The position numbers were made by a program, and so were the translations under genes. Of a DNA stretch of 64,000 nt, positions 1 to 64,000 are shown piece by piece. Numbering within the stretch: the first letter of the stretch is position 1; the number at the start of each line of letters is the position of its first letter. The notes below the pieces were generated by a model. That model worked only from the letters and a program-made list of their open reading frames with translations. It did not search any database and had not been told where the DNA came from. The DNA is from Chthoniobacterales bacterium (GTDB taxonomy: Bacteria > Verrucomicrobiota > Verrucomicrobiia > Chthoniobacterales > UBA6821): assembly GCA_044236545.1 (NCBI GenBank), contig JBIIGI010000002.1:134-64133 (forward strand). Direction: 5' to 3'.

Positions 1-1
1 G

Positions 2-790
2 ATCGCGGCCCGCATCTGCGGAGAACCGCAACTAGGCCTTGCCGCGCTGGTCGAGAAATACTTCGGGATCGCCCTTTCCAAGGCCTCTCGCAAGGCCAAC
101 TGGGCCCAGCGTCCCCTCTCCGACCAGATGGTCGAGTACGCGCTCAACGATGTCCGCTTTCTTCCACAGCTTGCCGGAATTCTCGGGAATCGCCTTGAGG
201 AACTCAATCGCTTCGAGTGGTACCGTCAGTCACGCGACCGCATGGTCAGGGGAACCCGCGAGACGCGCCAGCGCGACGAGGAGAACCTCTGGCGCATCAC
301 CGGCTACGCTGCTCTCTCCCAGCGCGGATGGGCCGTGCTCCGTGGCATCTGGCACTGGCGCGACGCCGAGGCTCGCGGCTGGGATCGCCCCCCCTTCCAT
401 GTCCTTTCCAATGAGAATCTCCTGCGCCTGGCCGACGATGCCTCGAAGGGAAGGGGCAAGATCGCCCTGCCCAAGCTTCCGCAGCCCCGCATGACAAGGC
501 TTGAGGAGGCCTTGGAAAAGGCCCTTGCCCTTCCGGAAGAGGAATGGCCGAAGATGATCCGGGGCGTCCGTACGCGCGCAACCAAGGAACAGATAGACCG
601 CTTCAACAAACTGCGCGACTTCCGCGACAAGATCGCCCGCGAGATAGACCTCGATCCCTCGATCGTGGCTCCGAAGGCCGCTCTCGAGGCGGTTGCTGCC
701 GACTCCTCCGCTGGGGTTCTCCTCCCATGGCAGCGCGATTTGCTAAGGTTGGAATCCCTTCCCGAGCCCGTTCAGCCAAGTCTGCTCTGA
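2..790 (+). CDS. rnd: Ribonuclease D (DEDDy 3'-5' exonuclease + HRDC), 5'-truncated by window edge
   Basis: Frame 2 is open from base 2. Translation ...LAALVEKYFGIALSKASRKANWAQRPLSDQMVEYALNDVRFL is the ExoIII YAxxD region, followed by the HRDC-like WHWRDAEARGWDRPPFHVLSNENLLRLA. Confidence 0.8.
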   Translation: MAARICGEPQLGLAALVEKYFGIALSKASRKANWAQRPLSDQMVEYALNDVRFLPQLAGILGNRLEELNRFEWYRQSRDRMVRGTRETRQRDEENLWRITGYAALSQRGWAVLRGIWHWRDAEARGWDRPPFHVLSNENLLRLADDASKGRGKIALPKLPQPRMTRLEEALEKALALPEEEWPKMIRGVRTRATKEQIDRFNKLRDFRDKIAREIDLDPSIVAPKAALEAVAADSSAGVLLPWQRDLLRLESLPEPVQPSLL

Positions 791-795
791 GTATC

Positions 796-1680
796 ATGAA
801 CGATCCCGCTTCACGGGAAATCGACCTGATCGATCTGGCCATAGCCGAGGATCTCGGGGAGGCGGGTGTCGCCGGCGATGTCACATCAAGGGCTTTCATT
901 CCTCATGATTCTCAGGCCCGCGCAAGGATCGTGGCCCGCGCCGCCTGCGTGGTTTCCGGTCTTTCCACGGCCCGGGAGGTTTTTCACAGAATCGATCCCG
1001 CATTGGAAATTTCCGTTTACTGCACCGAGGGGGGGCAGCTGAAAGCCGGAGGGATTCTGATGGAGGTGAGCGGATCGGCGCGATCCCTCCTGGCCGCCGA
1101 GCGGACAGCCCTCAACTTTCTCGGCAGACTCTGCGGCATCGCCACTCTCTCCCGCCGCTACGCCGATGCGGTGAAAGGCAGCGGGGTCACCCTGCTCGAC
1201 ACCCGCAAGACAACCCCGGGTTGGCGCCTGCTTGAAAAACAGGCCGTGAAGGCGGGCGGTTGCACGAACCACCGGATGGGACTCCATGACGCGGTGCTCG
1301 TGAAGGATAACCATCTCGCCGCCCTCGGCGACCTGTCGCTGCTTCCGCCGGTCATCGACCGCCTGCGCCTTAACCATCCCGGCCTGCCGATCGAGATCGA
1401 GGCCGACACGCTTGTCCAGCTGAAGACCCTGCTCGGCATGCAGGGAATCGATGTCATCCTTCTCGATAACATGTCCCCGGCGCAAATGAGCGAGGCCGTT
1501 GCCCTGCGCAACAAACTGGCACCCGCCATCTTGCTCGAGGCCAGCGGAGGCGTGACTCTGGCGACCATTCCCGAGATTGCGGCCACAGGTGTCGATCGCA
1601 TCTCGGTCGGGGCACTGACCCACTCCGCGACGAACGCGGATCTTTCGCTTGAGATGGAGTCGCCGGGTCATGTCAGCTGA
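796..1680 (+). CDS. nadC: Nicotinate-nucleotide diphosphorylase (carboxylating)
   Basis: Internal ATG at 796 of ORF 544..1680. AERTALNFLGRLCGIATL, LLDTRKTTPGWRLLEKQAVKAGGCTNHRMGL and DNM motifs are typical of QPRTase. Confidence 0.9.
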   Translation: MNDPASREIDLIDLAIAEDLGEAGVAGDVTSRAFIPHDSQARARIVARAACVVSGLSTAREVFHRIDPALEISVYCTEGGQLKAGGILMEVSGSARSLLAAERTALNFLGRLCGIATLSRRYADAVKGSGVTLLDTRKTTPGWRLLEKQAVKAGGCTNHRMGLHDAVLVKDNHLAALGDLSLLPPVIDRLRLNHPGLPIEIEADTLVQLKTLLGMQGIDVILLDNMSPAQMSEAVALRNKLAPAILLEASGGVTLATIPEIAATGVDRISVGALTHSATNADLSLEMESPGHVS

Positions 1681-2329
1681 ACCGCTGAATTCCGCTCTTC
1701 TGAGCACCGCCTCGCCATGGGGCATCCCCGTCCAAGTGCTCAACGAGATCACCTCGACCAACGACGAGCTTCTCCGTCGGGGAGAGGAGGGAGCACCCTC
1801 CGGGACGCTTCTCTTCGCAGAGAGTCAGACGGCCGGCCGCGGCCGTTTCCGTCGCCCCTGGTCCTCGGCGCCCGGACTCGGGCTCTGGTTCTCGCTGCTA
1901 CTGCGGATGGGGATCAACGATGCCTCGGTTCCGGCACTTTCCGCCTTCGCCGCCGTCGCACTCATCAGCGCGCTGCGTTCGCTCGGGGCTACCGATGCGG
2001 GCATCAAGGAACCCAATGATGTCCTGATCGGCGGATTGAAGGTGGCAGGCATCCTTGTTGAGACGAGGGTCGGAAGCGATCCCTTCGCCGTGGTTGGGAT
2101 CGGACTCAACGTGAACCACACCCCGGAGGACTTTCCCGAGGAACTCAGGGATCGCGCCGCCTCGCTGGCGATGATCACCGGATCCTCGCTGGATCGGAAC
2201 ACCGTGGCAGCGTCACTAATCGGGGAATTGGGAAAGGCCGATCGGTTGATGCGTGAATCCAAGGAGGAACTCCTCGCCGCATGGCACCGCCATCTTTTGC
2301 CCTCTCAAGACAGCAAATCAGGGAAATGA
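1670..2329 (+). CDS. birA: Biotin--[acetyl-CoA-carboxylase] ligase
   Basis: AESQTAGRGRFRRPW (GRGRxGR biotin-binding loop) and KEPNDVLIGGLKVAGILVE. ATG 1670 overlaps the nadC stop. An alternative TTG lies at 1649. Confidence 0.85.
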   Translation: MSAEPLNSALLSTASPWGIPVQVLNEITSTNDELLRRGEEGAPSGTLLFAESQTAGRGRFRRPWSSAPGLGLWFSLLLRMGINDASVPALSAFAAVALISALRSLGATDAGIKEPNDVLIGGLKVAGILVETRVGSDPFAVVGIGLNVNHTPEDFPEELRDRAASLAMITGSSLDRNTVAASLIGELGKADRLMRESKEELLAAWHRHLLPSQDSKSGK

Positions 2330-2475
2330 ATGTGGAACTCAGGAACTCAAGAATTGCTAAATCAAATCTGCAGAAAACTCCCCCTTTGCGTTTTGGATTT
2401 AAGACACCATTGTTTGAACATGATGCTACGGAAGAGCTCATTCGGATGCGGGGCTAGGCGCGCGAGCGAAGCTGT

Positions 2476-3549
2476 ATGAACTTATACTGCGAGCAAGCAG
2501 CAACACCGCCCCGCGCTGAAGGAGCCTTTCGGAGCGCTCCGATTTTAGCGATTGAGTCCAGTTGCGATGAAACCGCTGCGGCGATTCTCCGGCCACCCGG
2601 AATGCTGCTTTCCAGCCTCATTTCGTCGCAGGCTGCCGTCCATGCTCGGTTCGGAGGCGTTGTGCCAGAGGTTGCCTCACGCAACCACCTGCTGGCCGTC
2701 GATCCGCTCGTGCGCCGTGCCATGAGGGAGGCCGGCATCTCCGCTGGAGAGTTGGGGGCTGTGGCAGCGACTTCCGGGCCTGGCCTGGCTCCAGCGCTTC
2801 TGGTGGGGGCCTCCTACGCCAAGGGTTTCGCACTGGCACTTGGCATTCCTTATCTTGCGCTCAATCATCTCGAGGGGCATCTGCTCTCGCCCTTTTTCGG
2901 AGCAGATGTGATCCCTCCCCACATCGCGCTCCTGGTCAGTGGCGGCCACACCCAGTTGATCGAGGTGCGCGGAGCCGGGATATACCGGGTGATGGGCGGC
3001 ACGCTTGATGATGCGGCGGGGGAGGCCTTCGACAAAGCGGCCAAACTTCTCGGTCTCGGCTATCCCGGCGGCATCCTGATCGACCGGTTGGCCGATGGGG
3101 GTGACCCTGAGAAACATCCCTTTCCCCGAGCCTTTCTCGAGAAGGGAAACCTCGATTTCAGCTTCAGCGGACTCAAGACCTCCGTGCGCTACTATCTGGA
3201 AAAACATCCTGATCTCTCCGGATCCCCCGATGGGTTGGCCGATCTCTGCGCATCGATCAGGAAGGCCATCGTGAGCGTGCTTCTGCTCAAGACGGAGCGC
3301 GCCATGGAGGAGTCCGGCATGAGGCGGATCGCCGTGTCGGGCGGGGTCTCGGCAAACAGCTCCCTGCGGGCCGGACTAAAGGATCTCTGCCGGGTCAAGG
3401 GATGGGAACTCCATCTGCCGGCACCGGAACTCTCCACCGACAATGCCGCGATGATGGCATATGCCGCGATGCATCACCTCCTTGCGGGGGGGAAGAGCGA
3501 ACTGGTGCAGGAAATCACGCCGCAGTGGAGGGTGGAGGGCGGGGCATAG
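2476..3549 (+). CDS. tsaD: tRNA N6-adenosine threonylcarbamoyltransferase
   Basis: ILAIESSCDETAAAI, HLEGHLLSPF, LLVSGGHTQL and VSGGVSANSSLR are hallmarks of the Kae1/TsaD family. Confidence 0.9.
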   Translation: MNLYCEQAATPPRAEGAFRSAPILAIESSCDETAAAILRPPGMLLSSLISSQAAVHARFGGVVPEVASRNHLLAVDPLVRRAMREAGISAGELGAVAATSGPGLAPALLVGASYAKGFALALGIPYLALNHLEGHLLSPFFGADVIPPHIALLVSGGHTQLIEVRGAGIYRVMGGTLDDAAGEAFDKAAKLLGLGYPGGILIDRLADGGDPEKHPFPRAFLEKGNLDFSFSGLKTSVRYYLEKHPDLSGSPDGLADLCASIRKAIVSVLLLKTERAMEESGMRRIAVSGGVSANSSLRAGLKDLCRVKGWELHLPAPELSTDNAAMMAYAAMHHLLAGGKSELVQEITPQWRVEGGA

Positions 3550-3657
3550 CCGCCCCGGAGAAAATCCGGTTAAGTAAGAGGCTTATTTCCGGCTTGTTGG
3601 CCCGCTCCATCCTCTTTTCTTGTTGCAACGAGAAAGCCGGTGGGAGAAAGAAGATTT

Positions 3658-4101
3658 GTGAATTTTCTTCGCTTCTTTCCCTCGCTCCTTGCATCCATCG
3701 CCCTCACTCTGCTTCCCGCTCTTGCCGGCGAGGGTTGGGGAACCGACTACAACGCCGCCTTGGCAAGTGCCCTTAAGGAGAACAGAAACGTCCTGCTCGA
3801 TTTCACCGGGAGCGACTGGTGCGGATGGTGCGTTAAGCTGAAGAGGGATACCTTTGACCAGCCTGCGTTCAAGGAGTACGCCGACAAGAACCTCGTCCTC
3901 GTCGAGATCGATTTCCCGCAGGGGAAGAGCCAGAAGCCTGAAGTGAAGAGGCAGAACGATGCACTCCAACAGCAGTATCAGGTCCAAGGCTTCCCAACGT
4001 TGGTTCTGCTCGACCCACAGGGGAAAATCATCAAGCAGCAGAGCGGCTATATTCCCGGCGGACCGAAGGGTTTCATCGACTGGGTGAATGCCTCCAAGTA
4101 G
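3658..4101 (+). CDS. Secreted thioredoxin-fold protein (CxxC)
   Basis: GTG 3658 is preceded by GGGAGAAAG. Signal peptide NFLRFFPSLLASIALTLLPALAG. DFTGSDWCGWCVKLKRD contains the WCGWC redox motif. Confidence 0.75.
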   Translation: MNFLRFFPSLLASIALTLLPALAGEGWGTDYNAALASALKENRNVLLDFTGSDWCGWCVKLKRDTFDQPAFKEYADKNLVLVEIDFPQGKSQKPEVKRQNDALQQQYQVQGFPTLVLLDPQGKIIKQQSGYIPGGPKGFIDWVNASK

Positions 4102-4211
4102 CAGGCGGTCGGGGTTGCCCCGCGCTTTCCGTGGTTCGTGACAGCCACGATCGGTGAAGTTCCTTTGCAGACAGAGAGGCCGGACTCCGACGTGACGAAT
4201 TCTTGAAACGA

Positions 4212-4241
4212 AAAAAGGGAGGGGTGAGGCCCTACCTTTTT
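4212..4241. terminator. Candidate bidirectional rho-independent terminator between convergent genes
   Basis: AAAAAGG-G-AGGG-gtgagg-CCCT-A-CCTTTTT hairpin. The A-tract on one side and T-tract on the other would serve both the trx-like gene (+) and pyk (-). Confidence 0.45.
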
Positions 4242-4264
4242 GGTTTTGAAGACTTGGACGCCGG

Positions 4265-5677
4265 TCAGATCTTCCTCAGTTGGATGGAGTCGAATTTTTC
4301 ATCCCCTTCTATGATGTCGCTCATGACGATGAGTTGGTCCCCTTTCCTGAGCAGGTTGCGGGAAAGCAGAAGTTCCTCCGCGTTTTTCACCGACTCCTCG
4401 GGAGAGTTGGCAAATGGCATGACGAGTGGCAGGACTCCCCAGTTCAAGGTGAGATGGCCGGCCACCACCTTGGATGGGGTGAGGGCGTAGATCGGGGCGT
4501 GCTCGGGACGAATATGGCTGGTGTAGTCGGCCATGTGACCGTGGTGGGTGAGTACGGCCAAATGGGCGTTGGGAAACGAGTTGGCCAGCACGACACCCGA
4601 GTGGGCGGTCTTCTGCCTGGGCTTTGCAAGGGACGTCTGGTCGGCAAAGTGGGCGCTTCCGCTCCGCTCGATGCGGCGTGCGATGCGGTCGAGAACTTTC
4701 ACGCACTCCACCGGATATTTCCCGACGGTGCTTTCGCCGCTAAGCATGATGGCGTCGGCCTGCTCGAAGACCGCGTTAGCCACATCGGTCACCTCGGCGC
4801 GGGTCGGCACGGGATTCTCGATCATCGACTCGAGCATGTGGGTCGCCACGATGACAGGCTTGCCGATCTGGAGCGCCTTTTTGAGGATCCTGCGCTGGAT
4901 GATGGGAAGTTCCTCCATCGGGCATTCCACGCCGAGGTCGCCGCGGGCGATCATGACCGCATCGGTCTCATTGATGATCTCGGTGATCAACTTCACGGCG
5001 CTTTGATCCTCGATCTTGGCGATGACTCGGGCTTGGCTTCCGTGCGAGGCGAGCACACGGCGCATCTCGACGATGTCGGAGGGTTCTCGGCAGAAGCTCA
5101 AGGCGACGAAATCAACCCCGACCTCGGCTCCGACGGCGACGTCGGCCATGTCCTTCTCGGTGAGAGGGGGGAGATTGACCTTTACCCCGGGAAGGTTGAT
5201 GTGGCGGCGCGAACCGAGCTCTCCCGGGGTCAGCACTTCGCAGCGGATGCGGTTGTTGACCTTGGAGAGGACCTTGAGGTGAATAACGCCGTTGTCAACC
5301 AGGACAACGTCCCCCTCGTTGATGTCGTCGATGAGTCCGTCATAGTTCACATTGACGGAATAGACCTCCTCGCTGCGCGCCCCTCGCACGGTGAACTCCA
5401 TGATATCGCCCGTCTTGAGATTGAGCTTGGTGGGGAGGTCTCCGGTGCGCACGGCAGGTCCCTGTGTATCGAGCAGGATGCCCACGGGCATGTCGAGCTC
5501 GTCGGCGATGTTGCGGATCGCGGGAACGATCTTGCGTACCCAGTCGTGCTGGGCATGGCTCATGTTGAGACGGAAGATGTTGGCTCCCGCCAGGATCATC
5601 TCGCGGAGGCGCTCCGGGGTTTCGCTGGCCGGGCCAAGTGTGCAGATGATTTTGGTTTTGCGTAGGTTCATGGTCAT
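4265..5677 (-). CDS. pyk: Pyruvate kinase
   Basis: MTMNLRKTKIICTLGPAS, NMSHAQHDW, MIARGDLGVE and a C-terminal regulatory domain. Start taken at ATG 5677 (alternatives 5671 and 5713). Confidence 0.9.
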   Translation of the reverse strand: MTMNLRKTKIICTLGPASETPERLREMILAGANIFRLNMSHAQHDWVRKIVPAIRNIADELDMPVGILLDTQGPAVRTGDLPTKLNLKTGDIMEFTVRGARSEEVYSVNVNYDGLIDDINEGDVVLVDNGVIHLKVLSKVNNRIRCEVLTPGELGSRRHINLPGVKVNLPPLTEKDMADVAVGAEVGVDFVALSFCREPSDIVEMRRVLASHGSQARVIAKIEDQSAVKLITEIINETDAVMIARGDLGVECPMEELPIIQRRILKKALQIGKPVIVATHMLESMIENPVPTRAEVTDVANAVFEQADAIMLSGESTVGKYPVECVKVLDRIARRIERSGSAHFADQTSLAKPRQKTAHSGVVLANSFPNAHLAVLTHHGHMADYTSHIRPEHAPIYALTPSKVVAGHLTLNWGVLPLVMPFANSPEESVKNAEELLLSRNLLRKGDQLIVMSDIIEGDEKFDSIQLRKI

Positions 5678-5783
5678 GGTTCTTGGAATGGATTCGGCCC
5701 GGGGGGTTGGCAAGCCTACTATCTAATCAGGGGAGGGGACGCTTGCAAAGCGCCGGATTGCCGTCGGCACGTACCGCCCGTTC

Positions 5784-6509
5784 TCAGAGCCCTTTTTTTG
5801 GAATCACAAAGTCGGGGCGCTGAAATGCCGGAAGAAGGCCGACTTTCTTCGGGCGCCTGGTTCTCCTTTCAGTGATCAAGCCCAGCTTGAAACAGTATTC
5901 CGAAATGGTGGCGGTGATCTCGCGCGCCGTCCTGACACGGTCGACGGACAGCCCTCCGAGGGAGGCACTACCCGCATTCGCGACAGCTCCCGGGATGAAG
6001 AAGGCGCCCGCCGGAGTGAAGGCGGCCCAGGCACCCGGTGAAAGACCCGAGCCACCCGTGGTCAGCATGCTGAGAAAAGCGGAAGGAGTCTTGCCGGAGA
6101 GATCGAGAATCTGTACGCGGGTCTCAAACTTGGTGCCGCCGGCACCGAAACCGATGCCGATCCTCAAGGCGCGGCTCCCTTGATTCACCCGGTCGTAGAC
6201 GCCCTTGACGAGCCAGAAGTTTCCTTTGGGCAGGGGAGCCCCCTCGGGGAGGATCTCGGCGGGGGCGATGTGCTTGGTGAGTTGCTCCTGAATGTTGACG
6301 GCCAGGGCGCGGCGCTCCGCTTTGACAAAAGCCAGCAGGTCGTGGTTGCTGCGGTCGACGCGGAAGCTGTCATAAGGAGCGGTGAACTCCTGCACATAGA
6401 TCTTGTCGGGGAGTTTCCTCGGAGGCGTTCCCTTGGGATTGATGTTGCCCACACTGACCGAGGCGCAACCGGCAAGAAGCAGTAGGGGAAGAAGCGTGAG
6501 GTGTTTCAA
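5784..6509 (-). CDS. Hypothetical lipoprotein (possibly DUF4410-like)
   Basis: A TTG start at 6509 gives (M)KHLTLLPLLLLAGC, a textbook lipobox. The track ORF extends to 6584, but that start would collide with the divergent transporter ATG at 6583. Confidence 0.5.
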   Translation of the reverse strand: MKHLTLLPLLLLAGCASVSVGNINPKGTPPRKLPDKIYVQEFTAPYDSFRVDRSNHDLLAFVKAERRALAVNIQEQLTKHIAPAEILPEGAPLPKGNFWLVKGVYDRVNQGSRALRIGIGFGAGGTKFETRVQILDLSGKTPSAFLSMLTTGGSGLSPGAWAAFTPAGAFFIPGAVANAGSASLGGLSVDRVRTAREITATISEYCFKLGLITERRTRRPKKVGLLPAFQRPDFVIPKKGL

Positions 6510-6582
6510 TATCCGGAAAATATTCAAGGTGATTGAATTTGCTCGCGAATGGCCGGAAGTCCATGAAAAAGACAGCTTTGCC

Positions 6583-7869
6583 ATGCCTGCCGCGGATCTT
6601 CACCACACCCTGCCACCCCCGCTGCTTCTGCTGCCCTTCGCGGTCCTCCTGCTTGCGATCGCGGGGATGCCCTTCCTGGCGACGCACTGGTGGGAGAGGC
6701 ACTACCCGAAGGTGTCCGTGCTCCTCGGAGGGGTGACGGTCCTATACTACCTCGCGGTTCCGGGAGGCGCGGCCCGCCTGCTCGATTCGCTCCATGAATA
6801 CGTCGGCTTCGTCGTTGTCATGGCCGCGCTCTTCATCGTGGCGGGAGGCATTCACATCAGTGTCTCCGGCGAGGCCACACCTTTGAGGAACGTGATCTTT
6901 CTGATGATCGGATCGGTGATGGCCAGCATTATCGGCACCACAGGGGCATCCATGCTGCTGGTCCGCCCCTGGATCCGGATGAACAAATACCGGATCACCG
7001 GGTTCCACTGCGTCTTCTTTATCTTCCTGATCTCGAATGTCGGCGGCGCTCTCACCCCGATCGGCGACCCGCCGCTTTTCCTTGGATTCCTGAAGGGTGT
7101 CCCCTTCTGGTGGACACTCGGGCACCTCTGGCGGCCGTGGTTGCTGATGACGGGTTTACTGCTCGGGATTTTTTATCTCATCGACCGGGAAAACTTCCTG
7201 AGAGCCCCGCGCGTCGTCCGCGATGAGGTGACTGCGGAGGAGCTCTGGAGCATTGAGGGATTGGGGAATCTCGGGGCGCTGGGCGCCATCCTGACCGCTG
7301 TTTTTCTCCCCAGTCCCTGGAGGGAGATCCTCATGGTGGCGGCGGCCCTTCTCTCCTGGTATCTGACCCCCCGTCTCACCCATCAAAAGAACGACTTCAC
7401 CTTTGCCCCGATCAAGGAGGTGGCGTGGCTCTTTCTCGGAATCTTCGCGACGATGGTGCCAGCCCTCGATTACCTGGAGCATTACGCCCGTGAATTGGCC
7501 GGTTCGCACGGGATGGGCCCGCTCCAGTTCTACTACCTGACGGGCGCCCTTTCCTCCTTCCTCGACAACGCCCCCACCTACCTGGCCTTCCTCTCGGTGG
7601 AATTGGGCCTGAAGGGAGGGATGCTTGGCAATCCCGAGGATGTCCTCCGGATCGCGACCCATGATCCCAGTCACCTGATCGCCATCTCGATGGGCGCGGT
7701 GTTTTTCGGCGCCATGACCTACATCGGCAACGGGCCCAACTTCATGGTCAAGAGCGTCGTAACCCAGTTCGGCGCAAACACCCCGGGATTCTTCGGTTAC
7801 ATCGTCCGCTACGCCCTCCCGATCCTGCTGCCCGTGCTCGCGCTGGTCGGCTGGCTCTTTCTCAGGTAG
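6583..7869 (+). CDS. ArsB/NhaD-superfamily ion transporter (sodium:proton antiporter-like)
   Basis: Polytopic membrane protein from the internal ATG at 6583. GTTGASMLLVRP, SNVGGALTPIGDPPLF and FLDNAPTYLAF resemble ArsB/NhaD permeases. Confidence 0.65.
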   Translation: MPAADLHHTLPPPLLLLPFAVLLLAIAGMPFLATHWWERHYPKVSVLLGGVTVLYYLAVPGGAARLLDSLHEYVGFVVVMAALFIVAGGIHISVSGEATPLRNVIFLMIGSVMASIIGTTGASMLLVRPWIRMNKYRITGFHCVFFIFLISNVGGALTPIGDPPLFLGFLKGVPFWWTLGHLWRPWLLMTGLLLGIFYLIDRENFLRAPRVVRDEVTAEELWSIEGLGNLGALGAILTAVFLPSPWREILMVAAALLSWYLTPRLTHQKNDFTFAPIKEVAWLFLGIFATMVPALDYLEHYARELAGSHGMGPLQFYYLTGALSSFLDNAPTYLAFLSVELGLKGGMLGNPEDVLRIATHDPSHLIAISMGAVFFGAMTYIGNGPNFMVKSVVTQFGANTPGFFGYIVRYALPILLPVLALVGWLFLR

Positions 7870-7878
7870 CCTGACCGC

Positions 7879-8490
7879 ATGTTCACCGGACTTGTCGAAT
7901 CCATCGGTCGCGTCCGTTCCCTTGACCGGCGCGGTGATGCCGCCCGCCTGACTCTGGAGACCCCGCTCGCCGCCGGGCTCTCACTTGGCGAAAGCCTGGC
8001 CGTCAACGGTTGCTGCCTCACCGTCACCTCGACCGATGGGGATTCGGCATGCTTCGACCTGCTTGGGGAGACCCTCGCCCGGACCAATCTCGGCGGCCTC
8101 GCTCCGGGAGACCGGGTGAATCTTGAGCGAGCCCTGCGTGCCGACGGACGCTTCGGGGGCCACTTCGTGCAGGGGCACATCGACACCACGACCGAGGTCC
8201 TCTCCGCGGAAACCAAGGGGGCGGATCTCAATCTGATCATCGCCCTTCCGGAAGCAGGAGCCCGTTACCTGATCGAGAAGGGGTCGATCGCCGTCAATGG
8301 TGTCAGCTTGACCGTCGCCTCGCTCGGCGAGGATCGCTTCGGTCTCTGGATCATCCCCCACACCTTGCAGGAGACCAATCTCGGAGACCTCTGCGCCGGT
8401 AGCCCCGTGAACCTCGAATACGACATGCTGGCCAAATACGCGGAGAGGCAATTGGGGGATAGGTTATCGGGAATGGGTGATAGGGACTGA
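7879..8490 (+). CDS. ribE: Riboflavin synthase
   Basis: MFTGLVESIGRV, GESLAVNGCCLTV and the repeated half SIAVNGVSLTV show the internal lumazine-binding duplication. Confidence 0.9.
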   Translation: MFTGLVESIGRVRSLDRRGDAARLTLETPLAAGLSLGESLAVNGCCLTVTSTDGDSACFDLLGETLARTNLGGLAPGDRVNLERALRADGRFGGHFVQGHIDTTTEVLSAETKGADLNLIIALPEAGARYLIEKGSIAVNGVSLTVASLGEDRFGLWIIPHTLQETNLGDLCAGSPVNLEYDMLAKYAERQLGDRLSGMGDRD

Positions 8491-8580
8491 TCTGTTTTTC
8501 TACCCCAATAGCCGAACCCTGAGATCCGTCGCCGATTACCTAACAGCCTTCAGTCTAAACCGCTAACAGCCTCATAATTC

Positions 8581-9714
8581 ATGCTTCGCATCGCGCTCCT
8601 CATGCTCTTCCGGGACAAGGCGAAGTACGTGATGCTGGTCGGCGGCCTGACCTTCTGCTCCCTGCTGATGACCCAGCAGACATCGGTCTTCTGCGGGATC
8701 ATGCTCTGGACCACCGCGACCGTGCGGAACATCGACGCGAAGGTCTGGGTCTTCGACGCCAAGGTGGAGCAGGTCAACGAGGTGATCCCGCTGCGCGAGA
8801 TCGAGGTGACGCGCGTGCGGAGCGTTCCGGGCGTGGAGTGGGCCGTCCCCCTCTATCTGGGGATCGAGCAGGCGCGCCTAAGCGACGGTTCCTTTCAGAA
8901 CGTCCAGTTGACGGGCCTCGACACCGCAACCTTCGTCGGCAGGCCGATGGAAATCCTCAAGGGGCGCATCGAGGACCTGCGCCTGCCCGACGCCGTGATC
9001 ATTGATCAGGTCGGCGTCGAGAAATACCGTAAAAAGGGCATCCACATCGATATCGGGACCTCCTTCGAGATCAACGACAAGCGCGCCGAGGTCGTCGCCA
9101 TCTGCCATGAAAACCGTAGCTTTCTGGCCCAACCCTACGTCTTCACCACGTACGACCGCGCGCTCCAGTTCGCCAAGCCGCAGCGAAAGATGCTCAGCTG
9201 CGTCCTCGTGGAGCCGAAGCCCGGGGTGCCGCCGCAGGAACTTGCCGTGCGGATCAGTACCGTGCCGGGATTGCGCGCCTTCGCCCGTGATGACCTCTTC
9301 TGGACGACCGTCCGTTGGTATATCAGGAACACCGGCATCCCGATCTCTTTCGGCACAGTCGTGCTGATGGGGATGATCGTCGGCATCGCCATCGCCGGAC
9401 AGACCTTCTATCTCTTCATCCTAGACAACCTGCGCTATCTGGCGGCGCTCAAAGCGATGGGGGCCCGCATGCCGATCCTGACGGCCATGGTCTTCCTGCA
9501 GTCGTTCTCGGTTGGTATCGTGGGCTTCGGGATCGGCGTCGGATTGACCACCCTCTTCGGACTCAAGGTTCTCAAACTCGAGACCCCTCCCTTCTTCATG
9601 CCATGGCAGGTGCCCGTTGCGGTGGCCGGCATCATCATGCTCATCTGCTCCTTCTCCGCCTTGGTCGGCCTGCGACAGATCGCGAAGCTCGAACCCGCCG
9701 TTGTCTTCAAATGA
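8581..9714 (+). CDS. ABC exporter permease, FtsX/DevC-like
   Basis: N-terminal TM, a large periplasmic domain, then a C-terminal 3-TM FtsX module (LAALKAMGARMPILTAMVFLQS). Confidence 0.8.
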   Translation: MLRIALLMLFRDKAKYVMLVGGLTFCSLLMTQQTSVFCGIMLWTTATVRNIDAKVWVFDAKVEQVNEVIPLREIEVTRVRSVPGVEWAVPLYLGIEQARLSDGSFQNVQLTGLDTATFVGRPMEILKGRIEDLRLPDAVIIDQVGVEKYRKKGIHIDIGTSFEINDKRAEVVAICHENRSFLAQPYVFTTYDRALQFAKPQRKMLSCVLVEPKPGVPPQELAVRISTVPGLRAFARDDLFWTTVRWYIRNTGIPISFGTVVLMGMIVGIAIAGQTFYLFILDNLRYLAALKAMGARMPILTAMVFLQSFSVGIVGFGIGVGLTTLFGLKVLKLETPPFFMPWQVPVAVAGIIMLICSFSALVGLRQIAKLEPAVVFK

Positions 9715-10442
9715 GCGATCCGATTCAGTCGCCCGAATACCTGGTCGCCGTCAGGGTGGAGAAGGTGACCAAGACCTTCCCTAACGGCGACACCCCGACC
9801 TACGCCCTCCGCGATGTTTCCTTTGAGGCGCTCAGCGGTCGGTTGACCATGATTGTGGGACCTTCCGGCTGCGGAAAGACCACTCTGCTGAGTGTCATCT
9901 GCGGCACGATGAGGACCGATTCCGGGCGCATCGAGGTCTTCGGCAAGGACCTTGGGACGATGAGTGACGCGGAGATCACCGGATTTCGAAGCAGAAACGT
10001 CGGGTTCATCTTCCAGCAGTTCAATTTGATCCCGACGCTTACGCTGGTGGAAAACGCTTCCGTGCCGCTGATCCTGCAGGGATGGAACTACCGGAAGGCG
10101 GAGGAGAAAGCGGCATCCATCCTTGAGAATCTGGGGCTTGGAACACGCCTCCGATCCTTCCCCAAGCAGCTTTCCGGTGGCCAGCAGCAGCGCGTGGCGA
10201 TCGCTCGCGCCCTTGTGCATGAACCGAGGCTGATCATCTGCGACGAGCCGACCGCCTCGCTCGATGCCAAGACGGGACACCATGCCCTCGAGTTGCTCAA
10301 GAAAAGCGCCTGCCGTCCCGACCGCTGCGTCATCGTCGTCACCCATGACAGCAGGATTTTTTCCTTCGCCGACTCGATCGCTGAGATGGAGGATGGCAGG
10401 GTGATCAAGAGTTGTCCCGCCGCCGAGTACCACCATGCTTAA
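9711..10442 (+). CDS. ABC transporter ATP-binding protein (DevA/MacB-type)
   Basis: Walker [10 protein letters not shown], signature [15 protein letters not shown] and Walker [13 protein letters not shown]. The ATG overlaps the permease stop (ATGA). Confidence 0.9.
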
Positions 10443-11442
10443 ACGTCTCTCCATCCTTCTGGCCCTCCTTGGGATTATCGCCGTCACGCTGCTCGTCCTC
10501 AGGCTCAAGAAACCGCTGCCGACGCCGATCCCGCTGGTCGAGCCCTCGCGCGCGCCCTACGCCGATTCGATCGGGGCCCGCGGCCTCGTGGAGGCGGTCA
10601 ACGAGAACGTCATCGTGGCCCCGATTCTGCCCGGGCTGATCATGGATATCTACGTGAAGGTGGGGGATCAGGTGAGAAAGGGGGATCCCCTGTTCCGTCA
10701 GGACACCCGGGACGCCGAGGCGAAAGTAGCGGCTCAGCAGGCCCAGGTTGTCCTGCTGGAGGCGCAGGTCAAGGAAGCCGAGGTCAAGGTCGAGGACAAG
10801 AAGGATGATCTCGCTCGAGCCGACCGGCTTCTCGCACAGCGGGTGATCAGCGAGGATGTGCAGAAGCGCAGGTACTTCGACCTGCAGGCGGCTGAGTCGG
10901 GACTGGGTTCCGCGCGCGCGAATCTCCTGCTGGCACGGGCCCAGTTGACTCAGGCGGAGGTGAATCTCGATCTCCTTACCGTCCGAGCGCCGCGCGACGG
11001 TGAAATCCTTAGGCAGAACATGCACGAGGGTGAGTATGCGGGCGTCTCCCCTTCCGATGCGAACGCACCCTCCCTCCTGCTCGGGGAAACAGATAGACTG
11101 CAACTCCGCGCCGACGTGGACGAGGACAGCGCCTCCCGGGTCATTGCCGGGGCTCCGGCGGTCGCCTACATCAAAGGGATGCGCTCCGACGCGATCCCGC
11201 TCCGCTTCGTCCGGATCGAGCCATACATCACCGTCAAGAAATCACTTACCGGTGACAGCACCGAGCGCGTCGACACCCGCGTCCTGCAGGTGATCTACCA
11301 GTTCGACAAGACCAAGGTGCCGGTCTATGTCGGTCAGCAGATGGATGCCTTCATCGACGGGGCTCCTCAGTCAACGAATGCGACCCCTCCCCGCGAAAAC
11401 ACCAACTCCGTCATCATCCTGCCATCATCCGCAAATCCCTGA
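10435..11442 (+). CDS. HlyD/DevB-family periplasmic adaptor (membrane fusion protein)
   Basis: N-terminal TM anchor, a lipoyl-like [14 protein letters not shown], a long coiled-coil and [10 protein letters not shown]. Overlaps the ATPase gene by 8 nt. Confidence 0.85.
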
Positions 11443-11496
11443 TCCCTGCCGGCAGGGATATCCGCAGGCAGTTCGGCTCCCCGTTCCCAGCGACTC

Positions 11497-13110
11497 ATGA
11501 CAGAACCGAAGACATTTGGCAGCCATGGCCCCGATCCCGCAAGGCGAACCGACCTCGACGCTCTGCGCGGCGTCGCGATGATCCTCGGAATCGTCCTGCA
11601 TGCCTGCCTGAGCTTTTTCCCCTGTCCCTGGCCCGTTCAGGACACAAGGCAGAACGGACTCTTCTTCCTGCCCTACGCGGTGATCCACATGTTCCGCATG
11701 CCGCTGTTTTTCATCATCAGCGGCTTCTTCACGATGTTCATCATGCAACGGCACGGACTTGGCGGAATGATCCGCCAGCGGGTGCAGAGGATCCTCCTCC
11801 CCCTGCTACTGGCCCTGCTCACGATCGTCCCCGTGGACAATCTCCTGACGCGCGAGGGGCGGATGATGCGCGCACAGGACCCGGCGAAGAAAACCCCGCT
11901 CGTCCAAGCGATTCTCGCCGGCGATCAGGCGGCCGTCATTCGCCAACTTGACATGGGGACATCCGTCAATCAGGAAGATCCGGCCTACGGCCTGACGCCC
12001 CTCTGCTGGGCCTCGCTTGCGGGGAACGACAAGGCTGTTTCCCTCCTGCTGGATCGCGGGGCCGATACGCGGGGTGGGGATAAGGAGGGCAACACCCCTC
12101 TCCATCAAGCTGCCCTTTTCTGCCATCCCTCGACGGTACGGTTGCTCCTGGAACACGGCGCGGAACCATCCGCAAAAAACAAATACGGATGGACCCCGGC
12201 CGGCTATTGCGGGTCGGCCTTGGGACTCAAGACGGCTATGGCTGAAAAGCTGGGACTGATGCTTTTGCCTGATCGGGAACTACGCATCCGCATGCGAGAG
12301 ACGTTGGTCGTCCTCTCGCCCCGAACGGACGCAACCTCGTTTTCCTCGTGGGTTGATCGCGTGGTGACGAATTACAGGGCCTTTTTGGTCTCGGACGGAT
12401 TTCTGATCCGTGTCGGCAGTTATTCTCTCCATCTCTTTGATGAGCCATTGCTTGACCACCTCTGGTTCCTCTGGCTCCTGCTCTGGTTGGTGGCTGGCTT
12501 TGCCCTGGCCGTTAAGGCGGGGTTTTCTCCCACGGGTCGCCTGCTCTGGTTGATTCCACCCCTGACCGTGATCCCGCAGGCATTCATGGGATCGGCGGTC
12601 GGGCCCGATCTCTGGTTTGGCCCTATCCCGGCGCCTCATCTCCTGCTCTACTACGGCCTCTTTTTCTGGTTCGGGGCCGCTGTTTTTTCCCGCGATGGCA
12701 TGACAACCCGGATGGGGAGAGGATGGCAGTTTCTTCTTCCGCTGGGCCTGCTTGTTTTCCTTCCCTTGGCATTGAAGCTGGTCGGCAACCGCGAAGCAGG
12801 GTCGATCGTGCAATGCACTTATGCCTGGGTTGTCTCCCTTGGGGTGATGGGCCTGTTCGGCCGTTATTGCAGTCAACTTGGCTACCGTGCACGGTGGTTC
12901 TCCGATTCCGCCTACTGGATGTACCTTGCCCACCTCCCGCTGGTTCTGGCCATCCAGATCGCACTGGTGCGCCTGCCATGGCCGCCTTCGGTGAAGTTTT
13001 TCTTGGTGATGGCGGTCACCGCCCTCCTGCTGCTTGTCTCCTACCGCTGGTTGGTCCGCTACACCTGGATCGGCACACTGCTCAACGGCCCGAGAAAGTT
13101 GCCGTCATAA
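11497..13110 (+). CDS. Acyltransferase-3 family membrane O-acyltransferase with an internal ankyrin-repeat module
   Basis: RRTDLDALRGVAMILGIVLHA is the acyltransferase_3 N-terminal motif, and there are many TM helices. Residues ~133-235 read as ankyrin repeats (GLTPLCWASLAGNDKAVSLLLDRGAD, GNTPLHQAALFCHPSTVRLLLEHGAEP). Confidence 0.75.
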   Translation: MTEPKTFGSHGPDPARRTDLDALRGVAMILGIVLHACLSFFPCPWPVQDTRQNGLFFLPYAVIHMFRMPLFFIISGFFTMFIMQRHGLGGMIRQRVQRILLPLLLALLTIVPVDNLLTREGRMMRAQDPAKKTPLVQAILAGDQAAVIRQLDMGTSVNQEDPAYGLTPLCWASLAGNDKAVSLLLDRGADTRGGDKEGNTPLHQAALFCHPSTVRLLLEHGAEPSAKNKYGWTPAGYCGSALGLKTAMAEKLGLMLLPDRELRIRMRETLVVLSPRTDATSFSSWVDRVVTNYRAFLVSDGFLIRVGSYSLHLFDEPLLDHLWFLWLLLWLVAGFALAVKAGFSPTGRLLWLIPPLTVIPQAFMGSAVGPDLWFGPIPAPHLLLYYGLFFWFGAAVFSRDGMTTRMGRGWQFLLPLGLLVFLPLALKLVGNREAGSIVQCTYAWVVSLGVMGLFGRYCSQLGYRARWFSDSAYWMYLAHLPLVLAIQIALVRLPWPPSVKFFLVMAVTALLLLVSYRWLVRYTWIGTLLNGPRKLPS

Positions 13111-13126
13111 CCAACCTGTCCCCCGC

Positions 13127-14404
13127 ATGCACATCGGCCTCGCCTGTCCCGAACTTTCCGGTCACCTGAATCCGATGACGACGCTGGGCCGCGAGCTTGT
13201 GCGGCGGGGCCACCGTGTCACGGTGGTGGCACGCCCCGATGCGCAGTCAAAAGCCCTCTCCGCCGGACTGGGCTTTGCCGCCGTCGGGAAAAACGAATTT
13301 CCACGCGGAGCGATTGCGGCCCAAGCCGCGATGCTCGGCGGCATGACAGCCGGGAAAGCGCTACGCTACACGATCGGGATGATGCGCTCCGCGGCCGAGG
13401 TCACACTCCGGGACCTCCCTGCCGTCTGCCGTGAAATCGGGATCGAGGGACTGCTGGTCGATCAGGTCAATCCTGCCGCAGGCACGGTGGCCGAGATCGA
13501 AGGACTGCCCTTCGTGAAGGTGGCCAATGCCCTGGCACTCAACCGTGATCCGGCGTGCCCCCCGGCAGTCCTCCCGTGGCGTTATCATCCGGGACTGCTC
13601 GCCCGCATGAGGAATGGCGCGGGCAACTGGTTCCTCTACCGCGTGACAGCGCCAATACGGGACGCGATCAATGAAGAACGCATCCGGCATGGCCTCGCGC
13701 CGCGGATCGACGAGGAGACTCCGGCATTTCTTGCGGAGATCGCCCAGCAGCCCGCTTTTTTCGATTTCCCAAGGGCCCGCCCCGAACCGTTGCTGCACTT
13801 CACCGCTCCGTGGCACGCGTCCGCGGGCGGCAGCGAGGTGCCGTTTCCCTGGGAGCGTCTCGACGGGCGCCCCCTTGTGTATGCCTCGCTGGGAACGCTG
13901 CAGAACAGGCTTTCGGGGATGTTCGCGACGATCGCCGAGGCAGTCGCGACTTTGGACGTTCAGCTCGTGATCTCGCTCGGTGCCGCGGACCAGGATGCCG
14001 CGGCGGTGGCGGCACGCTGCCCCGGAAATCCGATCGTCGTGCCGATCGCTCCCCAGTTGCGGCTTCTTGAGAAGGCGGCGCTGGTGATCACGCACGCCGG
14101 CCTCAACACGGCGCTCGAGTCACTAGCGCGCGGCGTGCCGTTGGTCGCCATCCCGATCACCAACGACCAACCGGGTGTCGCCCGCCGACTCGAGTGGCTC
14201 GGGTTGGCCGAGGTCGTGCTTCCCGGCCAACTGACCGCGACACGGCTGCGTCAGGCTGCCGGACGGGTTCTCCGCGATCCGGATTACCGCAGGCGTGCCC
14301 GGGAACGGGCTGCGGAGATTGCACGGATCGACGGCGTGGGAATGGCGGCCGATATCGTTGAGCAGGCTTTTCGCACACGGGAGCCGGTATCGGCGGGTTC
14401 ATGA
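13127..14404 (+). CDS. GT1-family (UDP-glycosyltransferase/MGT, CrtX-like) glycosyltransferase
   Basis: GHLNPMTTLGRELVRRGHRVT N-terminal loop. C-terminal UDPGT signature HAGLNTALESLARGVPLVAIPITNDQ. Confidence 0.8.
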   Translation: MHIGLACPELSGHLNPMTTLGRELVRRGHRVTVVARPDAQSKALSAGLGFAAVGKNEFPRGAIAAQAAMLGGMTAGKALRYTIGMMRSAAEVTLRDLPAVCREIGIEGLLVDQVNPAAGTVAEIEGLPFVKVANALALNRDPACPPAVLPWRYHPGLLARMRNGAGNWFLYRVTAPIRDAINEERIRHGLAPRIDEETPAFLAEIAQQPAFFDFPRARPEPLLHFTAPWHASAGGSEVPFPWERLDGRPLVYASLGTLQNRLSGMFATIAEAVATLDVQLVISLGAADQDAAAVAARCPGNPIVVPIAPQLRLLEKAALVITHAGLNTALESLARGVPLVAIPITNDQPGVARRLEWLGLAEVVLPGQLTATRLRQAAGRVLRDPDYRRRARERAAEIARIDGVGMAADIVEQAFRTREPVSAGS

Positions 14405-14428
14405 CTTCTCTAGTCACCTGACCCGAGT

Positions 14429-15646
14429 TCATTGGACAATCGTGATGTCTCTGCGTCGTCGTGACGTCAGCAAGACGACAACAAGGGCCATGGTGCTGAG
14501 TCCTGCAAATCCCGCCACCAGCGGAATGACCGTACCCTGATAAAGGAGACCGATACAACCACCGCACAGAATGGCTATGGCGGAAGAGAGCGTGCCTGAA
14601 ATTGCAGCTCCCATTCCGGCAACGCCCCCCAAGGGATCCATGATGATGGCGTTGAAATTGGCGAGCAGCAATCCGCTGAAAAAGCATCCTGTAAACAGAA
14701 AAAGCGCCAACGCCCAGATCGGCGGATGCCCTTCCAACAAGAGGCACACTCCAAGGAATAAACCCGAAATGATCACCAGCATCCGCAATGCCAGCGAGGA
14801 TAGCCGTCGCATGCCGCATAGGTTCACCAGCCTGGCGTTCACAACCATCGCCAGTGCGAAACCGGATGCAAAAAATGCAAACCAGAGCGGAAAATGCGCA
14901 CCCTGTGCATATTCCTCGGCAAAGATCTGCTGCGAGGTGTTGAGATAGATGATGAAGATGCCGTAGTTGAGCCCGGAGGCGATGGTGTAACCCATGGCTA
15001 TCGGATGGCGCAGCACCTGCCCGGCAGCATTCACCAGTGCGGCGAAGGAGAAAGGCCTGCGGTTTTCGGGAAGAAGTGTCTCTTCCTGGCGGCACCACAG
15101 CCAGATTCCTGAAAGAACACCACAGATCAGAAATCCCACAAAAATGGCGCGCCAGCTCGCGATAAGCAGCACGAGTTGCCCAATGCCGGGAGAGAGCATC
15201 GGCACCAGCAGAAACACCAAAATGACGAAAGACATCACCCTCGCCATTGCGGCACCCGAATGCCTGTCCCGCACCATGGCGACGGATATATAGCGTGGAG
15301 CCGCCGCCCCGAACCCCTGCAGGAACCGGCCGACCAGCATCATTCCGAAGCTTTCTGAAAGCAGGCAGGCCAAGGAGCCCAAGGAATAGAAGACGAGGCC
15401 GATGATAATGGCCGGCTTGCGGCCCAGCGAATCCGACCATGGTCCATAAACCAGCGTTCCGACCATCAGACCCGCGAAGAACGTCGTGATGATGAACTGC
15501 CGGCTGTTCGGATTAGCCGCCCCCAACTCACGGGCCATCAGGCCAACGGCGGGCAGCATGGCATCGATCGAAATCGCCGCGACGGCGTTGAGGAAGGCCA
15601 CCAGGATGATGAACTCGACGGATGAACGGCTTCTCTTCCCGGTCAT
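14429..15646 (-). CDS. MFS transporter, Bcr/CflA drug-resistance subfamily
   Basis: Twelve predicted TM helices. AISIDAMLPAV, GPWSDSLGRKP and RFLQGFGAAA are MFS motif A/C equivalents. Confidence 0.85.
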   Translation of the reverse strand: MTGKRSRSSVEFIILVAFLNAVAAISIDAMLPAVGLMARELGAANPNSRQFIITTFFAGLMVGTLVYGPWSDSLGRKPAIIIGLVFYSLGSLACLLSESFGMMLVGRFLQGFGAAAPRYISVAMVRDRHSGAAMARVMSFVILVFLLVPMLSPGIGQLVLLIASWRAIFVGFLICGVLSGIWLWCRQEETLLPENRRPFSFAALVNAAGQVLRHPIAMGYTIASGLNYGIFIIYLNTSQQIFAEEYAQGAHFPLWFAFFASGFALAMVVNARLVNLCGMRRLSSLALRMLVIISGLFLGVCLLLEGHPPIWALALFLFTGCFFSGLLLANFNAIIMDPLGGVAGMGAAISGTLSSAIAILCGGCIGLLYQGTVIPLVAGFAGLSTMALVVVLLTSRRRRDITIVQ

Positions 15647-15711
15647 GTCGCGCGTCTCATCATGGGGAGTGGATCCATGTTCCGAGTGATGGATATGGTC
15701 GGCAAGATCCC

Positions 15712-17109
15712 CTAGGACCCAATCAGATGAAGGGCGCCGGGCGAGGAGTTTTCCCAGAGAGGATTCCAGTAGGAACGGAGCAACCCGGCGGCGACTTCGG
15801 GATCCTCGATGACGTAGCCGAATTCCTGGAGGTTGTGGGGATAGATGTTGTCGGAGCCGAGGTGAAAGGTCCGCTCATCGATCATCCAGAGCTTTGCATG
15901 GGTGGTGACCTTGATCTTTTCCCCTTCAACCTCCCAGGCATCGATTCCATGACGGAAGCGGATTGGTGCAATCATGAGGCTGCCGGTTAGCTTACGGGAT
16001 CCGATCCTCTTTCTGAACTCCTCGATCACACCCTGTGGAGTCTCCCCGAAGGAGTAGTGCCCGCCGCTTCCGGAGAGGCCGCCAGGCTCGGTGACGATGA
16101 TCTTCACATCGAGTTGTTTCCCGGGATCGGTGAGACCGTCGATCAGAACCTCCATCACCTGATCGGGCCAGACACTCGGGCCGTTCCACCGCAGGGCAAA
16201 GTCCATCTGGCTGATCAGAATCGATCGTTCAGCTAACCGGAAGGCGGCTGCTGCGGCTCCCGCGGCGGGATTCGGGAATGGCTCGTTGGTCAGGATGCCG
16301 TGTCCATAGCGCGCCAATGCGAGGGCTGGTACGCCCCCCTCGGAACCGGCATCCAGCTCAACGGGGGAGGGGGTGCTTCCCTCCGTGATGACGCCGGATT
16401 CCCATCCGACAGCGAAGGCACGCGGCGCTTCGGGCGCATTGTGCAGGTTGTTTGTGACCCATTCCCAGAGGCGGTTGAGATAGAAATGGGTCTCAAGTGC
16501 ACCGTGCCCGGTCAGGAGTGCGGAAAGATCGTGCACGGGTCCCCCGGCGAAATAGTCGCCCGACCAGAGATTGTGGCCGCCCACAATGCAACTGCGCCCG
16601 TCCGCCGCCACGATCTTGGCATGATTCCACGACGATTTCAGCCCGTCGATGCAGGTGAACATCCGGCAGACATGGATGGTGAGGAGGCAGGTCCGCGGAT
16701 CAAGATTCCGGGTGAGGCGACGGAGCATCTCGACCAACCCCTCGTTCGTTTCACGGGAGTAGGGATTGTTCCCGAAAAGAATCCTCACGGTTGTGCGCTC
16801 GCCGCGCGCGGCCATCCGCTCCAGCCCCCGGGAGATGGCATCCAGGAAATGCCCCGAGGCGTAGGGCTCGAGCGAGGAGATGTCAACGAGCCTGGTTCCC
16901 GAGGCGACCGTCTCCTCGATGCATTCCAGCAGACGCCTTCCGGAGGGCGTCAGGAATTCGGTCCACGCCGCGCAGTCTTCCCCCCAGACGCCGGGAGTCT
17001 GAAGGAGTTCCAGCGAATCGAAAGCGCACCTGCGGATACCGGGTGCCTTGCTTTCCTCGGGAGCGAGACTCGCAGCGATGGCTTCAAGATGGGGAGTGGC
17101 GACACGCAT
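15712..17109 (-). CDS. Phospholipase D-superfamily protein with two HKD motifs
   Basis: HKD 1 is WNHAKIVAADGRSCIVGGHN and HKD 2 is THAKLWMIDERTFHLGSDN. ATG at 17109 (the track ORF uses TTG 17133). Confidence 0.8.
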   Translation of the reverse strand: MRVATPHLEAIAASLAPEESKAPGIRRCAFDSLELLQTPGVWGEDCAAWTEFLTPSGRRLLECIEETVASGTRLVDISSLEPYASGHFLDAISRGLERMAARGERTTVRILFGNNPYSRETNEGLVEMLRRLTRNLDPRTCLLTIHVCRMFTCIDGLKSSWNHAKIVAADGRSCIVGGHNLWSGDYFAGGPVHDLSALLTGHGALETHFYLNRLWEWVTNNLHNAPEAPRAFAVGWESGVITEGSTPSPVELDAGSEGGVPALALARYGHGILTNEPFPNPAAGAAAAAFRLAERSILISQMDFALRWNGPSVWPDQVMEVLIDGLTDPGKQLDVKIIVTEPGGLSGSGGHYSFGETPQGVIEEFRKRIGSRKLTGSLMIAPIRFRHGIDAWEVEGEKIKVTTHAKLWMIDERTFHLGSDNIYPHNLQEFGYVIEDPEVAAGLLRSYWNPLWENSSPGALHLIGS

Positions 17110-17116
17110 GGGAAAA

Positions 17117-18835
17117 TCAGCCGATGGTTTCAACGACGGAATTGATCAGATTCGCGAGGTGGTGTCTGTCTCCGAGGCGGCTCTTCACGTCCGCCGCCAG
17201 CGGACGCAGAAACTCGATCGACTCCTGGAGCGTGGCGTGCTGCGGATAACCCTCGATCCTTTCCAGAGGAACCCCAGGCTCGCCGCAGAGATGCTGAAGA
17301 AGGAGGACAAGCCAGCGGAATCCCTTATCCGTCTCCATTTCCGGGTGCTTTTCGAGCAGGTGCAGGAGGCCCTTTACCTCCGTGTGGATGGTGTGATGCA
17401 CGTCCGCGGCGACCGCCGAGCGGAAGCCGGACTGGGTGCTGAGCGAGGCAAACTGCTGCCGGTCGATTCGGATCACCCGGAGCGTTGCCGGACGGCGCAC
17501 GCCAGTGGTCGCGAGTTCGCGGCGGTTACCCAGCAATCCAAGATCCCCCAGAACTGCGGGACCCGAGATCTCATGGACAACCTCGACCTCCGACCCTGCC
17601 ATGCAGGAATCCGACTCGTCTTCTTCCGAACAGCTGATGATCAGGGGTTCGCTCGACTCCAGGATCACCACCATCGCTTCCGAGACCTCACCCTGCCGAA
17701 GAAGCGGCTTCTCGGGCGTGAGATGGATCGTCTCAATCTTGTAGGAGGAGGCCGGATCGTCGATCGCATGGAGCAGGATGGCTCCCATCAGTTTGCTGTC
17801 CGTGTGGGTGCATGGTATTTTTTCATAGGCCTCCCAGAGTGCCGCCACATCCGGTCGCTCCATAAGCTCCTCCCTGAGTCGCTGGCGTGCGGCCTTTTTG
17901 GCCGCCTTGGCCTTTTCTTGGCGCAACTCCATCCATTCGGCGTAAACCGGCTCCATCTCCTTGAGAACCGAGCGGTCTGGGAAAAGCCAATTGCGGGAGA
18001 GTTCATCAATATGCCGATCGATATGCTCCTCCATGGAGATTCCGGTCATCGCGGCCGTGACCGGAACCATTCGGAGAGCCGTTTCGCGCGCCATCGCGGT
18101 GATCCGTTCGCCGGGGGGATGCGACTTGAAGCGTTCTTCGTAGGCGCGGCAGAACTCGTTCTGGGCATGAAAGTCCTTGGGCGCGCGGGATAGCCCCGTG
18201 GCTTTGCCCGTCTGGTAGAGAATAACGGTGAGGTTTTCACCAAGCCTTTGCCATGTCCGGCTGCCGGGCCGCACACCACAGGCGCGGTAACCGCGCATGA
18301 TGTTGTCCACATAGGAGGCGGAGATGTAGGCGAAGTCGGCCTCGTATCCCGGCATGACTTCGGCGCCGGACTGTCCCTCGGCAAGATTGAGTATCCCTGA
18401 GGGAAGAACAACTCCTGCCACATGATGGCGTAGATTGACCACGCGGATGACTTCATGAAGGAACTTGGAATTCCGCGGCATCTTGAAGATCTGGCTGAAC
18501 TCCCCGGTTCCAAAGAGTCGTTCCCCTGCCCTCAGGTGCCCCCCGTTGCGATAGGTCGTGGCCACGACGGAGCTGGCACGAAGGGTCTGGTAAAGCGCCC
18601 CCCATCCATAGCCGAGAACGTCGCGCGTATAGTGCCCACGGTAGGCCAGCAGATTCCTGAAGGTGAAGAAACGGGTTAATAAATTGAAGAACGAACTCCT
18701 GCGACGGTCATTCCACTCCTTCTCGGAAATTTCCGGGATCGGCTGGATCATCTCTGGGGGAATGTAATCCTCGAGCATCCCGCGGTGCCGGACAGCACCA
18801 CCTGACTGATGGAAGGGGCATTTTGAGATGTTCAT
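17117..18835 (-). CDS. Hypothetical 572-aa protein: unknown N-terminal domain (weak MpaB/DUF2236-like RxxH motif) plus a cNMP-binding-like beta-barrel region
   Basis: Long ORF whose ends are coupled to the P450 (4-nt overlap) and to PLD. Residues ~370-465 (LLRQGEVSEAMVVILESS...GPAVLGDLGLLGN...RRPATLRVIRIDRQQFASL) resemble the CAP/cNMP effector-domain pattern. VIRVVNLRHHVAG resembles the MpaB-family motif. Confidence 0.6.
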   Translation of the reverse strand: MNISKCPFHQSGGAVRHRGMLEDYIPPEMIQPIPEISEKEWNDRRRSSFFNLLTRFFTFRNLLAYRGHYTRDVLGYGWGALYQTLRASSVVATTYRNGGHLRAGERLFGTGEFSQIFKMPRNSKFLHEVIRVVNLRHHVAGVVLPSGILNLAEGQSGAEVMPGYEADFAYISASYVDNIMRGYRACGVRPGSRTWQRLGENLTVILYQTGKATGLSRAPKDFHAQNEFCRAYEERFKSHPPGERITAMARETALRMVPVTAAMTGISMEEHIDRHIDELSRNWLFPDRSVLKEMEPVYAEWMELRQEKAKAAKKAARQRLREELMERPDVAALWEAYEKIPCTHTDSKLMGAILLHAIDDPASSYKIETIHLTPEKPLLRQGEVSEAMVVILESSEPLIISCSEEDESDSCMAGSEVEVVHEISGPAVLGDLGLLGNRRELATTGVRRPATLRVIRIDRQQFASLSTQSGFRSAVAADVHHTIHTEVKGLLHLLEKHPEMETDKGFRWLVLLLQHLCGEPGVPLERIEGYPQHATLQESIEFLRPLAADVKSRLGDRHHLANLINSVVETIG

Positions 18836-20190
18836 GCGGTCAGTTTTTCAAGACGTAGCAGCACCGGTTTTTCAGGCCTCAGGGTCACGATCGGTCGTGG
18901 CAGGATGGTGCCCAGCTCCCAGAGCCTAGCTCGGAATCTCGTGAGGAGAGTGGCCAAAATAATCTGGGACTCGATCATCGCGAATCCCATTCCCATGCAT
19001 ACCCTGGGACCTGATCCGAAGGGAAGGTAGGCAAACTTGTTGGGCTGCTCTTCTTTCCCCGGCTCGAAACGCTCGGGTCGGAAAAGATCGGGTTCCTTCC
19101 ATAGGTCGGGCTTTCGATGGATGGCGTAGGAGCTGATGATCACGAGGTCCCCCTTGGAGACGGATGTCTCTCCGAGCCGATCAGCCCCCAGGGCACGCCG
19201 ATCGATCATCCAAACGGGTGGATAGAGGCGCAGGGCCTCCATGAAGACCATGCGGAGGCGCTTGAGACGGTGGATATTCGCGAAGGTGGGCGTCTCTCCG
19301 CCTAGTTCACGAAGCACTTCCTCCCTGAGAACTTCCTGCTCCTCTGGGTGCCGGTCAAGAAGGTACCAGATCCAGGAAAGGGCATTGGCGGTGGTTTCAT
19401 GCCCGGCGATCAGCATCGTCATCACCTCGTCGCGCAGTTGCCGATCAGACATTGTTTCCCCCGTCTCCTCATCCTTTGATGATATCAGGACGGTGAGGAG
19501 ATCCGGGGAGGAGCCACCTTCTGCTCCGGCTTGACGGATGCGCGCACGCTTCCGCTCGATCATCCCGTCCACGATCCCTTGGAATTCACGCAGCGCGGCT
19601 CTGAGCCCTCGGTTACCTTGTGTCGGGATCCAAAGCGGCAATGCGATCCCGCTGGTAACCCGTCGTGCCAACTCGTTGAGAATGGTGGGAAAGAGTCTGT
19701 AAATCTCAGCGGCTTTGTCCGAGAGATCCGCCCCGAAGAGACATTCGGCGACCCCCTCAAGGGTCGTTCTCATCATCTCCGCGCAGGCATCGACCGGCGT
19801 GCCCTCCGAGGCCGCGCGTTCCCACCGATCCCCGCACTCCGCGGCAAGTCGCGAGAAAATGGGTGAAAGTCGCTCCAACTTGTCGGCATGGAAGGCGGGT
19901 TGGGCTATCCGCCGCTGGCGTCTCCAGAACGCTCCATTGCTGGTGAGCAGACCATTGCCTAGCGCCACGCTGACCGAGCGGAAAGCAGGAGTGCGCTTAT
20001 CGTAATTTGCCTGATTCTCGACGAGGACATGCCTGACAAGCGCCGGATCTCCAATTAGGAGCCCCCGCTTAGGACCGATTCTAAGCGGAGTGACGGCGTT
20101 TTCCCGAGCTGACTCGGTGAAGATAGCCAGCACTTCGGTTCTTAGTCGGGGAAGATCGCCGAGCAGATAGTGTTTAAGAAATCCGATCAT
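18832..20190 (-). CDS. Cytochrome P450
   Basis: Heme-thiolate loop FGSGPRVCMGMGFA, I-helix AGHETTA and K-helix/PERF region (EALRLYPP, FRPERF). Confidence 0.9.
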   Translation of the reverse strand: MIGFLKHYLLGDLPRLRTEVLAIFTESARENAVTPLRIGPKRGLLIGDPALVRHVLVENQANYDKRTPAFRSVSVALGNGLLTSNGAFWRRQRRIAQPAFHADKLERLSPIFSRLAAECGDRWERAASEGTPVDACAEMMRTTLEGVAECLFGADLSDKAAEIYRLFPTILNELARRVTSGIALPLWIPTQGNRGLRAALREFQGIVDGMIERKRARIRQAGAEGGSSPDLLTVLISSKDEETGETMSDRQLRDEVMTMLIAGHETTANALSWIWYLLDRHPEEQEVLREEVLRELGGETPTFANIHRLKRLRMVFMEALRLYPPVWMIDRRALGADRLGETSVSKGDLVIISSYAIHRKPDLWKEPDLFRPERFEPGKEEQPNKFAYLPFGSGPRVCMGMGFAMIESQIILATLLTRFRARLWELGTILPRPIVTLRPEKPVLLRLEKLTA

Positions 20191-20993
20191 GGCAGGGCGC
20201 CGTTGCCTTGAAGAAGATTCTGAACGGCGTTTCTCGAGGAGGTCGCCAGGATTTGGCGATCCTCCACTGATAAACCTTGTGTGGTAACGGGTTCTCCAAT
20301 TCGGACCTCCATGCTCGCAGGACGGACGCGGAATCCCCCGCGACGGAGCATCCTGTTACTTCCGACGATGCAGATCGGAAGGATGTCGGCACCAACGATG
20401 ATTGCGGAGGCAAAGGTGCCGGCGGAGAATTGCGCGACCTTTCCATCATGGGATCTCGTCCCCTCTGGAAAACTGACTGTCCACTCACCGCGTGCAAGGG
20501 CTTCACTCAGTTCGGAAATCCCGGCGGTAGCGCGACGCCGCGTCGACCGATCTACAAAGATGGTGCCGACGGCTTTACCAAAAGCACCAATAAGAGGAAT
20601 GGATGACAACTCGCTCTTTCCGATGAAATGCACGGGAAGGGGAAGTGCGCGGTACAGGATCGGAATGTCGGCGTAGGATTGGTGATTGCAGACAACAAGG
20701 GTCGGGCGTGAGGGGTTTATGTTTTCCAATCCTGAAACCCGGAGACGGGAAAGCCCTCCCCCGATGATGATCGGCGCCCAAAGATGACGGGCCATCCAGA
20801 GCGAAGGTTCCGAACGCCTTGTGAGAAAGCGAACCAGAAGCGCCGGAGGGATCAGGAGCATGCAGACTAAACCGAGGCTAATGGCTTGGATCAGATTGAC
20901 CGGCGCCCAAAGCAGCGTCTCCCACAGACTCTCTGCATCGGATTGCTCCCTGCAGATTGCGTCGCCCAAAACGCCGCAGTTGTCCTTGATCAT
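20187..20993 (-). CDS. PlsC/LPLAT-family 1-acyl-sn-glycerol-3-phosphate-type acyltransferase (copy 1)
   Basis: HX4D motif VCNHQSYADIPIL, FPEGTRSHDG and an N-terminal TM. Internal ATG 20993 lies 5 nt after the desaturase stop. Confidence 0.85.
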   Translation of the reverse strand: MIKDNCGVLGDAICREQSDAESLWETLLWAPVNLIQAISLGLVCMLLIPPALLVRFLTRRSEPSLWMARHLWAPIIIGGGLSRLRVSGLENINPSRPTLVVCNHQSYADIPILYRALPLPVHFIGKSELSSIPLIGAFGKAVGTIFVDRSTRRRATAGISELSEALARGEWTVSFPEGTRSHDGKVAQFSAGTFASAIIVGADILPICIVGSNRMLRRGGFRVRPASMEVRIGEPVTTQGLSVEDRQILATSSRNAVQNLLQGNGALP

Positions 20994-20998
20994 CGGGA

Positions 20999-21964
20999 TC
21001 ACGGGGTTGGCTTTTCCGGCAGAGCGACCTTGACGGAATTTGCCAGTCCTACCCATTTCATGGCGGAGATCACCATCCAACTCGGATCGATCTGCCACCA
21101 CTCGAGACCATGCCGCGCGCTGGTCGGAAAAGCATGGTGGTTGTTGTGCCATCCCTCCCCTAGACCAAGAATTCCCATCAGGGCGTTGTTGCGGCTCTCG
21201 TCGCCGGTCTCGTGATCATGGCTTCCCCAGAAGTGACAGATGCTGTTCACGCTCCAGGTCACGTGGTGAACCATGAAGACGCGCACCAACCCTCCCCAGA
21301 TGAAACCGAGCAGCGCACCGGTCCAGGTCCACGTGACCAAGCCCGCGATCACTGTCGGAATCAGCAATCCCAACACCACCCAGAGCGGGAAGAGTCGGTT
21401 GATGGTCACAATGCGCGGATCAGCCAACAGATCGGGAGCGTAGCGGGTCTGATCTGTATGGTTGTACTCATCATAAAAGGTCCATCCCACATGGGCGTGA
21501 AGGAGCCCCTTCGCCGCGCCGAGAAACCCGGGCTTCCTGCCAGCATGCGGTGAGTGGGGATCCATCTCCTTGTCGGAGTGTCGGTGATGCCTGCGATGCG
21601 TGGCCACCCACCAGATGACAGGGCCCTCGATCGCCATGCTACCGAGGATTCCAAGTGTCCAGACAACGGCCGGACTGGTCTTGAAGCCCGCATGCGTGAA
21701 GAGCCGGTGAAACCCGATCGTGATGCCGAAGCCGGTCAGCAGATACATCACGACGAAGAGCGTCAGGTAAAGGGGGCCGAAGTAACCGCCCCATAGCAGG
21801 GCCATTGCCGCAATCACGCCGATCGGCGGCAGGAAGACCACCACGATGCGTATGAGCTTCCAGAGAAGGGTGTTGGGCTGTACCCAACGAACCTCATTTC
21901 CCGTACCCTTCGGCACATTCTCATTGGCGATTTCTTTATGCATGGACGGTACAATACTACTCAC
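20999..21964 (-). CDS. Membrane acyl-CoA/acyl-lipid desaturase (stearoyl-CoA 9-desaturase family), copy 1
   Basis: Three His boxes: HRLFTH, HRRHHRHSD and HNNHHAFP. Confidence 0.9.
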   Translation of the reverse strand: MSSIVPSMHKEIANENVPKGTGNEVRWVQPNTLLWKLIRIVVVFLPPIGVIAAMALLWGGYFGPLYLTLFVVMYLLTGFGITIGFHRLFTHAGFKTSPAVVWTLGILGSMAIEGPVIWWVATHRRHHRHSDKEMDPHSPHAGRKPGFLGAAKGLLHAHVGWTFYDEYNHTDQTRYAPDLLADPRIVTINRLFPLWVVLGLLIPTVIAGLVTWTWTGALLGFIWGGLVRVFMVHHVTWSVNSICHFWGSHDHETGDESRNNALMGILGLGEGWHNNHHAFPTSARHGLEWWQIDPSWMVISAMKWVGLANSVKVALPEKPTP

Positions 21965-21989
21965 TAATCCTTTAACAAAAACAAGTTTC

Positions 21990-23183
21990 CTAGGGCATCC
22001 GGGACCACGACATCAGGAGATTCGCCCAGACATCCAGTCGCTCTTTTAAAGTCGCTTCCGGATTAACGGTTCCAGTTTTTTGGCTGAAGTAACTTTTATT
22101 TTCCAAAATCAGTTCCAGATAAGCCTCTCTCAGCGCATTTATGAAGTGATCTGCCGTTGTTGATTCATCCCACGGCACAAAACGATGTCGCAGGCCAAGT
22201 GCCGCCGCGCGTGCCGCATTCTTTTGCTGCTCGGGTTGTGCCGTGACGATGAGAAGAATAGGCTTGTACAGAGACTGAGCAGTGGCGAGTGCCGCCATGC
22301 CGGGAGCTGACACAAGCACCTCGGCGCGGGATGCGATATCGATCCAATCCGTTGCGTAGGGCTGCCATCCGGGGCGCCCTGCATACCCCTCGCCTAGGAA
22401 GAAAACGGGATTCCCAGCGGACTCATCGCCACTTTCCTGACGATGTTCATGTGGAGAGTGGACAATTGCTTCCTGAAGCCCCCTTTCCAAGGCGTCTGCC
22501 AAGGCAGGATCGGAAAAATGAGGGTTAAGATAGACCGCGACTTTCCGAGAGGGCGGCTTGCCCCGCCCCTCATCGATCAAGGCAATGGGGGTGGGCAATT
22601 GATGTTCCGGCGATGAGCAATCCACCTGCCCGGGAAGCGGGAAGGCGAAATCATGCACAAGCCTTCCCCGGGCTCGCGACAGCCCCAGTCGCACCAACCA
22701 ACGGAAGAAATGCGCCCAAGGGCCCATCATGCGTCCCATGAAGTTACGTTCGAGGGACTCCCTCAAACTCCAGCCATAAACATGCACGGTTCGCTTGCGC
22801 CAAGGGTGGAGACCTCCCATCACCAGAAGGGCGGGGTGGAAGGAATCGTTCACGATCAGATCCACCCCGGCTGCTCGATGTGACAAGCGGCGGATATCAC
22901 GGAGCATGTGCCAGGGCAGGAAAAAATAGGTCGCGATCCGCAGATCCGTGGCCCATGTCCGCATTTTTTGTCTCTTGTCGAAAAGCACCGTGTAGTGACG
23001 CGACAACACCTCGGCCGGCACCCCGAATTCGGCGAGGAATTCGCGACCTTCATCCGATGTGGTGAGAACCGAAACTTTCGCCCCTCGGGCACATAGGGCA
23101 TGATAAAGCAACTGTCCGCGCATCAGATGCCCCCTCGCGTCGGCGGTGGCCATCAGGAGAATGTGAGGTTTTAAAACAGACAA
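21990..23183 (-). CDS. GT-B fold glycosyltransferase, GT28 (MurG/MGDG-synthase)-like
   Basis: N-terminal HILLMATADARGH glycine/His loop. C-terminal AEVLVSAPGMAALATAQSLYKPILLIV..QPEQQKNAARAAALG resembles the MurG donor-binding region. TTG start. GC looks lower than the neighbours by eye. Confidence 0.55.
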   Translation of the reverse strand: MSVLKPHILLMATADARGHLMRGQLLYHALCARGAKVSVLTTSDEGREFLAEFGVPAEVLSRHYTVLFDKRQKMRTWATDLRIATYFFLPWHMLRDIRRLSHRAAGVDLIVNDSFHPALLVMGGLHPWRKRTVHVYGWSLRESLERNFMGRMMGPWAHFFRWLVRLGLSRARGRLVHDFAFPLPGQVDCSSPEHQLPTPIALIDEGRGKPPSRKVAVYLNPHFSDPALADALERGLQEAIVHSPHEHRQESGDESAGNPVFFLGEGYAGRPGWQPYATDWIDIASRAEVLVSAPGMAALATAQSLYKPILLIVTAQPEQQKNAARAAALGLRHRFVPWDESTTADHFINALREAYLELILENKSYFSQKTGTVNPEATLKERLDVWANLLMSWSRMP

Positions 23184-23285
23184 AACGATGAGTTGCTAAA
23201 GGATGTATGACTGACCTCGGTGGTTAAAATAGACCTAGGCCATTAGAGGCCAGCACCTATTATCGTTCCAGCATTTTGCCCATCA

Positions 23286-24098
23286 ATGCACGCACGTCAC
23301 GCCAGTCCTTTATCAGAGGACACGCCCTGCCCTTTGAAAGAGAGCTTCCTCAAATTCTTGCTCTGGATGCCCGTGAACATTCTTCAGGGGATCTGCCTTG
23401 GCGTCCTGTGTGGAGTCGTGATTCCACTGGCGATTGCAGCCCGGAAGATTTCCGGAAATTCCGAACCGGCCCTTTGGATGGCTCGAAATGTCTGGGCGCG
23501 GGTCATTCTCGCGGGCGGCCTCTCCAGCTTGCGCGTCGAGGGGGTGGAAAACTTATCCCTCGGGAGCCCTGCGCTCATTGTCTCCAATCACCGATCTTAT
23601 GCCGATATTCCGATCCTCTACCGGGCACTTCTGATTCCGCTTAATTTTGCAGGCAAAAAGGTGGTGGAACGCATGCCGCTGATCGGAATGTTTGGGCGTG
23701 CCGTTGGGATGATTTTCCTCGACCGTTCCACCCATCAACGCGCCGCCAAGGGCATCCTTGATCTCAAGGCTGCATTGGAATGCGGTGAATGAATGGCTGT
23801 TTTCCCGGAAGGAACCCGATCGGTGGACGGAACTCTCGGCCGCTTTGCCTCGGGATCATTTGCCGCGGCAATCGCAGTAGGCGCGGATGTCTTGCCGGTG
23901 GCAATTTTGGGAAGCGATAGGATGCTGCGCAGGGGTGGCTTCTTGGTGCGCCCCTCAAGGATCCGAGTGCTGATCGGAAAATCGATTCCCACGACCGGTC
24001 TCGCTTCGGGCGACCGTTTCGAACTGGCGGCGAAAACCAACGCTGCGGTATCGGCACTGATCGCAGGCGCAGACCCAAGTGCGTTAAGGAGTCGCTAG
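23286..24098 (+). pseudogene. PlsC/LPLAT acyltransferase copy 2, interrupted by an in-frame TGA (23790-23792) directly followed by ATG
   Basis: ORFs 23286..23792 and 23793..24098 are in the same frame. The join ALECGE*MAVFPEGTRS aligns to copy 1 ALARGEWTVSFPEGTRS. HX4D (SNHRSYAD) lies in the first piece and FPEGTR in the second. Confidence 0.7.
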
Positions 24099-24823
24099 CG
24101 GCTCCTTAATTCGTGAACAGGCCACCCGCTTAGCAGTGCCTTGCGGGCAAGTTCCCTGTCCGGGGTGACTGCGTTTGGAAATCCCACCGAGTGTAGCAAG
24201 GGAAGATCGTTGATGCTGTCGCTGTAGGCACTGGAAGCGGCGAGGTCAATCCCTCGCTCCCCGGCTAATGAAACAACCGCCTTCGCTTTCTCCAGGCCAT
24301 GCAGAATACCCTGCGGGATGCGACCGGTGTAGCGGCCGGCCACCACTTCGGCGCGGGTCCCAAGGCCCCCGGTGAAGCCCAAATTCTCCGCCAACATCTG
24401 CGATAGCTCCTGTGGCGAGGCGGTCACGATCCAAACCTCCTTTCCGCTATCGAGATGGCGGCGGGCCATCTCCACAACAACGTCTCGGATGGCAGGCCTG
24501 ATCGACTCGTCGATGATTTCCCTGCCGATGCAAACCATCTCGGCGACTTCGGCACCCTTCACGAAGGACGCGGCGAAGTTTCCCCAGATCCGCGGAGCCC
24601 CCGTCAGCTCTTTCCGGGTGAGCATGAAGCGTAGATTGGCGAGGATGAAACGCGCCGCCTCGACGGGTGAAAACATTCCCCTCTTAAAACCTCCCCAGCC
24701 GAGATGAAAAAGCGAGGAGCCGCTGATCAGTGTGTTATCGAGGTCAATGAATGCCGCTGATCGGCCGGTCATCGTCCCGGTTTTCATCGGCAACCCAGGC
24801 CCGTCATGACCGGAAGGATCCAT
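24095..24823 (-). CDS. HAD-IB family hydrolase (SerB/phosphoserine-phosphatase-like)
   Basis: AAFIDLDNTLI (DxDxT), VTASPQEL and SDSINDLPLL motifs. Confidence 0.8.
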   Translation of the reverse strand: MDPSGHDGPGLPMKTGTMTGRSAAFIDLDNTLISGSSLFHLGWGGFKRGMFSPVEAARFILANLRFMLTRKELTGAPRIWGNFAASFVKGAEVAEMVCIGREIIDESIRPAIRDVVVEMARRHLDSGKEVWIVTASPQELSQMLAENLGFTGGLGTRAEVVAGRYTGRIPQGILHGLEKAKAVVSLAGERGIDLAASSAYSDSINDLPLLHSVGFPNAVTPDRELARKALLSGWPVHELRSR

Positions 24824-24828
24824 GATTC

Positions 24829-26760
24829 TTATTTCCTAAAGCGCCGATGCAAACTCAGCAACATCACCAGATAAGCGATCAGCATGACGCCAACCAACTG
24901 CAGAGAGAGGGCTCCGATGGCTTGCCCCGTCGTGAAATGCTCCCCGATATCGTAGAGGGGAAAAGGGGATTTCAAGGTGACGTAGTCGATGGTTCCCCGG
25001 AAAGCCCAGAAAGCCGGGATAAAAAGTTTGGCAACCGTTGTCAGCGCCCCTCCCGTCAAACGGATCAGGATTCCTCCGAGCAGCAGTTGGGGAAGGATGA
25101 GAATGGGAAGAGTCAGTAGAGCCTGCTCGCGGGTCTTCACGAGCCCTGAAATGGTCAGGCCAATGCCAGCACAGACCATAGCGGCCAGCCAACTGACCAG
25201 AAGGAACGGACCCGTGGCACCCAGATGCGCTCCCGCCGCAGTCAGTCGGAGCGTTTCCTGAAGCAAGCAGACCCCCGGAACGATCTGGATGGCCAGTACA
25301 ATCCCTAAGAGAACAATTTTCGAAGCGATGTAGGCACTGGTTCTGACCCCGTTGGTGGACTCCCGTTCGATAATGGGTCGCTCCTTCACGATCTCCGTCA
25401 GCCCGGCAAGAAATCCCAGGATAAGAATTCCGAACAAGATCGTGAACCGGAATTTCCACGTCGGCCATGGATTGATGATTTCCCGCTCTGGAACAACGGG
25501 AATCCGCCCGGCGAGCGCTTTCTTAACCAGCGCAGCTGTTTCTGGAGATCGCAGTCGTTCCTCCAAGTGCTGCTCTTTGTCCAAAAAGACGCGGATTTGG
25601 GCGGGGATGCTGACGTCATCCGATTCATCGCCCTCGGTCAACGCAAGGGCCCGTAATGTGTGACCCCAAAGCTGTCCGGCCAACTGGATTTCCCTGGGCT
25701 CCAGCGGTCGGGAGATAATCGTCTTTTGTCCGAAGTTTTCGAAGGCAAAACCAACGTAGGCAAAAGCCACCATGAGCAATGGCACCCCAATCAGGAAAGC
25801 AAGGGAGCGCCTGTCGCGGAAGAGAACCTCCAGCCCCCGCTGCAGCAGGGCGCTAAACTGACGGAACCACCCCGGTCTCATGGCCGTCTGGTGTGGTTTG
25901 TCTTCAATCACGGAGTCATCCTTGGCCTCTCCCTCCTGCAGTTGAAAAACCTTGTGCAGGCCGACCCATTGTTCGACAGGCAGATCCTCAAGCAGCAAGT
26001 AGATCTGGGAGAGCCGATGGACGCCAAAGTGATCCAGCGCCTCTTTCACCCCGCCCGACCAGACCAAATGTCCGGAGGCAAGGATGAGCAGGCGGTCGGC
26101 AAGTTTTGCGTTTTCAAGGTGATGGGTGATGCAGAGAAGAGTGATCGAGTATTTTTTCGCATACTCGGCTAGGAGATGCATGATCCGGGCATCACTGGCC
26201 GGATCGAGGCTGCTTGTCGCCTCATCGACAATCAGGATGCGGGGAAAGGAGAGCAGTTCCACAGCAAGGCTGACCCGCTTCGACTCCCCTCCGGACAGAT
26301 TTCCAACCTTCGTGTCATGAAGGTGGGCTATTCCCACATCCTTCTCGATGGCATGGATGCGCTCGGCGACCTCTTGCTTGCTAAGCGAGGGAGGGAGTCG
26401 CAGTTTGGCCGCATATTGCAAAGCCCTTCCGACCGGCAGTTCGTCATGAACAATTTCCTTCTGGGGCACATAACCGATAAGGCCGTTGAGGATCTCGGCG
26501 TCTCCGCTCACCCTTAGCGATCCGAAGAGGATTTCCCCTTTGCTCGGAGTCAGCTGTCCCAGCAGCGTGCGCACCAGCGTGGTTTTTCCAGCGCCGCTCG
26601 GCCCTAGCACACAGACAAACTCGCCGGGCTTCACGGAGAGCGAGATATCTTTGAGCAACTCGGGGCCGGAATCGCCTGCAGACACGGCGAGTCCCTCCAC
26701 CTTGAGCGACAGGCTTCCTGCGGCTGAGGGAGATGGGGTCAATGGCAGGGGTGTTGTCAT
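24829..26760 (-). CDS. Fused ABC transporter: N-terminal ATPase plus C-terminal ABC-2 type permease (ABCG-like half transporter)
   Basis: GPSGAGKTT, LSGGESKRVSLAVEL and ILIVDEATSSLD, followed by a ~6-TM C-terminal domain. ATGA overlap with the upstream gene. Confidence 0.85.
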   Translation of the reverse strand: MTTPLPLTPSPSAAGSLSLKVEGLAVSAGDSGPELLKDISLSVKPGEFVCVLGPSGAGKTTLVRTLLGQLTPSKGEILFGSLRVSGDAEILNGLIGYVPQKEIVHDELPVGRALQYAAKLRLPPSLSKQEVAERIHAIEKDVGIAHLHDTKVGNLSGGESKRVSLAVELLSFPRILIVDEATSSLDPASDARIMHLLAEYAKKYSITLLCITHHLENAKLADRLLILASGHLVWSGGVKEALDHFGVHRLSQIYLLLEDLPVEQWVGLHKVFQLQEGEAKDDSVIEDKPHQTAMRPGWFRQFSALLQRGLEVLFRDRRSLAFLIGVPLLMVAFAYVGFAFENFGQKTIISRPLEPREIQLAGQLWGHTLRALALTEGDESDDVSIPAQIRVFLDKEQHLEERLRSPETAALVKKALAGRIPVVPEREIINPWPTWKFRFTILFGILILGFLAGLTEIVKERPIIERESTNGVRTSAYIASKIVLLGIVLAIQIVPGVCLLQETLRLTAAGAHLGATGPFLLVSWLAAMVCAGIGLTISGLVKTREQALLTLPILILPQLLLGGILIRLTGGALTTVAKLFIPAFWAFRGTIDYVTLKSPFPLYDIGEHFTTGQAIGALSLQLVGVMLIAYLVMLLSLHRRFRK

Positions 26761-28997
26761 GGCAATTGGTCTTCGTAGGCTGAGACGGGAAGGGCGGGAT
26801 CAAGGGGTTTCTTGAATCGGTAATATTTCTCGTCCTCGGTGGTTGCTCCCGTTCGGAGAACGGTTCCGTCCGGCTGCACTTCAAAGGGGAGGTGATCGTC
26901 GTACAGGCCCCTCAGAGCATGTGCCCGTACGCCCGAAGCCTCGAACTCCAGAAACCCGCTGTTCCCCGTGGGATCGATCACCTTGTCCGAGGTAAGAAGC
27001 AACCAAGGAAGGAGCATTTCATCCGAGGTTGATTCTCCAAGGAACACGGGGCGCGGTGGGCTGAAGGGATTTTTCGGATTTGCCGAGCTGTTGTCGTAGA
27101 TGGCCGAAAACCTGATCTTGGTTCCCTTGGGCAAAAAACGGGGCTCTTTGAAAAAGTACGGCTGCTGCCATTCGTACTGCCAATGTGGGACCTTTGCGAT
27201 CGTGAATTGGCTTTGATCCGGAAGGATTGCTACTGCATCAAGGGACTGGGCCAGCAGGTGCGCATGGGGGGCCATGCCGGCAATCATGCAATCTTCAGGA
27301 ACAGTCCACTCCCCGCTGACCTTCATGTTCTTCATCCCGGCGGGAATGACTACAAAGTTGCCGTGAAGATAACGGATGCTCACCTTTTTCGGGGGAATCT
27401 TTCCATCCTTGCCAAGCCAGAGTGCTATCCGTGTGGAATCCTCAGCCTGGATTCCGGTGCGATGATAGTGCATCTGGGCAATGAGATCACTTCCTGCGGG
27501 GATGATGAAATCGGCATCTGCGGGAGCCGTGTAGGCACGTGTGCCCGGAACGTAGCCGCTGAGAAAGCTGATGACAGGCATGCCGTCCGGCCTCGGCGGG
27601 GGAATGCGAAATCCCGCGCCATGACGAGCCCAGAACCCGGGGCCACTATCACCCTGGGTGAAGGTGGGCCCGGGTCCGCCATGGTCACGAAGAGCCTGCT
27701 CCGCTTCGGTATACGGCAGATAACCTATGAGCGCGTGATGCACGATTGAACGGTTGGAGGGAAGCAATTGGATGGCCCGAACATGCAGGTCTGCGCTGTT
27801 GTTGAGCGTAAAAACAAGATGGCGATAGATATCACTTCCGATTGGCCCTAGGTGGAACGGCTCCCCTTGCTCGAGAATGATATCGGGAGGGCCGAGGTCT
27901 TCCTGAAACTTGGAGAAATCGGCCAAGGGAGGCAACGGGGAGGCCGAGTTTTCGTCTCCTTCGGGCTTCCCCGACTTGATCCAGGATTCGAGTGTTGCCA
28001 GTTCCGCAGCACTGATCGTATTTGCATTACGGATCGCCAGATCGCTCTCCACTTGGGCGGGCGGCATCCGGCCGGCCTTGATCTCCCGAAGGCCCGTCTT
28101 CATCCAGTCCACGGCATCGTCGTAGCTGGTGAGGGTAAACGGGCCCGCATTTCCCTCGCTGTGGCACGACATGCAATGGTTGCGTAAAATAGGGGCCACA
28201 TCCTTGTGGTAGGTGATCATGCTTTCCGTGGAAGCCGCGGGAGTAGATGCAGGAAGTGGATCCTGACGCACGATCGCGCACCCGACTGGAAGCGTGCGGG
28301 GAAGACGAACCACCGATCCCGCTACGACATCACACAGCGCCTCCCGCAGGTCTTCCCTCACGGGAGTTTGGCTTTGCACGCCGCGGACCTGATAAAGATC
28401 GTTGATGCGGCCCATGTATCGAACTTTTGCATCCCGATCCAAAACGAATGCCTCCGGAGTCGCCGTGGCGGAGAGCGCGGAGGCCACCTTGCCCTCGTTA
28501 TCCACAAACAACGGGAAGGAGACCCCGTAATCCTTTTTGAATTTTTCCAAGTCGGCAATCTGCGTGCCATCGGTAAAAACCCCGAGAACTTGCACGCCCT
28601 GAGGCTGTTTCTCCTTCCAGAGTTTTTCCAAGACCGGAGCAACCCTCTGGCATAAGGGGCAGGTGTCATATAGGAACACAATGACTGTGGCCGATGTCCC
28701 GGTGCATTCCGACAGGGGGCGTAGGGCTCCCGAAGGGTCGTTAAGGTTGAGCGTGCTCGTGGCTATCGGCGTCTCCGGCAAGGGATCGAGATGACTCTGC
28801 TGAACGTTCGGCGCCCCTTCTCCTTCTTGGGTGGGTTGGTTTTGCGAAAAAGCAACCCCCTGCGTCCAGAGAAGCATGGTCACGACTATCAATACCCCGA
28901 GGCATCCTCTTCCGGATGAGAAGTATGGGGGATGAAATGTCATCGGGGGTTGGATTTGACGGCACGCATGGTGACAGATCTCACGAGTCAAGTGCAC
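26757..28997 (-). CDS. Secreted tri-domain protein: TlpA/redoxin (CPLC) + c-type heme site (CMSCH) + copper type II monooxygenase (PHM/DBH)-like domain
   Basis: VIVFLYDTCPLCQR redoxin motif. VAPILRNHCMSCHS is a PSCyt-type cytochrome c motif. His clusters (IVHHALIGY, MHYHRTG, MAPHAHLL) resemble Cu-monooxygenase ligands. The start may be ATG 28943 (MTFHPP...). Confidence 0.75.
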   Translation of the reverse strand: MHLTREICHHACRQIQPPMTFHPPYFSSGRGCLGVLIVVTMLLWTQGVAFSQNQPTQEGEGAPNVQQSHLDPLPETPIATSTLNLNDPSGALRPLSECTGTSATVIVFLYDTCPLCQRVAPVLEKLWKEKQPQGVQVLGVFTDGTQIADLEKFKKDYGVSFPLFVDNEGKVASALSATATPEAFVLDRDAKVRYMGRINDLYQVRGVQSQTPVREDLREALCDVVAGSVVRLPRTLPVGCAIVRQDPLPASTPAASTESMITYHKDVAPILRNHCMSCHSEGNAGPFTLTSYDDAVDWMKTGLREIKAGRMPPAQVESDLAIRNANTISAAELATLESWIKSGKPEGDENSASPLPPLADFSKFQEDLGPPDIILEQGEPFHLGPIGSDIYRHLVFTLNNSADLHVRAIQLLPSNRSIVHHALIGYLPYTEAEQALRDHGGPGPTFTQGDSGPGFWARHGAGFRIPPPRPDGMPVISFLSGYVPGTRAYTAPADADFIIPAGSDLIAQMHYHRTGIQAEDSTRIALWLGKDGKIPPKKVSIRYLHGNFVVIPAGMKNMKVSGEWTVPEDCMIAGMAPHAHLLAQSLDAVAILPDQSQFTIAKVPHWQYEWQQPYFFKEPRFLPKGTKIRFSAIYDNSSANPKNPFSPPRPVFLGESTSDEMLLPWLLLTSDKVIDPTGNSGFLEFEASGVRAHALRGLYDDHLPFEVQPDGTVLRTGATTEDEKYYRFKKPLDPALPVSAYEDQLP

Positions 28998-29964
28998 TTA
29001 TTATCGTGGCATGAGGGAGGAGGTGCGATTTTGACCGCAGTGGCCAACCCGAGATGCCTCATCATCGAGATCACCATCCAGCTCGGGTCGATCTGCCGCC
29101 ACGTGAGTCCATGGCGGGCGCTGGACGGGAAAGCGTGGTGATTGTTATGCCATCCCTCTCCGAGACCGAGAATCCCCATCAGGAAGTTGTTTCGGCTCTC
29201 GTCACCGGTCTGGTGATCCCGGCTTCCCCAGAAGTGGCAAATGCTGTTCACGCTCCAGGTGACGTGATGAACCATGAAGACCCTGACCAGACCGCCCCAG
29301 AGGAACCCCAAGAATGCCCCGGTCCAGGTGTGGGTGACCACGCCGGCGATCACCCCAGGAATGAGCAATCCGATCACGGCCCAGAGGAGAAAAAGCCGAT
29401 CGATGGTGACGATGCGGGGGTCAGCGAGCAAGTCCGGGGCGTAGCGTTGAGGATCGGTCCGCGTGGAGTCAGAGTTGAAAAACCATCCCATGTGGGCATG
29501 GAGAAGTCCCTTGATGGCTCCCAAGATACCGGGCTTCCTGCCTACGTGGGGGGAATGGGGATCCATTTCCTTGTCGGAGTAGCGGTGATGCCGCCGATGG
29601 GTGGCAACCCACCAGATGAGGTTACCCTCCACCGCCATGCTGCCAAGAACTCCCAGCGTGTAGACGATGGCCGGGTTGGTCTTGAATCCTCCGTGGGAAA
29701 AAGACGGTGAAATCCGATTGTGATTCCAAAACCGGTCAGAAGGTACATCACGCCGAAGAGCGCCAAATACATGGGGCCGAAATACCCTCCCCAAAGCAGG
29801 ATCATCGCAGCAATCACGCCGAGAGGCGGCAGAAAGATCACCACAACGCGGATCAACTTCCAGAGGAGAGTATGGGGTCGCTCCCGATGCAACGCATTCG
29901 CCCCCTTCAGTGCGTGATCATGGACGATTTCTCCTCTCATAAGCAGTGGGAAACTATCCCTCAT
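28988..29964 (-). pseudogene. Membrane fatty-acid desaturase copy 2, frameshifted within His box 1
   Basis: ORF 29542..29964 reads ...GFGITIGFHRLF, then goes out of frame. ORF 28988..29794 picks up ...SHGGFKTNPAIVY..HRRHHRYSD..HNNHHAFP. The frames meet at the A5 run 29698-29702 (T5 on the coding strand). One extra T would restore HRLFSH. Confidence 0.75.
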
Positions 29965-30766
29965 CCTTTTTCAAAAACAAGCGTGCGGGGACACGACGCT
30001 CTTCCGCAGATGAGTAGTCTTTCACGCATGCCCCCCGGGAAAAAAGGGTCAACCGGGAGTGGTGCGGTTTCCTGCCAAGGGATCGGCACGGCGGGATGGC
30101 GTGATACCTCATAGCGGCCGATTCACCTGAGACCTCCAGGATGGTCATGCTCACTGTCTCTGCGTCATCCCTGTGCATGCAAATTGAAGCGGCCCCCTCA
30201 TCCGGATCGTGTGAGGAGTGTAACCGCTCAAGCCACGGAAGCGTGCCGGCATCAGGTTCCTCAGCCGCCTTGAGACATGCGGCACTCCTTGTCGTGATGG
30301 CGGAGGCTTCATCGTGTCCCGAGGAAAACCAATGGGCCGTGGTCAAAGGGTGATCCACCCGTTCGGTTCCGGATCCCTCCGAGCGGTATTCACGGATGCC
30401 GTCGGCGCTCCTGCCGATCACAAAGAGACGGAATGGATTCAATCGTTCCAGCGGAAGCAAAAACAGGCTTCGTTCCATGTCGTCCAGTGAAGGGAAGGCA
30501 AGGAGCCGCGGGATGATTGCGCCACGACTGAACGCCGGATCTCCTTTGTATTGTGGGCGTGAGTACCAGTTGATCAAGGCTACACAGAGTCCCGCCTCAT
30601 TGATTCCGATCCAGGTCCCACCGGCCGGTTCAAAGGGGTAGAGGGCGGAAAGATCGCCGCACCGGTGCACGGCGGGAGGAAGGGCTGCTGTGCGGGCGCG
30701 CTGTTCATCGCGGTTCATCCCGAGCAGGATTCCGTCGGCCTTGGGGACAAGGGAAAGGGTGCACAT
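29954..30766 (-). CDS. NRDE-family (TANGO2/DUF833-like) protein
   Basis: Starts MCTLSL (Cys2, Ntn-hydrolase-like) and carries the eponymous GMNRDE motif. Confidence 0.8.
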   Translation of the reverse strand: MCTLSLVPKADGILLGMNRDEQRARTAALPPAVHRCGDLSALYPFEPAGGTWIGINEAGLCVALINWYSRPQYKGDPAFSRGAIIPRLLAFPSLDDMERSLFLLPLERLNPFRLFVIGRSADGIREYRSEGSGTERVDHPLTTAHWFSSGHDEASAITTRSAACLKAAEEPDAGTLPWLERLHSSHDPDEGAASICMHRDDAETVSMTILEVSGESAAMRYHAIPPCRSLGRKPHHSRLTLFSRGACVKDYSSAEERRVPARLFLKKDEG

Positions 30767-30770
30767 CGGA

Positions 30771-32399
30771 TCAGTCGGCGACAGGGTGACAACGGCTGAG
30801 ACGGCGGTAGGAAATCCACTCCCTCAGGATCGTAGTGACGGAATCAGGACGATGTCCCCGCTTTCTGTTTTCCGCTCCGATGGCAAAGGCGAGTTCCCAG
30901 TGACGGAAAAGCAGGGCAAACGCCTCCGTGATCCTCTTCGAGGCGTCGTAGGCGCTGGTCGGTTCCCCGGCCACCCCGTTGAGCTCAAGGATCTGGAATC
31001 CCCGTCCCTGGCCGAGGGCTTGGGCCGACTCGTAGCGCACGTCGTAGCGTCCGATAAAGAACCCGTGAAGAGCTTTCGATATCCGGTCAATGGATCCCTC
31101 CAGCTCCTCCGTACAAAGAGACATGCCGTCGCTGAAGAGGCATCCTTGGGCGTGGTTTCCGGCCTCGACGAGACGGAGCGCCTCCCCTTGTTGAAGCACG
31201 TGGCCCCGTCGCTCGTGGAATCGTCTCAGCAATGTCTCCGATTGGTTTCTGGCACGCTCATCCCCCAGAATGAGTTGCTCGATGGTTTGCTCTCCATCGC
31301 CGATGAGCTTCGGGAAATGCTTTTCCGTGATGGCCAAGATCCTCCCCTTCTCCGCGCCGGGAAACCGGTAGTAGAAGATTCCCGCCTCAAGTGGTCCGGG
31401 TACATAGCGCTGGACGATCACGGGCAGCGGAACCGCCTCCAGATATGCCCCCGCCTCTTCTCGGGAGCGGATGACTTTGAATCCGCTCCCGCGCAATCCG
31501 AGATCCGGTTTCAGGATGACCGGGTAGTGTGTCCCGCTGTCGCTGAGGAAGTCATCAAAGGCGGCAATCCTCGAACCGGTCAAGTCATCCACTGCTTCCG
31601 GAATCAGTGCCGTTGCCGGCACGAATTCGGGTGAGGTTTCCAACAGCTCTCTCAGGGTGGCGAACTTGGATTCACCCACCAGACCTCCTGTCTTGATGCC
31701 GGGATTGGCGGCGCTCGGCAGGGTGATGGAGCCGTGTTGCACCGAGAGGGTCAGGTAGCGCCATGCGATCGGGAGATAAAAGATCCATGCGGGCCAGAAC
31801 TCCCACCGCGTGAGTCTCTCCAGGGCGGGTAGTTTCGAGAGCGTGCGGATCAGAAAGCCGGTGAGGCGGATTCCAACGATAAGAAGAACCATCCCCCCGA
31901 GAATCCAGAGCAGATGACCCTTGAGTGCGTGGATAAAGTCGGGTGCGGCATGCCCCAGCAGGTGAACGATGAGAAAGACCGCAATAACCCAAACTGCGGC
32001 CAATGTTCCGGTCAGAAGAAGAAACAGCGCGGTATCCATGCGGAGAAAACCCGCCGCCAGGAATGTCGGCAGTCTCAGTCCTGGAATAAACCTCGAGACG
32101 GCGATCGCCACGATGCCGCTCTTCCGGAACCATTCTTCACTCCGCTCGATCCGCTCTTTCCAGCGTGATCCCGACTTCAGGAAGCGCGAGGCCATCGGTC
32201 GCCCGCCATGCTTTGCGAGCAGATAGAGAAGGAAATCCCCGCTCCAGATTCCTCCGAAGCACGCAAGAAAACCCTCCCAGGGGATGAGGGTGCCGGAGGC
32301 CACCGCAAGACCGCCTGCCAGCACAGCGGCATCCTCTGAGAGATAAGTGAAGAAGAAGAGAGCAATCAGCTCCCAAATCCCATGCGGAGAACCATCCAT
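30771..32399 (-). CDS. Fusion protein: N-terminal DedA/VTT membrane domain plus C-terminal ATP-grasp carboxylate-amine ligase-like domain
   Basis: N-terminus FFFTYLSEDAAVLAGGLAV and 5-6 TM helices. C-terminus PVILKPDLGLRGSGFKVI (ATP-binding Lys loop), VIVQRYVPG and FQILELNGVAGEPT (the ExN Mg-ATP motif of the ATP-grasp fold). Confidence 0.7.
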   Translation of the reverse strand: MDGSPHGIWELIALFFFTYLSEDAAVLAGGLAVASGTLIPWEGFLACFGGIWSGDFLLYLLAKHGGRPMASRFLKSGSRWKERIERSEEWFRKSGIVAIAVSRFIPGLRLPTFLAAGFLRMDTALFLLLTGTLAAVWVIAVFLIVHLLGHAAPDFIHALKGHLLWILGGMVLLIVGIRLTGFLIRTLSKLPALERLTRWEFWPAWIFYLPIAWRYLTLSVQHGSITLPSAANPGIKTGGLVGESKFATLRELLETSPEFVPATALIPEAVDDLTGSRIAAFDDFLSDSGTHYPVILKPDLGLRGSGFKVIRSREEAGAYLEAVPLPVIVQRYVPGPLEAGIFYYRFPGAEKGRILAITEKHFPKLIGDGEQTIEQLILGDERARNQSETLLRRFHERRGHVLQQGEALRLVEAGNHAQGCLFSDGMSLCTEELEGSIDRISKALHGFFIGRYDVRYESAQALGQGRGFQILELNGVAGEPTSAYDASKRITEAFALLFRHWELAFAIGAENRKRGHRPDSVTTILREWISYRRLSRCHPVAD

Positions 32400-32942
32400 T
32401 CAGGAACGGGAGAGGGCACTTTCCTTCCGGTAATGGACGGTCGAGGGGGCGACTCCAAATCCCTTGGGGAGGAGGGCGCCAAGCGACCGGCAGATCATCG
32501 CGATAAGGGCGTAGTGATGGATCGCATGAGAAATGGAGAACATAACCTCCCTCTCGAAGGAGGAGTGCACGACGGGTGAGTGGCTCTCCGTATAGGAGAC
32601 CCCGCATCTCACGGTCACGGGGGAGGCGAGGATGGAGGTGTCGAGAGAGGAGGCCAGATCCTGAAGGTGACGTGTCATTTCAAGTGCCGCGCGACGATTA
32701 TTCTCGAGTTCTGGATCACGTTTGCGGGCGTCGTAGTCGATCCCGCCGGAGGCATCGCCCGTCAGTAGCGCCCCGAAATGATCGAGGCAGTGACGATAAT
32801 GGGCCCCGATCGAGGCTCCCGAGGCGATCGGAAGCATCGCCGTGTAGGTCGCGTCATCGAGGGAGTCGAGCAGGGAGGTTCCCTGCGCAAGAACCGCACC
32901 TAGGGATTCGATCAGTGTGTTGGCGGCCGTTTCCTTCTCCAT
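32400..32942 (-). CDS. DinB-family (DinB_2-like) four-helix metalloprotein
   Basis: His-rich helices IGAHYRHCLDHF and SISHAIHHYALI. ATG 32942 shares one base with the DoxX stop, and the stop abuts the next gene's start. Confidence 0.55.
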   Translation of the reverse strand: MEKETAANTLIESLGAVLAQGTSLLDSLDDATYTAMLPIASGASIGAHYRHCLDHFGALLTGDASGGIDYDARKRDPELENNRRAALEMTRHLQDLASSLDTSILASPVTVRCGVSYTESHSPVVHSSFEREVMFSISHAIHHYALIAMICRSLGALLPKGFGVAPSTVHYRKESALSRS

Positions 32943-33346
32943 CAGGGGAGCAGCTTGCCGATCACGGGAATGGAACGGCGATGGATCAGGAGAAGAATGG
33001 CTGAGCAAAGGGCGACGGTGAGCGCCAATCCGAAGAGCAGGCCATGATCATTCATGACCACGATGCCGAGCACTGTCAGGTGACTCATGATTGCCCCTCC
33101 CATTACGGCGAGCGCGAGGCCGGCGCCTAGCCAGACGGTTCCCGGGATCAGGAGCAGGATCGCAGCGATCAGTTCGGCGATTCCGGAGCCGATGCGGCCC
33201 GGGGCTCCGAGTCCTACCTTATCGAAGATGTAGACCGACTCGGGTGCGGCGGTGAATTTGAAGAACAGGGTCTGGGCCAAGATCACGGCGGCGGTGATCC
33301 GAAGGAGCCAAGAGAGAATGGAGAGTGCTTTGGAGGGTTGGTTCAT
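32942..33346 (-). CDS. DoxX-family membrane protein
   Basis: 134 aa with four TM helices. RITAAVILAQTLFFKF...GIAELIAAILLLIP is typical of DoxX. Confidence 0.75.
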   Translation of the reverse strand: MNQPSKALSILSWLLRITAAVILAQTLFFKFTAAPESVYIFDKVGLGAPGRIGSGIAELIAAILLLIPGTVWLGAGLALAVMGGAIMSHLTVLGIVVMNDHGLLFGLALTVALCSAILLLIHRRSIPVIGKLLP

Positions 33347-33383
33347 GGTGGAGTCAGGCGTTGGTCAATGATCAGAGAGGTGG

Positions 33384-33833
33384 TTACTTGCCTTTTTTCT
33401 CCTCGAGGAGGGGCCAGTTTTGGTCTGCCTTCCCGAGATTCACGGCGGCATCTTTGTTGAACTTTTCCATGATCCCCTTGCTGTACTGGAGGAGGAGCCG
33501 GCCGTTCACGATCTGGAATGCCGTGGGATCGATTTCGACCAACGATCCTCTTGAGAGGCCATAGGCACAGAACCCTCCGAACTGCGGTTCGTACTTGGCG
33601 GGATTGGTGTCGAAGGTCGCCTTGTGCTCGGGGGTGGCGAAGTAGTAAGTCACCCCATCGGCGGTGCTGGTGATCGAGGAGTTCCCTTGGATGGCCTTGG
33701 CGTCAGTGAAATAGGCGACCGGGTCGTATCCCTTGATGCCGAGTCCATGGCGGTCGACATTGACCAGCGTTTTTGCGGGTAGTAATGAGGTCGCCGCAAG
33801 AAAGAGGAGCGGGGTCAGGAAGCGGTTCTTCAT
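33384..33833 (-). CDS. Secreted YHS-domain protein
   Basis: Internal ATG 33833 gives the signal peptide MKNRFLTPLLFLAATSLLPA. KGYDPVAYFTD...YYFATPEHKATFDTNPAKYEPQFGGFCAYG is the YHS/TRASH-like pattern. Confidence 0.8.
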   Translation of the reverse strand: MKNRFLTPLLFLAATSLLPAKTLVNVDRHGLGIKGYDPVAYFTDAKAIQGNSSITSTADGVTYYFATPEHKATFDTNPAKYEPQFGGFCAYGLSRGSLVEIDPTAFQIVNGRLLLQYSKGIMEKFNKDAAVNLGKADQNWPLLEEKKGK

Positions 33834-33938
33834 GGCACGAATGTGTCTCAATTTCAGTAGACAGGGGATGGGGGATTTGAAAGAAGATTTCTCCATGGGA
33901 GGCATGATCTGTACAATGCCCAAAAGACACTCTCTTTC

Positions 33939-34706
33939 GTGATGTTCAAGAACCGATACGCCGTCCGATTTGCCTCGGGCCGGGAGGAGATCAGGGCGGC
34001 TTTGCGGCTGCGATTCGAGGTCTTCAATCTGGAAATGAACGAAGGTCTGCGTTCTTCCCACGAAGCCGGCGTCGACGAGGATGAGTACGACGCCGTCTGC
34101 GACCACCTCATCATTCTCGAGGAAAACTCGGGTGTCATCGTCGGAACCTACCGGATGCAGAGCGGCGCCATGGCTGCGGGTAACCTAGGTTACTACAGCG
34201 CCAGGGAGTTTGACTTCTCTCCTTTCGAGTCGATCCGCGGTTCCCTGATCGAGTTGGGGCGTGCCTGCGTCCACAGGGATCACCGGAGCATCATCGTCAT
34301 CAGCATGCTCTGGAAGGAGATCGTTCGCTACGTGCTGAAGAATAATGCCCGCTACATGATCGGATGCAGCTCCCTGACCTCTCAGGATCCTGCCCTGGGT
34401 CATGCCATGTACCGGAAGATGGCAAAGGAGGGAGCGCTTGCCGATGCCTCCTTTCTCACAAAACCGCTCCCGCACTTCGCACTCCCCCTTGCTGAGCCGC
34501 TGGAACCATGTCCCCCTCCCCCGAAACTCTTGAGGGCCTATCTCGGAGTGGGTGCCAAGATCTGCGGGGAGCCTGCCATCGACCGTGAGTTCGGGACGAT
34601 TGACTTTCTGACCATGCTGGATTGCCGGCATGGATCGCCCATTGCCACGGAACGCTTCCTGGAGCGCCCCAATGGAATCAAGGAGATGAAGGAATCCACA
34701 TCGTGA
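33939..34706 (+). CDS. OlsB/GlsB-family amino-acid N-acyltransferase (GNAT/hemolysin-like; lyso-aminolipid synthase)
   Basis: FKNRYAVRFASGREEIRAALRLRFEVFNLEMNEG...DEDEYD..CDHLII..GTYRM is characteristic of the lyso-ornithine/glycine-lipid synthase family. Start is GTG 33939 or ATG 33942. Confidence 0.7.
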   Translation: MMFKNRYAVRFASGREEIRAALRLRFEVFNLEMNEGLRSSHEAGVDEDEYDAVCDHLIILEENSGVIVGTYRMQSGAMAAGNLGYYSAREFDFSPFESIRGSLIELGRACVHRDHRSIIVISMLWKEIVRYVLKNNARYMIGCSSLTSQDPALGHAMYRKMAKEGALADASFLTKPLPHFALPLAEPLEPCPPPPKLLRAYLGVGAKICGEPAIDREFGTIDFLTMLDCRHGSPIATERFLERPNGIKEMKESTS

Positions 34707-35455
34707 GAACAATTCACTTGCCTCGCATGTTGGTGAGACTTGTTCATCTTGGATGGGTCATTGTTTCAGGGATGACCTGCCTGCCTTGGTTTTTCATGAC
34801 GGCACGCGGGGGACGGGTGACCGCCCGGATTGCCTGGATGCAATGGATGAGTCGCCGTTTTTTGACACTGCTTCACTGCGATGTAAAAGTTGTTGGAAAA
34901 GTTCCCGAGTCAGGGCTCATCGCCTGCAATCATCTCGGTTATGTGGATATCTTGGTGATCGGTTCCGTCTGTCCTGCAGTTTTTGTAGCGAAGAGCGATG
35001 TGAAATCCTGGCCGATCTTCGGGTGGCTCGCCTCGCGAGCGGGGACGATTTTTGTGAGCCGTGATGATCGTGCTGAGGTCGCGCTCCAGTTAAAGGAGAT
35101 GGAGATACCCCTCAGGAAGCGACATCCCGTGGTCCTTTTCCCCGAAGGGACGAGTTCGGACGGATCCTCGGTGCTCCCGTTCCGCAGTTCCCTGTTCGAG
35201 TCGGTGATTGCCACGGGAAGTCCGATCACCCCCGCCGCCATCGGATATGACCTTAGGGGAGAAGGTTCGGTCGGCAACGAAATCGCTTACTGGGGCGATC
35301 TCGTCCTGCTTCCGCATTTGCTGAATCTCCTCTCCAAGAAATCCTTCGTGGCCAGACTTGTCTTCGGAACATCCAGAAAGCCGATGCCGGATCGCAAGCA
35401 GGAGGCGACACTCCTCCATGCGGAGGTCTCGGCACTTCATCAATCCATTCCATGA
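34703..35455 (+). CDS. OlsA/GlsA-like lysophospholipid (lyso-aminolipid) O-acyltransferase
   Basis: HX4D CNHLGYVDILV and FPEGTSSDGS. GTG 34703 overlaps the upstream stop (GTGA). Alternative ATG at 34727. Confidence 0.75.
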   Translation: MRTIHLPRMLVRLVHLGWVIVSGMTCLPWFFMTARGGRVTARIAWMQWMSRRFLTLLHCDVKVVGKVPESGLIACNHLGYVDILVIGSVCPAVFVAKSDVKSWPIFGWLASRAGTIFVSRDDRAEVALQLKEMEIPLRKRHPVVLFPEGTSSDGSSVLPFRSSLFESVIATGSPITPAAIGYDLRGEGSVGNEIAYWGDLVLLPHLLNLLSKKSFVARLVFGTSRKPMPDRKQEATLLHAEVSALHQSIP

Positions 35456-35790
35456 AACCCATTGTCTGCAATCTTTTCGCTCAGACTTCCTCTCTCAAGG
35501 GAGAGGAGGAAGTTCGCCCGCTGCTCATCGGACAATCCTTCAGACTTGAGTCGATCCATTCCTACGGCCAGCCAAGTCCCGAGGGATTCTGGTATGACCA
35601 ACCCGGTGACGAGTGGGTTCTGCTGGCCTGTGGCTCCGCGCGCCTTGAGTTTGAGGGGGAGCGAATCGACTTGAAACCGGGTGATCACCTCCTGATTCCT
35701 GCCCATTGCCGTCATCGTGTCGCTTCTGTCTCGGGGGATGCGGTCTGGCTGGCGCTTCATGCTGATGCCCGCCTACATTCGGAAGCATGA
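35452..35790 (+). CDS. Cupin-domain protein
   Basis: 112 aa. DEWVLLACGSARLEFEG...LKPGDHLLIPAHCRHRV is a cupin motif 1/2 pattern. ATGA overlaps on both sides. Confidence 0.7.
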   Translation: MKPIVCNLFAQTSSLKGEEEVRPLLIGQSFRLESIHSYGQPSPEGFWYDQPGDEWVLLACGSARLEFEGERIDLKPGDHLLIPAHCRHRVASVSGDAVWLALHADARLHSEA

Positions 35791-37217
35791 GCGAATCCAG
35801 CAACGAGCCGCCAGCGAGCGATCCCATTCCGCAACCGGATAAGGGGGGAATCGTTGTCCCGCTGTGGCGGCTGGGCTGGTATTTTTTCTTGATCGCCCTG
35901 ACAACCGTCCAGGGTGCTGCAGTCCACATGCGACGTCAGGTGGTGCATCGGCGGAAACTGATCTCGGAGAAGGAATTTATCGAGAGTTTTGCACTGGCGG
36001 AGTTTCTTCCTCAGCCGGACAGCACCTTCGGGCTAGCCGTGCATGTCGGTCATCGGGTAAGGGGAATCCCCGGAGCCATCGTTGTTGCGATTGCCATGAT
36101 CATCCCTTCGTTTCTTCTCGCCGTGCTTCTGGGAAGTGCCTTCATCCATTTTCACAGGGTCACGTGGGTTGTTGCGATTGCGGCCGGCGCCGGTGCGGCT
36201 GTGTGTGCCGTGATTGGCGCCACGTTGCTCGAAATCGGCAGGAAGGCCGTCATGGATTACCGGGATCTCTTGCTAATCTTTATCGTCTTCGTGCTGTTGC
36301 GTTACGGGATTCTCCATATCTCCGGCGTCTTGCTCTGGATAGCGCCCATTGCACTCTGGCTGCATCGCCCATCCCGTCACGAGAAGTTGCATGGCATGAT
36401 TGAGCCTCCTGGGCTTGTGCCCACGCTTGGCTTCCGACACTTCCTGCGTAAAAAATCCTATCAGATCCTCAACTCGGAGCGGTGGGGCATGATCGTGACT
36501 GCGCTTGTGGTCTTGGCGATGATGGGGGTTATTGCATCAGTAGAGAAAAGTGGCCCCGTCCTTTTGGGAAAAATCCATGGCACTATCTTTCATGATCATA
36601 AGCCGGACAAGGAACAGGCATGCCCCGCCATCCCGATCAAGTTGCCGGAATCCGGATCACCTTCGGCATTTCCGATAGCACCCATCTGCACCGATCTGGT
36701 CTCCACCTTCTCGGCTCTCTCCGTCTGTGCATTTGGCGGGGAGGAGACCATCCTGCCCTGCATGCAGCGGGCTAGTGTGAGTCATCACAACTGGATGGAT
36801 AAGATGGATTTCCTTAACTTCTTCTCACTCAGTTTCATCATTCCCGGTCCCAGCATGCTTGCTGCCTTCATCGGGCTAAAGGCCTGCATTCCCTTCGGTC
36901 AGCAATGGGCCCTTGTGGGCGCCTTGATCGCGATGCTGGCTCTCTTCGTTCCCAACATGGTGGTGATTTTGGCAGCCGCCCATTCCTGGGATTGGTTAAA
37001 GGCTTGGCGATGGCGTCCCTCGATTGGAAAGGCCCTCATCATCATCGCCTCGGGTGCCTTGGCGGCCGCCTTCATGTTCATCACCGAGTCGGCCGTTCAA
37101 TCCACTCCCTCGGCACTGATCGCCTTGAGTTGCGCGGTGCTACTCCTGATCACCGACCTCAATCCGGTCCTGATCATCCTCATCTCGGGAGGGGCGGGCT
37201 GGATGTTCCTTGGATGA
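35787..37217 (+). CDS. chrA: Chromate transporter (CHR family, two fused CHR domains)
   Basis: Polytopic. FLIALTTVQGAAVHMRRQVVHRRKLISEKEF and a second half with ILPCMQRASVSHHNWMDKMDFLNF match the duplicated CHR domain. Confidence 0.75.
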   Translation: MSESSNEPPASDPIPQPDKGGIVVPLWRLGWYFFLIALTTVQGAAVHMRRQVVHRRKLISEKEFIESFALAEFLPQPDSTFGLAVHVGHRVRGIPGAIVVAIAMIIPSFLLAVLLGSAFIHFHRVTWVVAIAAGAGAAVCAVIGATLLEIGRKAVMDYRDLLLIFIVFVLLRYGILHISGVLLWIAPIALWLHRPSRHEKLHGMIEPPGLVPTLGFRHFLRKKSYQILNSERWGMIVTALVVLAMMGVIASVEKSGPVLLGKIHGTIFHDHKPDKEQACPAIPIKLPESGSPSAFPIAPICTDLVSTFSALSVCAFGGEETILPCMQRASVSHHNWMDKMDFLNFFSLSFIIPGPSMLAAFIGLKACIPFGQQWALVGALIAMLALFVPNMVVILAAAHSWDWLKAWRWRPSIGKALIIIASGALAAAFMFITESAVQSTPSALIALSCAVLLLITDLNPVLIILISGGAGWMFLG

Positions 37218-37260
37218 GCACCGGTTGCTTGCGATCTCGAGCATCATGATTCCTCGGCAT

Positions 37261-37461
37261 ATGACCGCCAGAGCGCTTCTCTTCGTTTGGCTGCTTGCAT
37301 CTATCCTTCTCCCCGCCGCACGGGCGGATCAGTATTCGTGGCAACTTCCGCCGAACGCGTCGTTTCTGGAAGTCTTTCCGCAGTCGTCCGGAGATCGCCG
37401 TATTGTCTGGGGCGGGATCGGCTTGAGCGGCGCCTGTTCGGAGCGGGGCAGTCGGAGATGA
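37261..37461 (+). CDS. Possible small secreted protein (66 aa), unsupported beyond a signal peptide
   Basis: MTARALLFVWLLASILLPAARA|DQ looks like a Sec signal. No recognisable domain. It sits in the gap between convergent genes. Confidence 0.25.
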   Translation: MTARALLFVWLLASILLPAARADQYSWQLPPNASFLEVFPQSSGDRRIVWGGIGLSGACSERGSRR

Positions 37462-37462
37462 C

Positions 37463-38608
37463 CTACGGCTTGGGAACCCAGGACGGAGTGATCTGGATCG
37501 GCTGGGCCTTAGGATTGCGTGCCGAGACCAAGGCGACTGGCTTGACCGGCACGCGGGACTCATGCTCGTAGCTGATCGATCCGGTCACGCCGGGGAAATT
37601 ACGTGTGGAGTTGAGCACCGAGACAAGAGGCCTCTTTTCAGCATGGGCCTTATGAACCGCCGTGGCGAGTAGAAGTACGGTGTCGCGCCCCAGTCCTGAG
37701 AAGGCATTGGCAGGCATTCCGGTGGCCGCCGCATAGGCGGTCGAGAATGCGGCCGTCGTTGCAGGAGATGTCGCTCCCTGGGTATGGGCTGGGAAGGCGT
37801 GCGTGGTGTACCAGACATCATCTGCCAGAGGGCTATTGGCCCAGGCGTTGGGAGCATCGTAGCCGTCACCGCCGACGATCGGCCCCTTGAATCCAGCATC
37901 GCGAAGTGCCTTGATGATAGGCTTTGCCTCAAGGGCCGTCTCGGAAGCGAGATAAACGGCGTCGGCATTCAGGAGGTAAGCGGGGATCTTTGGTTCTGTC
38001 CCTCCGACAAAAGGCATTGTGCCGATGATCTTCCCCCCGTGATGACGGAATGCCTCGAAGAAGTAGATGTGGAGGAGTTTGGTGTAGGTCTTGGAGTTGT
38101 CGTAGAGGAGGGCGACCTTCTTGGCTCCACGGGTTTTCGCAAGCCACTCGGCCGCCACCGCAGCTTGGGCATTGTCACCGAAGCAGGCGAGGAAGACACG
38201 GGGGCCGGACTGTGCCGGGAGGCGGGGGGAGGTCGCTCCCGAGGTCACAAAGACTTTTTCAGCAGAGCAAGCCGCATGCCCCGCAGCTTTTGCCAAGTCT
38301 GTATCGCTGAGTCCGAAGAAGGCGTCGATGGATGGATCCTTGGCCACAGCATTGCGGATATTCTTCCCGGCAACGTAGGCAGAGGACGGAGTGGGGAGGA
38401 CGACCAGGGAAACCTTTTCCCCACTGATGCCGCCGGCGGCATTGATTTGGCGGACGGCGGTCTTTGCACCCTCCAGCGATGGAATTCCTAGGGGAGCGAG
38501 GTCACCGGAGGTGCTGTAGACGGCTCCGAGCCGGATCTCGGCGTGTAGTGCAGGAAGACAGAGTGCCGATGCGAGGATCAAGGAAAGGGTGAGGGGTGAA
38601 GCTTTCAT
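37463..38608 (-). CDS. ABC transporter substrate-binding protein (LivK/branched-chain amino-acid type, Peripla_BP_6)
   Basis: Internal ATG 38608 gives the signal peptide MKASPLTLSLILASALCLPALHA. IRLGAVYSTSGDLAPLGIPSLEGAKTAVRQINAAGGI is typical of the LivJ/K family. Confidence 0.85.
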   Translation of the reverse strand: MKASPLTLSLILASALCLPALHAEIRLGAVYSTSGDLAPLGIPSLEGAKTAVRQINAAGGISGEKVSLVVLPTPSSAYVAGKNIRNAVAKDPSIDAFFGLSDTDLAKAAGHAACSAEKVFVTSGATSPRLPAQSGPRVFLACFGDNAQAAVAAEWLAKTRGAKKVALLYDNSKTYTKLLHIYFFEAFRHHGGKIIGTMPFVGGTEPKIPAYLLNADAVYLASETALEAKPIIKALRDAGFKGPIVGGDGYDAPNAWANSPLADDVWYTTHAFPAHTQGATSPATTAAFSTAYAAATGMPANAFSGLGRDTVLLLATAVHKAHAEKRPLVSVLNSTRNFPGVTGSISYEHESRVPVKPVALVSARNPKAQPIQITPSWVPKP

Positions 38609-38764
38609 GGGGCGTTTTTGTAATCCCCTGCTAAGGGGGGTGCAATACGGAAGAGAGGTCCGGATCCGGTTGATTTGGCTCGCCTGAGAGATCAAACCTC
38701 GGATGATTTCACGGTGAACAACTTTCCGGTCATCGAACACCTCTGTCATGCTCCAACTGAGGTC

Positions 38765-39550
38765 ATGCTTCTGGTGCTGATTCTTGGCTTCGCTGGCTTT
38801 GTTGCTGGAGTGGCTGGATTTGGATTTTCTTTATTTGGAGTGGGTGTCCTTTGGATTCTGCCTCCGCGTGAGGGGATACCGTTGCTGATGTTGCTTTCGG
38901 CATGCAGTCAGATTTTCTCGATCGCACAACTTCGTGCCTCGATGCCCCCCCTGCGTACTTGGTGGCCGCAGGGGCCGGCTCCTTGTGTGATCGGAGGATG
39001 GGTCGGGCTACCAGTCGGCCTCTGGTTGCTCTCGCATCTTGATGCGAAGATTCTCTGTCTGGTCATCGGCCTGATTCTTGTGGCCTATTCTCTCTGGATG
39101 GCCCTTAAGCCTGCGAACATGCGTCCACTAAGACGCACGCTTCCCGGAGCTCTTGGTGTGGGTCTGCTTGGGGGAGTGGTGGGGGGATTCTGCGCCGCAC
39201 CAGGCACCGTGATGGTTATTTGGGCGAACCTACTGGGATTGAACAAGGAGGCGCAGCGCGCCACTGTGCAGCCCTACATCCTTGCGATGCAGTTGCTGTC
39301 CCTTCTCCTTTTCGTGATCCGGGGAGGAGTTTTCAGTGGGTGCTTGGGAATCCTCTGGTTTTCTTCATTCGTTGTGATCCTAATCACCACGAGACTCGGC
39401 GTGTTGATATTCCGTAAATTATCCAATCGGACCTACAACATTCTAGTAGTGATCATGCTGGCCCTTTCGGGGGGCGGCCTCCTTATCAAGGAGTGGCATT
39501 TCTTGGGTGGCGTATTGGCCAAGGTCGATCACTTCGTCTTTTCACTCTAA
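38765..39550 (+). CDS. TauE/SafE (DUF81) family anion exporter
   Basis: Seven to eight TM helices. GFAGFVAGVAGFGFSLF and LGVGLLGGVVGGF are the glycine-rich repeats of the TauE family. Confidence 0.75.
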   Translation: MLLVLILGFAGFVAGVAGFGFSLFGVGVLWILPPREGIPLLMLLSACSQIFSIAQLRASMPPLRTWWPQGPAPCVIGGWVGLPVGLWLLSHLDAKILCLVIGLILVAYSLWMALKPANMRPLRRTLPGALGVGLLGGVVGGFCAAPGTVMVIWANLLGLNKEAQRATVQPYILAMQLLSLLLFVIRGGVFSGCLGILWFSSFVVILITTRLGVLIFRKLSNRTYNILVVIMLALSGGGLLIKEWHFLGGVLAKVDHFVFSL

Positions 39551-39616
39551 AGAAGGGAGGCAATTAATACCCTTCATGTTTTGCCATACCACGTGTTCGT
39601 GACTATTGGATGTTGA

Positions 39617-40618
39617 GTGAGGGCGCGTTCCATCATCTCCAAAGTTCCTCCGAAGGCATGGATCTGGATCTCCATCCTGATTGCCGCGGCTTCCAACTCC
39701 GTGGTGGTCAAGATCCAGCAACTCGGTGCCTGCCATCCGACCATGCATGGCGTCAACCCGATCAGTTACTGCAACCTGCTCTTCGCGGGAAGTGTTGTGG
39801 CTTTCACGACACTGCTCATCTTGCGTCCCAAGCAGATCAGGCCGGTTGAGTTAAGGCAGTTCTCACGACGTGAGTGGATTGTAACAATTATTGCAGCATC
39901 ACTGGCCGGTGGGGTAGCTCCAATCCTTCTCTTTGAGGCACTTTCCGAATCGAGTGTGACCGGGGTGGTACTGGTTCAGACAATCGAGATTCCCCTGGTG
40001 CTTTTGCTGGCATGGATTCTCTACGGGGAGCGCTCCGGGTGGGTGGCGATTCTGGGAGGAATCGTCGCCTTCGGAGGTGTCTTTCTGACGGCATGGTATG
40101 GCAACCGGGGCATGTTGGCTTTTGGCCGCGGGGAGGTGATGGCGATTCTTGGAACGGTCGCCGCCGTGCTTTCCACTCAACTGAGTCGAAGGGTGATGGA
40201 GCGGATGTCGCCGGTGCTCTTCGGTATCGTCAGGAACTTCCTGGGGATCTTCCTCTTTGCCGCGATCGTCCTTTGGTACTTCGGGCCGGGGCATTTTACT
40301 GACATCTTCTCGCCCTATCTCTGGGCCTGGACGCTGGTGTACGGCTCACTCATCGTCGTTGCAGGGCAGTTGTCTTGGTTCCGAGGAATCAGTTCTGTCT
40401 CCGCCGCCGAGATTGCCCTTGCCGCTGCATTCACGCCGGTTGCAGGTGTGTTTTTCGCATGGCTTCTCCTCGGGGAACATCTTTCAACGGGTCAGTGGAT
40501 TGGCGGTCTTGTGATCATGGCAGGAGTGATCCTTCATCTGGTTGGGGAGAGACTCCATGGGCTTCCGGAGGTGCCGATGGAAGAGAATGTCTCGGGATCC
40601 ATCTTTCGCGGGGTCTGA
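39617..40618 (+). CDS. EamA/DMT-superfamily transporter
   Basis: Ten predicted TM helices in two EamA-like halves. The exact start is uncertain. Confidence 0.7.
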   Translation: MRARSIISKVPPKAWIWISILIAAASNSVVVKIQQLGACHPTMHGVNPISYCNLLFAGSVVAFTTLLILRPKQIRPVELRQFSRREWIVTIIAASLAGGVAPILLFEALSESSVTGVVLVQTIEIPLVLLLAWILYGERSGWVAILGGIVAFGGVFLTAWYGNRGMLAFGRGEVMAILGTVAAVLSTQLSRRVMERMSPVLFGIVRNFLGIFLFAAIVLWYFGPGHFTDIFSPYLWAWTLVYGSLIVVAGQLSWFRGISSVSAAEIALAAAFTPVAGVFFAWLLLGEHLSTGQWIGGLVIMAGVILHLVGERLHGLPEVPMEENVSGSIFRGV

Positions 40619-40756
40619 TCTTCTTGATCCGGGGCGGAGTATTGAAAGAATCTCTGGGGCTTTTGGAATGAACTGTTTGAAAGGTTTAACCCGGATTATG
40701 CAATAGGGTGACGGCAACAGGTCTGGATGGTTCACCCGGATGGTAAGTCTTATGAT

Positions 40757-41011
40757 GGTTAAAACCGTTGAAGGGTTGAAACGTTAAAACGTACTGACAT
40801 CAGACACTCATTCCACCCTCCGAGGCGATCCATGATCAGCAAACTTCTTGATGGCACCATCTCGAACTCAGGTTCAGTGGTTTCCGCTTCCACCTTGTAT
40901 CATTGACGCCACATCCTCCCGGATGCCGTGGCGCCCGTTCAGGGCTACCTTCGGTAGTCTTCCGCGGCTCTTCCCAGAGCCTTGGTTGTAACGTTTCTAA
41001 CCGTTTTAACT
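40757..41011. repeat. Imperfect ~30-nt inverted repeats built from GTTNAA hexamers, bracketing a ~190-bp core in a low-GC intergenic gap
   Basis: Left arm 40757-40791 is GGTTAAAACCGTTGAAGGGTTGAAACGTTAAAACG. The reverse complement of the right arm (40983-41011) is GAGTTAAAACGGTTAGAAACGTTACAACC. They share GTTAAAAC.GTT...GAAACGTTA.AAC. Confidence 0.5.
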
Positions 41012-41111
41012 CTCCTTTCCCGAATCTTCCGGTTCCTAATGCAAAATTTGGGTTCGATCACTTCGTTTTCTAGCTCTGACCTAGACCAGGAATCATGGTA
41101 AGATCCTTGCC

Positions 41112-41903
41112 ATGACCACACTCCTCTCTCCCACCGAGCAGCATCTTGCCGACGCACTCAGGCCCTCGTTGGAGGCCGTGGAAGCCCATCCGGTGTTTGG
41201 TGCCGTTCAGACGGAAGCCCAGCTCCGGACCTTCATGGAGCACCATGTCTTTCCGGTCTGGGACTTCATGTCCCTGCTGAAGTTCCTGCAGGCCGAACTG
41301 GCGCCGGCCACCTGGCCCTGGATGCCGCGCCCCCATGGTGATCTCGTGCGCCTGGTCAATGACATCGTGACCGGCGAGGAGTCTGACAAGCTACCGAAAT
41401 CACACCGGTCGGAGAGCACCCACGCCAGTCACTTCGACCTCTACCTCATGGCGATGCGAGAGGTCGGGGCCGACACGGCGCCGATCACCGGGTTCCTCGA
41501 GGTCGTCCGATCACGGGGCATTGATGCCGCACTTGATGCGCCGATGGTGCCCGAGCCCTCACGGGCCTTCATGAGGGATACTTTTTCCCTGCTACGCGAA
41601 GGGAAAGCCCACTGCGTCGCAGCCTCGTTCTCCTTCGGTCGCGAGAATGTCATCCCGGGGATGTTCAACTCCCTGCTGGCAAAACTCGGCATCGGTGAGG
41701 ACCGAGCGCCGATCTTCCACTACTATTTGAAGCGCCATGCCGAGCTCGACGGCGACGAGCATGGGCCCGCCGCACTCCGTCTGGTGGCCACGCTATGCGG
41801 CGATGATCCGGCAAGGCTCGCGGAGGCCGTCGAAGCTGCAAATGCCGCCCTTGCGAGCCGTGCGCGTCTCTGGAACAGCGTGCTGGCAACGCTGGAGGCC
41901 TGA
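41112..41903 (+). CDS. DUF3050-family (heme-oxygenase-like fold, MgoB-like) protein
   Basis: FMEHHVFPVWDFMSLLKFLQ...HFDLYLMAM...YYLKRHAELDGDEHGP recalled as the DUF3050 pattern. Confidence 0.6.
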   Translation: MTTLLSPTEQHLADALRPSLEAVEAHPVFGAVQTEAQLRTFMEHHVFPVWDFMSLLKFLQAELAPATWPWMPRPHGDLVRLVNDIVTGEESDKLPKSHRSESTHASHFDLYLMAMREVGADTAPITGFLEVVRSRGIDAALDAPMVPEPSRAFMRDTFSLLREGKAHCVAASFSFGRENVIPGMFNSLLAKLGIGEDRAPIFHYYLKRHAELDGDEHGPAALRLVATLCGDDPARLAEAVEAANAALASRARLWNSVLATLEA

Positions 41904-41913
41904 TCCCGTCGTC

Positions 41914-42087
41914 ATGCGCCGCGAGGGAAAAGCGGTCCGCAAGTCCGATCTTCCGGAGAAGATCTACCTGCACTGCAAACGGCCCTTTGCATGGCGCAAG
42001 AAATGGGAGCGCGACTGGGAGTCGATCACCTGCTGCAGCGAAGCCTGCAAGACTGCGTTGAAGCGAAGCCGTCGCGAGCAATCATGA
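41914..42087 (+). CDS. DUF2256 small zinc-ribbon protein
   Basis: 57 aa: KSDLPEKIYLHCKRPFAWRKKWERDWESITCCSEACK matches the DUF2256 consensus (KxCxxCxRPFxWRKKW...CSxxC). Confidence 0.7.
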   Translation: MRREGKAVRKSDLPEKIYLHCKRPFAWRKKWERDWESITCCSEACKTALKRSRREQS

Positions 42088-43508
42088 GCACTCGGGAGCG
42101 GGTTCATCTGGTCTGGCTGAAGAGGGATCTGCGCACCCACGATCATGCTCCGCTGGCCGAGGCTTCACGGCGGTGTGCCGCAGGGGAAAAAGCCATCGCC
42201 CTCTATGTCCGCGAGACGGACTACTGGGCCACCGACAAGGCCTCGCCGGATCAATGGGGATTTGTGGTGGAATGCCTTCGGGACCTTGCGACGAACCTGG
42301 AAAAAATCAACTGCCCGTTGCTGATCGCGGAGGCGCCCTCCGCGGAGATCGTGTTGGAATCCCTCTTTGATCACTACGGGGTAGCGGAACTCCTCTGCCA
42401 TCAGGAGACCGGCAACGGCTGGACCTTTGAGCGGGATAAGCGTGTGCTTAGGCTTTGCAGGGAACGAGGCATCCCGGTGCGGGAATTTCTTCAGAACGCC
42501 GTGGTCCGTGGCCTTCACAGGCTGCCGGAGAAGCCGGAACACCAGTCGTTCTGGAGAGAGTGGATTTCAGAAGTGCAGGCAACGACTCCTCGGTTCTGGA
42601 GCGCCCCTTCCACCCTGCCGCCGCAGTTCACCGCCCCTGATCTCTCGACACCGGTAACCATCACGCGTCAATGCGGCGGCGAGGGGTTGGCTCTCGGGCT
42701 GCTTGAGAGTTTCCTGAACGAGCGTTGTCTCCTGCACGCCGGATACCGCGTGGAAATGGGAAGCCCTCTCCATGCCCATGAGTCGTGCTCCCGACTCTCC
42801 CCACATCTCACCTGGGGGAGTCTCTCGACAAAACGGGCCGCCCAGGCGGCCATGGCCCGTGAGCCCCGTCCTGCCCACGGAAGCATGATGCACCGCAACA
42901 GCTTCCACCGACGGCTTCGTTGGCGGGATCATTTTCTGCAGAAATTCGAGTCGCTTCCCTGGATGGAATTCCGCTGCATCAATCCTGCCAGGGAGACCCT
43001 GCACGGATGGGATCAGACTGCTTACGATCGCTGGTCCTCGGGCATGACCGGCTACCCCTTCGTCGATGCCTGCATGCGCTCGCTCAATGAGACAAAATGG
43101 ATCAACTTCCGCGCGCGGGCCATGCTCGTCTCCTTTGCATCCTACGCACTGAACCTCGACTGGCGTCGCTTCGCCCCGCATCTGGCCCGCACCTTCCTCG
43201 ATTACGAACCGGGCATCCATTACAGCCAGCTCCAGATGCAGTCGGGCACCACTTACGGCTCCCCTCCACGGATCTACAATCCGATCAAGCAGTCGCTCGA
43301 GAAGGATCCCTCCGGGGAATTTATCCGCAGGTGGGTTCCTGAACTCCGCAACCTTTCCGGAGACGCGATCCATCTGCCGGCTGAGAAAAGCCGCCACGGC
43401 TATCCCGCCGCCATCGTCCCGCCCGGATCACTCTGGCGGATCATGCGATCGAACGGGCCGAAGAGCGTCGTGAAACCGGCCGAGCCGCAGATGGAGCTCG
43501 GCCTTTGA
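42084..43508 (+). CDS. Cryptochrome/photolyase-family FAD protein
   Basis: VHLVWLKRDLRTHDHAPL N-terminal alpha/beta domain. C-terminal FAD domain GYPFVDACMRSLNETKWINFRARAMLVSFA and DYEPGIHYSQLQMQSG. ATGA overlap with the DUF2256 gene. Confidence 0.85.
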   Translation: MSTRERVHLVWLKRDLRTHDHAPLAEASRRCAAGEKAIALYVRETDYWATDKASPDQWGFVVECLRDLATNLEKINCPLLIAEAPSAEIVLESLFDHYGVAELLCHQETGNGWTFERDKRVLRLCRERGIPVREFLQNAVVRGLHRLPEKPEHQSFWREWISEVQATTPRFWSAPSTLPPQFTAPDLSTPVTITRQCGGEGLALGLLESFLNERCLLHAGYRVEMGSPLHAHESCSRLSPHLTWGSLSTKRAAQAAMAREPRPAHGSMMHRNSFHRRLRWRDHFLQKFESLPWMEFRCINPARETLHGWDQTAYDRWSSGMTGYPFVDACMRSLNETKWINFRARAMLVSFASYALNLDWRRFAPHLARTFLDYEPGIHYSQLQMQSGTTYGSPPRIYNPIKQSLEKDPSGEFIRRWVPELRNLSGDAIHLPAEKSRHGYPAAIVPPGSLWRIMRSNGPKSVVKPAEPQMELGL

Positions 43509-43561
43509 TGGCTTACTGATCCAGGCAGGCCAAGGCTTGACGTTCCCGCTACTCTCAAAAC

Positions 43562-44266
43562 ATGGCAACCAAGCGTTCCAACAAGGGGGGATCCCAGTCT
43601 TCCGGCAAGGATTCCCAGAAAGTCCGCGATTCCATCCTCGAGGCCTTCGCCGCCCATTGGTCGGAGGAGGGCGAACCATCCCGATCGGTCGCCCGCTTCT
43701 GCAAGGGACTCGGGATCACCGAGGCGGTTTTCTTCAAGCACTTTCCCTCGCTCCATGCCGTGGAGAAGGCCTTCTGGCGCCATTGGATATCGGACGTGAT
43801 CTCCGCCGTGGAGGAGGGCGACGACTGGCAGGAGTTCGCCGCGCGGGAGCGCTATCTGGCCTTCCTCTTTGCGCTGACCCAGTCGGCCAATGAACGCCGC
43901 TCGCTCCTGCTGGAGCGCTTTCACGACATCTCCCCTCTCTCGCATCCGGGAGCCCTGGAGGGGATGCGCGCGGAGTTTCTGGAGTTCGCCCGGCGGATCG
44001 TCGACCACGGCACCTCCTCGGGAGAGATCGCCGAGCGCCGCGGCCTCACGAATCTCTATCCCGGCATCCTCTATGTCCACCTGCGCTGGGTCATCGACCA
44101 GTACCTCAAGGACGAGAGCGAGGGATTCGAGCGGACCGATGCCTTCATCGAGAAGACGGTGGCTCTCGCCTTCGATCTCTTCCGCTCCCAGGCACTCGAC
44201 TCCGCCGCCGACCTGCTCCGCTTCCTCCTCCCCGGGAACCCCTGGTGCACGGGCAAAGGGAAGTGA
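43562..44266 (+). CDS. TetR/AcrR-family transcriptional regulator
   Basis: N-terminal HTH VRDSILEAFAAHWSEEGEPSRSVARFCKGLGITEAVFFKHFPS. Confidence 0.7.
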   Translation: MATKRSNKGGSQSSGKDSQKVRDSILEAFAAHWSEEGEPSRSVARFCKGLGITEAVFFKHFPSLHAVEKAFWRHWISDVISAVEEGDDWQEFAARERYLAFLFALTQSANERRSLLLERFHDISPLSHPGALEGMRAEFLEFARRIVDHGTSSGEIAERRGLTNLYPGILYVHLRWVIDQYLKDESEGFERTDAFIEKTVALAFDLFRSQALDSAADLLRFLLPGNPWCTGKGK

Positions 44267-44270
44267 CCCC

Positions 44271-45641
44271 GTGAAAAATTCCGGGTCCCTGAAGGGCACC
44301 AAGTCAGCAAAGAAGGATCAGGAGACCATCCGCTCCGGCGCGGTGGGACGCATGGCTGCGCTGGGTGGTGCCGGGGCCCGCGTCGGGGTCAACTACCTGA
44401 AGCACTACGGCCGCGCCATGGTCGGCGCGAAGGACGAGACGAGCCGCCGCAGGCTCCGCGAGGAACTCGATGCGAAGAATGCCGAGACCGTCTACGACAC
44501 CTTCAGCAAGCTTAAGGGAGGACCCCTCAAGCTGGCCCAGATGCTCAGCATCGACAAAAACCTCCTGCCCGCGGCCTACGCCCGCCAGTTCGCGCAGGCG
44601 CAGTCCTCGGTGCCGCCGCTCTCTTACCCGCTGGTTGCGCAGACCTTCAGGCGGGAATTCGGGAAATCGCCCGAGGAACTCTTCGATCATTTCGAGAAGA
44701 AAGCCTCCCACGGGGCCTCCATCGGCCAAGTACACCGGGCCAGGCGGAAAGGACGCGAGTATGCGGTGAAGGTCCAGTACCCTGGCGTGGCGCGCAGCCT
44801 GAAGAGCGATCTCGCCGTCGTGAAGCCGATTGCACTCCGCATCCTCGGTCTCCGGGAGTCGGACGTGGATTCCTACTTCCGCGAGGTGGAGACGCGTTTG
44901 CTGGAGGAAACCGACTACAGGCACGAGCTGGAGCGCTCCGTGGAGCTGACCGCGGCTTCCGCCCATCTCAAAGGGGTACGCTTCCCCGCCTATCATCCGG
45001 AACTCTCCACAGGCAGGATTCTCTCCTCCGACTGGATCGACGGGATGCCACTCGACCGGTTCGCAGACGGGGAGGCGACCCAGCGGGAGCGCGACCGGAT
45101 CGGACAGGCCCTCTGGGATTTCTACGCCCATCAGGTGCATGATCTGCTTGTCTTCCATGCCGATCCTCATCCCGGGAATTTCCTCGTGAAGGAGGGTGAA
45201 CTCTGGGTGCTTGATTTCGGATGCACGAAAAAAATCTCCCGGGAGTTTTACCGGAAGCAGTTCCGCTTCCTGGATACCCGGCTGGAGCGCGACCCGGAAC
45301 TCCTGAGGGAAGCCCTGCGCGACCTCGATGTGATCCTGCCCGAGGACGCTCCGGAGCAGATCGAGACAATCACCTCCCTCTGCATGACCTGGCTGGAGCT
45401 GCTGGCACGGCCCTTCCGCGAAGGAACCTTCGACTTCGGCGATCCCGGCTTTCTCAAGGCCATCTACGAGATGGGGGAGGAGAACCGCAAGGCCGACCAT
45501 CTGCGCACGATGCGCGGTCAGCGGGGCTCACCCGACACGATCTATGTGAACCGCGCCTTCTTCGGACTCTACAGTCTGCTCGGCCGCCTGCGCGCCCGCG
45601 TGATGGTGGGGTTGCCGGAGTGGATCCGGTCGGGGGAATAA
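44271..45641 (+). CDS. ABC1/UbiB/AarF atypical kinase family protein
   Basis: LKGGPLKLAQMLS, ASIGQVHRA, AVKVQYPG and FHADPHPGNFLV. GTG 44271 lies 4 nt after the TetR stop. Confidence 0.85.
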   Translation: MKNSGSLKGTKSAKKDQETIRSGAVGRMAALGGAGARVGVNYLKHYGRAMVGAKDETSRRRLREELDAKNAETVYDTFSKLKGGPLKLAQMLSIDKNLLPAAYARQFAQAQSSVPPLSYPLVAQTFRREFGKSPEELFDHFEKKASHGASIGQVHRARRKGREYAVKVQYPGVARSLKSDLAVVKPIALRILGLRESDVDSYFREVETRLLEETDYRHELERSVELTAASAHLKGVRFPAYHPELSTGRILSSDWIDGMPLDRFADGEATQRERDRIGQALWDFYAHQVHDLLVFHADPHPGNFLVKEGELWVLDFGCTKKISREFYRKQFRFLDTRLERDPELLREALRDLDVILPEDAPEQIETITSLCMTWLELLARPFREGTFDFGDPGFLKAIYEMGEENRKADHLRTMRGQRGSPDTIYVNRAFFGLYSLLGRLRARVMVGLPEWIRSGE

Positions 45642-45824
45642 AACGAAATGGCCGGACTCGTTGGAAGCCCGCACTTCCGTGATCGATTGTGTCTTTCGGC
45701 CTGGTCTTTCAGTTGGCGCTGGGTTTGGGTTATCATGGGCAAGGGTGACGAAAAAGTGTTGCCTCCGGCGACGTGGAAAATTAGGGTTTCCAGTCCCACG
45801 AGGTTTAGGCCTCACCAGGATTCT

Positions 45825-45899
45825 GCGCGGTTAGCTCAGCGGTAGAGCACTACACTGACACTGTAGGGGTCACAGGTTCGAACCCTGTATCGCGCACCA
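45825..45899 (+). tRNA. tRNA-Val (anticodon GAC)
   Basis: Hand-folded cloverleaf. Acceptor GCGCGGT/ATCGCGC, D-arm GCTC/GAGC, anticodon arm CTACA-CTGACAC-TGTAG, T-arm ACAGG-TTCGAAC-CCTGT, discriminator A, encoded CCA. Confidence 0.9.
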
Positions 45900-45915
45900 C
45901 CTACCCATCCGATTC

Positions 45916-46140
45916 ATGGCGACGTATCTCTACGAGACGATTCCAAGCAAGCCGGGCGAGGAGCCCTCGAGCTTCGAGGTCCAGCAAAGCATGAAGGATG
46001 AACCCCTCACTAGACACCCGGAGACCGGCCAGCCAATCCGCCGGGTGATCACGGGCGGCTTTGGCTTTGTGAGCAAGGGCAAGACGGCCCCGGTATACGC
46101 ACCCTCCACTGGATGCGGCTCAGGCTGCGGTTGTCATTAG
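45916..46140 (+). CDS. FmdB-family (CxxC_CxxC_SSSS) regulatory-protein homologue lacking the N-terminal zinc-ribbon cysteines
   Basis: MATYLYETIP...FEVQQSMKDEPLTRHPETGQPIRRVI parallels the FmdB consensus M.YEY.C..CG..FE..QSM.D.PL..CP.CG. Cys-rich tail GCGSGCGCH. Confidence 0.6.
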   Translation: MATYLYETIPSKPGEEPSSFEVQQSMKDEPLTRHPETGQPIRRVITGGFGFVSKGKTAPVYAPSTGCGSGCGCH

Positions 46141-46224
46141 CCATCCTCATCACGAAGAGGCGATGCCAGGACTGATCGGCATCATGCCGCCACTCATCCC
46201 TGCTTTGCGGAAAGTTCCGGGCCC

Positions 46225-46902
46225 CTACTTCTTCCCGGCGGTGTAGATCGAGACGGTTCCCAAGGTGAGGGGATGGGACCTTGCATCCCTGAATCCGCAC
46301 GATTCGATGAGCGAGATCATCGCGGGGCCCGAGGGGAATTGTTCAATCGATCCGCCTAGGTATTCGTAGGCATCCTTGCGCCCCGTCGCGATGCCGGCAA
46401 GGATCGGCAGGACATGGTGGAGGTAGGCGCGGTAGAGCGGTCGGATCACGGGGAGGGTCGGAAGGGAAAAGTCGAGGATCAGCAGATGACCTCCCGGCTT
46501 GAGGATGCGGGCCATTTCGGAGAGACCCTTTTCCCATGAGGCCATGTTCCGGAGGCCGAAGGACGCGGTGATGGCATCGAAGGTTTCATCGGGGAAGGGA
46601 AGATTCATCCCGTCCGCCTCGACAAGTTCGTGAAGGCCTTTGCGACGCGCTACTTCCAGCATGGGTCGGCAGAAGTCTGCCCCGATCACGCGGGCCTGCG
46701 GACAACCCTTCCGAAGGGCAAGCGCGAGATCGCCGCTGCCGGTGGCGACATCCAGAATGAGCGAGGGGCGCCATCTTCTCGCCAGTCGCACGGAAACCGC
46801 CCGCCAGTGGAAATCAAGACACCCGCTCAGGAGATGGTTGACCAGAGCATACCTCCCCGCGATTGCGGAAAAGAGATCCCTGACATATTCCGGCTTGTCC
46901 AT
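46225..46902 (-). CDS. ubiE: Demethylmenaquinone / ubiquinone-menaquinone biosynthesis C-methyltransferase
   Basis: [23 protein letters not shown] motif [18 protein letters not shown]-type FGLRNM and [13 protein letters not shown]. Confidence 0.9.
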
Positions 46903-46950
46903 GTGTTGGAAAAAAACGACGTGGTGTCGGGAGGGGTGCTAGAAAGAAAA

Positions 46951-47035
46951 TGGTGCTCACGAGAGGACTCGAACCTCCACGGGTCTCCCCATACGCTCCT
47001 GAGGCGTACGCGTCTGCCAATTCCGCCACGTGAGC
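46951..47035 (-). tRNA. tRNA-Leu (anticodon CAG), class II with long variable arm
   Basis: The reverse complement folds as acceptor GCTCACG/CGTGAGC, anticodon arm TACGC-CTCAGGA-GCGTA, a 13-nt variable arm, T-arm GGAGG-TTCGAGT-CCTCT, then A-CCA. Confidence 0.9.
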
Positions 47036-47207
47036 AGGAGTCGGGGAATCTATAGCACCTGCACGGAATGTAAACACCCAAGGTGGTGCTTAGCCCGGAT
47101 CCGTGTTTTGACCTGGGATTCCGATCTGAAATTCCCCGCATCAACGAGGAATTTGCGCTGGCGCAGCACTCTCAGCCATGCCATGAAGGAGATTCACCAC
47201 AATCCTC

Positions 47208-48290
47208 ATGACCAAACAATCGCTCACCCTACTTTCGATTCTTCTCTCAGCGGGACTGCTTCATGCCCAGGGTTCCGACCAGAAACCCAAGGCAGCAGCC
47301 ACCACCGACATCAACAAGATGATCCAGAGCGCCGCCGCCAAGGGAGGCGCGAGTTCCTCGGCCGTGGCCCTCAAGGATCCTGTCGCCGTGGTCAACGGCG
47401 AGAAGATCACCAAGGCTGATCTGGAAAAGACATTCAAGGAGGCACTCGCCGCAAGCGGCGCCGATGCAACCGCCCTCTCCGCCGAACAGAAGCTCCAAGG
47501 TTATCGTCAGATCCTCGATGGAATGATCATGGAAAAACTGGTCGACAAGCAGGCTGCCAATATCCAGGTCAGCAAGGAGGAGATCGACGCCCAGTTGGCC
47601 AAGATCAAGAAGCAGTTTCCCTCCGAGGAGGTTTTTCTGGGCGAGATGAAGAAGTCGGGCCTGACCTACGAACAGTTCACCGCCAACCTGACCCGATCCA
47701 TGCGCCAGTCAAAGTGGATGCAGTCCCAGATTCAGGGCAAGGACTCGGCCACCGAGGATGATGCCAAGAAGTTCTACGACGCCAATACCAAGGAGTTCAC
47801 CAACCCGGATCTCGTCAAGGCCAGCCACATCCTCTTCCTCACGCCTCAGGGGGCTTCACCCGAGCAACTCAAGGCCGCCGAGAACAAGGCCAAGTCCGCC
47901 ATCATCCGTGCGAACAAGGGCGAGCCCTTCCCGCAGCTTGCCACCGAGCTTTCCGAGGAACCCGGAGCCAAGGAACGCGGTGGTGATCTCGGCTACTTCC
48001 CGAAGGACCGTATGGTGCCGGAGTTCGCGGATGCAGCATTCGCCCAGAAAGTCGGTACGGTCAGCGCAACCCCGGTGAAGACCAAGTTCGGCTACCATGT
48101 CATCAAGGTGACCGAGAAGAAGCCCGCCGGCACCGCGACCTTCGCCGAGGCAAAGGACCAGATCATGGCCTTCATTCAGGCCCAGAAACGCCGTGAAGTC
48201 TTAAAGGGTGTCATGCAGGAACTACGCCAGGCCGCCAAGATCGAGGTGAACCTCCCCGGTCCAGCGTCCGCCGCAGCTCCCGCCAAGTAA
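47208..48290 (+). CDS. Parvulin-type peptidyl-prolyl isomerase (SurA/PrsA-like), secreted
   Basis: Signal peptide, then a PpiC domain: VKASHILF...GGDLGYFPKDRMVPEFADAAF...TKFGYHVIKV. Confidence 0.85.
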   Translation: MTKQSLTLLSILLSAGLLHAQGSDQKPKAAATTDINKMIQSAAAKGGASSSAVALKDPVAVVNGEKITKADLEKTFKEALAASGADATALSAEQKLQGYRQILDGMIMEKLVDKQAANIQVSKEEIDAQLAKIKKQFPSEEVFLGEMKKSGLTYEQFTANLTRSMRQSKWMQSQIQGKDSATEDDAKKFYDANTKEFTNPDLVKASHILFLTPQGASPEQLKAAENKAKSAIIRANKGEPFPQLATELSEEPGAKERGGDLGYFPKDRMVPEFADAAFAQKVGTVSATPVKTKFGYHVIKVTEKKPAGTATFAEAKDQIMAFIQAQKRREVLKGVMQELRQAAKIEVNLPGPASAAAPAK

Positions 48291-48320
48291 TCCGAGCCAC
48301 CTCCTGCCGACCGGACCCCG

Positions 48321-49310
48321 ATGGAGACGTCCCGTAAGACATCCGTTGGGGTCATCGGCCTCGGGATTATCGGAAGTCGTGTCGCTGCGGAACTGCGCCG
48401 CGGCGGTTTTTCCACCGTGGCGTGGAACCGTTCACCGCGTCCGGAGCCCAACTTTCTCTCCTCAGCCCGTGAGGTCGCCGAGACGGCCGACATCCTCCAA
48501 CTCTTCGTCCATGACGGGGAGGCGCTGATCGAGGTGATCCGTTCCATGGCCCCAGCCCTCGGGGAGGATCACTTGGTCATGAATCATGCCACCGTGGGTC
48601 CTGCGGAAACCCTGGAGGCCGCGCGGTTAGTCGCCGAGCGGGGCGCATCCTTCCTCGATGCCCCTTTCACCGGGAGTCGCGAGGCCGCGTCCGAAGGCCG
48701 GTTGGTCTATTATTTAGGCGGGAGTGAGGAGGTCATCAGCCGTGCCCGTCCCATTCTGGAGGCCTCTTCCAAGGAGATTCTTTCGATGGGACCCATCGGA
48801 TCGGCCACCTATGTCAAGGTGGCCACCAACATGATCAGCGCCGCCCAGATACAGGGGCTCGCCGAGGCGCTTGCACTGCTTGACCGCGGCGGGGTGCCCC
48901 TCCAGTCCCTCCGAGATGCGCTCTCGCACAATGTCGCGAACTCGGGGGTCATCTCCTCCAAGCTTCCCCTGATGCTTGCCGGGGAGTTCGACACCCGCTT
49001 TTCCATCAAGAACATGCTCAAGGATCTCCAAATCGCACTTCGCTCTGTGGAAGGGAAAGGGATCGATCTCCCGGCCACCTCCGCCACCTCGGGGGCCCTC
49101 ATGGGTGCCGTTCAGGCCGGATGGGGGGAGGATGATTTTGCCTCACTGGCGCGGCATTACGCCTATTCAGGGAGCGTGAAGGATCTGCCTCCAAGCAACC
49201 CCATGCCGTCATCGACGGAATCCACCTCCGCCGTGAGCAACGGGGCTTCCTCACCTTCCGGAAAACCGCTGTTCGGATTCTTTGCCCGCTTCAGGCAGGT
49301 TGCTCCCTGA
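48321..49310 (+). CDS. NAD(P)-dependent oxidoreductase (3-hydroxyisobutyrate/6-phosphogluconate dehydrogenase-like)
   Basis: VGVIGLGIIGSRVA Rossmann loop, DAPFTGS and KNMLKDLQIAL. Confidence 0.8.
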   Translation: METSRKTSVGVIGLGIIGSRVAAELRRGGFSTVAWNRSPRPEPNFLSSAREVAETADILQLFVHDGEALIEVIRSMAPALGEDHLVMNHATVGPAETLEAARLVAERGASFLDAPFTGSREAASEGRLVYYLGGSEEVISRARPILEASSKEILSMGPIGSATYVKVATNMISAAQIQGLAEALALLDRGGVPLQSLRDALSHNVANSGVISSKLPLMLAGEFDTRFSIKNMLKDLQIALRSVEGKGIDLPATSATSGALMGAVQAGWGEDDFASLARHYAYSGSVKDLPPSNPMPSSTESTSAVSNGASSPSGKPLFGFFARFRQVAP

Positions 49311-49323
49311 CGTCATCCTCCGG

Positions 49324-50241
49324 ATGCAGGAACTTGCGGCCCAACTGAGCCTTGCCAGGAAAGAGGGTGGGGCCTTCCTGTTGCCATCGCGTCTGGTTGT
49401 GCGCGTCTCCGGGGCTGATGCTTTCCGCTACCTCAACGGGCAGGTCACCCGTGATCTCGGCCGCCTGCGTGAGGATGATGCGGTCTCCGCCTGTCTCCTG
49501 ACGCCAAGGGGGAAACTCTGCGCCGTCCTGCTGATCCATCGCGAAGGGGAGGATTTCCTGCTGGAAGCGGATCCCTCCCTGGAGGAGTCGCTGCCGGCCC
49601 GCCTTGAACGTTACATCGTGGCCGATGATGTGACCCTTTCACTGGAAAAGGCCCGCCCCGCGGCACACCTCTTCGGCCGGGTCTCCACGGACTGGGTGAG
49701 GCAAGATGCGGGCGAAAACAACGATTCCAAGCCTCCAAAGGTGCTTCAGGTGATGCGTCTTGGCGTTTCCGGAATCGACGTGGAACTCGCCGGGATCGGC
49801 TCCAGGAAACTCCCTCCGCTACTCGATCCTCTCGTGGTGGAGGCACTTCGCCTGGAGCACTGCATTCCCTTCCAGGGCTCGGAACTGGATGGGGAAATTC
49901 TTCCTCCCGAGGCGCTTCTTGACCGCACCCACATTGATTATGACCGCGCGTGCTATCCCGGCCAGGAGGTGATCTCCCGTCTCAAGAGCATCGGAAGGGT
50001 GAACCGCCTGCTTCACCTGCTGACCGCTCCCGCTGGATCGGCTCTTCGTGCAGGAATGCATGTTGCCAGCGGCGAAGGGAAGGATGTCGGCGTGTTGACC
50101 AGCGTGGCTGAGCAGTTTGACACCGGTGCCACCCTTGCCCTGGCCTTCCTGCCACGGGAAAGCTCCGGTCCGCTTTTTGCCCTCGATCCCTTGACCGGAG
50201 GGAGGACTCAACTCACCATCACATCCATCACCGGTTCATGA
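49324..50241 (+). CDS. YgfZ/GcvT-like folate-binding protein
   Basis: VVRVSGADAFRYLNGQVTRDL and CYPGQEVISRLKSIGRVNR (the K/R-GCY-x-GQE motif). Confidence 0.75.
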   Translation: MQELAAQLSLARKEGGAFLLPSRLVVRVSGADAFRYLNGQVTRDLGRLREDDAVSACLLTPRGKLCAVLLIHREGEDFLLEADPSLEESLPARLERYIVADDVTLSLEKARPAAHLFGRVSTDWVRQDAGENNDSKPPKVLQVMRLGVSGIDVELAGIGSRKLPPLLDPLVVEALRLEHCIPFQGSELDGEILPPEALLDRTHIDYDRACYPGQEVISRLKSIGRVNRLLHLLTAPAGSALRAGMHVASGEGKDVGVLTSVAEQFDTGATLALAFLPRESSGPLFALDPLTGGRTQLTITSITGS

Positions 50242-50834
50242 ATTCCCGATACCTCCTCGCCCTTTTTCTCCTCTCCTCCGTGCTGCTTGCCGGATGCGCC
50301 TCCAACGACGGTAGTGCCGTCGCCGCTTCACGGACTGCGGTGATGCTGGTCAAGATGCGCAACGAAAGGAGGCCGCAGCGCGTCGTGATCGCGCTCCGTG
50401 AGGACGCCGCCCCGGGCACCGTGGGGAATTTCAAGCAACTCGTTGCCCGTCACTACTACGACGGCATGCGCTTTCACCGGATCTTTCCTCACCGGTTGGT
50501 CCAGACGGGTGATCCCAAGAGCCGCCACGGGGAGTCCGAGCGTTCCGGAACCGGGGGGCCGGGATACACGGTTCCCGCCGAGATCAGACTCAAGCATGAG
50601 CGCGGTGCCGTCGCGGCGTCACGTCTTCCCGACGGCGTCAACCCGACGCGTTCTTCCAATGGCAGCCAATTCTATGTCTGCCTTGAGCCCCTGCCCTCGC
50701 TCGATGGCCAGTACACCGTCTTTGGGCGCGTTACCGAGGGGCTCGAGATACTGGAAGCCATCAGCCAAATACCCGCCAACAGTAACGACTTCCCCGTGCA
50801 GAATGTCGTGATCCAATCCATCAGGTTGGAATAA
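50238..50834 (+). CDS. Cyclophilin-type peptidyl-prolyl isomerase, lipoprotein
   Basis: Lipobox LLAGCAS. FHRIFPHRLVQTGDP, SNGSQFYVC and LDGQYTVFGRV. ATGA overlap with ygfZ. Confidence 0.9.
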   Translation: MNSRYLLALFLLSSVLLAGCASNDGSAVAASRTAVMLVKMRNERRPQRVVIALREDAAPGTVGNFKQLVARHYYDGMRFHRIFPHRLVQTGDPKSRHGESERSGTGGPGYTVPAEIRLKHERGAVAASRLPDGVNPTRSSNGSQFYVCLEPLPSLDGQYTVFGRVTEGLEILEAISQIPANSNDFPVQNVVIQSIRLE

Positions 50835-50868
50835 GGCTTCCCTGAAGGATTCCTAAAAGGACTTCTCC

Positions 50869-51714
50869 ATGTCCGTTCAAGCCACACCCACCATCCTTGA
50901 CCGGATTCTTGCCGACGTGCGGGAGGAGGTTGCCGGGGCGAAGCGTCTCCGTTCCGAGTCCGATCTACGCGGGATGATTGCCGATGCCCCGCCGGTGCGT
51001 CCCTTGCCTGGGGCCCTGGAGAAGAGCTTCGGGCTGATCGCGGAAATCAAGGGATGCTCCCCGAGCGTCGGTCCGATGCGTGCCGAAAATGTCGCGGAGG
51101 CACCCTTGGCCTATGAGGAGAGCGGTTCCGTGCGCGCCCTCTCGGTCCTCACCAACAGCCGTCACTTCGGCGGAAGCATGGAGCGGCTCCGCTCCATCCG
51201 CAATCAGGTCTCCAAGCCGGTGCTCCGGAAGGATTTCATCATCGGCGAGTACCAGATCCGTGAGGCGAGGGCCTTCGGTGCCGATGCGATCCTCCTCATG
51301 GCCAGTGTCCTTGATGCGGCCCGGCTCAAGGGATTCCATGAACTGGCCTTGGAACTCGGCATGGAGGCCCTCTTCGAGGTGCATGACGAGGCGGAGGTGG
51401 CGGCGCTTCCGAAAAGCGCGCGGATCGTCGGAATCAACAGCCGCCGATTCAAGGCCCCCGTCGGATCAGGGGGATTCGTGGGATCGACCGGATCCTCTGA
51501 GAAAGATTTCAGCATACGGCTCGACACCTTCGAACTCATCGACCGCCTTCCCGAGGGAACGATCCGGGTGGCCGAGAGCGGGCTGGATGCCGGCAATATC
51601 GCCTCGGTGGCCACCCGCTTCCATGCGGCCCTTGTCGGCACCTCCCTCCTGCGCGATCCTGACGGGATCCGTGCGGGACTCTCCGCCTTCGAGGAGGCAT
51701 TGGGAAGCCGCTAA
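50869..51714 (+). CDS. trpC: Indole-3-glycerol-phosphate synthase
   Basis: ILDRILADVREEV, LIAEIKGCSPS, LRKDFIIGEYQIREARAFGADAILL and GINSR. Confidence 0.9.
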   Translation: MSVQATPTILDRILADVREEVAGAKRLRSESDLRGMIADAPPVRPLPGALEKSFGLIAEIKGCSPSVGPMRAENVAEAPLAYEESGSVRALSVLTNSRHFGGSMERLRSIRNQVSKPVLRKDFIIGEYQIREARAFGADAILLMASVLDAARLKGFHELALELGMEALFEVHDEAEVAALPKSARIVGINSRRFKAPVGSGGFVGSTGSSEKDFSIRLDTFELIDRLPEGTIRVAESGLDAGNIASVATRFHAALVGTSLLRDPDGIRAGLSAFEEALGSR

Positions 51715-51738
51715 GGAATTCCCTAATCCAGACCATCC

Positions 51739-52773
51739 ATGAACTCCGAAGATTTTTCCATCGACCCCGAGTCGCCCGACACCCCGTTCGATGTCTCGCT
51801 GCGACCCCCGATGTTCGAGGAGTTCTGCGGGCAACCGAAGACCATCGAGCGCCTGATGCTTCTTGTCGAGGCGGCCCGGCAGCGCGACGAACCACTCCAG
51901 CACATCCTGCTGAGCGGCCCTCCCGGCCTCGGCAAGACAACCCTCGCCTACATCCTGGGCAATGCCATGGGAGCCGAGGTCCGCACCACGAGCGGCCCGA
52001 CCATCGAGAAGGCCGGCGACCTTGCCGGGCTCCTCACCACGATGCCGCGCGGAGGCGTCCTCTTCATCGACGAGATCCACCGGCTGCAGCCCGCGATCGA
52101 GGAGTACCTCTACCCGGCGATGGAGGATTTCCGCGTGGACATCATGATCGACCAGGGGCCCAATGCCCGCAGCGTCCGGCTCAACCTCGCCCGATTCACC
52201 CTGATCGGGGCGACCACCCGCGCCGGCATGATCAGCTCACCCTTGCGCTCACGTTTCGGGATGAACTGCCGTCTCGACTACTACGAGGCCGAGGAGCTTC
52301 GGAAAATCGTCCTTCGCACCGGCGGACTGCTCGAGATGCAGATCGATGACGAGGGGGCGCTCGAGGTGGCCCGTCGCTCCCGCGGCACGCCGCGAATCGC
52401 CAACAATCTCCTGCGCTGGGTTCGTGACTATGCCCAGGTCCGTGCCGGCGGCATCGTGAACAGGGACTCCGCATCCAAGGCGCTCGAAATGCTCGACATC
52501 GATGCCGATGGCTTCGACGAGATGGACCAGAGGATCATCGAGGCGCTCATCCATAAATTCGGCGGCGGCCCCGTGGGTCTCAACTCGCTCGCAGTCGCCG
52601 TCGGCGAGGAGGCCGGCACGCTCGAGGATGTCCATGAGCCCTACCTCATCATGCAGGGGTATCTCTCGCGCACCCCGCAGGGCCGCGTCGCCATGCCCAA
52701 GGCCTACCAGAAGCTCGGCCTCCCCACGCCGAGAAACAAAGTCTCCGACTCACAGCCGGATCTGCTTTCCTGA
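51739..52773 (+). CDS. ruvB: Holliday junction branch-migration helicase RuvB
   Basis: [43 protein letters not shown] and [12 protein letters not shown]. Confidence 0.95.
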
Positions 52774-52865
52774 GGGATTAGGCCCTAGGACACTAGACTC
52801 TAGGGTCCTTAAATCGGCTATCTCCGCCCTAAAGCCTAAACCGCTAGAGACTAAACACCTCTTCG

Positions 52866-54992
52866 ATGAATTCCCTCACCACCACCTCCTCCCCCTACCT
52901 CCTGCAGCATGCCGAGAATCCCGTGGAGTGGTATCCCTGGGGTGAGGAGGCGTTCGCCCGGGCGCGTCGCGAGCGGAAGCCGATCTTTCTCTCGGTCGGC
53001 TATTCGACCTGCCACTGGTGCCATGTGATGGCCCATGAGTCCTTCGAGAGTCCGGAGATCGCGCGGGTGATGAACGCGCACTTCGTCAACGTGAAGGTCG
53101 ATCGCGAGGAGCGTCCCGATGTCGACCGGCTCTACATGGCCTATGTGCAGGGCCTCACGGGAAGCGGCGGGTGGCCGATGAGCGTCTGGCTTACCCCGGA
53201 GTTGAAGCCCTTCTTCGGCGGCACCTACTTTCCTCCCGAGGACAGGCATGGCCGTGCAGGGTTCCCCTCGATCCTGCTGCAGATTGCCGGACTCTGGAGG
53301 GAGAGCCCGGAAAAGATCGAGGCGGAGGCGGCGCGTTCGCTTGCAGCCCTGCAGGAGAGCGCGAGATCTGAGGTTTCCCGAAGCGCTCCCGGTGAGGGGC
53401 CGCTGAATCGTGCCACGGAGTATTTCCTGCGAACCTACGACGAGCAGTGGGGGGGATTCGGATCCGCTCCGAAGTTCCCCCGCCCCTCGGTTCTCTATTT
53501 CCTGTTTCGGGAAGCCTGCCGGGTACACGGCTCGGACAAAACGACGGGCGAGCGCTGTTTCCGCATGGTTCTCGAAACGTTGCAGCGCATGGCCTCCGGA
53601 GGAATCCATGATCACCTCGGAGGCGGGTTTCACCGCTACTCGGTGGACCGCTCCTGGCATGTGCCGCATTTCGAGAAGATGCTCTACGATCAGGCACAGT
53701 TGGCCATCTCCTATCTGGAGACCTGGCAGATGTCGGGCGGGGAGGAGCAGGAGGCCATTATCCGGGACATCCTCGATTATGTGCGGCGGGAGATGACGGC
53801 TCCGGAGGGAGGGTTTTATTCGGCCGAGGATGCCGACAGTCTGCTCAGGCACGGATCGAGCGAGCATGCCGAGGGGGCTTTCTTTGTCTGGACCAAGGAG
53901 GAGATCGAGGAGGCGCTTGCGCCGGAAGCTGCGGCTCTCTTCTGCCGTCATTACGGGGTGCTTGCCGGAGGGAATGTCGATCCCTCGAGCGATCCGCATG
54001 GGGAACTCACGGGCAAGAACGTCCTGATGGAGCAGGCTTCCATCGAGGAAAGCGCCGCCGCAGTCGGCCTCTCCGAAGAGGCGGCGATCCGTTCACTGGA
54101 GCAATCCCGGCGGATCCTTGCGGAGATCCGTGAGAAGCGTCCGCATCCGCACCTCGACGACAAGATCCTCTGCGCTTGGAACGGGCTCATGATCTCGGCC
54201 TTTGCCCGGGTCGGCGCGGCCTTGGGCGATGAGGGTTATGTCGAAGCCGCCGTGAAGGCGGCGGATTTCATCAAGGGGCATCTCACCGATCCTGTATCAG
54301 GTGAACTGCGCCGCAGTTGGCGCGAGGGGAAGGTGCTTGAGACCGGATTTGCGGAGGATTACGCCTTCCTGATTCAGGGGCTCCTTGATCTCTACGAGGC
54401 GACTTTTTCGATCTACTGGCTGCAGTGGGCGGTCGATCTGCAGGGGGTCATGGATCGTCTATTCTGGGATGAGCGGGAGGGGGGCTATTTCAGCAGTGCC
54501 GAGGGGGATCCTCATCTCCTCGTGCGTCTCAAGGAAGACTACGACGGTGCGGAACCCTCGGCGAATTCCGTGGCGGCGCTCAATCTCCTGCGCTTCTCAA
54601 GAATGCTTGGCGATGAGGCCGCGGCTACGAAAGCGGAACGGATCTTTGCTCTCTCCGGCCGGACGCTCGACTCCATGCCGGCCGCGGTCCCGCAGTTGCT
54701 CGTCGCCCTGGGATCGAGCCTCTCTTCGGGGCGCCAGATCGTGATTGCAGGCGCACCCGGTGAGGCCGATACGCAGGCATTGATCGCATCTGCCCGGAAG
54801 GGATTCCATCCCGATCAGGTCATCCTGCTGGCGGATGGGGGAGAGGGGCAGGCCTGGCTGGCGGAGAGGGTTCCTTCCCTTGCCGGCATGAAACCCGTCG
54901 ATGGGAAGGCGGCTCTCTACCGCTGCGAGAACTTCACCTGTTCGGCTCCGGTGACACTGTCGGAGGTGGAAAGTTCCGGAGTCTTGGGTTAA
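52866..54992 (+). CDS. Thioredoxin-domain (DUF255) plus six-hairpin glycosidase-like protein (YyaL/SPATA20 family)
   Basis: [45 protein letters not shown] and [25 protein letters not shown]. Confidence 0.85.
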
Positions 54993-55041
54993 TTATATCA
55001 GCTCTCGACTCTCGTCCCTCGTCGCTCGACTTCCCGCATCC

Positions 55042-56439
55042 ATGTTCTCCACCCTTTCAGACAAGCTCCAGCAGACCTTCAAGAACCTCCGTGGTCATGG
55101 ACGACTCTCCGAGTCGAACATCACCGATGCGCTGAGGGAGGTGCGCCTCGCCCTGCTCGACGCCGACGTCCACTTCACCGTGGCCAAGGAGTTCATCGAC
55201 AAGGTCAAGCAGCGAGCGCTGGGCGAGGAGGTACTCAAGAGCGTCACCCCAGGTCAGCAGATCGTCAAAATCTTCCAGGATGAGCTGACGGCACTCCTCG
55301 GCGGGGATGCCTCCCCGATCAATTTCGGCAAGCCAACCAGGATTCTTGTGGTCGGCCTCAACGGCGCCGGCAAGACCACCTCCTCGGCCAAGCTCGCCCG
55401 ACTCCTCAAGAACCCCGGACTCTTCAGCACCCTCAAGGGAGAGACTCCACGCTCACCCCTGCTGGTCGCCCTCGATCTGGTGCGTCCAGCCGCCATCGAC
55501 CAACTCGCCACCCTGGGTGAGCAGATCGAGGTGCCGGTCTTCCGTCCCGATCCCGCCGAGAAGGATGTCCTGGCTGCAGCCCGGAGAGCCCTCTCATGGT
55601 GCGAGACCCAGGGGGGCAATGTCGAGATTTACGACACCGCCGGCCGCCGAGAGATCGACGACTCGCTCGTCGGGGAACTCGTTCACCTCAAGGAACTGCT
55701 CCGCCCCCAGGAGATTCTCCTCGTCTGTGATGCCGCCACCGGTCAGCAGGCGGTCAGCGTCGCCGAGAAGTTCCATGCCGCCCTCGGCCTCACCGGCCTG
55801 ATCCTGACGAAGCTCGACGGTGACGCCCGTGGTGGTGCCGCCCTCTCCCTCAGATCGGTGACCGGACAGCCGATCAAATTCGCCGGCGTCGGCGAGAAGG
55901 TGGAGCAGTTCGAGCCGTTCCACCCCGAGAGGCTGGCCGGGCGGATCCTCGGGATGGGGGATATCGTCAGCTTTGTCGAGAAGGCGGCCGAGGCCGTCGA
56001 GATGGAGGAAATGGGCCGATTGGAGGCCAAAATGAAGAGCGCCTCCTTCGACCTGGAGGATTTCCTCAGCCAGTTGCGGATGATCAAGCGGATGGGCCCC
56101 CTAGAAAATCTGCTTGGCATGCTCCCCGGTGCCGCTAATCTCCCTAGTCCCGCAGTGAACGGAAAAGAACTGCAGCGGGTCGAGGCGATCATTCTATCCA
56201 TGACGCCCGGCGAACGGAAGCGCCCCGAGATCCTCAACGCGCGCCGTCGCCAGCGAATCGCCCGCGGCAGTGGAAATTCAGTCACTGAGGTCAACAGCCT
56301 CCTCCTGAGGTTTGGTCAGATGAAAAAACTGGCCAAGAACACAGGAAAAATGAAAAAAATGATGTCACGTTTCGCCTCCGGCGGAATGCCCGGCCTCGCC
56401 CCAAATAACTCCTTACCGACCCGACTCCCATGGCAGTAG
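55042..56439 (+). CDS. ffh: Signal recognition particle protein
   Basis: VVGLNGAGKTTS, DTAGR, TKLDGDARGGAALS and a Met-rich M domain. Confidence 0.95.
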   Translation: MFSTLSDKLQQTFKNLRGHGRLSESNITDALREVRLALLDADVHFTVAKEFIDKVKQRALGEEVLKSVTPGQQIVKIFQDELTALLGGDASPINFGKPTRILVVGLNGAGKTTSSAKLARLLKNPGLFSTLKGETPRSPLLVALDLVRPAAIDQLATLGEQIEVPVFRPDPAEKDVLAAARRALSWCETQGGNVEIYDTAGRREIDDSLVGELVHLKELLRPQEILLVCDAATGQQAVSVAEKFHAALGLTGLILTKLDGDARGGAALSLRSVTGQPIKFAGVGEKVEQFEPFHPERLAGRILGMGDIVSFVEKAAEAVEMEEMGRLEAKMKSASFDLEDFLSQLRMIKRMGPLENLLGMLPGAANLPSPAVNGKELQRVEAIILSMTPGERKRPEILNARRRQRIARGSGNSVTEVNSLLLRFGQMKKLAKNTGKMKKMMSRFASGGMPGLAPNNSLPTRLPWQ

Positions 56440-56687
56440 CAATCCGACTCCGCCGCGAAGGCGCCCGCAACCATCCTTTCTACCGCATCGCGGTGGCCGA
56501 CCAGCGCAGCCCGCGTGACGGCAAGTTCATCGAGCTCATCGGTCACTACGACCCGAAGCAGGCCGGTGACAACCACAAGATCGACCTCGAGCGCGCCGAG
56601 TATTGGCTCAGCGTCGGAGCCCGTCCCTCCCAGACGGTGCAGAGCTTCATCACCAAGGCCAGAAAGGCCTCGGGTGCGGCAGCCTGA
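56430..56687 (+). CDS. rpsP: 30S ribosomal protein S16
   Basis: MAVAIRLRREGARNHPFYRIAVADQRSPRDGKFIELIGHYDP. Confidence 0.95.
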   Translation: MAVAIRLRREGARNHPFYRIAVADQRSPRDGKFIELIGHYDPKQAGDNHKIDLERAEYWLSVGARPSQTVQSFITKARKASGAAA

Positions 56688-56697
56688 TTGATTTCCC

Positions 56698-56928
56698 ATG
56701 GACGAGTTCCTGCGCTACGTGGTGCAGCAACTCGTCGAAAACCCCGATGAGGTGGCGATCACCCATCGGCAGGACGGGGAGAAGACCACTTACCTTCTCT
56801 CCATGCGCCAGAGCGACGTCGGTCGCTTGATCGGCAAGGGTGGAGGCACGATCAAGGCCATCAGGGATCTCCTCTCCGCCGCCGCTGAGAAGCACGGGAA
56901 GAAAGCGGGTTTGGAAATTTTGGAGTAG
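56698..56928 (+). CDS. KH-domain RNA-binding protein (UPF0109/YlqC family)
   Basis: 76 aa, GRLIGKGGGTIKAIRDLL GxxG loop, in the conserved position after rpsP. Confidence 0.85.
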   Translation: MDEFLRYVVQQLVENPDEVAITHRQDGEKTTYLLSMRQSDVGRLIGKGGGTIKAIRDLLSAAAEKHGKKAGLEILE

Positions 56929-56970
56929 CGGAGGTGGGAAATTCCAAGCGGCTCGCGGAAGGCCCCTCCC

Positions 56971-57426
56971 TCATCCGCGCCTGCGGATCGTTATCCTCTT
57001 GATCTTATCCGTTCCCTCCGGGCTCTCGGTCGCAAGTTCCGCATCCTCACGGTAGGCGTTGTGGACAAGCCGGCGGTCGTAGGAATTGAGGGGTTCTGTC
57101 TCGATGGGGCGTCCATGCTCACGAACGGCCTCGGCAAGCATCCGGATGCGCTGGAGGAAGGCATCATCGCGCATGCTCCGGTGATGCTCCACATCGACGA
57201 TGACTCTGGGGAGAGGTTGGTCGCGAGGGGTCATGGAAAAGAGGATGCGGTTGACCAGAAGCTGAAGGCTCTCGAGTGTCTCGTCCCTTCGGCCTATAAG
57301 CCGACCGGGTTCAGCGGTCCTGATCTGAAGGACGAGATGACCGTCCCTTTCCTGCTCCTCGACCTCCACGAAGAAACCGAGGTGTCCGAGGATGGTGTCC
57401 AGAATTTCGCGGGGGGTCTGGTTCAT
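56971..57426 (-). CDS. jag: Jag/KhpB RNA-binding protein (KH + R3H)
   Basis: GRLIGRRDETLESLQLLVN (KH), then the C-terminal R3H element EPLNSYDRRLVHNAYRE. Lies downstream of yidC. ATG 57426 chosen. Confidence 0.8.
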   Translation of the reverse strand: MNQTPREILDTILGHLGFFVEVEEQERDGHLVLQIRTAEPGRLIGRRDETLESLQLLVNRILFSMTPRDQPLPRVIVDVEHHRSMRDDAFLQRIRMLAEAVREHGRPIETEPLNSYDRRLVHNAYREDAELATESPEGTDKIKRITIRRRG

Positions 57427-57448
57427 CGCTCGCGGGGTGCTTGAATGT

Positions 57449-59230
57449 TCAGCGTTTCTTTCCGGAACCACCGCCGTTCCTTCCCTTTGTCGGCGCGGCG
57501 ACCTTTTCCAGGGTGGGAAGCGGCTGATTGCGGGTCAAGTAGAGTTGCACAATGGAAAAGATATTCTGCGTTGTCCAATAGAGGGCAAGTCCCGATGCAT
57601 AATTATAGCAGAACGCCAGGAAGATCACCGGCATGAAGTACATCATGCGTTGCTGGACGGCGTCGCCGCTTTGTGGCGAGATCGCCATCTGCCAGAGCAT
57701 GGTGCCCGCCATGATGATTGGCAGCAGGTTGATCGGGAATCCAAGGAAGTGTGCGATCGTGTCAGGCTGGGAAAGATCCTGGATCCAGAGGAAGTGGCTG
57801 TTGCGAAGCTCGATCGCGCTTCCGAGCATGGAGTAGAACCCGAAGAAGATCGGGATCTGGATGAGCATCGGGAGGCAGCCTCCCAAGGGATTCACGCCGT
57901 ACTGCTTGTAGAGCTTCATCAGCTCTTCGTTCATTTTGGTCGGATCATCCTTGTACTTCTCCCGGAGTTCAGTCATCCGCGGCGAAAGCAGTTGCATCCT
58001 CTTCATGGAGGAGGTCGCCTTGTTCTGGAGGGGCCAGAGGGCCGACTTGATCAGGATCGTGAGAACAATGATGGAGGCGGCGTAGTTTCCAAGCACCCCC
58101 TTGAGCCCGTTCATCGCCCAGAGGAGGAACTCGGAGACGAGGTGGAACATGCCGAAGTTCATGACCTTCTGCTGGTCGTCACCGAGCTTCCCAAGGGCTG
58201 TGAAATCCTTGGGTCCGGCATAGATGGTATAGCGGCGCACGACGCTCTCCCCCGGGGCCAGGCTGATCGGTCCGGTGCCGAGTCCACCCGAGATTCCGTG
58301 AATGGGCTGCCCCCCTTCCGTCGCGCCATTTTTTTCCGCATCGTAGCGGCGCGCCCAGACGCCGGATCCCGGCTGGTCCTTCGGGGCGGTGATGATGGTG
58401 CAGAAATACTGGCTTGTGACGGAGGCCCACCTGATGCCTGATTCCGACTGGCTGTAGAGGTCGCGCCCCGGCCGCGTCTGGATGCCGATCAGAGGGATTG
58501 TGCCGGCCTCAAACCAGTTCACGTCGATGGAATTCATCTTTCCTTCACGAAACCAGTCGAAGCAGGTGTAGGTCGGCAGGTCACTCGTGTGGACGGGAGC
58601 CTGACCTCCCGCCGCAATGCTGTAGCCTGGGAGGGTAAGGGGGGAGGAGCCGGTATTGCGGAATGTCACGTCCAGAGCGATGAGGTACTCCTCGGGAGAG
58701 GTTCCACCCTGAGGCAGGGAGAAGCTCTTGGTGATGGAGAGGCCACCCGGGGCGGAGAGTCGGAAGCATGCGGATGCGCGTGACTTGTCAGCATCCATCG
58801 TGAAACCGGTGACCGGTGTGCCGTTCGCATCGCAGAGGGTTCCGATGGGGAGGGCCTGGTCATTCTTCAAAAGAAGGCTCTGTTGGTTGACTCCCAGATG
58901 GAGGAAGAGCGTCACCGTCTCGATGCCTCCCGTGTTGCCGGCGAAGAGATACTCCGCGCGACTGGTGTCGAGAGTCTCACGCTTGGTCGAGAGCGAGGGG
59001 ATGGCCAGGGTGGCTGCGGTTGCCGGAGCAGGCGCCGGTACGTCTGCGGGAGAAGTCGCGGGCTTTGTCGGAGTTGAGGACTTGGAGGCCTCCACCTTTT
59101 GCTTGGCAATCCTTTGCTCCTCGGCCTGCCTCGCGATATAGGGGGCGTAGGTCTTGCTATAGTAATACTGCCAACCGACAAGTCCTGCGACGGATAGGGC
59201 GATGGCGATCCAGGTGGTGCGGTCGAACAT
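57449..59230 (-). CDS. yidC: Membrane protein insertase YidC
   Basis: N-terminal TM, a large periplasmic domain, and the conserved C-terminal core YGVNPLGGCLPMLIQIPIFFGFY...GLALYWTTQNIFSIVQ. Confidence 0.95.
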   Translation of the reverse strand: MFDRTTWIAIALSVAGLVGWQYYYSKTYAPYIARQAEEQRIAKQKVEASKSSTPTKPATSPADVPAPAPATAATLAIPSLSTKRETLDTSRAEYLFAGNTGGIETVTLFLHLGVNQQSLLLKNDQALPIGTLCDANGTPVTGFTMDADKSRASACFRLSAPGGLSITKSFSLPQGGTSPEEYLIALDVTFRNTGSSPLTLPGYSIAAGGQAPVHTSDLPTYTCFDWFREGKMNSIDVNWFEAGTIPLIGIQTRPGRDLYSQSESGIRWASVTSQYFCTIITAPKDQPGSGVWARRYDAEKNGATEGGQPIHGISGGLGTGPISLAPGESVVRRYTIYAGPKDFTALGKLGDDQQKVMNFGMFHLVSEFLLWAMNGLKGVLGNYAASIIVLTILIKSALWPLQNKATSSMKRMQLLSPRMTELREKYKDDPTKMNEELMKLYKQYGVNPLGGCLPMLIQIPIFFGFYSMLGSAIELRNSHFLWIQDLSQPDTIAHFLGFPINLLPIIMAGTMLWQMAISPQSGDAVQQRMMYFMPVIFLAFCYNYASGLALYWTTQNIFSIVQLYLTRNQPLPTLEKVAAPTKGRNGGGSGKKR

Positions 59231-59294
59231 AAGGAGAGTTTTTAAGGCTGAAGGCTGAAGTTTTGAAAGGTTGGAAAGTAACTTAAATCAGGTT

Positions 59295-59552
59295 TCAGAT
59301 ATCAAATTTCAGGTTTCTAGATTCCGGCACCGGATCAAGGCCGCCCTCATTCCATGGGTGGCACTTTGAGATGCGCAGGATCGAAAGTCGGAGGCCTGTC
59401 AGGGAGCCGTGGGTCCGGAGTGCCTCCAGCGCATAGGCAGAGCAACTCGGATGGAAGCGACATCCGCAACCGGTTCCGCCTGCCATCGCATGGAGCGTGG
59501 GGGAGATCATCCATCTGTAGAGATGGATCGGGATGCGAAGCAGGAAGGACAT
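59295..59552 (-). CDS. yidD: Membrane protein insertion efficiency factor YidD
   Basis: LYRWMISPTL...CRFHPSCSAYALEAL..HG...G..L...RI.KCHPW. Confidence 0.9.
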   Translation of the reverse strand: MSFLLRIPIHLYRWMISPTLHAMAGGTGCGCRFHPSCSAYALEALRTHGSLTGLRLSILRISKCHPWNEGGLDPVPESRNLKFDI

Positions 59553-59576
59553 AAGGATGCTTTTTTGAGAAGCAGT

Positions 59577-59918
59577 TCAGGAGTCGGCGAAAATAGAGAG
59601 ACGCCTGCCAAGACGCAACCATTCCGAGAGGAATGCCTCCGAGCTTGCTGTGGCGGCGGATGGTTTGGCGGTGATCACAAGCCACAGACCGTTCTTCAAC
59701 CGGGGGAGTTGGTGGCGGAAGATTTCCCTCAGGCGACGCTTCACCCTGTTCCTGACCACGGCGGGTCCTACGCGCCGGGAAACAACAACGGCACCCTGAG
59801 TTCCGTTTTCACCGGATTCCAGAACCCCCATCCTGAGGAAGGCCCCGTGAAAAGAAAGGCCCGCCGTCCGAACCCTCGAGTGCTGGTATCCCGAACGAAG
59901 CCGCGAAGAACGCGGCAA
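59577..59918 (-). CDS. rnpA: Ribonuclease P protein component
   Basis: Basic 113-aa protein with the RNR-like motif AVVRNRVKRRLREIF, located between rpmH and yidD. Confidence 0.85.
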   Translation of the reverse strand: MPRSSRLRSGYQHSRVRTAGLSFHGAFLRMGVLESGENGTQGAVVVSRRVGPAVVRNRVKRRLREIFRHQLPRLKNGLWLVITAKPSAATASSEAFLSEWLRLGRRLSIFADS

Positions 59919-59925
59919 GTTCAGG

Positions 59926-60099
59926 CTAGGCTTGGGTGTGGCGTGCGTAATGGACTTCGACCCCCTTCGGCAGGAGACGCTTGCGTCCGCGTTGACGACG
60001 ACGGCTCAAGATGGCGCGACCGCCTTTGGTCTGCATGCGGGCACGGAAGCCGAACTGGCGTTTGCGCGTGCGCTTGGAAGGTTGGTAGGTGCGCTTCAT
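59926..60099 (-). CDS. rpmH: 50S ribosomal protein L34
   Basis: Not in the ORF track (<60 aa). Hand translation of the minus strand gives [57 protein letters not shown]. Confidence 0.9.
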
Positions 60100-60280
60100 G
60101 TCGTGATAAAGTCTTAAGGAATAGGGTCGGTGAGAATGTCCTGCGGAAGGTGGCGTGTCAATGGGGGATTATGAAAAAATGAACACATTGCGAGTGGGCG
60201 CGAGGGTAATCCCCAAATTGCTTTCCTTGGATCACAATTTGCAGATTGCGAAGAGGCACGCTCGCGGGAAAAGTCTCCCG

Positions 60281-61078
60281 ATGCCGATCAGACTTTTAAG
60301 CACCGATTTTGACGGAACTCTGGCGGGGGGGGCTTGGGGTGAGCAATGCGCCCCGGCTCTGGCCACCGAACTCACCTCGGTCCTGCGTGAGGGAGCCCTT
60401 TGGGCAGTGAACACGGGGCGCTCGCTGGAGAGCGCGTTGGAAGGGATCAGGCAACTCGCCCCCCCCGGCATGCCCCATTACATCCTCACCAGCGAGCGGC
60501 ACATCCACAAACCGGACGGTCGTGGAGGCTGGCATGACTACGGTGACTGGAACCGCATCTGCACGGAACACCACGATCTTCTCTTCAGTCAATCAGGGGA
60601 GTTCTTCGGGCGGATCTTAGCCTTGGCGGGGCGTTATCCCGGAGTCAGGGTGCTCGAAAATGTCGGCGATGTCCCGGAGGGACTTGCCGCCAGCAGTGAG
60701 GAACAGCTCGACGAGGTGATCACTGAATTGCTTTCCCTTCCTGGAAGGCCGTCGGATTTCCATTACCAGCGCAGCAATATCTACCTGCGTTTCTGCCATC
60801 GCCGTTACGACAAGGGAAGCACTCTGGCCGAGCTCAGTCGCCTCCTCGACACCCCCACGGAGGGGATTCTCGCGGTGGGCGATCATCAGAATGACCTTTC
60901 GATGCTCTTCGGCCGGGTGGCCGCCATGGTGGCCTGTCCCTCCAATGCCCATCCCAGCGTCAAGGAGGCCGTCGCAAGGGCGGGCGGTCATGTCTCCCTG
61001 CTCGAGGCCGGGGAGGGGACGGCCGAGGCGATCCATCTCTACCGCACGGCCAAAAAAATACCGGTGAAAGGCATTTGA
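60281..61078 (+). CDS. HAD-IIB (Cof-type) hydrolase
   Basis: LLSTDFDGTL (DxDGT), NTGRSL and VGDHQNDLSM. Internal ATG 60281 chosen. Confidence 0.75.
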   Translation: MPIRLLSTDFDGTLAGGAWGEQCAPALATELTSVLREGALWAVNTGRSLESALEGIRQLAPPGMPHYILTSERHIHKPDGRGGWHDYGDWNRICTEHHDLLFSQSGEFFGRILALAGRYPGVRVLENVGDVPEGLAASSEEQLDEVITELLSLPGRPSDFHYQRSNIYLRFCHRRYDKGSTLAELSRLLDTPTEGILAVGDHQNDLSMLFGRVAAMVACPSNAHPSVKEAVARAGGHVSLLEAGEGTAEAIHLYRTAKKIPVKGI

Positions 61079-61092
61079 CCTTTCACCGGTAT
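61058..61092. terminator. Perfect 14-bp stem-loop spanning the stop codon of the HAD gene
   Basis: ATACCGGTGAAAGG-catttga-CCTTTCACCGGTAT, preceded by an A7 tract. The TGA stop (61076-61078) sits in the loop. A second hairpin, AGGAACC-atc-GGTTCCT, follows at 61103-61119. The flanking genes are convergent. Confidence 0.5.
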
Positions 61093-61137
61093 CAACAATT
61101 TAAGGAACCATCGGTTCCTAAGCAATCCGCTTAGTTA

Positions 61138-61569
61138 TTACTTTGCCTGGAGCTTGAAGTGGCCCTTTCCGATGCGCTTGATCTCGGGAAGTTTCTTTCC
61201 GGTGCTGCTGAACCAGACATGCACGTTCTGGCTCTTGGCCCCGATCTTCTTGGAGAGATCGGGCACCTTCATCCCGGCATCTCCGGCGGCCTTGAGGGCG
61301 GAAAAAATTTTCTTTTTCAGAGCGCCGCGCGGGGCGCGCTTGGTGGTCGAACTCCCCTTGGTTGCTTTCGCAGCCTTTGCGGGACGACCGGCCTTCTTGG
61401 CTTTGGCGGGGCGGCCGCGGCGCTTTCCGGTGGTGCTGCCGGGCTTGCCGGTGAGCAGGGAGGAGAGCTGATGCTCGATCTTTTCGATTTCACGAAGAAG
61501 ACCTTCCTTGCGCTGGGTGAGCTTGATAAGGTTCTTCAACGCGTTGCTGCTAATGTTTGTGATGTTCAT
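61138..61569 (-). CDS. Lys/Ala-rich basic DNA-binding protein with two AT-hook-like GRP motifs (histone H1-like candidate)
   Basis: ATG 61569. N-terminal coiled coil, KRRGRPAKAKKAGRPAKAAKATKG, and a C-terminal ~60-aa globular segment (KKKIFSALKAAGDAGMKVPDLSKKIG...). Confidence 0.6.
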   Translation of the reverse strand: MNITNISSNALKNLIKLTQRKEGLLREIEKIEHQLSSLLTGKPGSTTGKRRGRPAKAKKAGRPAKAAKATKGSSTTKRAPRGALKKKIFSALKAAGDAGMKVPDLSKKIGAKSQNVHVWFSSTGKKLPEIKRIGKGHFKLQAK

Positions 61570-61624
61570 AACAAACTTTGTTATTTTATAAGCTTTGTTG
61601 CATGGCAAGTATTAATTTTTAAAA
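61570..61624. promoter_or_regulatory. AT-rich divergent promoter region between the H1-like gene and the PPTase gene
   Basis: 55 bp, markedly AT-rich against the ~60% GC background. CTTTGTT direct repeat at 61576 and 61593. TATTTTATAA and TATTAATTTTTAAAAA tracts. Confidence 0.35.
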
Positions 61625-62314
61625 ATGCGATCGCTGTTCACGTCCGTTAGCATTGTTCCGGGAGAGCTTTCCCGGGATGAGATCCTCGTCATTGCGGGTG
61701 ATCTCGCGTCGCTTGAGGGGATTCCCCTGAGCCATGCAGAGAGCCGCCGGGCGCAGTCGATGACCTCCGTCGAGGCACGCCTTCGCTTCACGGCCGCACG
61801 TCGTATCCTGCGGTCCGTGATATCATCATGGATCGGAGTGTCCCCGTTGGATTTGGAAATTGTTCCCGATGAAAACGGGAAGCCCCGGCTTGAGCCCGCC
61901 GAGGACGTGCATTTCAGCATCTCCCATACCTCGGATTGTATCGCTGTGGCATTCTCCCGATCCGCCGTGGGTCTCGATCTCGAACGCATGCGGCAGGTGG
62001 ACGCCATGGCCCTGGCATCGCGCTTCTTTTCCCCGGAGGAGGCCCTGGCTGTTCGGGAATCAGGGGAGATCGACCTCTTCTTCAAACTCTGGACCTGCAG
62101 GGAGGCCGCCATCAAGGCCGACGGGCGGGGATTGTCAAATCTGATGGATTCCACTCGCGTTCTTGCGGGAAAGGACGCGGATGATGCGGGGGTGGAGATC
62201 CTGATCGGCTCCGACCGATGGCAAGGCATGCATTGGATGATGGACGAGCACTGCCATGGGGCGCTCGCCTTCCGGGAGGAGCCTTCCCAAATAAGCTGGT
62301 GTGATATCCGTTAG
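61625..62314 (+). CDS. 4'-phosphopantetheinyl transferase (Sfp type)
   Basis: GKPRLE....HFSISHTSDCIAVAFS, VGLDLE and FKLWTCREAAIKADG (W/FxxKE-A-xxK motif). Confidence 0.85.
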   Translation: MRSLFTSVSIVPGELSRDEILVIAGDLASLEGIPLSHAESRRAQSMTSVEARLRFTAARRILRSVISSWIGVSPLDLEIVPDENGKPRLEPAEDVHFSISHTSDCIAVAFSRSAVGLDLERMRQVDAMALASRFFSPEEALAVRESGEIDLFFKLWTCREAAIKADGRGLSNLMDSTRVLAGKDADDAGVEILIGSDRWQGMHWMMDEHCHGALAFREEPSQISWCDIR

Positions 62315-62333
62315 TCGGTCATTCTGAACTTTC

Positions 62334-63557
62334 ATGTCATTTCAGGATCTAGGACTAGAGGAAGCCGTTGTCCACGGCGCGCAGAGGATGGGTTATGTGG
62401 AGCCGTCGCCGATTCAGGCGCAGGCGATTCCCATTGCCATGAATGGGGGGGATCTCATCGCCTCCGCCCAGACCGGCACGGGAAAGACCGCCGCCTTCGG
62501 CCTTCCGATCCTCAGCCGCCTCAAGAGAGCCAATGGCAAGACCCGCTGCCTCATCCTGGAGCCGACCCGTGAACTGGCGCTCCAAGTGGAGGAGGCTTTC
62601 AAGGAGTTTTCCGCATTCACCGACCTGAACACCGTCGTCATCTTCGGCGGAGTCGGTTATGGCGCCCAGCGCGAGGCCCTTGCCAAGGGAGCCGACATCA
62701 TCGTCGCCACGCCGGGGCGCCTGCTCGATTTCATGCAGCAGGGCGAGATCAGCTTCGCCGACCTCGAGATTCTTGTCCTCGACGAGGTCGACCGGATGCT
62801 CGACATGGGATTCCTTCCCGATGTCCGCCGCATCGTGGAGAAGTGCCCCAAGGAGAGGCAGACCCTCTTCTTCTCGGCAACCATTCCCGAGGAGATCGAG
62901 CGCCTCTCCTCCTGGTGCCTGCGCAACCCCGGAAAGATCTCCATCGGTGCCCGTCGTTCGGCCGCCGAGACGGTGAAGCACGCGTTCTATCCCGTGGCTG
63001 TGGCCCAGAAGTTCGACCTGCTCAAGGCGATGCTCGACCGCACCGAATATCACAGCGTCATCATCTTCTGCCGGACCAAGGACGGTGCCGACCGCATCGC
63101 GCGCCAACTTGAGAACGAAAAGCACAAGGTGGCCGTGATGCATTCCAACCGCTCCCAGCAGGAACGTGTCGATGCGCTCGAAGGATTCAAGACGGGGCGC
63201 TACGAGGTGATGATCGCCACCGACATCGCCGCCCGCGGCATCGATATCGCCGGCGTCAGCCATGTCATCAACTACGACGTGCCCCAGCATCCGGAGGATT
63301 ACGTCCACCGCATCGGCCGTACCGGTAGGGCGCAGAGTGAGGGGGATGCCTTCACGATCATGACCGCCGAGGAACTTCCCCATGTGAAGGCCATCGAGTC
63401 CTTCATCGCCCAGAAGGTTCCCCGTGAAAAGCTGGAGAACTTTCCTTACCTCTTCACCATGCTGTTCCAGGAGGATGAGGCCGCCAAGGTCCTCAAGAAT
63501 CTCCGCGGTGCCCGCACGCTCAAGGGCTATAGCTACGGCGCGCGCAGGAAAAGATAG
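62334..63557 (+). CDS. DEAD-box ATP-dependent RNA helicase
   Basis: Q-motif PSPIQ, AQTGTGKTAAF, PTRELA, VLDEVDRM (DEVD variant of DEAD), SAT, ARGIDI and HRIGRTGR. Confidence 0.9.
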   Translation: MSFQDLGLEEAVVHGAQRMGYVEPSPIQAQAIPIAMNGGDLIASAQTGTGKTAAFGLPILSRLKRANGKTRCLILEPTRELALQVEEAFKEFSAFTDLNTVVIFGGVGYGAQREALAKGADIIVATPGRLLDFMQQGEISFADLEILVLDEVDRMLDMGFLPDVRRIVEKCPKERQTLFFSATIPEEIERLSSWCLRNPGKISIGARRSAAETVKHAFYPVAVAQKFDLLKAMLDRTEYHSVIIFCRTKDGADRIARQLENEKHKVAVMHSNRSQQERVDALEGFKTGRYEVMIATDIAARGIDIAGVSHVINYDVPQHPEDYVHRIGRTGRAQSEGDAFTIMTAEELPHVKAIESFIAQKVPREKLENFPYLFTMLFQEDEAAKVLKNLRGARTLKGYSYGARRKR

Positions 63558-63612
63558 GAGAGATCCGGAGGCTGCGGTAATCCCTCCCACTCCGCGATGG
63601 ATCGCTGGCTAT

Positions 63613-64000
63613 CTAAGTGAGAGGTGTTCCCCGTTGATCGTTTGGAACGAATTCCTGACCGCACACCTCAAGGATCGCCTTTTCCAGCGCCTCGATGGCA
63701 AGGTCGATCTGCTCCGTCGTGATGCAGAGGGGAGGCATGAGGACAAGGGTGTCACGGACGGGGCGGGTCAGGAGTCCGTGCTTTCTCGCCGCCTTGCAGA
63801 TCATGGCTCCGGTCTGATGTTGCCATGGGAAGGGAGTGAGTGAGCGAGGATCCTTCATGACCTCGATGCCGGCGATGAAGCCGCACTGCCGGATCCCGGC
63901 CACCCAAGGGATGGAGCGCAGGCTTTTCAGGCGGTTTTCAAGATGGGCAATCTTGGGCTGGAGTCGTTCCAGCGTTTTCTCCTCTTCAAAGAGGGAGAGG
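63613..64000 (-). CDS. Class-III aminotransferase, C-terminal part (BioA-like), 5'-truncated by window edge
   Basis: GIRQCGFIAGIEV...GLLTRPVRDTLVLMPPLCITTEQIDLAIEAL matches the adenosylmethionine-8-amino-7-oxononanoate aminotransferase C-terminus. The frame stays open to base 64000. Confidence 0.65.
   Translation of the reverse strand, partial: LSLFEEEKTLERLQPKIAHLENRLKSLRSIPWVAGIRQCGFIAGIEVMKDPRSLTPFPWQHQTGAMICKAARKHGLLTRPVRDTLVLMPPLCITTEQIDLAIEALEKAILEVCGQEFVPNDQRGTPLT

Follow-up and report, generated by a model that had tools for sequence, protein, structure and literature searches.

Nine consecutive minus-strand genes, packed almost without intergenic space, occupy positions 24095-33833 of a 64,000-nt stretch of DNA from a Chthoniobacterales bacterium (GCA_044236545.1 JBIIGI010000002.1:134-64133), the whole of which is referred to here as the window. 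The locus raises the question whether these genes constitute a single functional system or several units that happen to be arranged in the same direction. The former was proposed in an earlier, sequence-only reading: all nine genes would make up one lipid oxidation, repair or remodelling system, in which an O2-dependent desaturase step is coupled to periplasmic redox supply and an ABC exporter, and which shares its substrate with a divergent OlsB/OlsA-like operon.

Layout and integrity of the nine-gene run

The genes of the run and of its surroundings are the following (coordinates, strand, description and basis of assignment):

33384-33833, minus: YHS-domain (seleno)protein family, Cys form, with an N-terminal signal peptide; core accessory (NF041384)
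32942-33346, minus: DoxX-like small membrane protein; core accessory (Pfam DoxX and DoxX_2 both sub-threshold)
32400-32942, minus: probable DinB-superfamily protein, 180 aa; core gene (DinB_2 in orthologues, invariant His/Asp/Glu)
30771-32399, minus: DedA/VTT domain (~residues 1-190) followed by a C-terminal ATP-grasp domain of the carboxylate-amine ligase type (~260-540) (VTT_dom match, fold)
29954-30766, minus: TANGO2/NRDE-family protein; core gene (PF05742)
28988-29964, minus: frameshifted fatty-acid desaturase (FA_desaturase match; 1-nt deletion)
26757-28997, minus: 746-aa periplasmic protein with a TlpA/ResA-like thioredoxin, a CxxCH haem c site and a PHM/DBH-like putative copper domain
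24829-26760, minus: fused ABC ATPase and ABC-2 permease, an ABCG-like half transporter (profile matches)
24095-24823, minus: HAD-IB hydrolase (TIGR01490)
33939-34706, plus: OlsB-like N-acyltransferase, divergent (Acetyltransf_5)
34622-35455, plus: OlsA-like O-acyltransferase ORF, divergent (Acyltransferase)
35452-35790, plus: cupin gene downstream of the OlsA-like ORF
35787-37217, plus: ChrA, after the cupin gene
23286-24098, plus: convergent acyltransferase paralogue with an in-frame TGA at 23790-23792 (alignment to PlsC1)
15712-23183, minus: second lipid array (397-aa protein, desaturase Des1, PlsC-type acyltransferase, P450, 572-aa protein, PLD-like)

The ORF coordinates bear out the run of nine co-directional genes as well as the junctions that were claimed for it. 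More explicitly, YHS and DoxX are spaced by 37 nt, DoxX and DinB overlap by 1 nt, the start of DedA::ATP-grasp abuts the DinB stop (32400/32399), a 4-nt spacer lies ahead of TANGO2, and TANGO2 shares 11 nt with the beginning of the desaturase (29964). Two starts are conceivable for the 746-aa gene, a GTG at 28997, which gives a 10-nt overlap with the end of the desaturase (28988), and an ATG at 28943, which leaves 44 nt in between; the 746-aa and ABC genes overlap at an ATGA (26757-26760) and a 5-nt gap precedes the HAD gene. As far as can be judged from spacing, such tight packing (gaps of 37 nt or less) is compatible with a single transcript. A consensus scan of positions 23000-35000 yielded promoter-like sites that were no commoner than in shuffled sequence and terminator-like matches that all fell within genes, and an Rfam scan of positions 14000-40000 yielded no matches.

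The family labels given earlier hold for the HAD-IB (TIGR01490, 140 bits against a cut-off of 98.3), ABC (ABC_tran and ABC2_membrane), AhpC/TSA, FA_desaturase, TANGO2, VTT/DedA and YHS proteins, all of which score above the curated cut-offs in the profile search. The DinB_2 and DoxX labels correspond to matches below threshold in the window, and the ATP-grasp label, for which there is no Pfam match, is confirmed by the fold. The label 'Cu-monooxygenase-like' for the 746-aa protein derives from a sub-threshold match to Cu2_monoox_C (E 0.012, 15.5 bits against a cut-off of 23) and from an invariant HH...H...HxH...M pattern (H420, H421, H510, H578, H580 and M661); the AF2 model of this protein is poor, with a pLDDT of 56 overall and below 50 at residues 354-537.

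It had been overlooked that the desaturase gene is broken, as the 977 nt of positions 28988-29964 are not a multiple of three. Alignment to the intact 326-aa orthologue in a close relative (L086) located the frameshift in a T run at 29698-29702, where a 1-nt deletion within the first His box, HRLF(S/T)H, splits the gene over two frames. The proposed 'O2-dependent tailoring step' is not supported: its gene is frameshifted in the window and is redundant with a 77% identical, intact paralogue located 8 kb away (20999-21964). A frameshift in a homopolymer may represent a sequencing error, yet the neighbourhood holds another redundant paralogue that is interrupted as well, in that case by a substitution. 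Since the TGA at 23790 in the convergent acyltransferase paralogue aligns to a Trp codon (TGG) in the paralogue PlsC1, it is explained by a nonsense transition; selenocysteine was considered for this codon and rejected on account of the same alignment.

Whether the genes are conserved as a block was evaluated in a comparison set of 82 loci from other genomes (per-gene counts are given over 84 loci). Gene order from YHS to the 746-aa gene is the same in L086 (92% identity), the nearest relative whose sequence extends far enough, which also has the intact desaturase; no more distant relative retains this order. In two other close relatives (L001, 87% identity; L087, 90%) the operon stops after TANGO2, and L005 precisely lacks the desaturase. 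Just one of the 48 loci with at least 6 kb of downstream sequence carries any of the four tail genes; over the complete set, the desaturase and HAD genes were recovered in none of the 82 loci and the 746-aa and ABC genes in one. Counted over 84 loci, the desaturase is likewise absent throughout. The HAD gene occurs at this position in the window alone (0/84 loci) and is missing there in L088, where the second lipid array continues the operon directly after the ABC gene. The 746-aa and ABC genes are paired in L005, L088, L089 and L090, and the pair is present in Planctomycetia that do not have the first five genes.

A single nine-gene system would agree with the tight co-directional packing, with the gene order kept in L086, with the longer co-directional array of L088 that runs into desaturase, acyltransferase, P450 and PLD genes, and with the abundance of lipid genes throughout the neighbourhood. 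It is at odds with the frameshift and redundancy of the desaturase, with the 47 of 48 sufficiently long loci that have no tail genes, with the operons of relatives of 87-90% identity that end at TANGO2, with the occurrence of the 746-aa/ABC pair apart from the core, and with a HAD gene that is unique to the window. We therefore consider such a system very improbable; the membrane-lipid theme of the sequence-only reading stands, whereas the unity of the nine genes does not. Our preferred interpretation is that the run is a composite of independent modules that are packed co-directionally; taken together with the function proposed below for the first of these modules, we assign it a probability of about one half. 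The region as a whole strings together three or four independent modules and two paralogues in decay. The first five genes form a conserved module (module 1, the core) and the last four are lineage-specific add-ons, one of which is broken. Judged by sequence, the 746-aa protein and the ABCG-like transporter constitute a separate module 2, a predicted periplasmic oxidoreductase/exporter pair; the HAD-IB gene and the frameshifted desaturase are insertions of recent date, specific to the lineage. Tight co-directional packing, taken by itself, over-calls operon-level functional units.

A five-gene core and its link to OlsB/OlsA

The core spans positions 29954-33833 and is built around DinB, DedA::ATP-grasp and TANGO2, which are found in fixed order and are almost always present across the 82 loci, usually with DoxX and YHS upstream. 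Of 84 loci, 81 had DinB and 79 had TANGO2 on the same strand and at fixed offsets; DoxX, likewise at a fixed offset, was there in 59, and YHS (upstream and co-directional) in 45. Relatives of the DedA::ATP-grasp protein, the signature of the module, occur in 267 species genomes, mostly of Verrucomicrobiota and some of Alphaproteobacteria; the alphaproteobacterial loci carry DinB, DedA::ATP-grasp and TANGO2 only. The gene context of one stand-alone ATP-grasp homologue (L096) was uninformative. Literature searches that combined DedA with ATP-grasp and TANGO2 with ATP-grasp did not bring up a description of the module. The five-gene core is a widely conserved and so far uncharacterised unit.

The proteins encoded by the divergent genes belong to the Acetyltransf_5 (OlsB-like) and Acyltransferase (OlsA-like) families, and their scores stay far below the NCBIfam equivalog cut-offs (124 bits against 350 for OlsB and 128 against 300 for OlsA), by such a distance that the amino acid (ornithine or other) is left unspecified. 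OlsB/OlsA homologues were found within 10 kb of the core in 21 of the 82 loci, and an OlsB homologue in 12 of the 39 loci with full flanks, so that around two thirds of the latter have no OlsB within 10 kb. Where it is present, OlsB takes at least five different arrangements: divergent, co-directional upstream, between DoxX and DinB, co-directional downstream of TANGO2, and downstream on the opposite strand. In two loci (L092 and L093) overlapping genes encode OlsB, OlsA and an abhydrolase::VTT::ATP-grasp fusion, and in two others (L094 and L095) OlsB, OlsA, DinB, TANGO2, the same type of fusion and YHS follow each other in a single overlapping operon, YHS being the last gene in L094. These arrangements indicate that the core is genomically coupled to the synthesis of acyloxyacyl amino lipids of the OlsB/OlsA type. 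The connection extends, in other lineages, to residence within one operon and is far stronger than the divergent transcription had led one to expect; the idea of a substrate shared with the OlsB/OlsA operon is retained for the first five genes and dropped for the rest.

The core is also accompanied by redox-type proteins, as DoxX, YHS, DUF1223, AhpC/TSA and a ferric-reductase/Rieske protein recur in its vicinity, and genes for ECF sigma and anti-sigma factors are frequent neighbours.

Predicted activities of the core proteins

The N-terminal half of the DedA::ATP-grasp protein matches VTT_dom (PF09335) with 53.9 bits against a cut-off of 33.9 and has invariant residues E22, D23, D55, R103 and R109. 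The C-terminal half gave no match to Pfam or NCBIfam ATP-grasp families at curated thresholds. In the AF2 model (pLDDT 84.6), however, it has an ATP-grasp fold: a Foldseek search against the PDB returned CphA1 on top (probability 1.00, E 4e-10), followed by CphA2, GshAB, Ddl and CPS, at only 11-20% identity among the matches listed. The nearest folds, those of the cyanophycin synthetase G domain, GshAB and Ddl, are all of carboxylate-amine ligases. These three are the best matches in sequence as well as fold and share the Lys and the E-x-N motif that are invariant in 15 sequences of 46-87% identity (K297 and E472-x-N474), and which we take to be the ATP-binding Lys and the Mg2+-binding motif, respectively. 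They differ in that the N-terminal DedA domain and a conserved WEFWP linker are unique to the DedA::ATP-grasp family. Fold and conserved residues together place the domain in the ATP-grasp superfamily and its activity as a ligase is predicted; the substrate cannot be read from the structural matches.

A four-domain TANGO2::abhydrolase::VTT::ATP-grasp protein was encountered twice (P0286 and P0335), and in L091 a DinB gene lies directly upstream of such a fusion. In L014, DinB itself is joined in frame to DedA::ATP-grasp, a single case that could be an assembly artefact; P0257, a second candidate for this fusion, was rejected as its N-terminal 200 amino acids are not DinB.

The TANGO2 protein matches PF05742 with 33.9 bits against a cut-off of 22.6, and C2, N18, R19, D20 and E21 are invariant among 12 orthologues. 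It has the domain, Cys2 and the NRDE motif in common with human TANGO2, to which the similarity is weak (E 0.025 over residues 12-90). The counterparts in the human protein are Cys2, Asn25, Arg26, Asp27 and Glu28; in its crystal structure Cys2 and the NRDE residues were proposed to be catalytic, and the resemblance to bile-salt hydrolase, acid ceramidase and NAAA suggests a Cys-Ntn hydrolase that acts on fatty-acid derivatives (PMC13044924). The TANGO2/NRDE protein of the core is likewise predicted to be a Cys-Ntn amidase or acyltransferase. The DinB protein scores just below threshold in the window (DinB_2, 21.9 bits against a cut-off of 24.8), and all 19 of 19 orthologues match the family (best E 4e-7); residues H48, H51, H55, D71, E80, E132, H139, H142 and H143, the His among them being putative metal ligands, are invariant in the alignment, the profile of which gave no meaningful match to PDB sequences. 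The YHS assignment is firm, with 131.9 bits against a cut-off of 70 for NF041384.

A candidate system for amino lipid head groups

From the composition, conservation, fusions, folds and catalytic motifs of the core we infer its substrate and reaction, namely that module 1 is a machine in the membrane that uses ATP to modify or remodel acyloxyacyl amino lipids at their head group. On the cytoplasmic side of the membrane, OlsB and OlsA would assemble an amino-acid lipid of the N-acyl (acyloxyacyl) type. Tethered to the membrane by DedA, the ATP-grasp domain would phosphorylate a carboxylate, for which the free alpha-carboxylate of the head group is the most likely candidate, and would subsequently join it to an amine; the DedA domain could bind or flip the lipid. 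The predicted Cys-Ntn enzyme TANGO2 would hydrolyze or transfer an amide-linked acyl chain or head group, for turnover or editing, the DinB protein, a putative metalloprotein, may carry out a further metal-dependent step, and YHS and DoxX may be partners in the envelope.

One precedent is found in cerilipin of Gluconobacter cerinus, where taurine is transferred to the carboxyl group of an ornithine lipid in an ATP-dependent reaction that is known biochemically, with the gene unassigned (PMC12971839). The taurine transferase is alike in that it acts on the product of OlsB and OlsA and makes, at the expense of ATP, an amide at the head-group carboxylate (PMC12971839), a type of chemistry that ATP-grasp ligases carry out. 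The modifiers known for such lipids, OlsC, OlsD, OlsE and OlsG, comprise hydroxylases and a methyltransferase, and none is an ATP-grasp, DedA, TANGO2 or DinB protein. In Planctomycetes, the OlsH/OlsI pathway makes the amide of an aminolipid at the cost of ATP and employs an alpha/beta-hydrolase, OlsI, as lipid O-acyltransferase (PMC12493201), which is reminiscent of the fused abhydrolase::DedA::ATP-grasp variants that adjoin OlsB and OlsA; OlsH, however, is an adenylating enzyme of the GH3 type and not an ATP-grasp protein, and the module coexists with OlsB/OlsA rather than replacing them. MprF, an aminoacyl-phosphatidylglycerol synthase and flippase, is alike in mode only, in that a domain modifying a lipid head group is fused to a lipid-handling membrane domain. 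It uses aminoacyl-tRNA, a GNAT-like synthase and its own type of flippase instead of ATP-grasp and DedA/VTT, and there is no sequence relationship. A more specific proposal, which we put forward tentatively and with the odds against it, is that DinB, DedA::ATP-grasp and TANGO2 are the missing ATP-dependent head-group ligase/editing system for bacterial acyloxyacyl amino lipids, responsible for the cerilipin-type chemistry whose gene has been unassigned since the 1970s, and that, by homology, amide-linked fatty-acyl amino-acid lipids are the native substrate class of the TANGO2 family, to which the protein of the human TANGO2-deficiency disorder belongs.

The recurrence of redox-type and ECF sigma neighbours is left unexplained by a lipid ligase and may indicate a thiol/redox function. 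The core could then make or use a low-molecular-weight thiol or another redox-stress metabolite. Its ATP-grasp domain would be a peptide ligase of the GshB/GshAB kind, DinB would be a thiol S-transferase and TANGO2 an amidohydrolase resembling EgtC; thiols or metals would find membrane or periplasmic partners in DoxX and YHS, and DedA would be the exporter. Thiol transferases do belong to the DinB superfamily, GshAB is among the best structural matches, and the neighbours that come back around the core include DoxX, the YHS (seleno)protein, DUF1223, AhpC/TSA and ECF sigma genes. Nevertheless, this function accounts neither for OlsB/OlsA having entered the operon of the core repeatedly, in several lineages, nor for the alpha/beta-hydrolase fusion, and no gene for a cysteine or glutamate ligase is conserved as a partner, which makes it unlikely. 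A lipid-related variant is that the ATP-grasp domain builds the head group prior to acylation, as a dipeptide or modified amino acid that is offered to OlsB, or that it puts a fatty acid back onto a deacylated lipid in a cycle of deacylation and reacylation, in which the deacylase would be TANGO2 or the abhydrolase. This shares the OlsB/OlsA linkage with head-group modification and fits the Ddl-like and L-amino-acid-ligase-like folds among the matches, as well as the presence of both a predicted amidase (TANGO2) and an esterase-type domain. The fusion to a DedA membrane domain, on the other hand, favors a membrane-resident substrate over a soluble dipeptide, and we know of no ATP-grasp enzyme that activates long-chain fatty acids; we regard this variant as unlikely too.

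If head-group modification by the core is true, the ATP-grasp domain fused to DedA would represent a new enzymatic type in aminolipid biosynthesis and a candidate for an orphan activity that is known only from enzyme assays, and DedA-family proteins would gain a defined lipid client. The bacterial operon and its fusions set TANGO2 beside N-acyl and O-acyl lipid enzymes. This would supply a concrete, testable substrate class for the TANGO2 family, which recent crystal structures have not provided.

Composition of the nine-gene run

All gene junctions proposed in the sequence-only reading for the nine-gene run were reproduced when the open reading frames were listed and translated:

33384-33833, minus strand: YHS; 37-nt gap to DoxX
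32942-33346, minus strand: DoxX; 1-nt overlap with DinB
32400-32942, minus strand: DinB; stop abuts the DedA::ATP-grasp start
30771-32399, minus strand: DedA::ATP-grasp; 4 nt to TANGO2
29954-30766, minus strand: TANGO2 (NRDE); 11-nt overlap with the desaturase start at 29964
28988-29964, minus strand: desaturase, split over two frames
26757-28997, minus strand: 746-aa gene; overlaps the ABC gene at ATGA
24829-26760, minus strand: ABC gene; 5-nt gap to HAD-IB
24095-24823, minus strand: HAD-IB, the final gene

The family labels were likewise backed by Pfam and NCBIfam scans, except that the DinB_2 and DoxX matches were sub-threshold and that no Pfam model recognised the ATP-grasp domain of the window protein. 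The label 'Cu-monooxygenase-like' for the 746-aa gene rests on a sub-threshold Cu2_monoox_C match and on the CxxCH and HH/H/HxH/M pattern, which was invariant in 15 homologues. The desaturase had been placed and classified correctly but is not an intact gene, as its interval of 977 nt is split across two frames. Alignment to the intact 326-aa orthologue of locus L086, the closest long relative, located a 1-nt deletion in the T run at 29698-29702, within the first His box. A PlsC-type acyltransferase gene convergent with HAD (23286-24098, plus strand) carries an in-frame TGA at 23790-23792, which aligns to a Trp (TGG) of the intact paralogue PlsC1 (20187-21152) and probably arose as a nonsense transition, the copy being redundant. 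Two duplicated lipid genes of the region, this acyltransferase and the frameshifted desaturase, appear to be decaying.

To survey conservation, all window proteins were compared by tblastn with 84 fetched loci. The core genes lay in the same orientation and at constant offsets (DinB in 81 and TANGO2 in 79 of the 84 loci), DoxX was present in 59 and YHS in 45, the 746-aa and ABC genes occurred together in a single locus (L005), and the desaturase and HAD were recovered in none of the 84. The nine genes had been read as one system, but tail genes were present in only one (again L005) of the 48 loci whose downstream sequence reached 6 kb or more. Moreover, close relatives disagree on the gene content downstream of TANGO2: the order from YHS to TANGO2, desaturase and 746-aa gene is kept in L086 (92% identical), whereas the operon stops after TANGO2 in L087 (90%) and L001 (87%), and in L005 the desaturase is precisely missing between TANGO2 and the 746-aa gene. 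The 746-aa and ABC genes are an independent pair, as two Planctomycetia-type contigs without the core carry them next to, or nearly next to, each other. Given these observations, the run is a concatenation: the five genes from YHS to TANGO2 form a conserved module, followed by a desaturase paralogue that was inserted and is no longer intact, by the 746-aa/ABC pair as a second module, and by HAD. That the run is composite and that its conserved core is linked to OlsB/OlsA is a reading to which we give a probability of around 85%.

In locus L088 the array runs on after the ABC gene, directly and on the same strand, into counterparts of the second minus-strand operon of the window, which is itself separated from the ABC gene by HAD and the TGA-interrupted acyltransferase:

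15712-23183, minus strand: PLD-like, 572-aa protein, cytochrome P450, PlsC acyltransferase, DesA-like desaturase, 397-aa protein (weakly similar to CGA-synthase-related proteins)

A 537-aa Acyl_transf_3 protein with inserted ankyrin repeats is encoded at 11497-13110 (plus strand), and a homologue of the same architecture lies between a 746-aa-type gene and its ABC partner in the Planctomycetia-type contig L090 (9055-10671), which hints at a link to the redoxin/ABC pair.

The DedA::ATP-grasp family and the aminolipid genes

The DedA::ATP-grasp fusion represents a large family, with full-length homologues of 525-550 aa and relatives in 267 species genomes, mostly of Verrucomicrobiota and some of Alphaproteobacteria; those nearest to the window come from metagenomic contigs and MAGs with the label Chthoniobacterales or Spartobacteria, so that a freshwater or soil member of the Chthoniobacterales is the probable source of the window. 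A whole-library HMMER search that used only the ATP-grasp domain as query yielded 1124 clusters of several architectures (E <= 1e-30). Pfam scans of the long forms revealed abhydrolase::VTT::ATP-grasp proteins of about 790-900 aa and TANGO2::abhydrolase::VTT::ATP-grasp proteins of 1121-1130 aa, VTT being the DedA-type membrane domain. In locus L091 a DinB gene directly precedes such a four-domain fusion, and L014 provides a single case of an in-frame DinB-DedA::ATP-grasp fusion.

DinB and DedA::ATP-grasp share 87-92% identity with L001/L087 versus only 49-61% with L005/L088, whereas TANGO2, the 746-aa gene, ABC and the downstream lipid genes share 81-94% with L005/L088 and TANGO2 only 44-67% with L001/L087. 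These contrasting identities show a mosaic ancestry of 30555-32942 and suggest exchange of DinB-DedA::ATP-grasp as a unit; the breakpoints would be close to the DoxX/DinB junction and roughly 200 nt inside TANGO2.

An OlsB-like gene was found within 10 kb of the core in 21 of 82 loci (12 of the 39 with full flanks), and most loci thus have none inside that distance; alphaproteobacterial loci have the three core genes only. OlsB occupies at least five placements: divergent from YHS (window), co-directional upstream, between DoxX and DinB, co-directional downstream of TANGO2, and downstream on the opposite strand. The genes overlap in the order OlsB-OlsA-[abhydrolase::VTT::ATP-grasp] in L092 and L093, and OlsB-OlsA-DinB-TANGO2-[abhydrolase::VTT::ATP-grasp]-YHS forms one overlapping operon in L094 and L095. 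Conserved order, shuffled but retained adjacency and domain fusions all agree that DinB, DedA::ATP-grasp and TANGO2 would act together, and with OlsB/OlsA-type lipid synthesis. The proposal of a substrate shared with the OlsB/OlsA operon is therefore supported for the first five genes and not for the remaining four. The scores of the OlsB- and OlsA-like proteins fall well short of the equivalog cut-offs and thus do not identify the amino acid used. The operon of the window comprises:

33939-37217, plus strand: OlsB, OlsA, small cupin, ChrA-family transporter; stops and starts overlap

This order, which places a chromate-transporter-family gene within an aminolipid operon, is also kept in L001, L086, L087 and L088.

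Redox neighbours and the putative chemistry of the core

Redox-type envelope proteins recur with the core (DoxX, the YHS (seleno)protein family, DUF1223, AhpC/TSA and a ferric-reductase/Rieske protein), and ECF sigma and anti-sigma genes are frequent neighbours, which keeps alive an alternative role of the module in the synthesis or use of a thiol or redox metabolite. In Limisphaerales-type loci (L025, L081, L064 and others), three genes recur some 2-4 kb upstream of the core: an ECF sigma factor in 25 loci, a zf-HC2-like anti-sigma factor in 20 and, also in 20, a DUF1223-like CxxC protein. This recurrence suggests control by envelope stress. In the abhydrolase-fusion lineages the OlsB/DinB/TANGO2 genes follow those for a ferric-reductase-TM/Rieske fusion (L091 2253-4222, L094 1381-3185) and for a protein of about 255-270 aa; the fusion protein is a further recurrent redox partner.

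In the AF2 model of DedA::ATP-grasp (pLDDT 84.6), a helical membrane domain at the N terminus is followed by an ATP-grasp domain at the C terminus. The closest structural matches, with which the best sequence matches concur, are the cyanophycin synthetase G domain, GshAB and Ddl, enzymes that activate a carboxylate as acyl phosphate and then join an amine. K297 and E472-x-N474 are invariant, and the six invariant His residues of the DinB orthologues, together with acidic residues, are consistent with a metalloenzyme. The TANGO2 orthologues retain Cys2 and the NRDE motif, which a 2026 crystal structure paper proposes to form the catalytic machinery of a Cys-Ntn hydrolase resembling bile-salt hydrolase, acid ceramidase and NAAA, all amidases of fatty-acyl or steroid-acyl amides (PMC13044924). 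According to a 2026 review, the transfer of taurine to the carboxyl group of ornithine lipid depends on ATP, and its gene is not known (PMC12971839), and a role as aminolipid O-acyltransferase is already known for an alpha/beta-hydrolase (PMC12493201).

On the basis of these fold matches, residues and precedents, the core module could be a ligase and editing system that is bound to the membrane, depends on ATP and acts on the head group of acyloxyacyl amino lipids. The ATP-grasp domain would add an amine onto the head-group carboxylate, the DedA domain might bind or flip the lipid, TANGO2 may hydrolyse or transfer an amide, and DinB would contribute a metal-dependent step. This specific chemistry is tentative, and our confidence in it is low. 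Literature searches pairing DedA, and likewise TANGO2, with ATP-grasp yielded no account of this module; the component families are all known, and their combination, the fusion and the aminolipid link are not described in the literature searched. Possibly, though with low confidence, the module represents the orphan head-group ligase system and may help to identify what TANGO2 acts on.

Follow-up and report, generated by a model that had tools for sequence, protein, structure and literature searches.

The OlsB-like and OlsA-like genes that open a four-gene stretch in the window (the whole 64,000 nucleotides of DNA analysed here) appear to encode an aminolipid synthase. The small cupin and the CHR-family transporter that follow are probably no conserved functional partners of the synthase but neighbours confined to certain lineages, at a site prone to rearrangement, because they part from OlsBA in every combination within the genus and are absent from the 21 OlsBA loci examined outside it. 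An earlier note on this DNA had drawn all four genes into aminolipid biology; its aminolipid pair stands at family level, and the functional tie to the cupin and the CHR protein is not supported.

Gene layout and junctions

Direct reading of the junctions confirmed the four plus-strand ORFs and the overlaps described previously (Table 1): GTGA between OlsB and OlsA (34703-34706), ATGA between OlsA and the cupin (35452-35455) and ATGA between the cupin and ChrA (35787-35790). How much weight can such overlaps carry? An NTGA overlap is cheap by itself, as A, G or T before any TGA stop suffices, and alternative starts exist for OlsB (ATG 33942) and OlsA (TTG 34622, the choice of the ORF lister, or ATG 34727). 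The starts used here are credible because homologues align from them, and not on account of the overlaps alone: the alignment of the cupin family begins at Met1, and the orthologue alignments of ChrA and OlsA begin at residues 1-8. No convincing terminator was seen between the four genes, and a consensus scan of the intergenic region upstream of OlsB found no sigma-70-like site. GC and GC3 composition gave no signal of foreign DNA, with GC at 0.55-0.59 across all four genes. From this arrangement, the four genes are probably co-transcribed in the source genome. Caution is needed, as three successive start/stop overlaps alone do not prove a common pathway.

Table 1. Features of the four-gene stretch and its upstream neighbourhood
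Feature	Position	Strand	Detail	Basis
OlsB-like N-acyltransferase	33939..34706	+	255 aa; GTG start	PF13444
OlsA-like PlsC-family O-acyltransferase	34703..35455	+	250 aa from GTG	PF01553
Small monocupin, 2OPK family	35452..35790	+	112 aa	PF07883
Long two-domain CHR-family transporter	35787..37217	+	476 aa	PF02417, two stretches
Divergent intergenic region, minus-strand YHS-led operon versus olsB	33837..33938		Presumed promoter region	ORF layout
TANGO2 / VTT(DedA)::ATP-grasp / DinB / DoxX-like orf134 / YHS150 module	29954..33836	-		Pfam

The OlsB-like and OlsA-like pair

The first gene product matches PF13444 (Acetyltransf_5) with 107.6 bits (cut-off 22.4), and the source genome has no second PF13444 gene. 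Its best NCBIfam matches are the OlsB equivalogs NF052554 (124.2 bits) and NF052555 (123.2 bits); it stays below their cut-offs of 350 and 320 and is therefore called OlsB-like here, and not an OlsB equivalog. The OlsF equivalog gives 53.3 bits against a cut-off of 620, over the N-acyltransferase part only, the GlsB equivalog gives 15.5 bits against 300, and a PDB sequence search with OlsB returned no match at E<=1. The second product matches PF01553 (Acyltransferase) with 84.8 bits and carries both expected motifs, HX4D as HLGYVD at residues 77-82 and EGT at 148. It scores 128.6 bits with NF052553 (lyso-ornithine lipid O-acyltransferase) and 117.9 with NF052552, below the cut-off of 300.

The pair resembles the OlsB/OlsA ornithine-lipid pathway of the Sinorhizobium meliloti type, in which a PF13444 GNAT-like enzyme is directly followed by a PlsC-family enzyme with HX4D and EGT, and whose OlsB and OlsA equivalogs are its best NCBIfam matches, but the scores amount to about one third of the cut-offs (124 against 350; 129 against 300). 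With both enzymes so far below these values, the NCBIfam scores, by which the OlsB-like enzyme was placed, do not fix the head group. Going by families and motifs, the pair would follow the known two-step aminolipid route: the OlsB-like enzyme would take a 3-hydroxyacyl chain from acyl-ACP and attach it to the alpha-amino group of an amino acid, with ornithine as the best guess and lysine, glutamine or another as possible substrates. The PlsC-type enzyme would then esterify a second acyl chain onto the 3-hydroxyl, and the predicted product is a phosphorus-free acyloxyacyl aminolipid. OlsB homologues such as GluB produce a glutamine lipid, and certain OlsBA pairs make lysine lipid too (PMC12971839).

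OlsB homologues were found in 69 of the 301 sampled genomes of the phylum, covering 40 of 149 genera. OlsA lies directly downstream of OlsB at 21/21 loci of other genera and is adjacent to it in all 12 genus genomes carrying OlsB. OlsB-OlsA is the stable unit of the four-gene stretch, and it is an ordinary pair, widespread in the phylum. That the first two genes form an aminolipid pair of N-acyltransferase and PlsC-type O-acyltransferase is borne out at the level of families by the Pfam domains, the HX4D and EGT motifs and this adjacency. An 803-aa apparent OlsB 'fusion' in one genome (G190) was rejected, as the amino-acid permease belongs to a gene of its own, which lies upstream in a different frame.

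Linkage within and outside the genus

Are the cupin and the transporter as faithful to the pair as its two genes are to each other? The earlier note took absence of the cupin and chrA linkage from all related genomes as the sign of fortuitous adjacency. That strict condition does not hold, since several lineages of the genus show the four-gene order again, but the linkage is missing from 21/21 OlsBA loci in other genera of the phylum and from 80/80 cupin-family loci elsewhere.

Among 22 other species genomes of the genus, OlsB is found in 11, the cupin in 2 and an orthologous ChrA in 4; further configurations come from L-numbered loci. OlsB-OlsA-cupin-ChrA occupies the same syntenic site in the window, G007, L038 and L065/66, and L063 has the four genes there too, except that an amino-acid permease on the opposite strand lies between the cupin and ChrA. 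L198 has OlsB-OlsA-ChrA without the cupin (ChrA identity 58%). Cupin and ChrA are at the site with OlsBA elsewhere in G004 and L201, ChrA is alone there in G001 and G006 and alone at another site in L199/L202, and OlsBA is alone at the site in G002. Eight genomes have OlsBA at another, housekeeping site (AhpC / OlsB-OlsA-MsrA-ArgG), where it adjoins no cupin and no ChrA. The cupin is missing from 10 of the 12 OlsB-bearing genus genomes.

The ATGA overlap of OlsA and cupin is kept in all five lineages in which the two are adjacent (window, G007, L038, L063, L066), at cupin identities down to 58%, a pattern that selection for co-expression could explain. The overlap of cupin and ChrA is confined to the window and L038, with a gap of ~20-105 nt elsewhere. 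Judging by the OlsB+OlsA tree, the position beside the YHS gene looks ancestral, and cupin and ChrA seem to have been lost in most cases once OlsBA had left it. Such a loss could also mean that the two bring little benefit without their coupling to OlsBA.

Outside the genus, neither cupin nor ChrA was found within 8 kb of OlsBA at the 21 loci in other genera of the phylum. Conversely, no OlsB, OlsA or ChrA lies within 6 kb of cupin-family members at 80 sampled loci, and in a census of their neighbours no family recurred in more than 5 loci. Two related genomes, G027 (100% complete) and G034 (91%), have a cupin homologue and no PF13444 gene. The minus-strand module upstream of the intergenic region is syntenic throughout the genus, and TANGO2/VTT::ATP-grasp/DinB adjoins OlsBA in 5 of the 21 loci of other genera (L179, L180, L181, L183, L188), usually on the same strand. 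This VTT::ATP-grasp/TANGO2/DinB operon is a more widely conserved neighbour of OlsBA than the cupin or the CHR gene.

The small cupin

The cupin matches PF07883 (Cupin_2) with 32.1 bits and, by profile comparison, PDB entry 2OPK with an E value of 1.6e-32 over residues 1-107. Its AF2 model (pLDDT 90) superposes on 2OPK in Foldseek with a TM score of 0.85, an rmsd of 2.0 and 49% identity; full-length sequence and predicted fold together make it a member of the 2OPK-type small cupin family. The Nif11/cupin model TIGR03890 gives 87.9 bits, below its cut-off of 159.45, and the match is limited to the cupin part, profile positions 70-170. What does 2OPK do? The entry is Reut_A1446 from Ralstonia eutropha JMP134, deposited by structural genomics as 'putative mannose-6-phosphate isomerase'. 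The isomerase name comes from the deposit title alone, no function was ever assigned to the entry, and a literature search for 2OPK together with cupin found no paper. With at least 596 matches in many phyla, the family is, as judged by sequence searches, widespread and free-standing.

The earlier note had proposed that the cupin may be a dioxygenase or isomerase that modifies the aminolipid. The canonical motif 1, G(X)5HXH(X)3-4E(X)6G, is not present; throughout the family the segment reads FWYDQxxxEW, with no HxH, and of the canonical cupin motifs no more than E54 and the motif-2 His88 survive. The missing HxH makes a dioxygenase less plausible. Could the protein nevertheless have a tailoring or accessory role that is optional and peculiar to this genus (as an isomerase, a hydroxylase or a lyso-lipid-binding partner, for example), having been drawn from the 2OPK family and coupled in translation to OlsA? 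The family's invariant residues, which include FWYDQ, E54 and H88-R89, contain a polar cluster (Y48, D49, Q50, E54, D78, H88, R89) that would suit such a role. In a profile alignment Y48/E54/H88 fall on the H/E/H positions of 3-hydroxyanthranilate dioxygenase, which we take to be ligands, and the overlap with OlsA is retained even in L063, where the permease parts ChrA from the cupin.

Patchiness of the cupin relative to the synthase genes is insufficient by itself to exclude tailoring, because the ornithine-lipid tailoring genes OlsC, OlsD, OlsE and OlsG are themselves patchily distributed. The cupin shares this patchiness, but has no sequence relationship that we could find to any of the four. 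If the ornithine-lipid hydroxylase OlsC (LpxO-like, PF05118) has a double-stranded beta-helix fold of the Pfam cupin clan, the earlier statement that known tailoring enzymes are not cupins is true for small monocupins only. A PF05118 search of the source genome gave 0 matches, as did the control search, which likewise matched nowhere. Against a tailoring role weigh the missing HxH, the genomes in which the cupin stays at the site with OlsBA elsewhere (G004, L201), its absence from most OlsB-bearing genomes of the genus and from all 21 OlsBA loci examined outside it, and the family members in PF13444-free genomes and unrelated gene contexts. We regard this explanation as unlikely; unlinked outside the genus, separable within it and without HxH, the cupin finds no support as an aminolipid-modifying enzyme.

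The CHR-family transporter

The fourth gene product matches PF02417 (Chromate_transp) with 172.3 bits in two stretches, and is a two-domain CHR protein. Like the long-chain ChrA chromate efflux transporters, it has two PF02417 domains in one polypeptide and ~10 hydrophobic segments, but it is at most 33% identical to them, ~80-100 residues longer and has an extended non-hydrophobic stretch (~253-345) between its halves. It scores 136.2 bits with TIGR00937, the chromate efflux subfamily, against a cut-off of 171.7, and is also under the ChrA/ChrB equivalog cut-offs. Its clade comprises ~70 clusters at >=49% identity, after which identity drops to <=33% with ordinary ChrA. A split CHR pair is present in the source genome too and is conserved in 22/22 genus genomes, so the 476-aa protein is an extra copy. 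At the level of sequence, it is an accessory paralogue from a narrow, divergent clade.

One could imagine that the cupin and this transporter form a functional pair of their own, with the cupin as cytoplasmic accessory or regulator, and merely lie downstream of OlsBA. In favour of this, G004 has both genes ~60 nt apart with no OlsBA beside them, L201 likewise has both at that site, and their reading frames share 4 nt in the window and in L038. However, orthologous ChrA lacks the cupin in G001, G006, L198, L199 and L202, an opposite-strand gene separates the two in L063 and L201, and a CHR gene is nearby in 0/80 cupin loci elsewhere, which leaves such a pairing very improbable.

About as hard to credit is a transporter that moves a non-chromate substrate tied to aminolipid metabolism or membrane remodelling, be it an oxyanion (sulfate or phosphate, for instance) or a precursor of the head group. 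The narrow clade, the low identity and the TIGR00937 score would fit a changed substrate, as would the extra copy beside the split pair and the OlsBA-ChrA adjacency without cupin in L198. Yet to our knowledge the substrates shown so far for CHR proteins are limited to chromate (plus sulfate-related effects), no CHR gene lies near OlsBA at the 21 other loci, and the orthologue is unlinked to OlsBA in G001, G004, G006, L199 and L202. A VanX-like M15 peptidase and an MFS transporter accompany it more steadily. The earlier idea that the coupling of OlsBA to the CHR gene is functionally meaningful finds no support in the outside loci or in the separation of the genes within the genus.

Implications for aminolipid biology

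We give a low probability to the idea that this freshwater Verrucomicrobiota genus has recruited a 2OPK-family cupin and a divergent CHR transporter as an accessory module of aminolipid synthesis, with the cupin acting on the (lyso-)aminolipid as modifying enzyme or chaperone and the transporter carrying a solute related to the head group. If true, it would provide the first function for both orphan families. The likely reading, an aminolipid synthase with lineage-specific neighbours, has a modest positive side. The source genome is a Verrucomicrobiota MAG. A 2026 review gives OlsF and GlsB homologues for Verrucomicrobiota, and not OlsB (PMC12971839), whereas OlsB/OlsA-type pairs are common in the phylum; for Akkermansia muciniphila, the genes behind its ornithine lipids are described as unidentified (PMC12710885). 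For new aminolipid biology in the window, the better lead is the divergent VTT::ATP-grasp/TANGO2/DinB operon, and not the cupin or the CHR gene.

The four overlapping genes

The earlier note described four co-oriented ORFs joined by short overlaps, and direct reading of the sequence confirms the junctions GTGA, ATGA and ATGA, in that order. The ORF starts are supported since homologues align from their first residues. An NTGA overlap by itself is cheap evidence; we infer from the sequence that the four genes would be co-transcribed, and their GC and GC3 carry no foreign signal.

Coordinates of the overlapping genes, their divergent neighbours and related loci (positions without a locus name refer to the window)
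Feature	Position	Strand	Domain or content
Gene 1, OlsB-like	33939-34706	+	PF13444 (GNAT-like Acetyltransf_5)
Gene 2, OlsA-like	34703-35455	+	PF01553 (PlsC-type acyltransferase)
Gene 3, cupin	35452-35790	+	PF07883 (Cupin_2)
Gene 4, CHR protein (ChrA)	35787-37217	+	PF02417 (Chromate_transp), two stretches
Divergent module	29954-33836	-	TANGO2, VTT::ATP-grasp, DinB, DoxX-like, YHS
Split CHR pair, source genome	G000:C59:3813-4957		short-chain CHR genes
Tandem OlsB locus, genome G249	L180:8159-10585		OlsB-OlsB-OlsA
Tandem OlsB locus, genome G216	L181:8262-10685		OlsB-OlsB-OlsA
Permease, genome G190	L178:9048-10457		APC family
Permease, locus L063	L063:5277-6746		amino-acid permease
Insert, genome G003	L029:5975-7738		PBP428, TauE and EamA fragments
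Short ChrA call	L065:5775-6908		377 aa
Short ChrA call	L201:4786-5598		270 aa

The aminolipid synthase pair

Are genes 1 and 2 the aminolipid synthase they were taken for? OlsB is best matched in NCBIfam by two OlsB equivalogs, at 124 and 123 bits (OlsF scores 53 and GlsB 15.5), and OlsA by two OlsA equivalogs, at 129 and 118 bits; every one of these scores is far under the equivalog cut-offs of 300-350 bits. OlsA has the motifs HX4D (residues 77-82) and EGT (at 148). OlsB is the sole PF13444 gene of the assembly (2.47 Mb, 95% complete), in which OlsF was not found. The N-acyltransferase has homologues in 69 of 301 sampled Verrucomicrobiota genomes (40 of 149 genera), and in all 21 OlsBA loci compared from other genera, with about 8 kb of flank per side, an OlsA homologue directly follows OlsB. 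Together with the family domains and motifs, this adjacency argues that the pair is, on sequence grounds, a real and ordinary OlsBA-type aminolipid synthase, as the earlier note had proposed. Which amino acid forms the head group cannot be read from the sequence, because the lipids made by OlsB homologues carry ornithine, glutamine or lysine (PMC12971839). For Verrucomicrobiota, the same 2026 review names homologues of OlsF and GlsB only, and the genes for OL in Akkermansia muciniphila are stated to be unidentified (PMC12710885).

Elsewhere in the phylum, L180 and L181 carry two tandem OlsB paralogues (~50% identity to window OlsB) before one OlsA, flanked by DinB, TANGO2, DoxX-like and YHS genes and accompanied by a gene whose similarity to window VTT542 is confined to residues ~192-527, outside the VTT part. 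The arrangement recalls OlsB and GluB served by a single OlsA, and two head groups may be involved. In L178, OlsB-OlsA is directly preceded by a co-oriented amino-acid permease gene, and in L063 a second permease gene, in the opposite orientation, separates cupin from ChrA; such a permease may provide the amino acid for the head group. An apparent 803-aa OlsB fusion frame in G190 was rejected as an artefact of an open frame.

The cupin and the CHR protein

At least 596 confirmed matches to the FWYDQxxxEW signature, spread over many phyla, make the cupin family a large one. The window cupin matches PDB 2OPK in a profile search (E 1.6e-32), a structural-genomics entry without assigned function, on which a confident AF2 model (pLDDT 90) superposes with a TM of 0.85. 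E33, S37, Y48, D49, Q50, E54, D78, H88 and R89 are invariant, and throughout the family alignment cupin motif 1 lacks its HxH. The profile alignment also covers 3-hydroxyanthranilate dioxygenase, where Y48, E54 and H88 align to what we take to be its His/Glu/His iron ligands. A non-canonical metal site is possible; a standard dioxygenase is not indicated, and the missing HxH weakens the idea of a new dioxygenase.

Window ChrA belongs to a narrow clade (~70 clusters at 49% identity or more, 460-490 aa). Outside it, identity to ordinary ChrA of 350-400 aa is at most 33%, and window ChrA does not reach the TIGR00937 cut-off. Beyond the window, the source genome has a split CHR pair with 32-41% identity to the halves of window ChrA, present in 22/22 genus genomes searched; the long ChrA is therefore an accessory extra paralogue. 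A third, weak CHR match lies on contig C52.

Conservation of the linkage

Does the four-gene order hold elsewhere? No cupin or CHR homologue lies within ~8 kb of OlsBA at any of the 21 loci from other genera. Across the best 80 cupin loci, neither OlsB nor OlsA nor ChrA turns up in the surrounding 6 kb, and no neighbour family recurs in more than five. Single cupin loci show unrelated settings, with radical SAM in Pseudomonas, with DapF in a MAG of the Verrucomicrobiae, and with PEP-CTERM proteins in others. Within the same order, genomes G027 (100% complete) and G034 (91%) carry cupin homologues and no PF13444 gene, the G027 match including one in-frame stop. The only OlsBA neighbour conserved past the genus is the divergent module; at five of the 21 distant loci its VTT::ATP-grasp/TANGO2/DinB genes adjoin OlsBA, in most cases co-oriented with it.

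Of 22 further species genomes in the genus, 11 have OlsB, two the cupin and four an orthologous long ChrA. A variable slot interrupts a conserved backbone, TANGO2-VTT-DinB-orf134(DoxX-like)-YHS150 on one side and ChrA-(DUF4436)-(M15 peptidase)-(MFS)-PBP-TauE-EamA on the other. The slot holds OlsB-OlsA-cupin-ChrA in the window, G007 and metagenome contigs L038 and L065/L066; the same order interrupted by the permease in L063; OlsB-OlsA-ChrA without cupin in L198; cupin and ChrA without OlsBA in G004 and in L201, there split by an opposite-strand gene; ChrA alone in G001 and G006; and OlsBA alone in G002. Farther ChrA orthologues (49-51% identity) are solitary at another site (L199, L202), and in eight genomes OlsBA lies at a housekeeping site (AhpC / OlsB-OlsA-MsrA-ArgG) that lacks an adjoining cupin or ChrA. 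In a tree of concatenated OlsB+OlsA, rooted on genome G031 and with two long branches that make the root uncertain, the YHS150-adjacent site is paraphyletic with G002 basal (supports 86/94, 91/90 and 98/99), which suggests a single OlsBA translocation to the housekeeping site, then frequent cupin and ChrA loss.

The insert at the housekeeping site of G003, a PBP428 gene with TauE (53 aa) and EamA (125 aa) fragments between OlsA and MsrA, matches the right-hand flank of the window and points to recombination between the two OlsBA sites. The ChrA orthologues of metagenome contigs L065 and L201, called much shorter than the usual ~476-489 aa, may be frameshifted or decaying.

What, then, ties the cupin and the CHR gene to OlsBA? 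The order proposed as a linked unit recurs within the genus and at none of the 21 loci outside it, and the absence of linkage at the OlsBA and cupin loci, with the shifting combinations inside the genus, speaks against a functional tie. The cupin/ChrA overlap is found only in the window and L038 (otherwise a gap of ~20-105 nt). The OlsA/cupin ATGA overlap is retained wherever the two genes are adjacent, and mainly for this reason we still allow the cupin an optional tailoring or accessory role in aminolipid synthesis, improbable as that is. The likeliest reading is that both the cupin and the CHR gene are operon passengers specific to the genus, at a site prone to rearrangement.
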